A stretch of 64,000 bases of DNA from Octopus sinensis (GCF_006345805.1 NC_043023.1:6448001-6512000), one strand, 5' to 3'; shown: positions 1 through 64,000, numbered from the stretch's first letter. The notes: a model not told the origin generated them from the letters alone. Numbers and translations are program-made.

Positions 1-613
1 TCAGGCCTTGTGCCTAGACTAGAAGAGAATATTTATATACCTGTTTGCCACATAGGTCGCGTTTCCTCTACGACTTTTAATGGTTAGAAATCGTCTGGTA
101 ATTGCCGTTTGAATGGACATTTTGTTTTCACAATAAAACACATACTGCTAGGTTTGAACCCCCCCCTCGAGACTCAACTACCCTTTAGCTGAAAAATACA
201 GAATACCTCATCATCATCATCCTCGTTTAGCGTCCGCTTTCCATGCTAGCAGGGGTTGGATGATTTGACTGAGGACTGGCGAACCAGATGGCTGCACCAG
301 GCTCCAATCTAATTTGGCAGTTTCTACAGCAGGATGCCTTTCCTAATGCCAACCACTCTGAAAGTGTAGTGGGTGCTTTCAAAGTGCCACCGGCATGAGG
401 GCCAGTCTGGCAGTACTGGCAATGGCCACCTTCAAATGATGATTTTTATGTGCCACCTGCACAGGAGTCAGTACAGTGGCACTGGCACAAAACAGCGGAA
501 TTTTGTAGCGGTGTTAATGAAGATGTGTCAATTTAATGTGTTAAACTTATCTTTATAAATGTATATCAAATTATATATACAAGATTATATATATATAGAT
601 ATATACAAGATAT

Positions 614-778
614 AGGCGCAGGAGTGGCTGTGTGGTAAGTAGCTTGTTTACCAACCACATGGCTCCGGGTTCAGTCCCACTGCGTGGCACCCTGGGCAAG
701 TGTCTTCTACTAATATCTTCAGGCCGACCAAAACCTTGTGAGTGGATTTGGTAGATGGAAACTGAAAGAAGCCCATCA

Positions 779-824
<46 letters not shown>

Positions 825-1048
825 TGTGTGTGTTTGTGTGTCTGTGTTTGTCCCCCTAGCATTGCTTGACAACCGATGCTGGTGTGTGTGTTTATGTCCC
901 CGTTACTTAGCGGTTCGGCAAAAGAGACCGATAGAATAAGTACTGGGCTTACAAAAGAATAAGTCCCAGGGTCGATTTGCTCGATTAAAGGCAGTGCTCC
1001 AGCATGGCCGCAGTCAAATGACTGAAACTAGTAAAAGAGTAAAGAGTA
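614..1048 (+). mobile_element. tRNA-derived SINE family A (representative). Other copies ~1690-2087, 2720-3095, 11740-12375, 21600-21995, 22640-23070, 27777-28080, 29270-29660, 30066-30485, 31005-31420, 36705-37118, 54898-55290, 61305-61640
   Basis: Head AGGCGCAGGAGTGGCTGTGTGGTAAG (A box) ...GGTTCAGTCCC (B box), internal (TA)/(TG) tract, tail ...TGACTGAAACAAGT(AAAAGAGT)n. Confidence 0.9.
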
Positions 1049-1322
1049 AGATTAACACAGATATAAGTGTTAGAACCTGTGCTCTGACCGCAGACCTTGC
1101 CCACTGCACTAAAAACCTTCCCCACCCCTGCTGTAGGCTATTTTGTTTGAACTACATAACTTGGGTTTACCAATTTGTTCCCATGTTTTCTTATTTATGA
1201 TTGTGATACCACTTTCTGTGTATAATTGCACTCTGACACTAGTGTTTACAATTGTCACATGACTACACTAACACCACCACCACCACTACTACTTGTACTA
1301 CTACTCAAACAACAATACTTAC

Positions 1323-1428
1323 GTAGGTTGTGGTTCTCCACTGGCCTTGCATGGAAGGTCCACAGTCTCTAACTCTGTAAATAGTACCAGGGCACGTGGG
1401 TTGATTACCATCACAGGCGGCTGGATAC
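1323..1428 (-). CDS. Ig-superfamily (L1/neuroglian/hemolin-type) gene, left copy, coding exon 2 (start of Ig1); gene continues beyond the left edge
   Basis: 106-nt exon with CAG acceptor (1429-1431) and GTAAGT donor (1317-1322). Phase 1 to 2; encodes GIQPPVMVINPRALVLFTELETVDLPCKASGEPQPT; identical to 22264-22369. Confidence 0.85.
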
Positions 1429-2217
1429 CTGTAATAGAAAGTGGAAAGGAGAGGATCACTATGGTTGTGTAGTTATGTGTTTGAATCCCGAACATGTCAT
1501 GTCAGGTTCAATCCCACTGCAAGACAACTTGCACTGGTGTCTTCTCCTATAGGCCTGAGATGATCAAAGACTTTTGAGTTGATTTATTAGACAGAAACTG
1601 AAAACAGATCATTGTGTGTTTGTGTGTGTATGTGGTGGAATGTGTGTGTGTGTGTGTGTGTGTGTGAGTGTGTGTATAAATATATATATTCTTTATTCTT
1701 TCTTTTATTCTTTTACTTGTTTCAGTCATTTGACTGCGGCCATGCTGGAGCGCCGCCTTTAGTCGAGCAAATCGACCCCGGGACTTATTCTTTTGTAAGC
1801 CCAGTACTTATTCTATCGATCTCTTTTTGCCGAACCGCTAAGTGACGGGGACGTAGACACACCAGCATCGGTTGTCAAGCAATGCTAGGGCGACAAACAC
1901 AGACACACACATACATATATATATATACATATATACGACAGGCTTCTTTCAGTTTCCGTCTACCAAATCCATTCACAAGGCATTGGTCGGCCCGGGGCTA
2001 TAGCAGAAGACACTTGCCGAAGGTGCCACGCAGTGGGACTGAACCCGGAACCATGTGGTTGGTTAGCAAGCTACTTACCGCACAGCCACATATATATATA
2101 CCGGAGTAAACACATAAATGTGAAACAAGGTGGAAAAAAAGAGTACTCAAATACCAGGGGTAGAGTAATATGCTTTATTTAAAAGCAGCTGGCATATCGG
2201 TTCTATTTTAACAAAAA

Positions 2218-2255
2218 CTGTCTGACGAACAGGAATGTGAAACTTCAAGTAACAG
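2218..2255 (+). ncRNA. Type I hammerhead ribozyme in a Penelope-like terminal fragment (mirrors at ~19290-19326 and ~21436-21472)
   Basis: CTGT-CTGACGA-ACA(GGAA)TGT-GAAA-CTT(C)AAG-TA-ACAG: canonical core with a GUA site. Confidence 0.75.
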
Positions 2256-2334
2256 GTTTGGTTGAATTCTGAAGCTTTTAAATGAAATATATATATATAT
2301 ACATACATTCATACATACATATGTAGATATATAT

Positions 2335-2374
<40 letters not shown>

Positions 2375-2687
2375 CTATGTGCCCTTTTCAAGCCTAGCCA
2401 GGCTCATGGGCCCAGTTTTTGTGGTGTATGTGTTCCCCCCAGCTGGACGTGATGCCAGTCCATCACAGCGTTACTCAAGAAACAGGAAGAGAGAGTGAGA
2501 GGAAGTTGGGGGCGAAAGAGTACAACAGGGATCACCACCACCCCCTGCTGGAGCCTCATGGAGCTTTCAGGTGTTTTCCTTCAATAAACACACACAACGC
2601 CGGTCTGGGAATCGAAACCGCAATCCTCTGACTGCGAGTCCACTGCCCTAACCACTGGGCCATTGCACCCCCACACACACAAACACT

Positions 2688-2722
<35 letters not shown>

Positions 2723-3481
2723 TATGGGCACAGGTTTGGCTCTGTGGTAAGAAATTTGCTTCCCAACAACCTGGTCCTGGATTCAGTCCCACTGAGTGGC
2801 ACCTTGGGCAAGTCTCTTCTACTATGGCCTTGGGATGACCAAAGCCTTGTGATTGGATTTAGTAGACAACAACTGAAAAATGCTCATTGCATATATGTAT
2901 GCCTATGTGCTTGTGTCTTTGATAACCATTGTTTGTATATTTGTCGCCTTGTAACTTAGCTGTTTGGCAAAAGGGACTTTTGGAATAAGTACCAGGCTTA
3001 AAGAAATAAGTACTAGGGTCAAGTCATTCAACTAAATTTCTTCAAGGCAGTGCCCCAGCATGGCCACAGTCAAGTGACCAAAACAATAAAAGATACATTG
3101 TGGAACTGTTATTTTAATGAGTTGTGTCTATTTATCACCCGACGAGATACATCTGCACCACTGGATACCTCTGAACCAGTTGTTGAGTGCTCTATCCACG
3201 AGGAATTAATATGCTAGATGTGTCGAAACAATTGTTGTGATTAATAATAAATTGTCATATATCCCATTTTCCATCTTTACATACATACATACAAAAATGC
3301 CCTGTTGTTGATGTTGAAATTCCAATGAAGGAGCCTTGGATCAAGGTTAGAAACTGGTTCATTCTCTATTGGCAAGAAATCTTGAAGTAAAACTAAAAAA
3401 TGACATGCCTACATCCATCCATCCAGTCATCCATCCATCCATATATACATCCATACATACATCCATACAAACATACATACA

Positions 3482-4143
3482 TCTATATATATAAAACTCA
3501 ACTTGTGTGTCTGTGTGTGTGTCTGTGTGTTTAACTTCCCGGCACATCTCCTCCTAGCCAAAAAATCATAGAACCACCAAAATGGGTCACTTAAAGTTTA
3601 GGCGAATGAAAATTGAACTGCGCTATTTCCGTTCCGAAATTCATCTCGCAAGTGCAAAATTCGATAATGTGTTTGTTTAGGCCTTATCCCATGCATTGAA
3701 TACTGAACTTTACTCAGTCAGCTGTTTGACGTGAATTGTGTTCACCATGCGTGCAAGCATGCGTAAATTGCATGAAAAATAAAAACGAATCGCTGTAAAC
3801 ATTGTAGAAATTCGGTAAAGAAATGAATTTTCGGGATGTAGCCTGGAGGGTTTTTTCGTATTAATCATTTGGACTTTGTGAACACATACCAATTGTTTTC
3901 ATAACATTTTTAACGCTTTGAATTAAATGTGACCATTTTGCATTGAGTCTGCAGTTTGAATCACTTTATCCAAATTTTAGCAGGCAGGATTTTTGATCAT
4001 CACGATACATCACCAGCAACACCCTGAAACTCTCCCCTGAAATCCCCGTTGAGAATTCTATTATATATATAATAATACTTTGAACGTGACTCCTGAGAAA
4101 GAGTAAAAGTAATTATCCGATGAACGATGGGTATTACTTCTAG
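3482..4143 (+). mobile_element. Non-autonomous Helitron-like element (partial mirror copies 17826-18052, 19568-20143)
   Basis: A|TCTATATATATAAAA 5' end and CTAG|T 3' end, no target duplication. Confidence 0.6.
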
Positions 4144-4173
4144 TATACATATATATAGAAGGATTAAACTTAC

Positions 4174-4234
4174 CTGAATAGACCAACCCAGCTACAGCAA
4201 CAAGGATAAAGATGGATAATGGGGAAATCTTCAT
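4174..4234 (-). CDS. Ig-superfamily gene, left copy, signal-peptide exon (whole exon 4174-4282)
   Basis: ATG at 4234-4232; MKISPLSIFILVAVAGLVYS+G, 61 nt ending in phase 1 at a GTAAG donor; polypyrimidine/CAG acceptor at 4283-4285. Splices in frame to 1323-1428. Confidence 0.8.
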
Positions 4235-4860
4235 AGTGTGTTTAGCAGGGTTAACTGTCTTGCTGTAGATTTATTGGGTTGTCTGAAAAAGAAAGAAGAA
4301 AATAAGGGTTACAGGGGTCAGTTAAAACATATCTCATACCTGATCCAGCAGACTGATGATGGAAGCTGTTCCATCCATGATCGGATTGTTGACTACAGTA
4401 GAGCATGATTTAAGGGAAATTAGGCTGTTACTTCTAGCATTTCAACCATAAACATCCTGTCATTTGTGTATATTCTGTTTACTCTTTCACTTGTTTCAGT
4501 CATGTGACTGTGGCCATGCTGGAGCACCACCTTTAGTCGAACAAATCGAACCCAGGACTTATCCTTTGTAAGCCTAGTACTTATTCTATCAGTCACTTTT
4601 GCTGAACCACTAAGTTACAGGGGATGTAAACACACCACCATCGGTTGTCAAGAAGCCAAAGATTTTAAATTAATGGAGACAACACTCGAATATCACCTGA
4701 TGAAACACATCTAGATCTCATTATGCAAACAAATAGTTGCATAATCAAATGCCTGTATTTTATGGAGAACCATGCTAGGTGGAATCAATTGTAGTGGTTA
4801 AAAAATAACTGACCAACTATACTCCTTCTTGTTGACCTCAATTTCTTCAATTTTATACAT

Positions 4861-4911
<51 letters not shown>

Positions 4912-5007
4912 TAAGTATATGTATACAAACATACAAATATATATATATATAGACTTAGATAAACTTAGATATGTTTCAACCAAAGATTGGTCCAGGCCAT
5001 GTCTAAC

Positions 5008-5151
5008 TTAATAGCACCACCTGATAGGATTATTTGAATCCTGTTTGAGTCAATTTTTGTTTAGGGTCCATTCAAGTAGTGAGTTGAATGGACCATAAAC
5101 AAAACTTGACTTAAACAGGATTCAAATAATCCTATCAGGTGGTGCTATTAA
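5008..5151. mobile_element. 144-bp hairpin MITE-like palindrome (mirror copy 16810-16953)
   Basis: TTAATAGCACCACCTGATAGG...CCTATCAGGTGGTGCTATTAA, nearly fully self-complementary, with TTAA at both ends. Confidence 0.75.
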
Positions 5152-5258
5152 TATATATATATATTTATGTATATAAGCATATACGCATATGTATACATAC
5201 ATTCAAATATATATATATATATATGTATATAAGTATATATGTATATGTATACATATAT

Positions 5259-5295
<37 letters not shown>

Positions 5296-6924
5296 ATAAT
5301 ATAAATAATATATAAACATATGCACATATACACACATATATGTACATACCTACATCTATATATGTATATATACATGTATATATGGGCACAGGACACGAAA
5401 AAAACGTTGAACACAATGAGAAACGAAAACATAAAAACAAAAACATGGAAACGAACTTTTTTTCAAACAACGAAAAAACAGAGTACAAGACATACAACAC
5501 AAGGAACATTCCCCTTCTTCAGCTGCCCCCGCTTTGACTACACCGTGTTTCGAAGATAAGGGCAAGACACGACTCCATTGAAACAATTCTTCCCGCAAAG
5601 CATATTAAATAAAATTTGGGATTTTTTGCGTCGGGGGTGAAAGTGGTAACAAGAACAGGGCAGTAAGAATAAAACAAGACAGTAAAAACAATAAAAAATA
5701 TAAACAGTAAAAGACAGGACAAGGAGAATAACGCAGTAAAAACAAATGATGAAGGCTGTTAAACCAAGACAATGGAAAAAATTATTGTGAAATAATAGGA
5801 GACAGCTTATGAAAGAGACAGGACAAGCTGGTCTGGTCTTGGTGAAGATAGCAGTCAGAAAGATGGCTTCCCTCTGATCTCCTGTCAATGAGTAGAGATT
5901 CGAGGAGGAGGAGGAGGAGTAAGAGACAGGGAACGTTGAGGGGAGAGGAGGAGAAAAATAGGGAAGGGTGGGAGAGAGAAGCCAGAAAGGATGAAGAACA
6001 GAGAGAGAGAGAGAGAGAGATAGACAGAGAAGAGATAGTGGAGATAGAAGAGTGCGCATTGTAATTAAAGATGAAACTTACTTGGAAAAGGATGTGTGGC
6101 GTTCGATCATATAATAATACAAATATTATATAAATATATGCACATGTACATATATATATGTACATACCTACATCTATATGTATTATACATGCATATATGG
6201 GTTCAGGACATCAAAAAATTGTTGAACACAATGAGAAACGAAAACATATATACAAGAGTTATAGAATGGGGTAGATAAGATCTGGGCTATATATGTTTCA
6301 TAGAAAGTGGAACCTCAGAAGTGGTAAATATTCAAGCGAGGGGTACACTGCAGTTTACTTTTCAGGCCAAGGATATCTTGATTAGCCCAGATTTTATCTA
6401 CTTATTCCGTAGCTCTGGTTGCCTACCGTGAAATATATAAAGAACTGTTTTCAGTTTACCATACTTCGATTATAAAAAAAATCAACAACTTTCCGTCTCC
6501 ATAAACCAATATTGTCCTTTATAGTTTTTTATTATATTTACTACAGTTTGCTTGAAGCTAACTTTCTTCCTACACCTTGATCCTTGGTTCTTGCATTTAT
6601 ATGTATATATATATGTATATATATACATATATATAGGGAGAGTTTATGAAAAAAACAAAAGACGAAGACAGGTGGTGTAGAAAACAAACAGATGTATTAG
6701 TATAACACTCGGGAATTGAAAAAGGCTTTGATATTTTGAGCCTACGCTCTTCTACAGAAAGGGACACAGAAAGAAACAAGGAGAGAAACAAGGAGAGAAA
6801 AACTGTGTGTAGTAGCTATCGATCTATCATGGCGAATGTATGTGTGTGTGTATGTTTGTGTGTGTATATATATATGTGTGTATGTGTGTGTGTGTGTTTG
6901 TGTGTGTATATATATATGTGTGTA

Positions 6925-6967
<43 letters not shown>

Positions 6968-7550
6968 ATATATATGTATATATATATATATACACATATG
7001 CATATGTATATATATTCCGCCGAGGTCGACTTTGCCTTTCATCCTTTCGGGGTCGATAAATTAAGTGCCAGTTACGCACTGGGGTCGATATAATCAACTT
7101 AATCCGTTTGTCTGTCCTTAGTTGTCCCCTCTATGTTTAGCCCCTTGTGGGTAGTAAAGAAATATATTATATATATATATACTACAAAATTAGAAAATGG
7201 AGAAACATACTTAAATCAATAAAACATCAACTATCAGATGATACCCAATCAATACTTTATTACACCATTACATATCAGTAAAGGCATTATACAAAATATA
7301 CAGTAAATGTAAATAGACAAAGAGATATAAGTATAAAATTTCAAATATAATATGTAATTAAATCATATCTGATACACACATAATGATGACCGTCCACTTG
7401 TGATCAAGGAAAACCACTACTGACTTTTAGGAAGATTTAACGCTCAAGACTATCTTATACTTTACACTTGCAGTTCTGTTATATATATCTTTTATCTTAT
7501 ATATTACGGAGATGTACTCGCATAGCAAGTAATTTGATCTGAGATCGTGT

Positions 7551-7979
7551 TGTAGCGTGGCAGTTTCAGCAATTGTGAAAAATGACTATAGCGATTGCTA
7601 ATATCTTCACTGTGTGAAAGGCGAGGCAGGAATGATCTCGTTTGAGGTTACAACCATCTTTGGTCAACCTGTTCTATTTCTAAACACTAATTTGATTGGC
7701 TGACAGGACACGAGTGGTCTCTACGTGTTTCGCGTCACGTGTCAATCAGTGACGCGGACCTCGTAGGGACCCTCGTGTCACATGTCACCCAGTGGCGCGA
7801 AACACGTAGAGGCCACTCGTGTCCTGTCAGCCAATCAAATTAGTGTTTAGAAATAGAACAGGTTGACCAAAGATGGTTGTAACCTCAAACGAGATCATTC
7901 CTGCCTTGCCTTTCACACAGTGAAGATATTAGCAATCGCTACAGTCATTTTTCACAATTGCTGAAACTGCCACGCTACA
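7551..7979. mobile_element. Foldback MITE, ~188-bp TIRs, 5'-TGT...ACA-3' termini (possibly Ginger-type)
   Basis: Near-perfect palindrome 7551-7738 / 7792-7979. It interrupts GAGATCGTGT|GCTGAAG with GTGT repeated on the right after 3 extra nt. Confidence 0.8.
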
Positions 7980-8138
7980 TTAGTGTGCTGAAGCGAAAAC
8001 AATTGCAGCGTGGAAGGTGTTTATAAGCCATTTAAGAAACACACAAAAAACGTTAGATTCCCTTCAACATTTAAGTTTAATTTGTCAAAATATTTTCGTC
8101 GCTAAAATCCGCGACCTGTTCACTGACAAAAATCCGTG

Positions 8139-9213
8139 CAGTGAACAGGTCGCGGATTTTAGCGACGAAAATTTTGACAAATTAAACTTAAATGTTGAAG
8201 TGAATCGAACGGTTTTTGTCAGTGAACAGGTCGCGGATTTTAGCGACGAAAATATTTTGACAAATTAAACTTAAATGTTGAAGTGAATCGAACGGTTTTT
8301 GTCAGTGAACAGGTCGCGGATTTTAGCGACGAAAATATTTTGACAAATTAAACCTAAATGTTGAAGTGAATCGAACGGTTTTTGTCAGTGAACAGGTCAC
8401 GGATTTTAGCGACGAAAATATTTTGACAAATTAAACTTATATGTTGAAGTGAATGGAACGGCTTTTGTCAGTGAACAGGTCACGGATTTTAGCGACGAAA
8501 ATATTTTGACAAATTAAACTTAAATGTTGAAGTGAATCGAACGGCTTTTGTCAGTGAACAGGTCGCGGATTTTAGCGACGAAAATATTTTGACAAATTAA
8601 ACTTAAATGTTGAAGTGAATCGAACGGTTTTTGTCAGTGAACAGGTCGCGGATTTTAGCGACGAAAATATTTTGACAAATTAAACCTAAATGTTGAAGTG
8701 AATCGAACGGTTTTTGTCAGTGAACAGGTCACGGATTTTAGCGACGAAAATATTTTGACAAATTAAACTTATATGTTGAAGTGAATGGAACGGCTTTTGT
8801 CAGTGAACAGGTCACGGATTTTAGCGACGAAAATATTTTGACAAATTAAACTTAAATGTTGAAGTGAATCGAACGGCTTTTGTCAGTGAACAGGTCGCGG
8901 ATTTTAGCGACGAAAATATTTTGACAAATTAAACTTAAATGTTGAAGTGAATCGAACGGTTTTTGTCAGTGAACAGGTCACGGATTTTAGCGACGAAAAT
9001 ATTTTGACAAATTAAACTTAAATGTTGAAGTGAATGGAACGGCTTATGTCAGTGAACAGGTCGCGGATTTTAGCGACGAAAATATTTTGACAAATTAAAC
9101 TTAAATGTTGAAGTGAATCGAACGGTTTTTGTCAGTGAACAGGTCACGGATTTTAGCGACGAAAATATTTTGACAAATTAAACTTAAATGTTGAAGTGAA
9201 TCGATAGGCTTTT
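8139..9213 (+). repeat. 83-bp tandem array, 13 units, each carrying a minimal hammerhead-ribozyme-like motif (first unit defective)
   Basis: Units start at 8218, 8301, 8384 ... 9131 (exact 83-nt period) plus a defective first unit at 8139. An inverted single copy lies at 8081-8130, and the flanks 8005-8050 / 9210-9252 are inverted repeats. Confidence 0.95.
8215..8264 (+). ncRNA. Minimal type I hammerhead ribozyme, G3:C8 core variant (representative of 12 intact array units)
   Basis: Stem I TTTGTCA/TGACAAA; core GTGAACA; extra G; stem II GTCGC/GCGAC; GAAA; palindromic ATAT; UU cleavage site after 8257. Confidence 0.7.
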
Positions 9214-9278
9214 GTGTGTTTCTTAAATGGCTTTAAAACACCTTCCACGCTGGAATGTTACATATATATATATATATA

Positions 9279-9330
<52 letters not shown>

Positions 9331-9336
<6 letters not shown>

Positions 9337-9580
9337 TAAATTAGAGACAAAACCACTATTAGGCCAAATCAAACAATGAAAAACTTAAGCCAATACATAT
9401 GATTAATTTATATTATTTAAATATATAACAAAATATTAAAAAAAATAATTAATATCACACTACGATCGTTTTTAATAATTTTGTTATATATTTAAATAAT
9501 ATAAATTAATCATATGTATTGGCTAAAGTTTTTCATTGTTTGATTTGCCTAATAGTGGTTTTGTCTCTAATTTAATATAA
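9331..9580. repeat. AT-rich ~250-bp palindrome within a (TA)n tract, probably an inverted Penelope-like terminal fragment
   Basis: 9331-9442 mirrors 9469-9580. The loop ends in TACGATCGTTT, the reverse complement of a hammerhead (G)AAA-CGATCG-TA segment. Confidence 0.7.
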
Positions 9581-10180
9581 TATAATATTTGACTATAAAA
9601 TTGGATTCAATCCTAAATCTGATTTTTCCCTGTAAGTTTAGATTTATTCCCTAATATTTATTATATATATATATATACACACACACACAGATATATACAA
9701 GTCTTTTATTGTAGCAAAAGCAAAAAATATAAAATACAAAGAAATAAAGCAAATACATACAGTATATTATGATTCCACATCAACAGGCAGCCATGTTTCC
9801 AAGTAGTGTTTGTAGTTAGAGAAATAACAAGAATGATTAATTAGTGGTTCGCAGAAACGATTAACCAGTTGCTTATAAGGGTAAACAACACAGAATGGGG
9901 TTACTGTCACAAATTGTTCTGCCAGACACGTGGTTAAGTACAAATAATTTAATGGTAAAAAAAAATAATAATCACTGCATTTGGCGATTAGAAGAAATAT
10001 TTACAAGTGGTAACAGATGCCTTCAGTTTTGATCAAAAGCAATCTCATGTTACTCACATTTTCTTAACTAATATTTTGTGGGTAAAAGACACCCCAGGGA
10101 CTGAAAGTCTTTTAGTTAGAACTGAAAAAATTGCGGTGGTCTTGCATAAGTGTGTAATGGTGTGACTTGAGTGAAATATA

Positions 10181-11469
10181 CGAGGGACGTTCAATAAGTA
10201 ATGTCCCTGACCCACTTCCCATAGCAGTAGAGCAACGAAACTTGGCACAGTTATTAGTCTTTTTCTACATGACTACCACCCAGAGTTACGCATTTCTCCC
10301 ATCGTTTGATGCAGCTCTGGATACCGTTTTTGTAGAAGACCCCAGCTTGGTCCTCCAACTGAACGTGACTTCAGAAATCAAGCTGCTGCATCATCTGGAA
10401 ACGCCTTCCTTTCAAAAAACAACTTCATGACTGGGGAGAGGTGGGAAATCAGAAGGGTGCAAGTCAGGAAAGTAGGGGAGATTGGGGAGGAGTTCATAGC
10501 CATACGCCTGTGCTCTGATCTGGCGACAGCGAGTTGTGGACCGGAGCGTTGTCCTGCAGGAGGAGGATGCCTTTGCTGATCTTGCCCCGCCTCTTGATTT
10601 TGATAACTTCTCTTAATTTCCTCAAAAGTGAAGCATAATAGGCTCCTGTAATTGTGGTACCCTTTGCCAGGAAATCTGTCATCACTACTCCGTCCTGGTC
10701 CCAGAAGACTGTGAGCATGACCTTGCCAGCGAGGGCTGCACCCTTGCCTTCTTTGGAGGGGGTGAGTCACGGTGCTTCCACTGCATTGACTGGGCTTTGG
10801 TCTCTGGATCATCGTGAGGGACCCAGGTTTCATCCTGTGTAATCAGTCTTTTGAAAAATTTTGACTCATCTCTTGGCACATCTCCAAATTCATCCTCGAG
10901 CACTCGACGCGTTCTTGCTTCTGGAAAGGCGTGAGCAACCTGGAATCCATCTGGCAGACACCTTTTGCATATGCAAATGGTCATGAATGATAGTTTCCAC
11001 AGACCCGGTACTAATCTTGACCTCATGGGCTATTTGGCGAATAATTATGCGTCGATCTTCCGAAATGGCAGCCTCAACTTGACGGACAGATGCCTCATCA
11101 ATGGCAGAAGCGGGGCGACCAGATCTGGGAGCTGTTTCCACAGAGTTCCGACCATGTTTGAATTCATGATGCCAGCGTTTTACAAGGTCATATGATGGGG
11201 CATCATCACCATAAGTTACTTTCATTTCATCAAAAGTCTCCCGTGGTGTGCGTCCTTTCAAATACAAAAACCGGATCACTGCTCGACACTCAACAGGCTC
11301 CATTTTACACTTGACTCAGTTCAAATACCTGTAAATCAGAAACCACAATTAGTTCAGAGCTGTAATTTATCACTTACTCTATAGAGATATAAATGATTGC
11401 ACATGCAAAATTTCAGCTAGATCAAACAACTGCAAGTGGGTCAGGGGCATTACTTATCGAAGTCCCTCG
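10181..11469 (-). mobile_element. Full-length (1289 bp) mariner transposon with a frameshifted transposase
   Basis: TIRs CGAGGGACGTTCAATAAGTAATG / CATTACTTATCGAAGTCCCTCG and TA target duplication. ORF pieces MEPVECRAVIRFLYLKG..., SARWIP, LITQDETW, LLQDNAPVH lie in three frames. Confidence 0.95.
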
Positions 11470-11969
11470 TACTGTCCTGTTTAAATTGATTTTCAAAATA
11501 TTGAACTATTATTTCTTATTACCCATATAAAGTGTGAAAAATGGTTAATGTTTCCTTCAAACTTTGCTTTTGTTACATTTATTCAAGCCCCAAAGATTCC
11601 CTCTTAACACATGGCTATGAAGCTCCCCCACTACTTCTGCTTGTGATCAGAGGTGCACATATTGTCAGCCACTAAAGGACAGGCGCAAGTCGTTAGGATC
11701 AAGCAACTGACAGGCAAATCTGTAGTACTCTCTTTACTTTCTCCTTTACTTGTTTCAGTCATTTGACTGTGGCCATGCTGGAGCACCGCCTTTAGTCAAG
11801 CAAATCGACCTCAGGACTTATTCTTTGTAAACCTAGTACTTATTCTATTGGTCTTTTTTGCCGAACTGCTTAGTTACAGGGATGTAAACACACCAGTATC
11901 AGTTGTCAAGCGATGTTGGGGGGAACAAACACAGACACACAAACGTATACACACACCACATATTAATAT

Positions 11970-12019
<50 letters not shown>

Positions 12020-12139
12020 TATTATATATAATATATATATAATATATATACAACTGGCTTCCTTCAGTTTCTGTCTACCAATTCATCACTCACAAGACTC
12101 GGCCCGAGGCTATAGTAGAAGACACACAAACATATACAC

Positions 12140-12223
<84 letters not shown>

Positions 12224-12224
12224 T

Positions 12225-12258
<34 letters not shown>

Positions 12259-12869
12259 ATGGGCTTCTTTCAGTTACCGTCTAGCAAATCCACACACAAG
12301 GCTTTGTTTGGCCCGAGGCTATAGTAGAAGACATTTCCCTAAGATGCCATGCAGTGGGACTGAACCCGGAACCCTGTGCTCAGTAGAATATTTGCTATAA
12401 TGATATTTATGCTTCAGTAACTCAGTGCTGAATCTGTAAGGTCAGTTTCAAAACATTGATGTCCAGCTCACAAAAGCAAATAGTGAAGGGAATAGTAGTC
12501 ATTTCCTTTGATTTCTAAATAGAAGCAAATGGGAAATAACACTTACTGACCATAGAGAAAAACAAAAATTTGTTACACAGTGTTATTGAGTCCACTGGAC
12601 TGGAGCTGACCTCAGGCTAAATACAAACAAAATGTAGGCCTGCTAGAAATAGCAGCAAATCTCCCCAAAGAGCATATATAGTCCACTTCATAGCCTTCAC
12701 CCACAAATGGCAGAACAGTCACATCTGGAGCAGAACTGTGTAATCCAATCAAAGCTGTTGCTGAGCAAACTGAAGTACTCCGAGGAGTAGTTCTTCTCAC
12801 CTGAGAAGATCTTTGCTGAAGGTTAAAAAGCGAACAGGAGGAAAGATATATCTCTGTACAAGCCAGACT

Positions 12870-13600
12870 GAAGTCCTCCACTGTTTTACACAACACACCA
12901 AGTTCCCATTGTCTGTGATGGTCATGGCTGGTTGTAAGCAATGAGGGCCATGTTATGCCACCTCACTTTTTCCCCCGTAAGGTTTAGGGTCAGTGACAGC
13001 CTGCATCAAGGCAATTGAGATCGTTGTCAAACCCTAGGTTGAAAAAGTTGCCCTGGGGAGGCCATTGCAGGAAGGCTCTGTTCCTACAACATAGGAATGG
13101 CTGACTGAAAACTTTCACGATCATATCACCCCTAACATTTGACATCCCAACTCTCTTGATTTAACCCTTTCATTACTGTATTTATTTTGAGATCCTCTGT
13201 AATTCTTTCAATTATTTTAAATATAACGAAGAATTTAGTAAAATAACTTGGTTATCATTAAGCTAGTGTTAGGAACATAAATTGTGACCAAGGTCTGGTG
13301 GAAGATTTTAATTCAAAACTTATGGAAACAAGACATTTGTACTACAAAGCCAGAGCCGGTTTCAGCCGGGTTGGTAATGAAAGGGTTAAGCACCCTGGCC
13401 TACAAAATGGGGCATCATTAAGAAGGGAGATCAACAAGTATGCCCACAACACCAAGGGTTATTGGCATCTACTTTTACTGACATTAAGACCAACATGAAT
13501 AAAGGTCGCTTGATCAAGGCATTCAGTTACTTCAGAAGTCATACCAATGCAGTAATTGAAGTTGATGGTAGTTTTATTGAATAATCTTTTCCCATGTGTA
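12870..13600 (+). pseudogene. Degraded Tc1/mariner-superfamily (maT/DD37D-like) transposase remnant
   Basis: Translated fragments VVSNEGHVMPPHFFP and HITPNI*HPNSLDL..WG..KREINKYAHNT resemble the WPPxSPDLNPLDY region; boundaries approximate. Confidence 0.55.
13165..13385. mobile_element. piggyBac-like MITE nested in the transposase remnant
   Basis: TTAA|CCCTTTCATTAC...GTAATGAAAGGG|TTAA. Confidence 0.85.
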
Positions 13601-14439
13601 TCTAAGAATATGTGTACAAAATTTTCTTAAAGTACATTTTATTTTTGTAATAGTTTTGTTTTCCTTAAATCAAATTTTTTTCTCAAATAGCTGTGTTTCT
13701 GAACATATGTATATATATATATATGTGTGTGTGTGTGCAGTGTTGCCTACTTAAAATCAGAATTTAATGCTAAATTTCAGTAGAAAAAATACCAAAAGAT
13801 GCTAAAAAATGCCAGATATGACAAAAAAAAAAAAGCTAAAGGCTAATTACATCAAAAAGCTCAATATTTATTTACATTTTTATTAACTTTCTTTAATTAT
13901 ATTCAGCATTGAGAAATAATTTCTTGGATTTCACTGATTTTATCATTCTCAGCTGCAGTGCCTGGTTCTTGACTTCTGTATACATTCAAGGTCCCAATCT
14001 TGTTAATTATGAGTTTTGGAATATCGAAGTTTTCGCAACATTGCCATAGCTTTTCAGGCCACATTTTATAGACAATATTGATCTAAGCATAGGAAGATGC
14101 TTTTGTTTTTTCAATTTTGATTTGATTACACCCATACTGCGCCTATAGTTCATTATTTTGAAAATCAATTTAAACAGGACAGTGTATTTCAGTATAAATC
14201 TAGTAATGACAGGATTAACTCTCACTCAAAGACTACCATAATTTTATTCAGTTCTAACTAAAAGACTTTCAGTCCCTGGGGTGTCTTTTACCCACATAAA
14301 TATTAGTTAAAAGAAATGTGAGTAACATGAGATTGCTTTTGATCAAAACTGAAAGGCATCTGTTACCACTTGTAAATATTTCTTCTAATCGCCAAATGCA
14401 GTGATTATTTTTTTAATTTTTCCATTAAATTCTTTGTAC

Positions 14440-14603
14440 TTAACCACGTGTCTGGCAGAAAAATTTGTGCTGTTTACCCTTATAAGGAACTGGTTAATCA
14501 TTTCTGCGAACCACTAATTAATCATTCTTGTTATTTCTCTAACTACAAACACTACTTGGAAACATGGCTGCCTGTTGATGTGGAATCATAATATACTGTA
14601 TGT
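14440..14603 (+). promoter_or_regulatory. Candidate promoter / non-coding first exon of the right Ig gene (mirror at ~9755-9935 for the left copy)
   Basis: Unique sequence kept in both arms: E-box CACGTG (14445-14450), YY1-like AAACATGGCTGCC (14560-14572), GTATGT donor (14598-14603). The signal-peptide exon has an acceptor, so an upstream exon must exist. The location is inference only. Confidence 0.3.
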
Positions 14604-14677
14604 ATTTGCTTTATTTCTTTATTTTCTTTGTATTTTGTATTTCTTGCTTTTGCTAAAATAAAAGACTTGTATATATC

Positions 14678-14715
<38 letters not shown>

Positions 14716-15030
14716 ATAAAAGACATATATAACAGAACTGCAAGTGTAAAGTATAAGATAGTCTTGAGCGTAAAATCTTCCTAAGAGTCAGTAGTGGTTT
14801 TCCTTGATCACAAGTGGACGGTCATCATTATGTGTGTATGTATATATATATATATAATATATATATATTTCTTTACTACCCACAAGGGGCTAAACATAGA
14901 GGGGACAAATAAGGACAGACAACGGATTAAGTTGATTATATCGACCCCCAGTGCGTAACTGGTACTTAATTTATCGACCCCGAAAGGATGAAAGGCAAAG
15001 TCGACCTCGGCGGAATATATATACATATGC

Positions 15031-15063
<33 letters not shown>

Positions 15064-17049
15064 CACAAAACATACACACACACATACATTCGCCATGATA
15101 GATTGGTCGCCACTACACACAGTTTTTCTCTCCTTGTTTCTTTCCTTGTTTCTTTCTGTGACCTTTCTGTAGAAAGAGGCGTACGCTCAACATATCAAAG
15201 CCTTTTTCAATTCCCGAGTGTTATACTAATACATCTGTTTGTTTTCTACACCACCTGTCTTCGTCTTTTGTTCTTTTCATAAACTCTCCCTATATATATG
15301 TATATATATACATATATATATACATATAAATGCAAGAACCAAGGATCAAGGTGTAGGAAGAAAGTTAGCTTCAAGCAATCTGTAGTAAATATAATAAAAA
15401 ACTATCAAGGACAATATTGGTTTATGGAGACGGAAAGTTGTTGATTTTTTTATAATCGAAGTATGGTAAACTGAAAAAAGTTCTTTATATATTTCACGGT
15501 AGGCAACCAGAGCTACGGAATAAGTAGATAAAATCTGGGCTAATCAAGATATCCTTGGCCTGAAAGTAGCCTGCAGTGTACCCCTCGCTGAATATTTACC
15601 ACTTCTGAGGTCCACACTTACTATGAAACCTATATAGCCCAGATCTTATCTACCCCATTCTATAACTCTTGTATATATGTTTTAGTTTCTCATTGTGTTC
15701 AACAATTTTTTGATGTCCTGAACCCATATATCATGTATATATACATATAGATGTAGGTATGTACATATATGTATGTACATGTGCATATATTTATATAATA
15801 TTTGTATTATTAAATGATCGAACGCCACACATCCTTTTCCAAGTAAGTTTCATCTTTATAATTACAATGCGCACTCTTCTATCTCCACTATCTCTTCTCT
15901 GTCTATCTCTCTCCCTCTCTTGTTCTTCATCCTTTCTGGCTTTCTCTCCCACCCTTCCCTATTTTTCTCCTCTCCCCTTCATCGTTCCCTGTCTCTTACT
16001 CCTCTTCCTCCTCCTCCTCCTCCTCCTCGAATCTCTACTCATTGACAGGAGATCAGAGGGAAGCCATCTTTCTGACTGCTATCTTCACCAAGACCAGACC
16101 AGCTTGTCCTGTCTCTTCATAAGCTGTCTCCTATTATTTCACAATAATTTTTCCATTGTCTTGGTTTAACAGCCTTCATCATTTGTTTTACTGCGTATTC
16201 TCCTTGTCCTGTCTTTTACTGTTTATATTTTTTATTGTTTTTTACTGTCTTGTTTTATTCTTACTGCCTGTTTTTTTTACCACTTTCACCCTCCGCAAAA
16301 AATCCCAAATTTTATTTAATTGCTTTGCGGGAAGGATTGTTTCAATGGAGTCGTGTTGCCCTTATCTTCGAAACACGGTGTAGTCAAAGCGGGGGCAGCT
16401 GAAGAAGGGGAATGTTCCTTGTGTTGTATGTCTTGTACTCTGTTTTTTCGTTGTGTTTGAAAAAAGTTCGTTTCCATGTTTTTGTTTTATGTTTTCGTTT
16501 CTCATTGTGTTCAACGTTTTTTCGTGTCCTGTACCCATATACATGTATATATACATATAGATGTAGGTATGTACATATATGTGTGTATATGTGGATATGT
16601 TTTATATATTATTTATATTATTTTGTGTATATATATATATATATATTTGTATATATATATACATATACGTATATACTTATATACATATATATATATATAT
16701 ATATTTGAATGTATGTATACATATGCGTATATACTTATATACATATATATATATATATTTGTATGTATGTATACATATTCGTATATACTTATATACATAT
16801 ATATATATATTAATAGCACTACCTGATAGGATTATTTGAATCCTGTTTAAGTCAAGTTTTGTTTATGGTCCATTCAACTCACTACTTGAATGGACCCTAA
16901 ACAAAAATTGACTCAAACAGGATTCAAATAATCCTATCAGGTGGTGCTATTAAGTTAGACATGGCCTGGACCAATCTTTGGTTGAAACATATCTAAGTTT
17001 ATCTAAGTCTATATATATATATATTTGTATGTTTGTATACATATACTTA

Positions 17050-17105
<56 letters not shown>

Positions 17106-17735
17106 CGTGTGTGTATAAAATTGAAGAAATTGAGGTCAACAAGAAGGAGTATAGTTGGTCAGTTATTTTTTAACCACTACAATTGATTCCACCTCGCATG
17201 GTTCTCCATAAAATACAGGCATTTGATTATGCAACTGTTTGTTTGCATAATGAGATCCATTTGTGTTTCATCAGGTGATATTCGAGTGTTGTCTCCATTA
17301 ATTTAAAATCTTTGCTTCTTGACAACCGATGGTGGTGTGTTTACATCCCCTGTAAACTAGTGGTTCTCAAAAAAGTGACTGATAGAATAAGTACTAGGCT
17401 TACAAAGGATAAGTCCTGGGTTCGATTTGTTCGACTAAAGGTGTGCTCCAGCATGGCCACAGTCACATGACTGAAACAAGTGAAAGAGTAAACAGAATAT
17501 ACACAAATGACAGGATGTTTATGGTTGAAATGCTAGAAGTAACAGCCTAATTTCCCTTAAATCATGCTCTACTGTAGTCAACAATCCGATCATGGATGGA
17601 ACAGCTTCCATCATCAGTCTGCTGGGTCAGGTATGAGATAAGTTTTAACTGACCCCTGTAACCCTTATTTTCTTCTTTCTTTTTCAGACAACCCAATAAA
17701 TCTACAGCAGAACAGTTAACCGTGCTAAACACACT

Positions 17736-17795
17736 ATGAAGATTTCCCATTATCCATCTTTATCCTTGTTGCTGTAGCTGGGTCGGTCTATTCAG
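17736..17795 (+). CDS. Ig-superfamily gene, right copy, signal-peptide exon (exon 17688-17795), with a 1-nt deletion relative to the left copy
   Basis: Mirror of 4174-4282. Reads GATTTCCCAT versus GATTTCCCCAT in the left copy, so 60 nt instead of 61 (frameshift or homopolymer sequencing error). Confidence 0.7.
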
Positions 17796-17939
17796 GTAAG
17801 TTTAATCCTTCAATATATATGTATACTAGCAGTAATACCCGTTCATCGGATAATTACTTTTACTCTTTCTCAGGAGTCACATTCAAAGTATTATTATATA
17901 TATAATAGAATTCTCAACGGGGATTTCAGGGGAGAGTTC

Positions 17940-19440
17940 TCTATGATTTGTGGTTCTATGATTTGTTGGCTAGGAGATGTGCCGGGAAGTTAAACACACA
18001 GACACACACACAGATACACACACAGACACACAAGTTGAGTTTTATATATATAGATGTATGTATGTATGTATGGATGTATGTATGGATGTATATATGGATG
18101 GATGGATGACTGGATGGATGGATGTAGGCATGTCATTTTTCAGTTTTACTTCAAGATTTCTTGCCAATAGAGAATGAACCAGTTTCTAACCTTGATCCAA
18201 GGCTCCTTCATTGGAATTTCAACATCAACAACAGGGCATTTTTGTATGTATGTATGTAAAGATGGAAAAGGAATATATGACAATTTATTATTATCACAAC
18301 AATTGTTTCGACACATCTAGCATATTAATTCCTCATGGATGAGCACTTAACAACTGGTTCAGAGGTATCCAGTGGTGCAGATGTATCTCGTCAGTGATAA
18401 TAGACACAACTCATTAAAATAACAGTTCCACAATGTATCTTTTATTGTTTTGGTCACTTGACTGTGGCCATGCTGGGGCACTGCCTTGAAGAATTTAGTT
18501 GAATGATTTGACCCTAGTACTTATTTCTTTAAGCCTGGTACTTATTCCAAAAGTCCCTTTTGCCAACAGCTAAGTTACAAGGGCGACAAATATACAAACA
18601 ATGGTTATCAAAGACACAAGCACATAGGCATACATATATGCAATGAGCATTTTTCAGTTGTTGTCTACTAAATCCAATCACACAAGGCTTTGGTCATCCC
18701 AAGGCCATAGTAGAAGAGACTTGCCTAAGGTGCCACTCAGTGGGACTGAATCCAGGACCAGGTTGTTGGAAGCAAATTTCTTACCACAGAGCCAAACCTG
18801 TGCCCATAATATATATATGTGTGTTGTGTGTGTGTGTGTGAGTGTTTGTGTGTGGGGATGCAATGGCCCAGTGGTTAGGGCAGTGGACTCGCAGTCAGAG
18901 GATTGCGGTTTCGATTCCCAGACCGGGCGTTGTGTGTGTTTATTGAAGGAAAACACCTGAAAGCTCCATGAGGCTCCAGCAGGGGGTGGTGGTGACCCCT
19001 GTTGTACTCTTTCGCCCCCAACTTCCTCTCACTCTCTCTTCCTGTTTCTTGAGTAACGCTGTGATGGACTGGCGTCACGTCCAGCTGGGGGGAACACATA
19101 CACCACAAAAACTGGGCCCATGAGCCTGGCTAGGCTTGAAAAGGGCACATAGATAAATATATATATATATATATATATACACGCATACATATATATCTAC
19201 ATACACACACACACGTGTGTGTGTATGTATGTATGTATGTATGTATGTATATATATTTCATTTAAAACCTTCAGAAATTCAACAAAACCTGTTACTTGAA
19301 GTTTCACATTCCTGTTCGTCAGACTGTTTTTGTTAAAATAGAACCGATATACCAGCTGCTTTTAAATAAAGCATATTACTCTACCCCTGGTATTTGAGTA
19401 CTCTTTTTTTCCACCTTGTTTCACTTTATGTGTTTACTCC

Positions 19441-19487
<47 letters not shown>

Positions 19488-19535
19488 TAGCACTATGACC
19501 CAGCTACAGTCAAAATGACTGAAACAAGTAATAGA

Positions 19536-19569
<34 letters not shown>

Positions 19570-20913
19570 CAGGGGAGAGTTTCAGGGTGTCACTGGCGAT
19601 GTATCATGATGATCAAAAATCCGGCCTGCTAAAATTTGTTAAAGTGATTCAAACTGCAGACTCAATGCAAAATGGTCAATTTAATTCAAAGCGTTAAAAA
19701 TGTTATGAAACATTGTTATGTGTTCACAAGTCCAAACGATTAATACAAAAAAAACCCTCCAGGCTACATCCCGAAAATTCATTTCTTTGCCGAATTTCTA
19801 CAATGTTTACGGCGATTCGTTTTTATATCTTGATTTTTTATTTTTCATGCATTTATGCACGCTTGCACGCATGGTGAACACAGTTCACGTCAAACAGCTG
19901 ACTGAGTAAAGTTCACTATTCAATGCATGGGATAAGGCCTAAACAAACACATTATCGAATTTTGCACTTGCGAGATGAATTTCCGAACAGAAATAGCGCA
20001 GTTCAATTTTCATTCGCCTAAACTTTAAGTGACCCATTTTTGGTGTTCTACAATTTGTTGGCTAGGAGATGTGTCCGGGAAGTTAAACACACAGACACAC
20101 ACACAGATACACACACAGACCACAATTTGAGTTTTATATATATAGATAGACACACAGAGTGGTATGGTATGTATGTATGGATGTATGTATGTATGGATGT
20201 ATATATGATGGATGGATGACTGATGGATGGATGAGGCATGTCATTTTTCAGTTTTACTTCAAGATTTCTTGCCAATAGAGAATGAACCAGTTTCTAACCT
20301 TGATCCAAGGCTCCTTCATTGGAATTTCAACATCAACACAGGGCATTTTTGTATGTATGTATGTAAAGATGGAAAATGGAATATATGACAATTTATTATT
20401 AATCACAACAATTGTTCGACAATCTAGCATATTAATTCCTCATGGATAGAGCACTCAACAACTGGTTCAGAGTATATCCAGTGTGGGCAGATGTATCTCG
20501 TCGGGTGATAAATAGACACAACTCATTAAAATAACAGTTCCACAATGTATCTTTTATTGTTTTGGTCACTTGACTGTGGCCATGCTGGGGCACTGCCTTG
20601 AAGAAATTTAGTTGAATGACTTGACCCTAGTACTTATTTCTTAAGCCTGGTACTTATTCCAAAAGTCCCTTTTGTGCCAAACAGCTAAGTTACAGGCGAC
20701 AAATATACAAACAATTTATCAAGACACAAGCACATAGGCATACATATATGCAATGAGCATTTTTCAGTTGTTGTCTACTAAATCCAATCACAAGGCTTTG
20801 GTCCTCAAGGCCATAGTAGAAGAACTTGCCCAAGGTGCCACTCAGTGGGACTGATCCAGGACCAGGTTGTTGGGAAGCAAATTCCTTACCACAGAGCCAA
20901 ACCTGTGCCCATA

Positions 20914-20944
<31 letters not shown>

Positions 20945-21252
20945 AGTGTTTGTGTGTGTGGGGGTGCAATGGCCCAGTGGTTAGGGCAGTGGACTCGCAG
21001 TCAGAGGATTGCGGTTCGATTCCCAGACCGGGCGTTGTGTGTGTTTATTGAGGAAAACACCTGAAAGCTCCATGAGGCTCCAGCAGGGGTGGTGGTGATC
21101 CCTGTTGTACTCTTTCGCCCCCAACTTCCTCTCACTCTCTCTTCCTGTTTCTTGAGTAATGCTGTGATGGACTGGCGTCACGTCCAGCTGGGGGGAACAC
21201 ATACACCACAAAAACTGGGCCCATGAGCCTGGCTAGGCTTGAAAAGGGCACA

Positions 21253-21283
<31 letters not shown>

Positions 21284-21590
21284 GCATACATATATATCTA
21301 CATACACACACACACACGTGTGTGTGTATGTATGTTTGTTTGTATGTATGTATGTATGCATGTATGTGTGTGTATATATATAAATATATATATTCTATAT
21401 ATACTTTATTTAAACCTTCAGAAATTCAACAAAACCTGTTACTTGGAGTTCACATTCCTGTTCGTCAGACAGTTTTTGTAAAATAGAACCGATATGCCAG
21501 CTGCTTTTAAATAAGCATATTACTCTACCCCTGGTATTTGAGTACTCTTTTTTTCCACTTGTTCACATTTATGTGTTTACTCCGTTATCC
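17940..21590. repeat. Direct tandem duplication inside the right arm (17955-19443 vs ~20045-21585)
   Basis: Both blocks mirror left-arm 2100-3570; they are separated by (TA)n and a SINE/Helitron scrap. Confidence 0.85.
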
Positions 21591-22263
21591 GGTAATATAT
21601 ATGTGGCTGTGTGGTAAGTAGCTTGCTAACCAACCACATGGTTCCGGTTCAGTTCCCACTGTGTGGCACCTTGGGCAAGTGTCTTCTGCTATAGCCCCGG
21701 GCCGACCAATGCCTTGTGAGTGGATTTGGTAGACGGAAACTGAAAGAAGCCTGTCGTATATATGTATATATATATGTATGTGTGTGTCTGTGTTTGTCGC
21801 CCTAGCATTGCTTGACAACCGATGCTGGTGTGTCTACGTCCCCGTCACTTAGCGGTTCGGCAAAAAGAGATCGATAGAATAAGTACTGGGCTTACAAAAG
21901 AATAAGTCCCGGGGTCGATTTGCTCGACTAAAGGCGGCGCTCCAGCATGGCCGCAGTCAAATGACTGAAACAAGTAAAAGAATAAAAGAAAGAATAAAGA
22001 ATATATATATTTATACACACACTCACACAGACACACACACACACACACACATTCCACCACATACACACACAAACACACAATGATCTGTTTTCAGTTTCTG
22101 TCTAATAAATCAACTCAAAAGTCTTTGATCATCTCAGGCCTATAGGAGAAGACATCAGTGCAAGTTGTCTTGCAGTGGGATTGAACCTGACATGACATGT
22201 TCGGGATTCAAACACATAACTACACAACCATAGTGATCCTCTCCTTTCCACTTTCTATTACAG

Positions 22264-22369
22264 GTATCCAGCCGCCTGTGATGGTAATCAACCCACGTGC
22301 CCTGGTACTATTTACAGAGTTAGAGACTGTGGACCTTCCATGCAAGGCCAGTGGAGAACCACAACCTAC
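22264..22369 (+). CDS. Ig-superfamily gene, right copy, coding exon 2 (Ig1 N-terminal half)
   Basis: ttacag|GTATCC...CCTAC|gtaagt; encodes ...LPCKASGEPQPT and splices in frame to 25444. Confidence 0.85.
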
Positions 22370-22870
22370 GTAAGTATTGTTGTTTGAGTAGTAGTACAAG
22401 TAGTAGTGGTGGTGGTGGTGTTAGTGTAGTCATGTGACAATTGTAAACACTAGTGTCAGAGTGCAATTATACACAGAAAGTGGTATCACAATCATAAATA
22501 AGAAAACATGGGAACAAATTGGTAAACCCAAGTTATGTAGTTCAAACAAAATAGCCTACAGCAGGGGTGGGGAAGGTTTTTAGTGCAGTGGGCAAGGTCT
22601 GCGGTCAGAGCACAGGTTCTAACACTTATATCTGTGTTAATCTTACTCTTTACTCTTTTACTAGTTTCAGTCATTTGACTGCGGCCATGCTGGAGCACTG
22701 CCTTTAATCGAGCAAATCGACCCTGGGACTTATTCTTTTGTAAGCCCAGTACTTATTCTATCGGTCTCTTTTGCCGAACCGCTAAGTAACGGGGACATAA
22801 ACACACACACCAGCATCGGTTGTCAAGCAATGCTAGGGGGACAAACACAGACACACAAACACACACACGC

Positions 22871-22905
<35 letters not shown>

Positions 22906-24139
22906 TGATGGGCTTCTTTCAGTTTCCATCTACCAAATCCACTCACAAGGTTTTGGTCGGCCTGAAGATATTAGTAGAAGACACTTGCCCAGGTGCCACG
23001 CAGTGGGACTGAACCCGGAGCCATGTGGTTGGTAAACAAGCTACTTACCACACAGCCACTCCTGCGCCTATATCTTGTATATATCTATATATATATAATC
23101 TTGTATATATAATTTGATATACATTTATAAAGATAAGTTTAACACATTAAATTGACACATCTTCATTAACACGCTACGGAATTCCGCTGTGTTTGTGCCA
23201 GTGCCACTGTACTGACTCCTGTGCAGGTGGCACATAAAAATCATCATTTGAGCGTGGCCATTGCCAGTACTGCCAGACTGGCCCTCATGCCGGTGGCACT
23301 TTGAAAGCACCCACTACACTTTCAGAGTGATTGGCGTTAGGAAAGGCATCCTGCTGTAGAAACTGCCAAATTAGATTGGAGCCTGGTGCAGCCATCTGAT
23401 TCGCCAGTCCTCAGTCAAATCATCCAACCCCTGCTAGCATGGAAAGCGGACGCTAAACGAGGATGATGATGATGAGGTATTCTGTATTTTTCAGCTAAAG
23501 GGTAGTTGAGTCTCGAGGGGGGGGTTCAAACCTAGCAGTATGTGTTTTATTGTGAAAACAAAATGTCCATTCAAACGCCATTTACCAGACGATTTGTAAC
23601 CATTAAAAGTCGTAGAGGAAACGCGACCTATGTGGCAAACAGGTATATAAATATTCTCTTCTAGTCTAGGCACAAGGCCTGAAATTTTATGGGAGGGGGC
23701 CAGTTGATTAGATCGACCCCAGTATGCAACTGGTTCTTAATTTATCGACCCCAAAAGGATGAAAGGCAAAGCCAACCTCAGCAGAATTTGAACTCAAAAC
23801 ATAAAGACAGATGAAATACTCCTAAGCATTTCGCCCGGTGGGCTAACATTTTTGCCAGCTCACCACCTTAGGTATATACTCCTTATTCTTTTACTTGTTT
23901 CAGTCATTTGACTGCGGCCATGCTGGAGCACTGCCTTTAGTTGAGGAAATCGACCCCAGGACTTATTCTTTGTAAACCTAGTACTTATTTTGTCAGTCTA
24001 TTTTGCCGAACTGCTAAGTTATGGGGACATAAACACACCAGCATCAGTTGTCAAGTGATGTTTGGGGGGGGGGCAAATATATATACGACAGGCTTCTTTC
24101 AGTTTCCGTCTACAAAATCCACTCACTATCAGTTGCCTG

Positions 24140-24868
24140 GATAGCCATCCTTGCCAGCTATGCAGACAATACGAAAGTCTTGCAGAAAATACAAAACCCC
24201 AGCGATGTTGCACACCTGCAGCAGGAGTTTGACTCAATTTACAGATGGGATGAGGATAATAATATGCCGGAACTACTGCTCGTAGCTATGGTTACCCCAC
24301 AGTGTAAAATTAATAGCGGAACTTGAAGCAATCCAGCAAAGCTTCACAAAGAAGATTGTCTTATTGCAATAGCTCAGCAACTGGAATAGGCTGATAGAGC
24401 TAAGACTCTACTCCGTGAAGTGAAGGTGGGAGAGATATGCAGTAATATAGATCTGGAAGATCCTGGAAGGGATTGTGCCAAATTTTGGCATTTAAAGCTA
24501 CACAAATGCCAGAACCGGTTGCCCCTGCACAGTACCAAAGATTCCAGCCAAGCTATTGTGCTTCAGGACCAGTTACTGCAACAGCCTGGGTTTCAGGGGC
24601 CCCACAGCTTTTTAATATTCTCCCAAAGAGCCTAAGAGACCTACACAAAGTGGATGTAGGTGTTTTCAAATCAAAACTGGATCTCTTTCTGTTGAGAGTC
24701 CCAGATGAACCTACCCTGTGGCAGGGGGTGCAAATGAGGGTAGCAACATGAAACTCGCTTATTGACCAAATGTCATATATCAGAAGAGGCTCTCAATAAT
24801 AACAGTGTAGCAAAATGGTGGTGCCCCAGCATGGCCACAGCTTTGAGCTGAAACTAATAAAACATAAA
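24140..24868 (+). mobile_element. Degraded CR1-group LINE 3' fragment
   Basis: SYADNTK (YADD box), ...QLFNILPKSLRDLH...FKSKLDLFL..VPDEP; same family and 3' tail as 59110-60470. Confidence 0.85.
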
Positions 24869-25081
24869 ACGACATCATCCTCATCATCCTCATTCTTGCT
24901 CCTTACTCTTCTTCTACCTTTTATCTCACAATACTGTTTCTAATCTCTCTTTTCACTCTCTGTCTTGTCTGTCTGTCTCTCTCTTTCTTACACACACAAG
25001 CACACACCCACCCACACATTAACACATACACACACACATGCACACGCATGCACACATACACACATGCACACCCCTATCTAA

Positions 25082-25310
25082 AGGCGGCGAGCTGGCAGAA
25101 ACGTTAGCACGCCGGGCGAATGCGTCGCTGTATTTCGTCTGTCGTTAAATTCTGAGTTCAAATTCCGCCAAAGTCGACTTTGCCTTTCACCCTTTCGGGG
25201 TCGATAAATAAAGTACCAGTTTCCCACTGGGGTCGATGTAATTGACTTAATCCCTTTGTCTGTTCTTGTTTGTCCCCTCTATGTTTAGCCCCTTGTGGGC
25301 AGTAACGAAA
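25082..25310 (+). mobile_element. SINE family C (representative monomer). Other copies ~7015-7163, 14868-15016, 23680-23870, 27022-27620, 28094-28390, 35993-36595, 39440-39630
   Basis: Head AGGCGGCGAGCTGGCAGAA...GAGTTCAAATTCC (B box) and body GTCGACTTTGCCTTTCA. Confidence 0.8.
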
Positions 25311-25443
25311 TACATGCAGACCCCTGTCCTCCTTTCCACTTCTCTCAACTCACACCCATTATCACTTCATTTGTAAGTACATCCACCCACCCTCCATCCC
25401 CATCCCCTTCGTCTTCATCATTTTCCTTCTCTTCTACAACCAG

Positions 25444-25813
25444 GTACATCTGGAAAAAGGACAAACGGGACTTCAACGTGGCTGGCAGTGATGACCTTAT
25501 CTCCACAGTAGAAAACGAGGGAACACTTGTCTTCAAGCAACCCAAAAAGAAGGATGCCGGCACGTATCAATGTTTTGCAAACAACTCTTATGGGGTGGCC
25601 ATGTCAGGCATCGTTGAGCTACGTCTTGCCTTCCTGCAGCCGTACACCAATCAGGAACCAGAGACCATCACTGTATCACCAGGGTCATGTCTCGTCCTCC
25701 CTTGTAACAAGCCAATCAGTTACCCTGAGGCCAAATTCACATGGCTATTGAAATACAGTGATGGCGATTAAAGGTCCTTGACTTCACTGAGCGAATCCAA
25801 ATGGATCACAAAA
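25444..25813 (+). CDS. Ig-superfamily gene, coding exon 3 (rest of Ig1, most of Ig2); apparent 1-nt frameshift near 25768
   Basis: YIWKKD...GTLVF...DAGTYQCFANNSYGVAMS...LVLPCNKPISYPEAKFTW, typical of neuroglian/L1/hemolin Ig1-Ig2. TAA at 25769-25771, but KVLDFTERIQMDHK continues in the shifted frame to a GTTAGT donor. The exon is 370 nt where 371 is needed. Confidence 0.85.
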
Positions 25814-25989
25814 GTTAGTATTACCTTCTTACCATTGCCACCACTTCATCTTTGATTTATAGATATCAGCATGTTATTGTTTAGCTCTAGGTCAGTCCTG
25901 ATCCTTAGACAGACATGGTCAAAGATGTTCCAGCAGTGACCATCCCATCTATTCAAACATAGTGTACATAGGACTACATTGCCTAATGT

Positions 25990-26434
25990 CATTGCCGTCA
26001 TACTGGCACTTGTGCCGGTGGCACGTGAATAAACATTCAAGTGAGGTTGTGCAGATGGCACATAAAAAACACCATTTGAGCATGGCTGTTGCCAGTACCA
26101 CCTGACTGGCCCTCGTGCCGGTGGCACGTAAAATCAGCCACTACACTCTCGGAGTGGTTGGCGTTAGGAAGGGCATCCAGCTGTAGAAACTTTGCCAGAT
26201 CAAGATTGGAGCCTGGTGCAGCCATCCGGTTCACCATTCCTCAGTCAAATCGTCCAACCCATGCTAGCATGGAAAGCGGATGATGATGATGATGATGATG
26301 ACGACGACGACGAAGATGGCGACAACGACAATGAAGATGATGATGATGATGACGACGACGACGAAGATGATGATGATGATGATGATTATGACAATGACGA
26401 TGACGCCGATTACGATGGCGACGATGACAGTGAA

Positions 26435-26467
<33 letters not shown>

Positions 26468-26545
26468 CATGATGACGATGACGATGACGATGACGACGAT
26501 GACGATGACGATGATGATGATGACGATGATGATGACGATGACGAT

Positions 26546-26580
<35 letters not shown>

Positions 26581-26594
26581 TGAGGATGATGCTG
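25990..26594 (+). mobile_element. SINE-like repeat with a greatly expanded (GAT/GAC)n tail (26279-26594); related copies ~208-490 and ~23200-23475
   Basis: ...CCAACCCATGCTAGCATGGAAAGCGGA followed by ~315 bp of GAY triplets. Confidence 0.75.
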
Positions 26595-28497
26595 ATAGTA
26601 TAATAGTTGTCGCAGTTACTTAGCCCTAGATCAGCCCTGATGCAAAAGAGGCATGATCGAAGATGTTCCAGCTGTCACTGCCCTATCTTTTATCAAGACA
26701 CAGTGTATCTTGGACTACACTATCTAATGTATAGTATAGTAATTAGTGTTAGCGACCATTTGGACTTTTATTCAGACATAGCAAATCTGGAACGACATTA
26801 TCTGATATGATTGATTCCCTGCTTCTGCTTTCAATCAAAATATTAATGGAAGAAGATAGAATATTTAAATTGAAACGCCCCACTGACTAACAGGTAAGGA
26901 GGTTGTTCATAGCTGCATTGTTGCTTTGGTAGAGTTACTACTATGACTTAGATAGTTCAGTGATTTGTGAGTGCTAAGGACAGCAGATGTGTAAGGGAAA
27001 CCGCCATGATATATATATATATTTCTTTACTACCCACAAGGGGCTAAACATAGAGGGGACAAACAAGGACAGACAAACGGATTAAGTCGATTACATTGAC
27101 CCCAGTGCGAAACTGGTACTTAATTTATCGACCCTGAAAGGATGAAAGGCAAAGTCGACCTCGGCGGAATTTGAAGTCAGAACGTAACGGCAGCCGAAAT
27201 ACCTATTTCTTTACTACCCATAAGGGGCTAAACACAGAGAGGACAAACAAGGACAGACAAACGGATTAAGTCGATTATATCGACCCCAGTGCGAAACTGG
27301 TGCTTAATTTATTGACCCCGAAAGGATGAAAGGCAAAGTCGACCTCGGCGGAATTTGAACTCAGAACGTAATGGCAGCCGAAATACCTATTTCTTTACTA
27401 CCCGTAAGGGGCTAAACATAGAGGGGACAAACAAGGACAGACAAACGGATTAAGTCGATTACATCGACCCCAGTGCGAAACTGGTACTTAATTTATCGAC
27501 CCCGAAAGTATGAAAGACAAAGTCGACCTCGGCGGAATTTGAACCCAAAACGTACCGGCAGAAGAAATACGGCTACGCATTTCACCCAGCGTGCTGACGT
27601 TTCTGCCAGCTTGCCGACCTCTGCAGATGGTTTCTTCTCAACCAAGTTGCTGCCAGTAATATTCTCAGCTGCAACAGACACTTGAAATAATGAAATACAT
27701 TAGTTTCTCAAGTATCCATCAGTAGTTCCATATTCCAGAAACATTAGCAAATATAACAGGGACCTGAACAAGAACTGTACTTATTCTATCGGTCTCTTTT
27801 GCTGAACCGCTAAGTAACGGGGACATAAACACATCAGCATTGGTTGTCAAGCAATGCTAGGGGGACAAACACAGACACACAAACACACACACGCATATAT
27901 ATATATATACATATATATGACGGGCTTCTTTCAGTTTCCGTCTACCAAATTCACTCACAAGGCTTTGGTCGGCCCAGGGCTATAGTAGAAGACACTTGCC
28001 CAAGGTGCCACCCAGTGGGACTGAACCCAGAACCATGTGGTTGGTAAACAAGCTACTCACCACGCAGCCACTCCTGCACCAACATTGATATATATTTCTT
28101 TACTACCCACAAGGAGCTAAACATAGAGGGGACAAACAAGGACAGACAAACGGATTAAGTCGATTACATCGACCCCAGTGCGAAACTGGTACTTAATTTA
28201 TCGACCCCAAAAGGATGAAAGGCAAAGTCGACCTCGGCGGAATTTGAACTCAGAACATAACGGCAGACGAAATACCTATTTCTTTACTACCCACAAGGGG
28301 CTAAACATAGAGGGGACAAACAAGGACAGACAAATGGATCAAGTCGATTACATCGACCCCAGTACATAACTGGTACTTAATTTATCGACCATAATGAAGA
28401 CACCAATATTAAAATATTAATGTAAAATAACAATAATTTCACACCTAGAAATAAACAGAAAATTCTCTCCACACCTATTCTCCTAATTCTTTTCCAG

Positions 28498-28626
28498 CCA
28501 ACCTTGTCTTCGCTAATGTACAAGAAGGAGACTCCTACAAAGACACTCCCTATGTTTGCGCAGCAACCAATTTGTTTTTACGAAGAATCAATATGCTTAA
28601 TACCATTTATTTGAGAACCTTACCAG
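28498..28626 (+). CDS. Ig-superfamily gene, coding exon 4 (end of Ig2)
   Basis: tttccag| ... |gtgag, 129 nt, phase 1-1. NLVFANVQEGDSYKDTPYVCAATNLFLRRINMLNTIYLRTLP matches the L1-family NLxFxNV...D...YxCxA pattern. Confidence 0.88.
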
Positions 28627-29498
28627 GTGAGTTTTTTTTTTTCATTTCCAAATTAGGAAGCACTCCGTCGGTTACGACGATGAAGGTTCCGGTTGATCCG
28701 AATCAACGGAACAGCCTGCTCATGAAATTAACGTGTAAGTGGCTGAGCACTCCACAGACACGTGCACCCTTAACGTAGTTCTCGGGGATATTCAGCGTGA
28801 CACAGAGAGTGACAAGGCCGGCCCCTTGAAATACAGGTACAGAAACAGGAAGTAAGAGTGAGAGAAAGTTGTGGTGAAAGAGTACAGCAGGGATCACCAC
28901 CATCCCCTGCCGGAGCCTCGTGGCGCTTTTAGGTGTTTTCGCTCAATAAACACTCACAACGCCCGGTCTGGGAATTGAAACCGCGGTCCTATGACCGCGA
29001 GTCCGCTGCCCTAACCACTGGGCCATTGCGCCTCCACTATTTCCAAATGAAGATATATTGAATGGTATTAAAGTAGTTTATGAACAAGATTGAATGTTTT
29101 AAACATTTCAGGACATTTATAACGAAATACGCTGTCCTCTGTGTTTTAATTAATTTTTGAAATAATAGAATAATCAAGAATTGTACATAATTAGTTCCTA
29201 AAATTATCTTAGAATCTAATTGCTATACACACTTTAGTAAGCGAAATGAGAGGCCGATATACATTACTCTTTACTCTTTACTCTTTACTCTTTTACTTGT
29301 TTCAGTCATTTGACTGCGGCCATGCTGGAGCATCGCCTTTAATCGAGCAACTCGACCCCAGGACTTATTCTTTTGTAAGCCCAGTACTTATTCTATTGGT
29401 CTCTTTTGCCGAACCGCTAAGTTACGGGAATGTAAACACACCAGCATCGGTTGTCAAGCAATGCTAGAGGGACAAACACAGACACACAAACACACACA

Positions 29499-29555
<57 letters not shown>

Positions 29556-30597
29556 GTATATATGAGGGGCTTCTTTCAGTTTCCGTCTACCAAATCCACT
29601 CAGAAGGCTTTGGTCGGCCCGAGGCTATAGTAGAAGACACTTGCCCAAGATGCCACGCACTGTTTATTTACTTTACTTGTTACACGAACTGTCAACATTC
29701 AGCGTAGTAATACATATATACTTTAGACACAGTTCGTACTGTTTACTAACAAAATAGTTCCAAAAGTGGGGGTGTATTCTACACACGTATACCTATGTAT
29801 ACACATAGATATGAATGCGTAACAGACTCCTCCAACTCTTTCCTAATCCACTGCACTCTTCTCAAATTGACATACAAACACTCTGAAATGTTCCTATTGG
29901 GGCTTCTGATATGAAGTACAGCATGTCATTTCCAGATTTCTGGCAGTGTGTATTGCATCATGGTGCACTTTTTCCCTCAGACGGTGCCCAACTGACCCTA
30001 CTATACTGTGTAGTCAATAAAATCAAAAAGAAACAATGCACTTGTGGGAAATTAAAAATATAAAATAGGCGCAGGAGTGGCTGTGTGGTAAGTAGCTTGC
30101 TAACGAACCACATGGTTCCGGGTTCAGTCCCACTGCGTGCCAGCTTGGGCAAGTGTCTTCTGCTATAGACCCGGGCCGACCAATGCCTTGTGAGTGGATT
30201 TGGTAGACGGAAACTGAAAGAAGCCTGTCGTATATATGTATATATATATACATATATGTATGTGTGTGTATATGTTTGTGTGTCTGTGTTTGTCCCCCTA
30301 GCATTGCTTGACAGCCGATGCTGGTGTGTTTACGTCCCCGTCACTTAGCGGTTCAGCAAAAGACACCGATAGAATAAGTACTGGGCTTACAAAGAATAAG
30401 TCCCGGGGTCGATTTGCTCGATTAAAGGCAGTGCTCCAGCATGGCCGCAGTCAAATGCCTGAAACAAGTAAAAGAGTAAAGAGATAATTTACCCATTGTT
30501 CCTCGTATATTGAGTTGTAACAACAGGTTATTAGTATTGCAACGTCTAAGTGAAATATTAACATATATCTTTTGCCTTATCTTTTGTCTACTTTCAG

Positions 30598-30700
30598 AGC
30601 AGCTTAAAGACTACCAGATTCATATCCTCAGTGCTAGCCCTAGCAAGATGGTCTTTCTGAAGGGAGACACTGTGGAGTTGCAGTGTATATTCGGTGGACA
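30598..30700 (+). CDS. Ig-superfamily gene, coding exon 5 (start of Ig3); no further exons seen before or after the gap
   Basis: ctttcag| ... |gtgagt, 103 nt; EQLKDYQIHILSASPSKMVFLKGDTVELQCIFGG matches L1-family Ig3 (G..VEL.CIFGG). Confidence 0.85.
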
Positions 30701-31645
30701 GTGAGTTCAAGCCTGCTTCATTTTCTTCCACCCACATCATTTTATTGACACAACAATCAGCATTCTTTAACCACCACCACCACTAAAAGCACTACGCCAC
30801 AATATTAACACTCCCACCTCTACCATCCATACTGCACCAGCACCACCATCTGTACATGACCACCACCAACAACACATATTCCATGACCATCGTTATCAGA
30901 ATCTGACAATACTTTTACGTTCAAGGAGCTTTTTTATACCAATATTCTACACCCTTATTAGTTATTGTTTTATCTACTTCAAGTCCCACAATAAAAATGA
31001 ATAAGGAGAGGCTGTGTGGTAAGTAGCTTGCTTACCAACCACATGGTTCCGGGTTCAGTCCCACTGTATGGCACCTTGGGCAAGTGTCTTCTACTATAGC
31101 CTCGGGCCGACCAAAGCCTTGTGAGTGGATTTGGTAGACGGAAACTGAAAGAAGCCTGTCGTATATACGAACATGTATATATATATTGTGTGTGTGTGTG
31201 TATATGTTTGTGTGTCTGTGTGTCCCCCAACATCGCCTGACAACCGATGCTGGTGTGTTTATGTCCCAGTCACTTAGCGGTTCGGCAAAAGAGAATGATA
31301 GAATAAGTACTGGGCTTACAAAGAATAAGTCCCGGGGTCGATTTGCTCGACTAAAGGCAGTGCTCCAGCATGGCCGCAGTCAAATGACTGAAACAAGTAA
31401 AAGAGTAAAAGAGTAAAAGAGTAATTGAATTAAATAATATTTTTAAATCAGAAACTAATTAATATTAGGTGATTTATGGTTGCATGCTTTAATTAATATT
31501 TAAATTTATTGCTGTATTTATTGTACAAGTGTTCTCATTATTGTTGTTATGACTCACCCAAGACATACTCTTTACTCTTTTACTCTTTTACTTGTTTCAG
31601 TCATTTGACTGCGGCCATGCTGGAGCACCGCCTTTAGTCGAGCAA

Positions 31646-31745
31646 NNNNNNNNNNNNNNNNNNNNNNNNNNNNNNNNNNNNNNNNNNNNNNNNNNNNNNN
31701 NNNNNNNNNNNNNNNNNNNNNNNNNNNNNNNNNNNNNNNNNNNNN
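31646..31745. other. Assembly gap (100 N)
   Basis: Run of exactly 100 N, typical of a gap of unknown size; linkage of the two sides is not shown by the sequence. Confidence 0.99.
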
Positions 31746-32089
31746 AATTATTATTATTATTATTATTATTATTATGATATTATTAATCATATCTTATCAT
31801 ATTCTATCATTTATTACGTATACTTGTATGTATGTATGTATGTATAACAACAAACTAGTAATAATAAAAAGAGAAAAAATTTAAATAAAAAAAATTTTTT
31901 AATTTTTAAATTAAAAAAAAATTTTTTAATTAAAAAATGTATATAGTTATTTACTTCCAGTTGTTTATTTATCTGTGTATTTTATTTTATTGTTTTTGTT
32001 TTGTTTATATTGTAACCAGTTTATGGGGATCCTCTTCTGTCATATGTTGTGGTGTGTGCTACTGTTCCATTCCAGTTTCCTATTCAGGC

Positions 32090-34330
32090 TAGGTTTATCT
32101 TATAATGTGTGTAGCTTCCGTAATATGATGATTGTTGCGTCTGTTCTATGATGTGGACAAGATTTTAACTTATGTTGTTGATTGAGCCTCGTGTTCCTGC
32201 TCGGGTGTGTTGTACAGAATCGATGAGCTTTTACCTTCTTGAGTTCTCTCCAATGTACATTTACTCGCTCTCCTATGCTTCTTGCCGTTTCCCTACGGTA
32301 TGTCGTTGTCTTGTTACTGCATCGTCCCTCTATACATCTTAGACTATAGACTACATTTCTGGCTTTACAGTTTGTTTGTGGGCTAAATCTACACACAGTA
32401 CAGTACCTATCCGTACAGGGGGTTCTACTAAAATGTAGGTTTCTACGATTATGGATTTGATAGGGTTGCCAGGCTTTCAACAACTTAATCTTAGCTTAAG
32501 TTTGTCTAGGATTCCTCTAAAGCGGTACGCCAGTTCACCTCTAGGAGTGGTGTCGACGAACATGACACTCTGGTATTTGTGGCTATCATACCAAGAGTTG
32601 GCCTTCCCTATTTTCTTCTTTGTCCTTTCCATAGTGTTCCATGACTTGCTTCTATTGGGTGGGCAAATCCCATTCCTATCATTACATAAGATATTATCAA
32701 ATTTCTTCATGGCTCCTTTGTATACTCTGATCCTTTCTTTATGGCTGTAACCTGAGAACTGCATGCGGTGAATGAAATGTTGTATGTGTCTCTTTAACTC
32801 TGTAGGCTCGCACATGCGGGACACATTTCGCATTATTCTGAGGAGGTCTGCCATCAAAATATTGAATTTGGCATTGTCCGCGATAGCTGAGTTCCGGTGG
32901 ATCAAGTATTTGGAGGCCATAGGTTTGGCATAGTACGAACGAAGGATTTGGGTTTTATTATTCTCAGTTTCTAGCCAGAGTTCTGTGTCTAGTACTGGTA
33001 GTCTATGGTTGGGGTGTTTAGTAGGGTAGTCTATTGTGACCTTAATACTCTGGTGGACGGAGTTAGCTATTTGCTGGATGCTCTCCATAGTATTAGTTTC
33101 TATTTCTATTTCAAAAGTACTCTCTTGTGGGGGGTGCCTTTACCACTATGTTGATATCATCAACATAGCGAGAGTACATGTTCACGAGTATGGAGTTCTG
33201 TGTTAGGGTTACTTAAGCCTTCTGTCCCACCATACCATGAAAAGGTTGGCCACATCACCGGCCGATTACTAATGCCGATGGCTGCCCCTCGTCCTGGGCA
33301 TATATTTTATTGTTAACTTAAACGTGTGGCATTTTAGGGTAACTCTTATGCTAGCTTCTAGTGCAAGTGCGATCATTTTCTTTACCTGATGGACATTTGC
33401 GGGGTCCGTATGGCTCTGGTCCATCGCTCCATCTCTCTATAGGGTCTTCCTGCCATAGAAGTAATTGTAGGCGGTCTACCTCTTAAACATCTACTGGGGC
33501 AGAAACTACTAAGATCATGTTTATCTAGGTATTCGTTCATTATTCAGCTAAGTAGGAGGCCCAGTTCCTCTGTGTTGACATGCGGAACTCCACCTTGCTC
33601 TCGTTGATCATCTCCACGCACTTCTCCACCGCAAAAACCAAGTCGATCGAGGGTATAGGGATACCACATCCATGCTTACCCACCATACATCTTGTCAGGT
33701 CGCGTCGCAAGTGTTGTTACAGTCGTTGATCCTGCTGAGGAGATCTTCCGTGCTGTCACAAACATCAGGTGACATCCGGATTATAGGGCGTATGATCATT
33801 GAGAGGAAGTAGGAGATTCTGTAGTTGCAAGCGATATTCGCTCCACAGACTGGTCTTGTTGGTGGTCCTGCTACAGGGTCAGTGGTTACTTTATGGTCCT
33901 TGCGAAGTCCATACAGTGCCGGGATATCATTGTTCCAGGCTTGGAAATTGTTAGCTGTGCGTTTCTGGGGTCCCAGAACAATTGTCCACATCATCATATG
34001 GGCGTTGAGGACCTTTTCTCTCTCCTCTTGCGCCTGTAATGTGGTTACTTTCGTATTGGCGATATGAGGTTGTATTGCCTGGATGTAGTTCGGTAAGATG
34101 TCTATTGACATCTTGCCGGACTTATCTGTGGGAAGGCATACCACCTCTCCGTTCCTCGTGCGCTGAATGAGCTCACTGATGCGGTCACAGGAGTGTGACG
34201 AAAGAACTCTGGCCGATATAAGATTAAGTATAATGTAAAAAATAAATATCACCAAAGTAACACCAAATATATAGTGCGTGTGTTTTTATTGGCTAAACTG
34301 GCAAAATGACCATTCCGAATACAACTATAT
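32090..34330 (-). mobile_element. Degraded Penelope-like retroelement (RT + GIY-YIG endonuclease) with terminal repeat
   Basis: PTDKSGKMS, PTRPVCGA, YSRYVDD (~33160-33178), LPVLD..YAKP, C..C...CKARNVVYSLRC...ETARSIGERV; several frameshifts. 34200-34330 recurs at 58235-58412. Confidence 0.88.
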
Positions 34331-34335
34331 ATATA

Positions 34336-34369
<34 letters not shown>

Positions 34370-34493
34370 CTGAGTTTTATCATGGCTACCGAATAATTGT
34401 CACATTACATTTACAGATAAATTCCTCTATTTACATAATATCGAGGTCTCTTTCTTTTTTTTTGTTGTTTACCATTTTTATCAATATATATTT

Positions 34494-34563
<70 letters not shown>

Positions 34564-34578
34564 TTATTTTATAGAAGG

Positions 34579-34629
34579 AGCTTCTACAGGACTAGAACTG
34601 TTTCATTCAAAAGAAATCATCAGGAAGCT
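34579..34629 (-). ncRNA. Type I hammerhead ribozyme motif
   Basis: Reverse complement AGCTTC-CTGATGA-tTTC(tttt)GAAt-GAAA-CAG(8 nt)CTG-TA-GAAGCT; first stem II pair mismatched. Confidence 0.6.
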
Positions 34630-35090
34630 AGGTGACAAGAGTAGTTTTGGCATTTATACATTTAGGCAGGTTTAAAGGGGTGGTGGTGGGGACTTTTTGG
34701 GGGTAGGCATGGCGCAAACTATCATTCTTAGGGGAGTGGTCAAAGGAATCGGTGGTAAAGTAGATAAAAGAATAAATAAAAGAATAAAAGAATAATTAGA
34801 AAAATAGAGTTTTAGGTAAATAAGGAGACTCTCACTTATACATATACATATATATACATATACATACACACACACACACACACACATACACATATATATA
34901 CACACATGTATATATATACATATATACACATACATATACATACACACATGCATACACACACACGCGCGCATCTATATATACACATAATACATACATGCAT
35001 AAATGTATACATATGTTTATACATATGCATACACATACACACACACACACGCGCCTCTTTATATACATAAATACATACATGCATACAAAC

Positions 35091-35133
<43 letters not shown>

Positions 35134-35553
35134 TATATATATATATATAATATTATGTGAAATAGAAAGATGAATAATCTTGTAGTAGATTAATCAAAAG
35201 TTTAACCGATACTTAGTAGCAAAAATCACAGCAGTAAACAGCACGGTTGTTCACCAATAATATTTTATATATATATATATATATACACAAATATTAAAGG
35301 AAATAGAGAAATACAATTGACATATTAAATATTTATTAGCATTATAATATAATTATACGAGCAAAACGCCTCCCGTCCAATGGACGGTGCTGAGTTGTCA
35401 AACATTTAAACCAAATTTTCTCAAAACAACTTGTCCGACCGTCCCATAGGCCTCCCCTTTGAGAAACACTGATGTATCCTTTAATACTTATATGCATGCT
35501 TGAATCTATGCATGTATGTATGAGTGTATATTATCTTGTGGGCATAAGTAAAA

Positions 35554-35885
35554 TTAAGCACTCTCAGTACATATATTGGGAATATTTGTAGAGGGAAATT
35601 TATCTAAAAATTCCTCGAAGACTTTTATTACTAGAAATAGAGCACCAATCATAAATAAGAGAAAAAGCATCGAGTTGAATAGCTTCATGCGGGCATACAT
35701 CCTTCGGCGATGAATTTCATCCCTTCTCGTGCCTTCTTCCTTTTCTGGATACACTGTGAGCAAATCCCGATAGCAACCAAATAGCATACGACATTCATGT
35801 TTGTTCTTGTAGCGGGCAATGGACATGAGGATAGCACTGAATACTGACACTGATGTCATCACCAACGAATAACTGAGTAAATAGT
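35554..35885 (-). CDS. nAChR-like subunit, terminal exon copy B (tandem duplicate)
   Basis: Same acceptor, phase and length as copy A (Y-YLLSYSLVMTSVSVFSAILMSIAR...ESA*); AATAAA at 35332-35337 on the - strand. Confidence 0.8.
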
Positions 35886-37710
35886 CTGTAAAACAAAGGC
35901 AAAAGTAACATATGTATATATATTTATATAGGTTATGAGAGGTAATGATATGAATATGGCCGAAAGGTGTCAGGTAATCTCAAAATTGGGGAAGGGATTA
36001 AGTCGATGTAATCGACCCCAGTGCGTAACTGGTACTTATTTAATCGACCCGAAAAGATGAAAGGCAAAGTCGGCCTCGGCGGAATTTGAACTCAGAACGT
36101 TGCGGCAGACGAAATACCTATTTCTTTACTACCCACAAGGCGCTAAACACAGAGGAGACCAACAAGGACAGACACCCAAATTAAGTCGATTATATCGACC
36201 CCACTGCGTAACTGGTATTTATGTAGGGCGGCGAGCTGGCAGAATCGTTAGCGCGCCGGGCGAAATGCGCAGCAGTATTTCGTCTGTCGTTACGTTCTGA
36301 GTTCAAATTCCGCCGAGGTCGACTTTGCCTTTCATCCTTTCGGGGTCGATAAATTAAGTACCAGTTACGCACTGGGGTCGATATAATTGACTTAATCCGC
36401 TTGTCTGTCCTTGTTTGTCCCTTCTGTGTTTAGCCCCTTGTGGGTAGTAAAGAAATAGGTATTTATATAATCGACCCTGAAAGGATGAAAGGCAAAGTCG
36501 ATCTCGGCGGAATTTGAACTCAGAACGTAGCGGCAGACGAATTACCGCTAATCATTTCGCCCAGCGTGCTATCGTTTTTGCTGACTCGCCGCCTTCCAAA
36601 GGTGTCAGGTAATGCTGGGTAAGTGCTATGGATAGATCATAGTTAAGCTCCAGGATTGGTGTTTATGCGAATAAGGAGTCCAGCGTAGGTCATATATCAG
36701 CATACTCTCTTTTACTCTCTCTTTTACTTGTTTCAGTCATTTGACTGCGGCCATGCTGGAGCACCGCCTTTAGTCGAGCAAATCGACCCCGGGACTTATT
36801 CTTTGTAAGCCCAGTACTTATTCTATCGGTCTCTTTTGCCGAACCGCTAAGTGACGGGGACGTATACACACCAGCATCGGTTGTCAAACGATGCTAGGGG
36901 GACAAACACAGACACACAAACACACACATACACATATATATATATATATACATATATACGACGGGCTTCTTTCAGTTTCCGTCTACCAAATCCACTCACA
37001 AGGCATTGGTCGGCCCGGGGCTATAGCAGAAGACACTTGCCCAAGGTGCCACGCAGCGGGACTGAACCCGGAACCATGTGGTTGGTTAGCAAGCTACTTA
37101 CCACACAGCCACTCCTGCATGTGTATATAGAAAATTTTATTCAGAATGAGATGAAAAAACCAAGGCTGTGAAGGTTTTAGAGCATTTATAAATAGAAGGC
37201 CTTACAGCTGTTTCTGGGATATTTTATATATCCCTTCATCGGAGACGGTGTGAGAATATGGTTAAGCAATAGTTAATTTAGATAAGATATGAAATAGAAA
37301 GTGAAGTGGAAGAATGAAAATAGATTTGAGATATGCAGGGATATTGCATTTGTAGATCCATTATTTAGGCAGAATGGTATACATATAAGATTCCACTACC
37401 TTGTTAGTAAAATGCAATAGTATTTAAAATTGGTCATTCCAAGTATAGAGTTTGTATACAGTGCTATTGAATCAAGGGTTTTATTTAAAGTGACCTAAAA
37501 GTAGGGAATGTATTTGTAAGGTCAAATCGAAAACAGGAAGAGAGGAATAAAGAAAAGAAAGAAAAAGAAAAATGAAAAACAAGAGAGATAATAAGGGAGA
37601 GTGTACCAGTTAGTGGTCAGTCAAGACAATTTGAAAGTAGGAATGGGGAGATGAGGGTGATAGAGAGAGAGAACAGTATCAGAGTGTAAAAATATAAAAA
37701 GAATGGGGGC

Positions 37711-37763
<53 letters not shown>

Positions 37764-38202
37764 AATAATGTAAAAGGTAAAGGAGTGTCAGTTATGTAGT
37801 GATAGAGTCTAAGTGACGGGCAAAGAGAGGGGGAGTAATATGGAATGAAGAATTTCGGAATATAGATTAGGTGGTTGGACAGGTCAGTACTTAGTAGTAG
37901 AAGAAAGTATATATATGAAGATGTATACATAAGTATATGTTAGACATGTATATATATATATATTTATACGGAAGTTTATACATATCAATATCTACGTCTA
38001 CAACTCGTTTTCATGTTTGGATTAACTATATATGTAGGTATGTACATATATGTATGTATATATGCATATATTTATATATTATTTATATTATTACATATAT
38101 ATATATATATATATACTTTATTTAAAGCAGCAGAAAATTCCACAAAACCTGTTACTCTGAGTTTCGCGTTGCCGTTCGTCGGACAGTTTTTGCTTTTACT
38201 CC

Positions 38203-38244
<42 letters not shown>

Positions 38245-38269
38245 CGTATGCATAATATATATATTATAT

Positions 38270-38325
<56 letters not shown>

Positions 38326-38334
38326 CGTATGCAT

Positions 38335-38388
<54 letters not shown>

Positions 38389-39029
38389 ATATGGGAGTAC
38401 ACACACACACACACGATAAGTAAGGAAGTATATACTTAATGGTATACCATACCAGCATTATATGAAAGCACAAGGATAATATAGTAAAAGAGAAAGATTA
38501 TAATAGATAAAAATTAATGCGAAAAAGGGGGTTATAATAAAAATAAAGTGTGGGGGTCCTTTTGAGTGAATTTGGATACAAATAAAAAGGGAACTGGTAA
38601 AAATTTCATATAAATCATGAAAATTATGATATATTAATAATAAATATCGTAAAGTAATTATAATGATAATTAAAAATAACTGGAAAATGGTTAGAAATAG
38701 TACAGTGTAAAGGAGTGTGAAGGAGTATAAGGTGTGGAAATGCAGTATAACAGGATACAGTATTATAGCAGGTATATATATATGACCACATACACACATA
38801 TTAAATATTTATTAACATTATAATATAATTATACGAGCAAAACGCCCCCCGTCCAATGGACGGTGCTGAGTTGTCAAACATTTAAACCAAATTTTCTCAA
38901 AACAACTTGTCCGACCGTCCCATAGGCCTCCCCTTTGAGAAACACTGATGTATCCTTTAATACTTATATGCATGCTTGAATCTATGCATGTATGTATGAG
39001 TGTATATTATCTTGTGGGCATAAGTAAAA

Positions 39030-39361
39030 TTAAGCACTCTCAGTACATATATTGGGAATATTTGGAGAGGGAAATTTATCTAAAAATTCCTCGAAGACTT
39101 TTATTACTAGAAATAGAGCACCAATCATAAATAAGAGAAAAAGCATCGAGTTGAATAGCTTCATGCGGGCATACATCCTTCGGCGATGAATTTCATCCCT
39201 TCTCGTGCCTTCTTCCTTTTCTGGATACACTGTGAGCAAATCCCGATAGCAACCAAATAGCATACGACATTCATGTTTGTTCTTGTAGCGGGCAATGGCC
39301 ATGAGGATAGCACTGAATACTGACACTGATGTCATCACCAACGAATAAACGAGTACATGGT
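39030..39361 (-). CDS. nAChR-like subunit, terminal exon copy A (TM3, short intracellular loop, TM4, stop)
   Basis: ttttacag acceptor 39362-39364; in frame with exon 5 (Y-HVLVYSLVMTSVSVFSAILMAIAR...FNSMLFLLFMIGALFLVI...ESA*); AATAAA at 38808-38813 on the - strand. Confidence 0.85.
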
Positions 39362-40039
39362 CTGTAAAACAAAGGCAAAAGTAACATATGTATATATATT
39401 TATATAGGTTATGAGAGGTAATGATATGAATAAGACCGAAACTGGTACTTATTTAATCGACCCCGAAAAGATGAAAGGCAAAGTCGGCCTCGGCGGAATT
39501 TGAACTCAGAACGTTGCGGCAGACGAAATACCTATTTCTTTACTACCCACAAGGCGCTAAACACAGAGGAGACCAACAAGGACAGACACACAAATTAAGT
39601 CGATTATATCGACCCCACTGCGTAACTGGTATTATCAATATCTACTTCTACAACTCGTACTCATATGTATATGTACACATGCACATCCTTATATACGCGT
39701 ATCTGTATGTATTATCGCCCCTGTACACGCAGGTATATATACCTTGCATACATTCACACATACCTTCACACATACACACACATACATACATACGTACGTA
39801 CATACATACATACATACACGCATACACGCACACATACATTTACATGCACATATGCACGCATGCATATACACACGAATATAATTAGATGACTGATATTCGA
39901 GTATGAGTGAGGAATTAGATAAGGATTAAGAGTTAAAATGTAGATTTATAAGGTTATTGGGATTACCAAAGGGGTATTGTGGAAATATACTGTGTGGTCG
40001 TTTAGGCATTTGGATTTGTGGTAGAATTTGAATGTGTAA

Positions 40040-41250
40040 AAAAAGCGGTGGTTGCATGTGCTTAGTGCCTCATTATGTTTATTTAGCAGGGCTGGAGAGT
40101 TGTGCTTTAATATGTGAAGTGCCTCCTTCAGGCAAAATTTGCAGGTTGAGCTTTGACCACGGTAGGGAAGCCCTGAGTCCAGTATGGACCATGATAGAGT
40201 ATAGAGTATATTTGTATTTTTGAGATGATGTATGTAGTTGGCGAGTGTTGTAGATTTACTATGTTTACCGTATCTAAAAGAATGGTGAGCGGCATATCGT
40301 TGCTTAAAAGTTTTGGTTGAGCCTATGTATATGGCTGTAGAGTTGTGTAATAGATTAAGGACAGTGCATTTGTAAATTACTTTCTATCTTCTGTAATGAG
40401 TTTGTAACAGGCAGATGGTTCCAGGACGGCAATTACAATTAGGTGAATTTTGAGGACTGTGTTCAGGAATAGAGGAGGTAATATCGACAGAGGAGAGGTT
40501 ATAGAAGGGGGTAGAAGATTCTATATTATTAGTATTATTAATGTTATCATTACCATCATTGCTATTATTACTATTGTTGTTATTAATTGTACTATTTGTA
40601 AGGGTGGTAGAGATTGTGGCGGTGTTCCGGGCAGTGTGAGTAGGATGGGTTGGGTTGTTGCTGTGGGCTAATGTAAGGGTATCTGTGCTGGAGCTGTGTG
40701 TGTGTGTTGAGTGTTCGTATGACTGGCGTTGTAGTTATGTGAGTTTTGATAGTAAAGAGAAAGCTTTTGCTTATTAGAGGCTGCTACAATAGATTCGAAG
40801 TTGGGTGGGGTAGAATAAGATAGTTTCAGGGTGGATCGATTAAAGATAGAATGATATTTATGTTGTCGGGGGAAGTTAGAGTCTAGCATTTTCAAGAAGG
40901 ATTTAGCTAAGTCCTTAGCGTTAAGTGAGAATAGGAGTGTGTACCACAGAATAGCGCGTCCGCCGCTTTATTTAGGGGTCTCGGTGTAGTGCTATCTAAG
41001 TTTTTAGAGAAAGGAGTGCTATCTATATTTTTGGAGAATGTATGTGGGTGGCGAGGCCTGTTGCTGTTAGCTGTCTCAATTGTTTTCGTTTTTGACCTAG
41101 TGTTAAATGAATGTGTGCGGGGTCTAGGTTGCCTAGGTGTAAGACCTCCCAGGGTTCCATCGACGTGTGTGTGTGTGGTTGGTTGCGATTGTGATGGTTG
41201 GTACGTGTTTGAGATGTGATTTGAGATATATATTGTTTGAGCTTGATGTC
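40040..41250 (-). mobile_element. Penelope-like element 3' remnant
   Basis: FLKMLDSNFP..HKYHSIFNRSTLKLSYS..PN and IYIGSTKTFKQRYAAH (GIY-YIG). Confidence 0.75.
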
Positions 41251-41258
41251 CTCCATTC

Positions 41259-41830
41259 CTATTGCACACTCCGTTCATCTTCATGAGTCAAATGAAAATA
41301 TGGAACTTTTACTTCATGCCTTTGCCTATGAAAGATACTCAGTTTGTAAGGAAGAGAAATGTCAGGTTTGAGTATATTGTAGAAAAGTTTCCCCAAATCA
41401 CACAGGCGAAGTTGAAAGAGGGTATCTTTGTCGGACCCCAAATTAGAGAAGTACTCACAGATGTCGACATCAAGACAACACTGGATAAACTGGAACTGCT
41501 TTCAATTGGACCTGTGAGAATTTCTTGGGCAACAAGAAGGCAATGGACTACAAGGATGGCGTCAAGAATCTTCCGAAATGTTACTTAGCAATGATTGTCG
41601 CATGTCGCTGAAGGTTCACGTCTTGGACTCCCATCAGGATTTCTTCACAAATAACTTTGGAGCAGTGTCTGATGGACATAGTGAAATATTTCGCCGGGAC
41701 ATTAGTGCTATGGAGAAACGGTACCAAGGCTTCCGGAATGACAGTATGCTGGCTAACTACTGCTGGACACTTTACCGTGATCAACCAGATCAGGAACGCC
41801 GCAGGAAATCCAAATTACAATGTTTCTAAC
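41259..41830 (+). pseudogene. DNA transposase C-terminal remnant, Chapaev3/Transib-like
   Basis: KLKEGIFVGPQIR and MSLKVHVLDSHQDFF..NFGAVSDGHSEIFRRDISAMEKRYQG..MLANYCW, frameshifted. The family assignment is from memory of the motif. Confidence 0.7.
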
Positions 41831-42980
41831 TCTGTTGTTCTAGGTTTGTTTTGTCTGTAAAAATTAACACTTCCTTCTCCAGGCCTAGATTCGAAACCGA
41901 ATCTAAGAATTCTTGGGCGTCCAAACCACCACGATCAACAGGCGCGAAAAAAGCTTTTCTTTGTCCTGTTAAAAAGTGATTGATCATTTCCCTTTGACCT
42001 ACGACCTCAGCCATGTCAGCTGAAGTTCAAATGGACATGAGCTGACCTATTTAGGTACAAACTCTGTTGCAGTATGTCTGTCCTTCTAGCTGCCACGATT
42101 ATTATAAATACGGTGATCGACAGGCAGACAGACAGACAGACCAGAGGAGAAACGCCCAGCAGGCAAACGAGAAAGATCTACGACACGTCAGGTTTTCAAC
42201 GACCGCAGAGACCCGAGAGTAATGTTCGAAGTTCCACGGTAGGCTACTGATCTCAGATGAACTACGTACACACTCACACAAACAATGATTTCTGACACAT
42301 CACTTCCACAGATGTACCTCTCTTTTACTCTTTTACTTGTTTCAATCATTTGACTGCGGCCATGCTGAAGCACCGCCTTTAGTCGAGCAAATCGACCCCG
42401 GGAGTTGCGCATAAAATAATCTAGTCCAGCTTTTCCATTTCATGTCCTAATACATCTGCTGTGGCTGTGTAGTCCTATCCTGGACAAACACTCCCTCTGG
42501 TAGGTGCTGCAAATGCAGCGAAGACTGTTCCTGGCTGGTTGTAATGTCATAGTTTCTTGTTGACGTCTTTTCTTGTCTTTCCATTTCTCCTTTCTCCCTC
42601 TGTCACTCCTTTGTGTTCCCTCTTTTACGGTACGTCGCCAATCTCCACGGTTGCTGTCAATTGCTTCCCAGTTGCTAATATTGATGTCGCATAACGTAAT
42701 GTTATTACGTTAATGATTTCATATATACAAATATGTAAATATTTGCATGTGTCTACTCAAAAACTGATACGTGTTGCATACAAATGGAATAAAATTTTGA
42801 AATCAACATGAAAAATTAGTCTAAAAATGTTGGTTTGCATTCATAATGAGTACAATGCATTTAATTTCGTTAACCAGTGTTATTACACAATCCATTATGT
42901 AGTCTCAGTTGCTGCTGTATGTTTGCTTGAAAATACATATTAAAATTGAGAATTATGGAAATATTATTTGCAGAGTTATT

Positions 42981-44067
42981 GAGTACTACTAGCGAACAGT
43001 GGTCCCGGTGTACGCTCACGCGCACTCGCGCATCCGTGCTAGCTAGTCGTAAGTAGTCGATCCTACAACGACTTGCGCGTATGCAAAAGTTTATAAACAA
43101 ACTAAGGTTAGGGTTAGGGTTAAAATTTTTTTTTTATTATTATTTACTTTGCGTTTTATTTACTTTGTTCGAAAAATATTATTTAATTTGTGTAAAGAAA
43201 TTATATACATTGTTTTTAAAAAAACCCATTTTCTTTGATATGTATTCAGCCTTGAAATACAAACATGTATCGCGCATGCGCGAATCTTTTCATTTCCATA
43301 TGTGCAAGTCGTTGTAATTTAGTTTAATTTAATTTTTTGGCCCAAAAAGCAAAAGCAAGGCCATGTAGGAGGACATGGAGTTATGCACAGGGAGGGTGAC
43401 CATATAAAGAGTTCAGGCCATTTCTGGTCAAGAGAGACTTTGAACCCAGCGGTCGTGGGTATCTTCACCATCTCATCCGGCAGCTTATTCCACGGATCCG
43501 CAACCCGGACGGAGAAAGCCCCTCTCCTTCGATTGAGATGAAATCGTCGTAGATAGAGCTTTTCGGAGTGACCCCGCAGCCGACGCTCTGGAGCAGGTGT
43601 GAAGAACAGCTCTTTCGAGAGGTTACACTTTCCGCTTATGATGTTGTGAGCGAGAATGAGATCACCACAGCGGTGTCGTTTATCGAGAGAATAAAGGTCG
43701 AGCGTCTTCAGCCTTTCTTCATAAGACAAATGCTTGAGACCAAGAACCATGCGGGTAGCCAGCTTCTGGACTCTTTCGAGATGATGTATGTCTTTGAGAA
43801 GATAAGGAGAAGAGGCTTGAATCCCGTACTCCAAAACGGGTCTCACCAGCGTGACATAGAGCGGTAGGAATATGGCTGCTGTGAGCATTCCGAATGACCG
43901 TCGAATCAAAAACAGAACTCCGCGTGCTTTGTAGGCAGCATGGACGCATTGGGCCGAAGGCGAAAAGGAAGAATCCACCAAGATACCCAGTAGGATCGAC
44001 TACTTACGACTAGCTAGCGCGGATGCGCGAGTGCGCGCACCGGGGACCACGGTTCGCTAGTAGTACC
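42981..44067. mobile_element. Merlin-like MITE (long TIRs, 8-bp TSD GAGTTATT) carrying a nested LINE
   Basis: TSD at 42973-42980 and 44068-44075; TIR GGTACTACTAGCGAAC fits the Merlin GGNRM start; arms 42981-43076 and 43305-43317+43991-44067. Confidence 0.75.
43318..43989 (-). mobile_element. 5'-truncated CR1-like LINE
   Basis: ORF 43319-43981 (LYVTLVRPVLEY...LERVQKLATR..SYEERL..RGH..FSVRV..WN.LP); TTAAAC-type repeat tail. Confidence 0.9.
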
Positions 44068-44168
44068 GAGTTATTGTATTAGCAAATGAAAAATATGTTA
44101 TGGAGAATAAATAATATTTAAAAAATTTACACACACACAAGTTCGAAAATGTAGTTGAAAATACTTAC

Positions 44169-44695
44169 AGAATATCGGCACAGTCTTGAGATCCATGTTC
44201 TTTGGAAAATTCTGCGAGAACGCCATGAAGTAGGTGACGAACGCCAGGAAGTTGGTGATACTGAGCGAGATCTGTTCTCCGCTCTCCGGAGGCGAGAAAA
44301 AAGAGAGCGATGCGATGAAAACGAGAAGGCTGCACGGTATTAAACTGCTGAATACATGGTAGATTGGCTTCCGTTTAGCAGATACAAGGAACATGATGCT
44401 TCTGTTGGTTCCCGTTCTGTTACATTTGTGCTCCGAGATCACGATGTTGAACCAACTGCGCCGCGAATCCTCGTAGAGTACTTTCAACTTGCTTTCTGAT
44501 GAGGCGTAAACGAGATTCATGTTCTGTGCAGAGATGCTGCTTTTGATGATGATCGGACAAGTTTGTTCGTCGAAAGGGAAGTGTAACATGTTGAGTGTGC
44601 ACAGCGTCGTGAAACTTCGATAGATGGTCGCAGTGATGGTACCGCTGTTAGTGATGTCCACTATATCGAAGTCGATTTCGTGCGGCTCAACAGCA
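44169..44695 (-). CDS. nAChR-like subunit, exon 5 (Cys-loop, TM1, TM2)
   Basis: 527 nt, phase 2 to 1. Cys-loop CTLNMLHFPFDEQTC (C-x13-C), KRKPIYHVFSSLIPC (pre-TM1), PPESGEQISLSITNFLAF (TM2), ends VPIF|gtaagt. The AAG acceptor at 44696-44698 is weaker but gives the expected N-S-A junction. Confidence 0.92.
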
Positions 44696-44799
44696 CTTGG
44701 CGAGTTACGAGTTGAAGACCAACGTTGAGGTTTCGGTTTGTGGGCAGGGCGAGGGTGGACATAGGTGGACAGATGTAATGATGGCGATGGTGAAAATCG

Positions 44800-45345
44800 T
44801 GATGATGGTGGTGGTGGTGATGGTGATTGTAAGGGTGGGGATAGTGATTAGTGGGGATAATGGTGGTTGTGGTGAAAATGACGGTGATGGTGGTGTAAGT
44901 GGTGGTGGTGGAAGTGGTGGTGGTGGAAGTGGTGGTGGTGGTGGTGTAAGTGGTGGTGGTGGTGGAAGTGGTGGTGGTGGAAGTGGTGGTGATGGTGGTG
45001 TAAGTGGTGGTGGTGGTGGAAGTGGTGGTGGTGGAAGTGGTGGTGATGGTGGTGTAAGTGGTGGTGGTGGTGGAAGTGGTGGTGGTGGTGGTGGAAGTGG
45101 TGGTGGTGGTGGAAGTGGTGGTGATGTGGTGGAAGTGGTGGTGGTGGTGTAAGTGGTGGTGGTGGTGGTGGAAGTGGTGGTGGTGGAAGTGGTGGTGATG
45201 GTGGTGGAAGTGGTGGTGGTGTAAGTGGTGGTGATGGTGGTGATGATTGTGACGGTGGTGATTGTTATAGTGGTAGTGGTGGCGGTAGAGAGATGGTGGT
45301 TGTAGTAGAGATGGTGTGGTTGCGTTGGAGACGGTGGTAGTGAGG
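44800..45345. repeat. (GGT)n-derived compound microsatellite just upstream of receptor exon 5
   Basis: GGTGGTGGT(GGA/GTA)AGT repeats. Confidence 0.9.
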
Positions 45346-45495
45346 ATGAGGATGGGGAGTGGGGTGGTGGACAGGAAAAAAAAAGAGAGAAAATAAGAAG
45401 AAAGCATAAACATTAGATAGAAATGACATTTGGAGTCAGGGAGATAAAAGAAAGAGATAAAAGAAAAGACACAAGATATGGCAAAACCCCCACAT

Positions 45496-46729
45496 AGGCG
45501 CAGGAGTGGCTGTGTGGTAAGTAGCTTGCTTACCAACCACATGGTTCCGGGTTCAGTCCCACTGCGTGGCATCTTGGGCAAGTGTCTTCTACTATAGCCT
45601 CGGGCCGACCAAAGCCTTGTGAGTGGATTTGGTAGACGGAAACTGAAAGAAGCCCGTCGTATATATATATATATATAGGCGCAGGAGTGGCTGGGTGGTA
45701 AGTAGCTTGCTAACCAACCACATGGTTCCGGGTTCAGTCCCACTGTGTGGCATCTTGGGCAAGTGTCTTCTACTATAGCCTCGGGCCGACCAAAGCCTTG
45801 TGAGTGGATTTGGTAGACGGAAACTGAAAGAAGCCCGTCGTATATATATATATATATAGGCGCAGGAGTGGCTGGGTGGTAAGTAGCTTGCTAACCAACC
45901 ACATGGTTCCGGGTTCAGTCCCACTGCGTGGCATCTTGGGCAAGTGTCTTCTACTATAGCCTCGGGCCGACCAAAGCCTTGTGAGTGGATTTGGTAGACG
46001 GAAACTGAAAGAAGCCCGTCGTATATATATATATATAGGCGCAGGAGTGGCTGGGTGGTAAGTAGCTTGCTAACCAACCACATGGTTCCGGGTTCAGTCC
46101 CACTGTGTGGCATCTTGGGCAAGTGTCTTGTACTATAGCCCCGGCCGACCAATGCCTTGTGAGTGGATTTGGTAGACGGAAACTGAAAGAAGCCCGTCGT
46201 ATATATATAGGCGCAGGAGTGGCTTGGTGGTAAGTAGCTTGCTAACCAACCACATGGTTCCGGGTTCAGTCCCACTGCGTGGCATCTTGGGCAAGTGTCT
46301 TGTACTATAGCCCCGGGCCGACCAATGCCTTGTGAGTGGATTTGGTAGACGGAAACTGAAAGAAGCCCGTCGTATATATATATATATAGGCGCAGGAGTG
46401 GCTGGGTGGTAAGTAGCTTGCTAACCAACCACATGGTTCCGGGTTCAGTCCCACTGCGTGGCATCTTGGGCAAGTGTCTTGTACTATAGCCCCGGGCCGA
46501 CCAATGCCTTGTGAGTGGATTTGGTAGACGGAAACTGAAAGAAGCCCGTCGTATATATATATATATAGGCGCAGGAGTGGCTGGGTGGTAAGTAGCTTGC
46601 TAACCAACCACATGGTTCCGGGTTCAGTCCCACTGCGTGGCACCTTGGGCAAGTATCTTCTGCTATAGCCCCGGGCCGACCAATGCCTTGTGAGTGGATT
46701 TGGTAGACGGAAACTGAAAGAAGCCCGTC

Positions 46730-46798
<69 letters not shown>

Positions 46799-47130
46799 GC
46801 GCAGCAGTGGCTGTGTGGTACGTAGCTTGCTAACCAACCACATGGTTCTGGGTACAGTCCCACTGCGTGGCACCTTGGGCAAGTATCTTCTACTATAGCT
46901 CCGGGCCGACCAATGCCTTGTGAGTGTATTTGGTAGACAGAAACTGAAAGAAGCCCATCATATATATATATAGGCGTAGGAGTGGTTGTGTGGTAAGTAG
47001 CTTGCTTACCAACCACATGGTTCCGGGTTCAGTCCCACTGCGTGGCATCTTGGGCAAGTGTCTTCTGCTGTAGCCCCGGGCCGACCAATGCCTTGTGAGT
47101 GGATTTGGTAGATGGAAACTGAAAGAAGCC
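45496..47130 (+). repeat. Tandem array of 9 SINE-A 5' halves (~180-bp units separated by (TA)n)
   Basis: Units start at 45496, 45677, 45858, 46037, 46209, 46388, 46567, 46797, 46972. Confidence 0.92.
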
Positions 47131-47846
47131 CATCGTATATATATATGTATATATATATATATGTGTGTTGTTTGTGTGTTTGTGTGTCTGTGTTTGTTCC
47201 CCCAACATCACTTGACAACCGATGCTGGTGTGTTTATGTCCCCGTAACTTAGCGGTTTGGCAAAAGAGACCGATAGAATAAATACTAGGCTTATATATAT
47301 ATATATATATCTTGGGCAAGTGTCTTCTGCTATAGCCCCGGGCCGACCAATGCCTTGTGAATGGATTTGGTAGACAGAAACTGAAAGAAGCCTGTCGTAT
47401 ATATGTATATATGTATATATATGTATGTGTTTGTGTGTCTGTGTTTGTCCCTCTAGCATTGCTTGACGACCGATGCTGGTGTGTTTACGTCCCCGTCACT
47501 TAGCGGTTTGGCAAAAGAGACCGATAGAATGAGTACTGGGCTTACAAAGAATAAGTCCCGGGGTCGATTTGCTCGACTAAAGGCGGTGCTCCAGCATGGC
47601 CGCAGTCAAATGACTGAAACAAGTAAAAGGGCAAAAGAGTAAAAGAGTAAAAAAAGTGTAAGACCCCCAAAACTATAAACGAACTCATTAGAGAACCCAG
47701 TATTTTGGCTGTTATTTCTAGCAGGCCGAGCGACCATGTAGAGGCTTTTCATAGTTGCCAGTAAATTTGAAAATGGGGTAAGAAAGAGTGGTGGATGAGC
47801 AGTGGGATGGGGGTATATATATGGGATGTAGTCATGTGATCCATAC

Positions 47847-47956
47847 CTGTTGGCTAACACCAATCGAGGGGTCCAGATCTCAGGCGCAGGCAGCGTGAGT
47901 CTATCCACTCCGTCATACTGAGCTGGGTCCCAAGTTATTCCGTCGTCTTTCCACGT
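47847..47956 (-). CDS. nAChR-like subunit, exon 4
   Basis: 110-nt exon (ttacag|...|gtatgg): TWKDDGITWDPAQYDGVDRLTLPAPEIWTPRLVLAN, the W.D..L.WDP..Y.G...L.LP...IW.P loop-A signature. Confidence 0.92.
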
Positions 47957-48089
47957 CTGTAAAAACAAGAGTAGTAGCACATTATTTACATTATTTACAT
48001 TATTTACATTATTTACGTTATTTACATTATTTACATTATTTACATTATTTACATTCGACGGATATTTGTCCTCATCTTGTTTGTTGTTA

Positions 48090-48133
48090 ACATAACGTTT
48101 CGGCTGATAAACCCTCCAGCCTTCATCAGGTGT
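48090..48133 (-). ncRNA. Minimal type I hammerhead ribozyme motif
   Basis: Reverse complement ACAC-CTGATGA-A-GGCTG(10 nt)CAGCC-GAAA-CG-TT-ATGT; palindromic AACGTT replaces stem III. Confidence 0.65.
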
Positions 48134-48198
48134 CTCGGGGAAATTTCAAACCTGCGTTCTCATTCCTAAAGGTATTTTTTGATGCTGTTGTTATTCTT

Positions 48199-49458
<1,260 letters not shown>

Positions 49459-49562
49459 ACCACCAGGCATATCTGACCCAAATATTCCATCTGTTTTATG
49501 TCGAAACTAACCCGATCTGGCCTCTCATACTCGATCTACAATGCCAGGTGAAATGCTTTGCT

Positions 49563-51380
49563 GTATTTCGTCTGCCGCTACGTTCTGAGTTCAAATTCCA
49601 CCCAGGTCGACTTTGCCTTTCAACCTTTCGGTGTCGATAAATTAAGAACCAGTTATGCACTGGGGTCGAAATAATCGACTTAATCCCTTTGTCTGTCCTT
49701 GTTTGTCCCCTCTATGTTTAGCCCCTTGTGGGTAGTAAAGAAATAGGTATTTCGTCTGCCGCTACGTTCTGAGTTCATATTCCACCCAGGTCGACTTTGC
49801 CTTTCAACCTTTCGGTGTCGATAAATTAAGAACCAGTTATGCACTGGGGTCGAAATAATCGACTTAATCCCTTTGTCTGTCCTTGTTTGTCCCCTCTATG
49901 TTTAGCCCCTTGTGGGTAGTAAAGAAATAGGTATTTCGTCTGCCGCTACGTTCTGAGTTCAAATTCCACCCAGGTCGACTTTGCCTTTCAACCTTTCGGT
50001 GTCGATAAATTAAGCACCAGTTATGCACTGGGGTCGAAATAATCGACTTAATCCTTTGTCTGTCCTTGTTGTCCCCTCTATGTTTAGCCCCTTGGGGTAG
50101 TAAAGAAATAGGTATTTCGTCTGCCGCTACGTTCTGAGTTCATATTCCACCCAGGTCGACTTTGCCTTTCAACCTTTCGGTGTCGATAAATTAAGCACCA
50201 GTTATGCACTGGGGTCGAAATAATCGACTTAATCCCTTTGTCTGTCCTTGTTTGTCCCCTCTATGTTTAGCCCCTTGTGGGTAGTAAAGAAATAGGTATT
50301 TCGTCTGCCGCTACGTTCTGAGTTCAAATTCCACCCAGGTCGACTTTGCCTTTCAACCTTTCGGTGTCGATAAATTAAGCACCAGTTATGCACTGGGGTC
50401 GAAATAATCGACTTAATCCCTTTGTCTGTCCTTGTTTGTCCCCTCTATGTTTAGCCCCTTGTGGGTAGTAAAGAAATAGGTATTTCGTCTGCCGCTACGT
50501 TCTGAGTTCATATTCCACCCAGGTCGACTTTGCCTTTCAACCTTTCGGTGTCGATAAATTAAGCACCAGTTATGCACTGGGGTCGAAATAATCGACTTAA
50601 TCCCTTTGTCTGTCCTTGTTTGTCCCCTCTATGTTTAGCCCCTTGTGGGTAGTAAAGAAATAGGTATTTCGTCTGCCGCTACGTTCTGAGTTCAAATTCC
50701 ACCCAGGTCGACTTTGCCTTTCAACCTTTCGGTGTCGATAAATTAAGCACCAGTTATGCACTGGGGTCGAAATAATCGACTTAATCCCTTTGTCTGTCCT
50801 TGTTGTCCCCTCTATGTTTAGCCCCTTGTGGGTAGTAAAGAAATAGGTATTTCGTCTGCCGCTACGTTCTGAGTTCATATTCCACCCAGGTCGACTTTGC
50901 CTTTCAACCTTTCGGGGTCGATAAATTAAGCACCAGTTATGCACTGTGGTCGAAATAATCGACTTAATCCCTTTGTCTGTCCTTGTTTGTCCCCTCTATG
51001 TTTAGCCCCTTGTGGGTAGTAAAGAAATAGGTATTTCGTCTGCCGCTACGTTCTGAGTTCATATTCCACCCAGGTCGACTTTGCCTTTCAACCTTTCGGG
51101 GTCGATAAATTAAGCACCAGTTATGCACTGGGGTCGAAATAATCGACTTAATCCCTTTGTCTGTCCTTGTTTGTCCCCTCTATGTTTAGCCCCTTGTGGG
51201 TAGTAAAGAAATAGGTATTTAGTCTGCCGCTACGTTCTGCGTTCAAATTCTGGCGATGTCGACTTCGCCTTTTATCCTTTCGGGGTCGATAAATTATGTA
51301 CCAGTTACGTGCTGGGGTCGATCTAATCGACTGGCCCTCTTCCCCAAAATCTCGGGCCTTGTGCCTAGAGTGGAAAAGAA
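49563..51380 (+). repeat. 184-bp tandem array of SINE-C body (9 full units plus a divergent terminal unit)
   Basis: Units start at 49563, 49747, 49931, 50112, 50296, 50480, 50664, 50847, 51031, 51215. Confidence 0.95.
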
Positions 51381-51679
51381 TGTCATTCTAAAAATAAACA
51401 ATCGCATCAATGAAATCTCAAAGCTAAGAAATAATGCGTGATTAATTTAATACAATGTGAACAAGAGCGCTCAGAGACCGCAAACCTCTGCCAAAGCAAC
51501 ACCGACGTCCTCTCAACGATTAGCCAGAGATGATTTTTAAATGAAAATATCTGAAATAAACTCAACTGCTCACACAAATGAGAATATTAAAAATGAACCA
51601 GACAGCTCTCAAAAATTAAGTTTAGAAAAACGAAAAATAATCCAGAAACAAGAAAGACACAGGGAGAGAATATATATAC

Positions 51680-51755
<76 letters not shown>

Positions 51756-52044
51756 CGGGAAGCTTTATGAAAATAGACAAAAGACGAAGGCAGGTTTACG
51801 GAAAAAACAAAAAACAAAAGACGAAGGAATATAAACAAACAATTGTATTAGTATGGCGCTCAGGAAATATAAATAAAACAAGTCTTTAACGTTTCGAGCC
51901 TACGCTCTTCAACAGAAAGATACACAGAGAAGAAACACAGAAAGAAAGAAAAAAAATGCGTGCAGAGGCTAGCGAATCAACATGGCGATCTCGTGTATAT
52001 ATATATATATGTGTGTGTATATATATATACACACATACACACAC

Positions 52045-52105
<61 letters not shown>

Positions 52106-52577
52106 GTTAATCCAAACATGAAAACACAAAGAGAAAACACCACAACGCGAGGACGTGGAACAAGTATAGTATTATTGGATGCTCAGGAAGGAAGGAGGGT
52201 TTAACGTTTCGTGCAGAGCTCTTCGTCAGAAACATAGGAAAAGGAAAGATCCAAAGAAGGGAAGACGGAGGGAAAAAATCGCCACCGTGGTCACCGTGAC
52301 CGACCAGGTTATCAGATATTGCTACTTATCGCTGGTTTTAGCCTTCAAATGACGCCACCCCGCTGGCTAAGCGAGCAGGCCAACAGAAGAAATAGTGAGA
52401 GAATGTTGTGGCAAAAGAGTGCAGCAGGGATCGCCACCACCCTCTGCTGGAGCCTCATGGAGCTCAGGTGCTTTCGCTCAATAAACACTCATAACGCCCG
52501 GTCTGGGAATCGAAACAACGATCGTACTACCGCGAGTCCGCTGCCCTAACCACTGGGTCATTGCGCCTCCACACACA

Positions 52578-52625
<48 letters not shown>

Positions 52626-53002
52626 CACACAGACACACACACACACACACAAACACATATATATACACACATATACATACACACAGGCGGAATGCATTAG
52701 TTTTCATTAGGAAATCACAAATCGATTTCAATAAAACAAGTCAAACAGGAATTGTTTGATTACTTTCAGTTATTGATGTTTTGACGACGTGGATCCCCAC
52801 CCAGCAACCACAATCGCCACCATCACCACCACCACCACCACCACCACCACCACCACCGCCGCCGCCGCTGCCGGATTATATGATAGTAATGCTATAGTTG
52901 GATAATCTTATATTTAGATACCGTATTTTAACGTGTATAAAGGATCCCTTAATTTACGAATCTTTAAATTTTCAACGTTCCGTGTTAATAGGAGATAATG
53001 TA

Positions 53003-53568
53003 TTGGGTTGTCCGGAAAGTTCATGCCGATTTATAGTAGCTTACCTTTCGACTTATTCTAGGACATGGTTGAGCCCATAAAATAGGATTTGACTACACCT
53101 CCATTTAGAGCACAGTTTAAGCTATATTTTCGTGGAAGAAGGTTTATGTTCCTATAACCTGTGTTAATTATGTAACCCTTTAAAATGGAAGATAAGAAAG
53201 TTCATTTTCGGCACTTGATGCTTTGGGAACCAGACAAAAATTGCTGCAGCTCGGCTGGGATGTGTTACCCCACCCTCCATATTCACCAGATATTGCTCCT
53301 TCAGATTTCCACTTATTCAGGTCTCTGCAGAATAGTCTTAATGGTAAAAATTTCAATTCTTTGGATGACGTAAAAAGACACCTTGATGAATTCTTTGCCA
53401 TAAAACCACCTCATTTCTGGGAAGAGGATATTTTCAAGTTAAAAGGAAAGATGGAGATGCATTGTGCAACAAAATGTTTCATATTTGGTTGATTAAAATG
53501 TAATGGCGAATATTTATAGACCTTTTTCTTTCCTTTAAAAATCGGCACGAACTTTCCGTACAACCCAA
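53003..53568 (+). mobile_element. Internally deleted mariner element
   Basis: TA|TTGGGTTGTCCGGAAAGTTC...GAACTTTCCGTACAACCCAA|TA; N-terminus MEDKKVHFRHLML fused to HPPYSPDIAPSDFHLF. Confidence 0.92.
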
Positions 53569-53571
53569 TAG

Positions 53572-53700
53572 TATAAAAAAATAAGGTTTTCCATCTCATT
53601 CGTTTCTTGAGATCTTCAACTTTCTCGAGGAATATCCAGAGATATAATTTATTCGGTGGTGAAGGCATGTTCTTAGCAGAGTAATCCATTTAGTATAAAT
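53572..53700 (-). mobile_element. Penelope-like ORF N-terminal scrap
   Basis: YSAKNMPSPP..LY...LEKVE...KRMRWK.LFF resembles PLE ORF N-termini. Confidence 0.5.
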
Positions 53701-54862
53701 CCATAATAGTGTGTAAACTGGTAAAATCTTTAGAGTTACTCGACTTAGTGAAGGAATCTTGCCAATCATATGAAGGCTATGAATTTGCAGTAGAAGACTG
53801 CAGAACGTTATAATTTAAAGACACGTAAATACCTTCCTACAGTTAAAGGCTAAGATCTCTAACTCACTGCTGAGCTCTAGATCTGAAATTTTCAGCGGTT
53901 ATAAGCATATGCGTAAGTTCCTGTTGAAGAATTGGAAAGTTTGCCTGCTGCCTGATTAATAGTGTACCATAAACTCTAAGGCACTATTTTTTCAGCCTTA
54001 AAGTTACCTTCTAAGGGAGATAACTCTTTTTCCTCTGTTTCTTTCTGATTACCTCTCGTTTCCGTTTTTTCAACCTTCAGCCTTTTCTATATGCTTCCTT
54101 CTCACCTTTCTCGTTTCTTCTCCCATTCCATTTTTAGCTCGTTATACCATGTGGGCTGTTCCGAGGTGTCAGACGTGTTATAAAACATTGTTTGACATGT
54201 TCTCAGCACATAAAACTATTAGTAACACATGAAAACATGTATTGTGTTTATTAAATGATATTTATCTCTCACCAGATAGAGTACTTTTTTGTTGATCTTA
54301 CCATCACGGGACAATGCATTATATACATGTGTGTGTGTGTGTGTAGTTGGAAAGGGGTTAAAAATCTATACAAATCGAGTTATAGTTAAGAAGCAAAAGC
54401 GGAAACAGGACAAAATATTGTTTTATATTTGTTATATTGAGTGACACATGCATACACCTACACATACATATACAAACGGATATGCCAGCACACTTACATA
54501 GAAATACGGACAAAGATATGCATACACAGATACATACACGCACACACCAAACACTTATGCACACACACATCTCTGTTTGTGTGTATATATATATATAATG
54601 TCTCGAGTATTTAGCACATGTATATCGCTTGATTAAGTAAGTCATCGAAAGCCATTGAAATAATTAATCTAATACAAAACCCAACAGCCTGGTGTTATTC
54701 CTTCTTTGGTTTTATGCAAACATCACTTAGGGTTGATCTTCCGACTAATACAATATATGTAAACATCAATTTTCATTTGGACAGGGAGGCGTGGATACAG
54801 ACCAGGACACACAGTCAAACCACGTGATCATGTGATTGACAAACTATTAGACACCGTTTATA

Positions 54863-54899
<37 letters not shown>

Positions 54900-55540
54900 G
54901 GCTGTGTGGTAAGTAGCTTGCTAACCAACCACATGGTTCCGGGTTCAGTCCCACTGCGTGGCATCTTGGGCAAGTGTCTTCTGCTATAGCCCCGGGCCGA
55001 CCAATGCCTTGTGTGGATTTGGTAGACGGAACTGAAAGAAGCCTGTCGTATATATGTATATATATATGTGTGTGTGTGTTTGTGTGTCTGTGTTTGTCCC
55101 CCTAGCATTGCTTGACAACCGATGCTGGTGTGTTTACGTCCACGTCACTTAGCGGTTCGGCAAAAGAGACCGATAGAATAAGTACTGGGCTTACAAAGAA
55201 TAAGTCCCGGGATCGATTTGCTCGACTAAAAGGCGGTGCTCCAGCATGGCCGCAGTCAAATGACTGAAACAAGTAAAAGAGTAAAAGAGTAATATACGTA
55301 TATAAAAAATTCAGGGTGAATAATTGATAAATGTAACACGTTAATTTCACGAACAGGCTGTTCCGTTGATTCGGATCAACCGGAACCCTCATCGTCGTAA
55401 CCGACGGAGTGCTTCCATCCATTATTTATAATGGTAGGTAAATTGAGTATCACTGGGAAAGTATGTTTGTAAATCTTCATAATCAATTAGGCGTACAGGG
55501 TAATATTGGACTCCAAAAATTCGTTTTCTCACTCAATAGT

Positions 55541-55924
55541 GGAAGCACTCCGTCGGTTACGACGTTGGGGGTTCCGGTTGATCCGAATCAACGGAACAGC
55601 CTGCTCGTGAAATTAACGCGTAAGTGGCTGAGCACTCCACAGACACGTGCACCCTTAACGTAGCTCTCGGGGATATTCAGCGTGACACAGAGAGTGACAA
55701 GGCCGGCCCCTTGAAATACAGGTACAACAGAAACAGGAAGTAAGAGTGAGAGAAAGTTGTGGTGAAAGAGTACAGCAGGGATCACCACCATCCCTGCCGG
55801 AGCCTCGTGGAGCTTTTAGGTGTTTTTGCTCAATAAACACTCACAACGCCCGGTCTGGGAATCGAAACCGCGATCCTACGACCGCGAGTCCGCTGCCCTA
55901 ACCACTGGGCCATTGCGCCTCCAC
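55541..55924 (-). mobile_element. tRNA-derived SINE family B (representative). Other copies ~2380-2672, 18855-19148, 20960-21250, 28656-29037, 52300-52572, 56110-56430, 56973-57258, 63310-63497
   Basis: Head GGAGGCGCAATGGCCCAGTGGTTAGGGCAGCGGACTCGCGGTC...GGTTTCGATTCCC, tRNA-like, followed by a shared body. Confidence 0.85.
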
Positions 55925-56492
55925 ACTCTCACTCAATATATCGTTTATGATAGGTGATTAAAAGAAAAATGATAATGTTAAATTTTTGCAATGCAAATAC
56001 GTGAAAGAAAATATAGTTTAGTTGGTAGTCAACATCTTGCTGAGTCTTTTGATAACCCAAACGTCAAAATCGGCAACTCGGTTTTAGAATGCATAAGGAA
56101 CATCTGAAAAAGACTCCGCCGGTTACGACGACGAGGGTCCCAGCTAATACGATCAACGGAACAGCCTGCTCGTGAAATTAACGTGCAAATGGCTGAGCAT
56201 TCCACAGACACGTGTACCCTTAACGTAGTTCTCGGGGATAATCAGCGTGACAGAGATTGACAAGGCTGACCCTTTGAAATACAAGTACAACTCATTTTTG
56301 CCAGCTGAGTGGACTGGAGCAACGTGAAATAAAGTGTCTTGCTCAAGGACACAACGCGTCGCCGGGAATCGAACTCACAACCTTACGATCATGAGCCGAA
56401 TGCCCTAACCACTAAGCCACGCGCCCTCACATAAGGAACATACGCGCGCGCACACACACATACAAATACAAACTCTCTTATATACATATATA

Positions 56493-56882
56493 CTAGCAGT
56501 ATCGCCCGGCGTTGCTCGGGTTTGTAAGGGAAATAACTATATAAGCATTTTTAGAGAGTTATAGCCAAAAAGTAGCAAAAAAATGCATAACCAAATGATG
56601 GTAAATTTTTTTTTTAAATCGTTGACTCATCGTAGACATTTTTAAAGAATTACTTCCCTTATATAATAGCGAAAAAAATGCATTAAAATGGAAAAAAATG
56701 ATGGTAAATTTTTTTTTTAATCGTAGACTCATCATAGACGCGCGCTAATACCCAGAAGGGCTCGATATGAATCACGACTATAAGATACCCGCTTTTGGTT
56801 AAACTGCACCGCAAAATGTGGGAGTAGTTAGGAATCTAAATAGTAGGAGACAGACACACAACCTTACTTTTATATATAAAGA
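56493..56882 (-). mobile_element. Non-autonomous Helitron-like element
   Basis: 5' TCTTTATATATAAAA; 3' hairpin CCCGAGCAACGCCGGG followed by CTAG; inserted at A|T. Confidence 0.75.
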
Positions 56883-57426
56883 TATACATACACACATATA
56901 CGTATGTTATATATTATTATTTATTATATATATACATATGTGTGTGTGTATGCATATATATTTTTTATTTATGCACCCTTTTCAAGCCTAACCAGGCTCA
57001 TGGGCAAGGTTTTCCGGTTTCTGTGGCGTATGTGTTCCCCCCAGCTGGATGCAGCGTTACTCAAGAAACAGGAAAAAAGAGTGAGAGAAAGTTGGGGCGA
57101 AAGAGTACAACAGGGGTCACCACCACCCCCTGCCAAAGCCTCGTGGAGCATTGGGTGTTTTCGCTCAATAACACACACAACTCCCGGTCTGGGAATCGAA
57201 ATCGCGATCCTCCGACCGCGAGTCCGCTGCCCTAACCACTGGGCCATTGCGCCTCCACACAAAATAAATATATACAAATTATGAAAATAATACGAAAAAA
57301 TATACAGTTCTGTTTCTACTTTGCGGATTTTCACCAAAAGCGGGTGGGGGGTTTGGATCGCAACACCCGCGATAGTCGAGGGCTTACTGTAAATATAAAT
57401 GTATTTATGTACAGTATGTATGTATA

Positions 57427-57731
57427 TCTTTATATATAAAATTGAAGTTGTGTGTGTGAGACTCTGTCTCCTCCGATTTAGATTCCTAACTACTCCCACA
57501 TTTTGCGGTGCAGTTTAACCAAAAGCGGGTATCTTATAGTCGTCACTCATATCGAGCCCTTCTGGGTATTAGCGCGCGTCTACGATGTGTCTATGATTAA
57601 AAAAAATTTACCATAATTTTTCCGCATTTTAAATAATTTTTGCACGGGTTATATAAGGGAAGTAACTCTCTAAAAATGCTTATATAGTTATTTCCCTTAC
57701 AAACCCAAGCAACGCCGGGCGATACTGCTTG
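57427..57731 (+). mobile_element. Second copy of the same Helitron-like family, in opposite orientation
   Basis: Reverse-complement similarity to 56493-56882; TC start, CTTG end. Confidence 0.7.
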
Positions 57732-57908
57732 TGTATATATAAAAATATATGTATGTACGGATGGATGGATGGATGTGTAAAATAGTAAATTTACAGGGTG
57801 ACTAGACTGCTTTATGTATTTGCTCCGAACTGTTTCAGAGGTATATTCAGCCATGACTAATGTAGGGGTGACCCCCAGCCCCCTACAGAGAACGAACTCA
57901 AGACTCAC

Positions 57909-57953
57909 CAGAGTCAAAATGCCGCTGCATTCCATGGTCTGCTCCTGTTCCTG
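57909..57953 (-). CDS. nAChR-like subunit, exon 3
   Basis: 45-nt phase 0-0 exon (tttcag|...|gtgagt) encoding QEQEQTMECSGILTL; the size and position match the conserved 45-nt nAChR exon. Confidence 0.85.
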
Positions 57954-58205
57954 CTGAAATTTGGAAAAGAAATTGTAAAATACGAGGTTATAATTATACA
58001 CGAGCACATACACACATACGCGTACACACGCACACATGTAGCAGGTAGCGTTTAAAATGCGAGCAGGGGCCATAGCGGGCAGAGATCTATAGCCCCAGCC
58101 TAATACCATTTAGTCATTCTATGAACGGACATGTAAGGAACTTCTTGCAATTACTTTTACTGCTCTAACTTTTAAAGCGTTTCTTTTTGGGATATATGAT
58201 CCACT

Positions 58206-58243
<38 letters not shown>

Positions 58244-58559
58244 ATTTAGGAATGGTCATTTTGCCAGTTTAGCCAATAAAAACACGCGCACTATATATTT
58301 GGTGCTACTTTGCTTCAGTGTTATTTATTTTTTACATTAATCTTAATCTTATTTCGGCCAGAGTTCTTATTGGCTAAACTGGCAAAATGACCATTCCTAA
58401 ATACAACAATATCTGTTTCAACACACGACTTCACATAAAAAATCTTGCACAACAAATATTTAAACGTATATATATATATATATATATACCGGAGTAAACA
58501 CATAAATGTGAAACAAGGTGGAAAAAAGAGTACTTAAATACCAGTGGTAGAGTAATATG

Positions 58560-58715
58560 CTTTATTTTAAGCAGCAGAAAATTCAACAAAACCTGTTACT
58601 CTGAGTTTCTCGTTGCCGTTCATCAGACAGTTTTCTAACAAAAACTGTCTGATGAACGGCAACGAGAAACTCAGAGTAACAGATTTTGTTGAATTTTCTG
58701 CTGCTTAAAATAAAG
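58560..58715. repeat. Inverted repeat of a Penelope-like terminal fragment with two oppositely oriented hammerhead motifs
   Basis: 58560-58634 mirrors 58641-58714; each arm reads CTGT-CTGATGA-ACG(GCAA)CGA-GAAA-CTC(A)GAG-TA-ACAG. Confidence 0.8.
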
Positions 58716-58760
<45 letters not shown>

Positions 58761-58763
<3 letters not shown>

Positions 58764-58913
58764 AGAGAGTAACCACTATGTGGTCGACTCTAGCACTAAA
58801 AAAGATCCGCTAGTAGTCGTGCTAACTTTCATCGGAAACAATTCTTTGTGGCTGAAACCTAGCGGATCTATTTTTAGTGATAGAGTCGACCACATAGTGG
58901 TCACTCTCTTATA
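58761..58913. repeat. Hairpin (53-bp arms) between (TA)n tracts; a similar inverted repeat lies at 58235-58412
   Basis: ATAAGAGAGTAACCACTATGTGGTCGACTCTA...TAGAGTCGACCACATAGTGGTCACTCTCTTAT. Confidence 0.8.
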
Positions 58914-59025
58914 TTTATATTTATGCATAAAATTTATCGAAATCCAGGTTTTATGCACTAAGCCACTTGGTGTTAAATGGATGTACTATTAAATTAGTAT
59001 CCAATTTTCTCACCCTTTTTAGTTG

Positions 59026-59102
<77 letters not shown>

Positions 59103-59109
59103 TTAAAAA

Positions 59110-60470
59110 TTTAATTTAATTTAATTTTATTTTATCTAGTTTCAGCTCACGAGCTGTGGCCATGCTGGGGCACCGCCATTTGGTGTTGCTACGTGATTTT
59201 ACTTCACGAATGCTTTTTAGCAACTGCCATTTGGTGCATGAGAGAGTTCGATGCAGCTGCCCTCATCTGCCCCTCCTGCCGTGAAGTTGGTTCATCTGGG
59301 ACACCTGACAGGAAGAGATCCAGTTTTATTTTAAAGACATCTGCATCCACCCCATGCAGGTCTCTCAGGTTCTTCGTGAGGATATTGAAGAGCTGTGGGC
59401 CTCTGAAGCCCAGGCTATCACAGTATCTTGTCCTACATCTTGATGGCAAATTTGGAGTCCTTGGCACCATGCAGTGGCGCCCAGTTCTAGCATTTGTGTA
59501 ACTCTCGATGCCAAAGTTTGGGACAAGTCCTTCTAGGATCTTCCAGATGTATATTATGGCATATCTTTCTCGCCTACGCTCTAAGGAATAGAGTCTTAAT
59601 CTCTTGAGTCTTTCCCAGTAGCTTATATGCTGCACAGAGGCTATCTTCTTCGTGTAGCTTCGTTGTATCGCCTCAAGTTCTGTGATTACTTGACACTGGA
59701 TGGTGACATAGCTGAGAGCAATAGTCAAAGTGCTTAGGACAAGTGTCCTCCAGAGGACCATCATGGTTTCCTGGTCTCTTGTTCTAAAGGTTCTAAGAAT
59801 CCATCCGGTCAGCCGCCTACATTTCATTGCCAATTTAGCAACATGCACACATCTATAGCCTTTATTACATCGTCTTCCTTTATATTGATGTAATCAATCA
59901 TCGCTGCCTCCGATTTTATATCTGCAGTGGTAAAGAAGTCAGTTGGATTGCTGACTTGAAAATGCCCTAGGGGTGGAGTGAAAATACTCTTGAATTGCTC
60001 ATTTAGTATTTCACTTATCCTCATTGGATTTCCTGTGAGTGTGCCATCCTTTTCAAGGAGTGGCCCTATCCTACAGTGCACCGTAGATGTTTCTTTGGCA
60101 TACCTGTAGAAAGCTATGGGGTTAGATTTTATGTTGTCTATAGCCCAGGCTTCTTTGTCTGCTCTTTCTTTTTCATGGGAGAGTTGCAGGCATTTTTCAA
60201 TTTCCAAAAGTTTCATTTTCAGGCGAGACTTTTCACTGCTTTCAATTGTTTGTTTAGGCGATTTGAAACTTTTGTACGCCGTCTCATTAGAATTTTCCTC
60301 TCTCTGGGGATTTTGTTCATGTGTACAGTGGCCTTTCTCTCTGGGAACATTTTGTAGCATATGGCTTGCATTACAGACATGAATTGTTGAAGTTTCATGT
60401 CGATGTCTGGCGAGGAGAGACATTCAGGCCAGTTTTGTTTGAGGATCTCTTTCTCAATTTGTTTCCAGTT
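59110..60470 (-). mobile_element. CR1-group LINE fragment with the RT core deleted
   Basis: ORF 59824-60423 (AIDNIKSNPIAFYRYAK...ILNEQFKSIFT, pre-RT) abuts ORF 59204-59848 (post-RT, YWERLKRLRLYSLERRRER); A-rich repeat tail. Confidence 0.9.
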
Positions 60471-60607
60471 ATATATATATATATATATAATATATAATAT
60501 ATAATATTAATATATATAGTTAATCCAAACATGAAAACACAAAACAACGCGAGGACGTGGAACAATATAGTATTATTGGACGCTCAGGAAAGAAGGAAAG
60601 AAGGAGG

Positions 60608-60642
60608 GTTTAACGTTTCGAGCGGAGCTCTTCGTCAGAAAC
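60608..60642 (-). ncRNA. Minimal type I hammerhead ribozyme motif (degenerate copy at ~52199-52233)
   Basis: Reverse complement GTTT-CTGACGA-A-GAGC(TCC)GCTC-GAAA-CG-TT-AAAC. Confidence 0.75.
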
Positions 60643-61077
60643 ATAGGAAAAGGAAAGATCCAGAGACGGGAAGGCGGAGGATAAAAAATCGCCAACGGTA
60701 CGCACGAGGTCACATTTTGAATATATATATATATGTATGTATACATATATACATATGCAACAGCCGATAACTGATGAAGGGTCGTTCTTTATGTTGCTAG
60801 GCTTGTTTTCCCTTTGTTTCTTTCGTTCTTGCAAAAAAGTTCATATTCCATGTATTTCGTATTTCGTATTTCATGTTTTCGTTTTTTAATGTTGTTTACG
60901 TTCCGTGATGTTCTGTGCCCACATATGCATATGTATATACGTATAGATGTAAGTATGTACATATACGTCTGTATATATGCATATATATATATTATCTATA
61001 TTATTATATGATTGAATGCCACGCATCCATTTCCAAGTAAGTTTTATCCATCCATCCATCCATCCATCCATCCATCC

Positions 61078-61143
<66 letters not shown>

Positions 61144-61191
61144 ATCTATCTATCTATCTCTATCTATCTCTATCTCTATCTATCTCTGTCT

Positions 61192-61291
<100 letters not shown>

Positions 61292-61726
61292 TATATATAT
61301 ATTGCTTGTTTTAGCCACTTGATGTGTGGTCATGCTGGAGCACTGCCTCAAAGGATTTGTAGCCGAAAAAAAATCAACCCCAGGACTTATTCTTTGTAGG
61401 CCAAGTACTTATACTATCGGTGTCTTTTGCCAACACGCTAAGTTACAGGGATATAAACACACCAGCATCGATTGCCAAGCGACGGCGAGTGGACAAATGG
61501 ACACACACACACACATATACAACGGGTTTCTTTTAGTTTCCATCTACCAAATCCACTCACAAGGTTTTCTTGTCCAAGGTGCCACGCAATGGGACTGAAC
61601 CCGGAAACATGTGGTTGGGATGTAAACTTCTTACCATAACATGCACCTCGAAAAACAACAAACAAACAGACAGGAACCCTCCAAGGAAAACATGAAATTC
61701 TCCTCTGCACGCATCAAATGTTATGT

Positions 61727-62312
61727 TAACATCATAAGCGGGAAGTGTAACCTCTCTAAAGAGCTGTTCTTCACTCCTGCTCCAGAGTGTCGGTTGCGGG
61801 GTCACTCCGAAAAGCTCTATCTACGACGATTTCATCTCAATCGAAGGAGAGGGGCTTTCTCCGTCCGGGTTGCGGATCCGTGGAATAAGCTGCCGGACGA
61901 GATAGTGAAGATGCCGACGACCGCTCGGTTCAAAGTCTCTCTTGACCAGAAATGGCCTGAACTCTTTGCAGGAACACCCTTCCTGTACATAACTCCCTGT
62001 CCCCCTACATGGCCTTGCTTTTGCTTTTTGAGCCAAAGAGAGTAATATTCATGATTCCTCACAGCTCCCTCATCGTATACTCATGTAACTTTCATCTCAA
62101 TTGAAAGAGAGGGGCTTTCTCCGTCCGGGTTGCGGATCCGTGGAATAAGCTGCCGGACGAGATAGTGAAGATGCCGACGACCGCTCGGTTCAAAGTCTCG
62201 CTTGACCAGAAATGGCCTGAACTCTTTGCATGAACACCCTTCCTGTACATAACTCCCTGTCCCCCTACATGGCCTTGCTTTTGCTTTTTGAGCCAAAAAA
62301 TTAACTTAACTT
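61727..62312 (+). mobile_element. Two tandem 3' fragments of the same CR1-like LINE (61727-62038, 62090-62312)
   Basis: Near-identical to the reverse complement of 43319-43645; ends 10 nt from the receptor exon-2 donor. Confidence 0.85.
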
Positions 62313-62328
62313 ATTCGCCATTACTTAC

Positions 62329-62468
62329 CAATTCTATGCTGTCCATCATTTGTATTTCAATATGAATATCGATTGTAGTGTTCAAAGAAGAAGGCCTAAT
62401 CAATGGACTGGATCCACTCTTAACGTATGTCAGCAAAGCCTTTATCCTCTGGAAATGTGTGAGGGGCC
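62329..62468 (-). CDS. Divergent nAChR-like / chemotactile-receptor-like Cys-loop subunit, exon 2 (signal-peptide exon not found, likely beyond 64000)
   Basis: 140-nt exon, CAG acceptor 62469-62471, GTAAGT donor; GPLTHFQRIKALLTYVKSGSSPLIRPSSLNTTIDIHIEIQMMDSIEL contains the conserved IRP motif. Confidence 0.85.
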
Positions 62469-62770
62469 CTGCAAGGAAAAGAAACCCAAGCATTTACAGG
62501 TGAAATTAATGTAGTATCACTCTCTCCCTCGTTAATAATCTCTTTCACTCTCTCTCCGTCTCTCTCTTTCTCCCGTACTCTCTCTCCCTCTCTCTCTCCA
62601 TCTCTTTCCTTTGTCTGTCCTTTCTCTCTATCCCTTCACTTTTTCCATCCCCATACTTTTTCCACGTGTAGTTGCTATTTTCTTTTTGAAATATATTTCT
62701 ATTATGCATACATACATACATACATACATACATACATACATAAATTCATACATACATATATATATATATA

Positions 62771-62822
<52 letters not shown>

Positions 62823-62919
62823 CATATACATTCTGTCCGAGTCAGACGCCATGATAGAGCGTTAGCTACTACACATTCTTTTTCTCTCCTTGTTTCTCTC
62901 TTTGTTTTTTTCTGTGTCC

Positions 62920-62955
62920 CTTTCTGTAGAAGAGCGTAGGCTCGAAACGTAAAAG
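62920..62955 (+). ncRNA. Minimal hammerhead-like motif with A6U core (related copies at 51883-51920 on -; decayed at ~6722-6762 and ~15162-15201)
   Basis: CTTT-CTGTAGA-A-GAGC(GTAG)GCTC-GAAA-CG-TA-AAAG. Confidence 0.55.
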
Positions 62956-63152
62956 ACTTTTTTCTATTCCTGAGCGCTATACTAATACATCTGTTTGTTT
63001 GTACACCACCTGCGTTCGTCTTTTGTTTATTTTCGTAAACTTTCCCTATATAGTGGTATATTTATATGTCTGTATATGTGTGGAACATACGAATATGTGC
63101 AATGTTCATATTGAAATACACATTAGTGGTAACATATAATTAATAAGCACAC

Positions 63153-63243
<91 letters not shown>

Positions 63244-63699
63244 CAACATATATACACACACAATGACAAATAAGATAGATATCTAGATATGCACACTTGG
63301 TTGTAGGCAAGTTGGACACTGGTTAGAGCAGCGGACTCACGGTCGGAGGATCGGGGTTTCGATTCCCAGATCGGGCGTTGTGTGTGTTTATTGAGCGAAA
63401 ACACTTAAAAGCTCCACGAGGCTCCGGCAAGGGGTGGTGGCGACCCCTGTTGTACTCTTTCGCTCCAACTTTCTCTCGCTCTTTCTTCCTGTTTCTTGTC
63501 CCCGATTTCCTACGCATCCGCTGAGCCTGGATGCGGATTCATCCATCCGTCGATGCTCTCGGTGTCGGGGGTTGACCCGCTTTCTCTTCTGCGGGTCTTA
63601 CGAATAGCAAAGGACCACGATTCGGACTTCTCCCACGGGGACGAAAACAGCAGCTTCAGCCGCGTCGCCGGAGCCGCGCGTCGTAATGACGGCAGCCCC

Positions 63700-64000
63700 A
63701 ACAACACCGGTAGCAACAACAATATCCCCAGGCCCAGTGCCAGCAGGAGATGCACCAGTAATGCAAACACAATCAACACCCAGGCCTGGAAATACATCGG
63801 ATTAGCCGGTACGGCATTCCAGAGACGCTTGTGCAACCACAGGTCCTCCCTCAGGATCCCAGAAAGACGATTCGTCAAATCCTCGTCCAGCCATGTGTGA
63901 TGCCTCAAAGACAAAAGGACCCAATTCGATATCAAAGGGGACAAAGTTTAGAACGGCAGAGACCCTACATCAATGGAAGCGGGCGGTGCAAGCTCTGGGC
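63700..64000 (+). mobile_element. Penelope-like GIY-YIG endonuclease remnant
   Basis: KYIGLAGTAFQRRLCNHRSS...SSHV*..K...PY..GSGRCKL. Confidence 0.65.

What the first reader, a model, noticed from the sequence alone, without database searches (positions are those of the whole stretch)
35321..39631. Tandemly duplicated terminal TM3-TM4 exon of the receptor, differing only by non-synonymous changes
Seen: a ~0.85-kb block (acceptor, 332-nt coding exon, 3' UTR through AATAAA) occurs twice, at 38797-39631 and 35321-36220. Both copies are open and in frame with exon 5. I count 6 nucleotide differences in the coding part and all change amino acids (H/Y, V/L, V/S by two changes, A/S, P/T), with no synonymous change. 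Three of the five residues cluster at the extracellular start of TM3, next to the M2-M3 gating loop. Inference: alternative last exons could give two channel isoforms with different gating or lipophilic-ligand sites, a way of diversifying a cephalopod sensory receptor without duplicating the whole gene. The numbers are too small to prove selection.
Basis: partly seen in the sequence, partly recalled or inferred. Interest (0 to 1): 0.75.

Follow-up and report, generated by a model that had tools for sequence, protein, structure and literature searches.

The report
Three alternative endings, octopus ion channel
An octopus gene for an acetylcholine-receptor-like ion channel carries not two but three copies of its last exon; the middle copy is the one seen in transcript-like data from this species, and the gene likely swaps these endings to make channels with different outer membrane helices, but the small differences between the two copies first noticed show no sign of selection.

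Summary
The duplicate is real as described: copies A (39361-39030) and B (35885-35554) are open, in frame with exon 5, and differ by 6 nucleotides and 5 residues, none silent. That pattern is within chance (p=0.21), and one of the five changes (Ala/Ser323) also varies in B-type sequence. New: a third open copy, C (90% identical), exists. It is assembled 90 kb away only because an 81-kb redundant haplotig was scaffolded between two overlapping contig ends; merged, it lies 5.9 kb beyond B. Exon 5 is single-copy. RefSeq and two transcript-like runs use B; no separate A or C contig was seen. A related species shows three TM4 variants in one DNA run and one probable RNA run, which hints that several endings are used. 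C differs mainly in outer TM4 and the tail (24/117 vs 8/215 nt). The gene is a six-exon, octopus-specific Cys-loop subunit outside the intronless chemotactile-receptor clade; a sensory role is untested. Verdict: a likely array of alternative last exons, a new variant of a known kind.

The parts
39030..39361 (-). Last coding exon, copy A (TM3, short loop, TM4, tail, stop); proximal copy, no evidence of use
38797..39029 (-). 3' UTR of copy A; AATAAA at 38813-38808, homology to B ends 11 nt after it
39362..39633 (-). Intron end of copy A with repeat remnant and acceptor; lacks 63 nt that B has
35554..35885 (-). Last coding exon, copy B; used by RefSeq XP_036369744.1 and by contigs of runs X2, X3
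35321..35553 (-). 3' UTR of copy B; AATAAA at 35337-35332, followed by a T-rich tract beyond the shared block
35886..36219 (-). Intron end of copy B with acceptor; B-only 63 nt at 36028-35966
36220..37983 (.). 1.76 kb present between anchor and block in B only; the parts tested are dispersed repeats
37984..38008 (-). 25-nt anchor, B-side copy (true upstream part of the duplicated unit)
39634..39658 (-). 25-nt anchor, A-side copy
44169..44695 (-). Exon 5 (Cys-loop, loop C, TM1, TM2, M2-M3 loop); single copy in the genome
47847..47956 (-). Exon 4
57909..57953 (-). Exon 3
62329..62468 (-). Exon 2 (exon 1 lies outside the window, G000:C27:6518731-6518647)
31747..34685 (.). Contig end that overlaps C27:6395266-6398279, the contig end upstream of copy C (C27:6393479-6393148); merging puts C's acceptor 5925 bp beyond B's
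31646..31745 (.). 100-N scaffold gap; window 1-31645 belongs to an 81-kb contig that duplicates C27 about 5.94-6.02 Mb

Best explanation
One six-exon Cys-loop channel gene ends in three tandem copies (A, B, C) of its TM3-TM4 exon, which likely work as alternative last exons, with B the main one in the data seen. Shown: three open, in-phase copies with intact acceptors; one exon 5; B in RefSeq and in two transcript-like contigs. Inferred: the order E5-A-B-C within about 15 kb once a redundant haplotig is removed; exon 5 is joined to one copy per transcript by coupled acceptor and poly(A) choice; the array is older than the split from organism B, and gene conversion keeps A and B (and the first 215 nt of C) alike while outer TM4 and the tail diverge. 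Predicted: isoforms share ligand domain and pore (TM2) and differ in the lipid-facing M4 end and extracellular tail, so they would differ in surface delivery, lipid or modulator sensitivity, or gating coupling, not in ion selectivity. B may win over the nearer A because only one copy keeps its native sequence downstream of AATAAA (untested).
For: Copies, frames, acceptors. Exon 5 single; exons 1, 2, 4 one hit each. Dovetail overlap with long-read-type indel noise (109 gaps, 37 substitutions, 2859 matches); intervening contig duplicates C27:5.94-6.02 Mb. B used. C's homology to A/B is limited to the 25-nt acceptor tract, the exon and the start of the UTR, with length and stop position kept. Divergence C vs A 8/215 then 24/117 nt, Fisher p=2e-6. 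A/B flanks unrelated or diverged while the block is 98.7% alike. Organism B: three contigs over TM4 in DNA run X4 (58.2, 53.4, 43.7x) and in probable RNA run X9 (8.9, 4.7, 6.7x); two of three per run are listed, the third follows from table 3 sums; branch points fit sites where C differs (35668, 35650, 35659); P401 and T401 both occur in X4. X9 has no contig across the acceptor and its 990-nt contig runs on for 779 letters. C-terminal swaps from duplicated exons use alternative poly(A) (PMC8373072, passages).
Against: No separate A- or C-type contig in either run of this species laid (X2, X3): each gave one unbroken contig, so C is absent or rare there. None of 24 listed runs holds more than 0.84 of A's words; 0.75 and 0.85 are expected from B alone and from B with Ala323. 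The letters beyond the acceptor were not shown, so the join to exon 5 is inferred; run kind and tissue are not on record. The third organism-B contigs were not listed: their ends were fitted to bin means and their likeness to C is inferred; depth is no copy number; pooled animals could give three alleles. dN/dS of C vs A/B is 1.5-1.6, not different from neutral (p about 0.2), and an exon with 32 random changes stays open 27% of the time. C has a Mariner-like insert (label recalled) 29 nt after its stop. A/B divergence (11/837, 1.3%) lies within the haplotig range here (0.83% overall, 0.2-2.0% per block). In human muscle nAChR the M4 C-terminus affects surface expression but hardly gating (PMC5832824, passages).
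Confidence: 0.55

Rival explanations
1. Only B works. A and C are leftovers of a duplication-prone locus, kept open by youth, conversion or luck.
For: B alone in RefSeq, X2 and X3. No significant dN/dS signal. The same gene has a frameshifted duplicate of exon 1, so dead exon copies occur here. Transposon in C's UTR.
Against: C keeps exact length, stop and acceptor while intron homology ends 25 nt upstream; sharp two-zone divergence; three variants in probable RNA run X9.
Confidence: 0.25
2. A and B are two haplotypes of one exon assembled in tandem; the real array is B plus C.
For: 1.3% divergence matches haplotig divergence; this scaffold holds a haplotig next door; X2 is a mosaic of A and B letters; no listed run holds all of A's words.
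Against: A and B lie in one contig without a gap; neither upstream nor downstream flanks align as alleles; the shared anchor region has 3 mismatches in 31 nt and then no clear homology; organism B shows three variants at similar depth (weak).
Confidence: 0.1
3. C and the organism-B variants are ends of separate whole paralogous genes whose upstream exons are collapsed or missing in the assembly.
For: C is 4.8 kb from a gap; contig ends here are noisy; contigs cannot phase exon 5 with exon 6.
Against: The 4.8 kb upstream of C is accounted for: 3 kb is the overlap with B's downstream flank and tblastn finds no exons 1-5 in the rest; exon 5 has one DNA hit; X9's 990-nt contig is unbranched upstream.
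Confidence: 0.1

Closest known systems
Tandem exon duplication-derived C-terminal substitutions (PMC8373072, passages read)
   Same: Duplicated 3' coding exons give homologous C-termini through alternative poly(A) use; human cases with three or more C-termini exist.
   Different: Those are mostly ancient and well diverged; here A/B are 98% alike, apparently converted, lineage-restricted, and the swap covers two of four membrane helices of a channel subunit.
Insect Cys-loop duplicated exons: nAChR alpha4 exon 4, alpha6 exons 3 and 8, GluCl exon 3 (PMC2064938 passages; PMC1919356 listing only)
   Same: Cys-loop subunit isoforms from tandem duplicated exons, up to three alternatives.
   Different: Internal, mutually exclusive exons (GluCl exon 3 near loop D by the passage; alpha6 exon 8 at TM2 by recall); here the terminal TM3-TM4 exon with its own UTR and poly(A) signal.
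Cephalopod chemotactile receptors CRT1, CRB1 (PDB 8eis, 9e6b, 8eiz; PMC11526382, PMC13174522, PMC9068888 passages)
   Same: nAChR-derived, about 400 aa, short M3-M4 loop, altered ligand loops, fast evolving (exon 5 is 80-84% identical to the O. bimaculoides protein P0004).
   Different: CRs are intronless, clustered on another chromosome (C16 here) and diversify by whole-gene duplication; this gene has six exons, lies on C27 and is outside their clade.
Dscam duplicated exon arrays (PMC3236188, listing only)
   Same: Tandem alternative exons; the paper holds the terms gene conversion and concerted evolution.
   Different: Dozens of internal Ig exons, not a three-copy last exon.

Membership tests
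Cys-loop (nAChR-type) subunit | Ligand domain with Cys-X13-Cys loop | tested here: met
   PF02931 above cut-off; C158 and C172 invariant or nearly so
Cys-loop (nAChR-type) subunit | Four membrane helices, nAChR fold | tested here: met
   PF02932; model pLDDT 86.6, helices 236-259, 266-286, 300-327, 353-396; Foldseek top hits nAChR, E about 1e-27
nAChR alpha (acetylcholine-binding) subunit | Vicinal Cys in loop C, loop A Tyr, loop B Trp (criteria recalled) | tested here: not met
   One Cys in loop C, no Tyr in loop A, no Trp in loop B
Chemotactile receptors (CR) | Intronless coding sequence | tested here: not met
   Six exons over 35 kb; criterion from PMC11526382 and PMC13174522 passages
Chemotactile receptors (CR) | Nested in the CR clade | tested here: not met
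   19 of 19 C16 intronless proteins form a clade (SH-aLRT 100) without P0002 (quick tree); L030 is CRT1. A sister position is not rejected (p-AU 0.099; long branch)
Chemotactile receptors (CR) | In the tandem CR cluster | tested here: not met
   Cluster on C16, gene on C27
Chemotactile receptors (CR) | Sucker sensory expression; gating by hydrophobic ligands | not testable with these tools
   Tissue of runs not on record
Molluscan CR-like clade (PMC13174522) | Placement in that paper's clade | not tested
   Its sequences and supplements were not fetched
Alternative last exons from tandem duplication | Homologous, open, in-phase copies with own acceptor behind one shared upstream exon | tested here: met
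Alternative last exons from tandem duplication | Own poly(A) signal per copy | tested here: inconclusive
   AATAAA in A and B; for C not established, UTR interrupted by an insert; no 3' ends seen
Alternative last exons from tandem duplication | Two or more copies spliced into mRNA | tested here: inconclusive
   B only in 2 of 2 runs of this species laid; three variants in 1 of 1 probable RNA run of organism B, one of them inferred

The most novel reading that the evidence does not exclude
An octopus-specific, acetylcholine-insensitive Cys-loop receptor diversifies its lipid-facing half by switching among three last exons; conversion keeps TM3 and the loop uniform while outer M4 and the tail are driven apart, a within-gene counterpart to the whole-gene expansion of chemotactile receptors.
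Probability: 0.25. Interest if true: 0.72.

Novelty: new variant of a known kind. Interest (0 to 1): 0.5.

Why it matters
If several endings are used, one gene supplies natural variants with the same ligand domain and pore but different TM3-TM4 halves: a ready test of what M4 and its tail do, a point on which channels disagree (small gating effect in muscle nAChR, large in GLIC and GABA rho1; PMC5832824 passages). It would add a terminal-exon route to Cys-loop diversity in cephalopods. Regardless, it corrects the assembly: a haplotig hides the third exon, and the one RefSeq protein found shows one ending. Searches of the held library found no description of this gene or of a triplicated last exon in a Cys-loop gene; the three primary CR papers were not held.

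Tried and rejected
Positive selection between A and B: 6 N, 0 S, p=0.21; C vs A/B dN/dS 1.5-1.6, p about 0.2: not shown. Orthologs with annotated alternative ends: three protein searches gave only P0002, a Mytilus protein and an O. bimaculoides exon-5-only model; the representative search gave nothing else above 32% identity. Second whole gene near C: tblastn over 20 fetched 10-kb stretches plus the window found no further exons 2-5. Direct view of junctions from exon 5 to A and to B on one reference was not obtained; reads were laid on copy B only, 4 of 24 listed runs, so A's own flanks were never tested with reads. No RNA holder is on record: no evidence either way. Lack of A or C contigs in X2 and X3 shows no absence. 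Neuroglian-tail search to test the scaffold found it on C4 and C5 only; inconclusive alone. The careful tree did not finish; quick trees used 68 rows (20 loci, 45 of 149 further representatives chosen by length 360-520 and rank, 3 others) and 26 rows. Papers PMC7605239, PMC10262778 and PMC10228259 were not held; no supplements were read, and CR gene lists in them could bear on membership. Earlier scan findings near this place: none.

Full report
1. Observation. The block occurs at 39633-38797 (A) and 36219-35321 (B) on the minus strand. Both 332-nt coding exons follow an identical 30-nt acceptor and continue exon 5 in phase. They differ at six coding positions, giving H/Y303, V/L304, V/S306, A/S323 and P/T401, with no silent change; there are also five non-coding substitutions and indels of 1 and 63 nt. 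It is not more than chance: about 77% of sites are non-synonymous, so 6:0 has p=0.21. Only the clustering in the first 13 nt stands out (p 0.001-0.02, post hoc), and since it sits at the splice site it may reflect one compound event as easily as protein selection.

2. The gene. Exon 5 matches RefSeq XP_036369744.1 (P0002, named Octopus sinensis by the source). Its six exons map at C27:6518731 (outside the window), 62468, 57953, 47956, 44695 and, for the last exon, copy B at 100% against 95% for A. Pfam, an AlphaFold model (pLDDT 86.6) and Foldseek give a nAChR-type subunit with TM3 at 300-327 and TM4 at 353-396. It lacks the vicinal cysteines and the loop A and B aromatics of acetylcholine-binding subunits (criteria recalled). 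Its only close relative found is an O. bimaculoides exon-5 fragment (80-84%); all others are at most 32% identical. The intronless cluster on C16 includes CRT1; 19 of 19 members sampled form a clade without P0002. A sister position is not rejected (p-AU 0.099). It is therefore not filed as a chemotactile receptor, and nothing here shows that it is sensory.

3. A third copy. The genome holds three matches to the exon and one to exon 5. Copy C (C27:6393479-6393148, 90%) is open, of the same length, with stop and acceptor in place. It is scaffolded 90 kb from B across two gaps. But the contig end below B (window 31747-34685) and the contig end above C (C27:6395266-6398279) are the same 2.9 kb, differing by 109 mostly 1-2-nt gaps and 37 substitutions, as unpolished long-read ends do. 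The 81-kb contig between them repeats C27 at about 5.94-6.02 Mb: three Ig exons recur at a constant offset of 457-458 kb, and both ends tested align at 94-99%. Removing it puts C's acceptor 5925 bp beyond B's. The inferred order is E1-E5, A, B, C.

4. Real or artefact. A/B divergence (11 of 837, 1.3%) is within the haplotig range (218 of 26,124 columns, 0.83%; eight blocks of at least 700 columns, 0.2-2.0%), so divergence cannot decide. The flanks can: A and B lie in one gap-free contig, and neither upstream nor downstream flanks align as alleles. A 25-nt anchor occurs twice in the genome, directly before A and 1.76 kb before B; around it homology is poorer (28 of 31) than inside the block. 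I read this as an older duplication whose core was later homogenised (inference). C shows two zones as well: 8 differences from A in the first 215 nt, 24 in the last 117 (p=2e-6).

5. Use. Four of 24 listed runs were laid, as contigs, on copy B. X2 and X3 (organism A, kind not on record, one study) each give one contig over 35444-35885 that leaves exactly at the acceptor with 84 and 47 further letters, the pattern of a splice; the letters were not shown. X3 is pure B; X2 is B with Ala323, the state of A, C and organism B, so Ser323 is probably a variant within B and not an isoform mark (a merged A/B contig is the alternative). Their word shares (0.84, 0.75) fit B with Ala and B alone (0.85, 0.75). 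No A or C contig appeared; C would have split the contig, whereas A's isolated differences could be merged away. In organism B, DNA run X4 has three contigs over TM4 (58.2, 53.4 and 43.7x) and probable RNA run X9 has three (8.9, 4.7 and 6.7x). Two per run are listed; the third follows from table 3 (155.3 = 58.2+53.4+43.7; 20.3 = 8.9+4.7+6.7), and fitted ends reproduce the bin means (four unlisted contigs were fitted, one an unexplained 25-nt piece). The branch points fall at 35668, 35650 and 35659, where C differs from B. The listed differences between the two main X4 variants change residues 384, 389, 392, 398 and 401, and P401 and T401 both occur. This hints at three copies, all transcribed, in a sister species. 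It is weak: depth is no copy number, X9's kind is a guess, and pooled animals could mimic it.

6. Mechanism. Shown: three intact copies behind one exon 5; B in use. Inferred: one copy per transcript through coupled acceptor and poly(A) choice, as for known duplicated C-terminal exons (PMC8373072, passages). A and B have the same acceptor, so skipping the nearer A needs a reason; candidates are the changes in the first 13 nt, the missing 63 nt, and the end of homology 11 nt after AATAAA, which leaves the two copies with different downstream elements (untested). Predicted: isoforms share ligand domain and pore; A and B differ by about four fixed residues, C by 24-26, mostly in outer TM4 and the tail. 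In human muscle nAChR that region governs surface expression more than gating, while in GLIC and GABA rho1 it is needed for activity (PMC5832824, passages), so trafficking or lipid sensitivity is as likely an output as gating. Against function of A and C: no use seen in this species, dN/dS 1.5-1.6 that is not significant, a 27% chance of staying open, an insert in C's UTR, and a dead duplicate of exon 1 in the same gene.

7. Known systems and novelty. Duplicated alternative exons are known in insect Cys-loop genes, as internal exons (PMC2064938, passages), and duplicated last exons are known in other genes. CRs diversify as intronless whole genes (PMC11526382, PMC13174522, PMC9068888, passages). 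Searches found no report of this locus or of a last-exon array in a Cys-loop gene; the primary CR papers were not held and no supplements were read.

8. Verdict. Observation confirmed and extended from two copies to three; interpretation partly supported. Best explanation 0.55; only-B 0.25; A/B haplotype artefact 0.10; hidden whole paralogs 0.10. New variant of a known kind; interest 0.5.

Noticed in passing
L015:270-350 (G000:C27:6512270-6512350), 6.4 kb downstream of the true exon 1: Duplicate of the signal-peptide exon 1 with its flanks; a 4-nt deletion after the ATG puts it out of frame with exon 2, and its 3' half is much changed.
   Followed up: partly
window 25373-25768 (+), further exons near 28455 and 30480; G000:C27 5.82-6.47 Mb: Cluster of Ig-domain genes on C27: nine hits to one exon at 59-100% identity, six after removing three haplotig duplicates. 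The best outside hit (31%) lies on C5, 40 kb from a neuroglian-type FIGEY tail; no such tail on C27. Possibly a neuroglian-derived expansion.
   Followed up: partly
window 1-31645; G000:C27:6398380-6479645: 81-kb contig is a redundant haplotig of C27 about 5.94-6.02 Mb, scaffolded between two overlapping contigs; findings in this part of the window are duplicates.
   Followed up: yes
window 1-7181 vs 14847-23682: Large inverted duplication, 91-95% identical, inside the haplotig and between two oppositely oriented Ig-exon copies.
   Followed up: no
L028:820-2163 (G000:C25): Intronless 447-aa Cys-loop ORF outside the CR cluster and outside the CR clade, on a long branch.
   Followed up: no
window 49519-51332, 45494-47150, 27015-27570, 8085-9297: Head-to-tail arrays of 184-, about 180- and 83-bp units, the first three related to dispersed repeats; two lie in introns of this gene.
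   Followed up: no
L010 about 4530-5120: About 590-bp element with terminal inverted repeats (Mariner-like, label recalled) inserted 29 nt after copy C's stop codon.
   Followed up: no
P0002 residues 258-292: Pre-M2 motif PPESGEQIS is close to the PPESGEKVS of the CRs; a Glu there suggests a cation channel (rule recalled).
   Followed up: no
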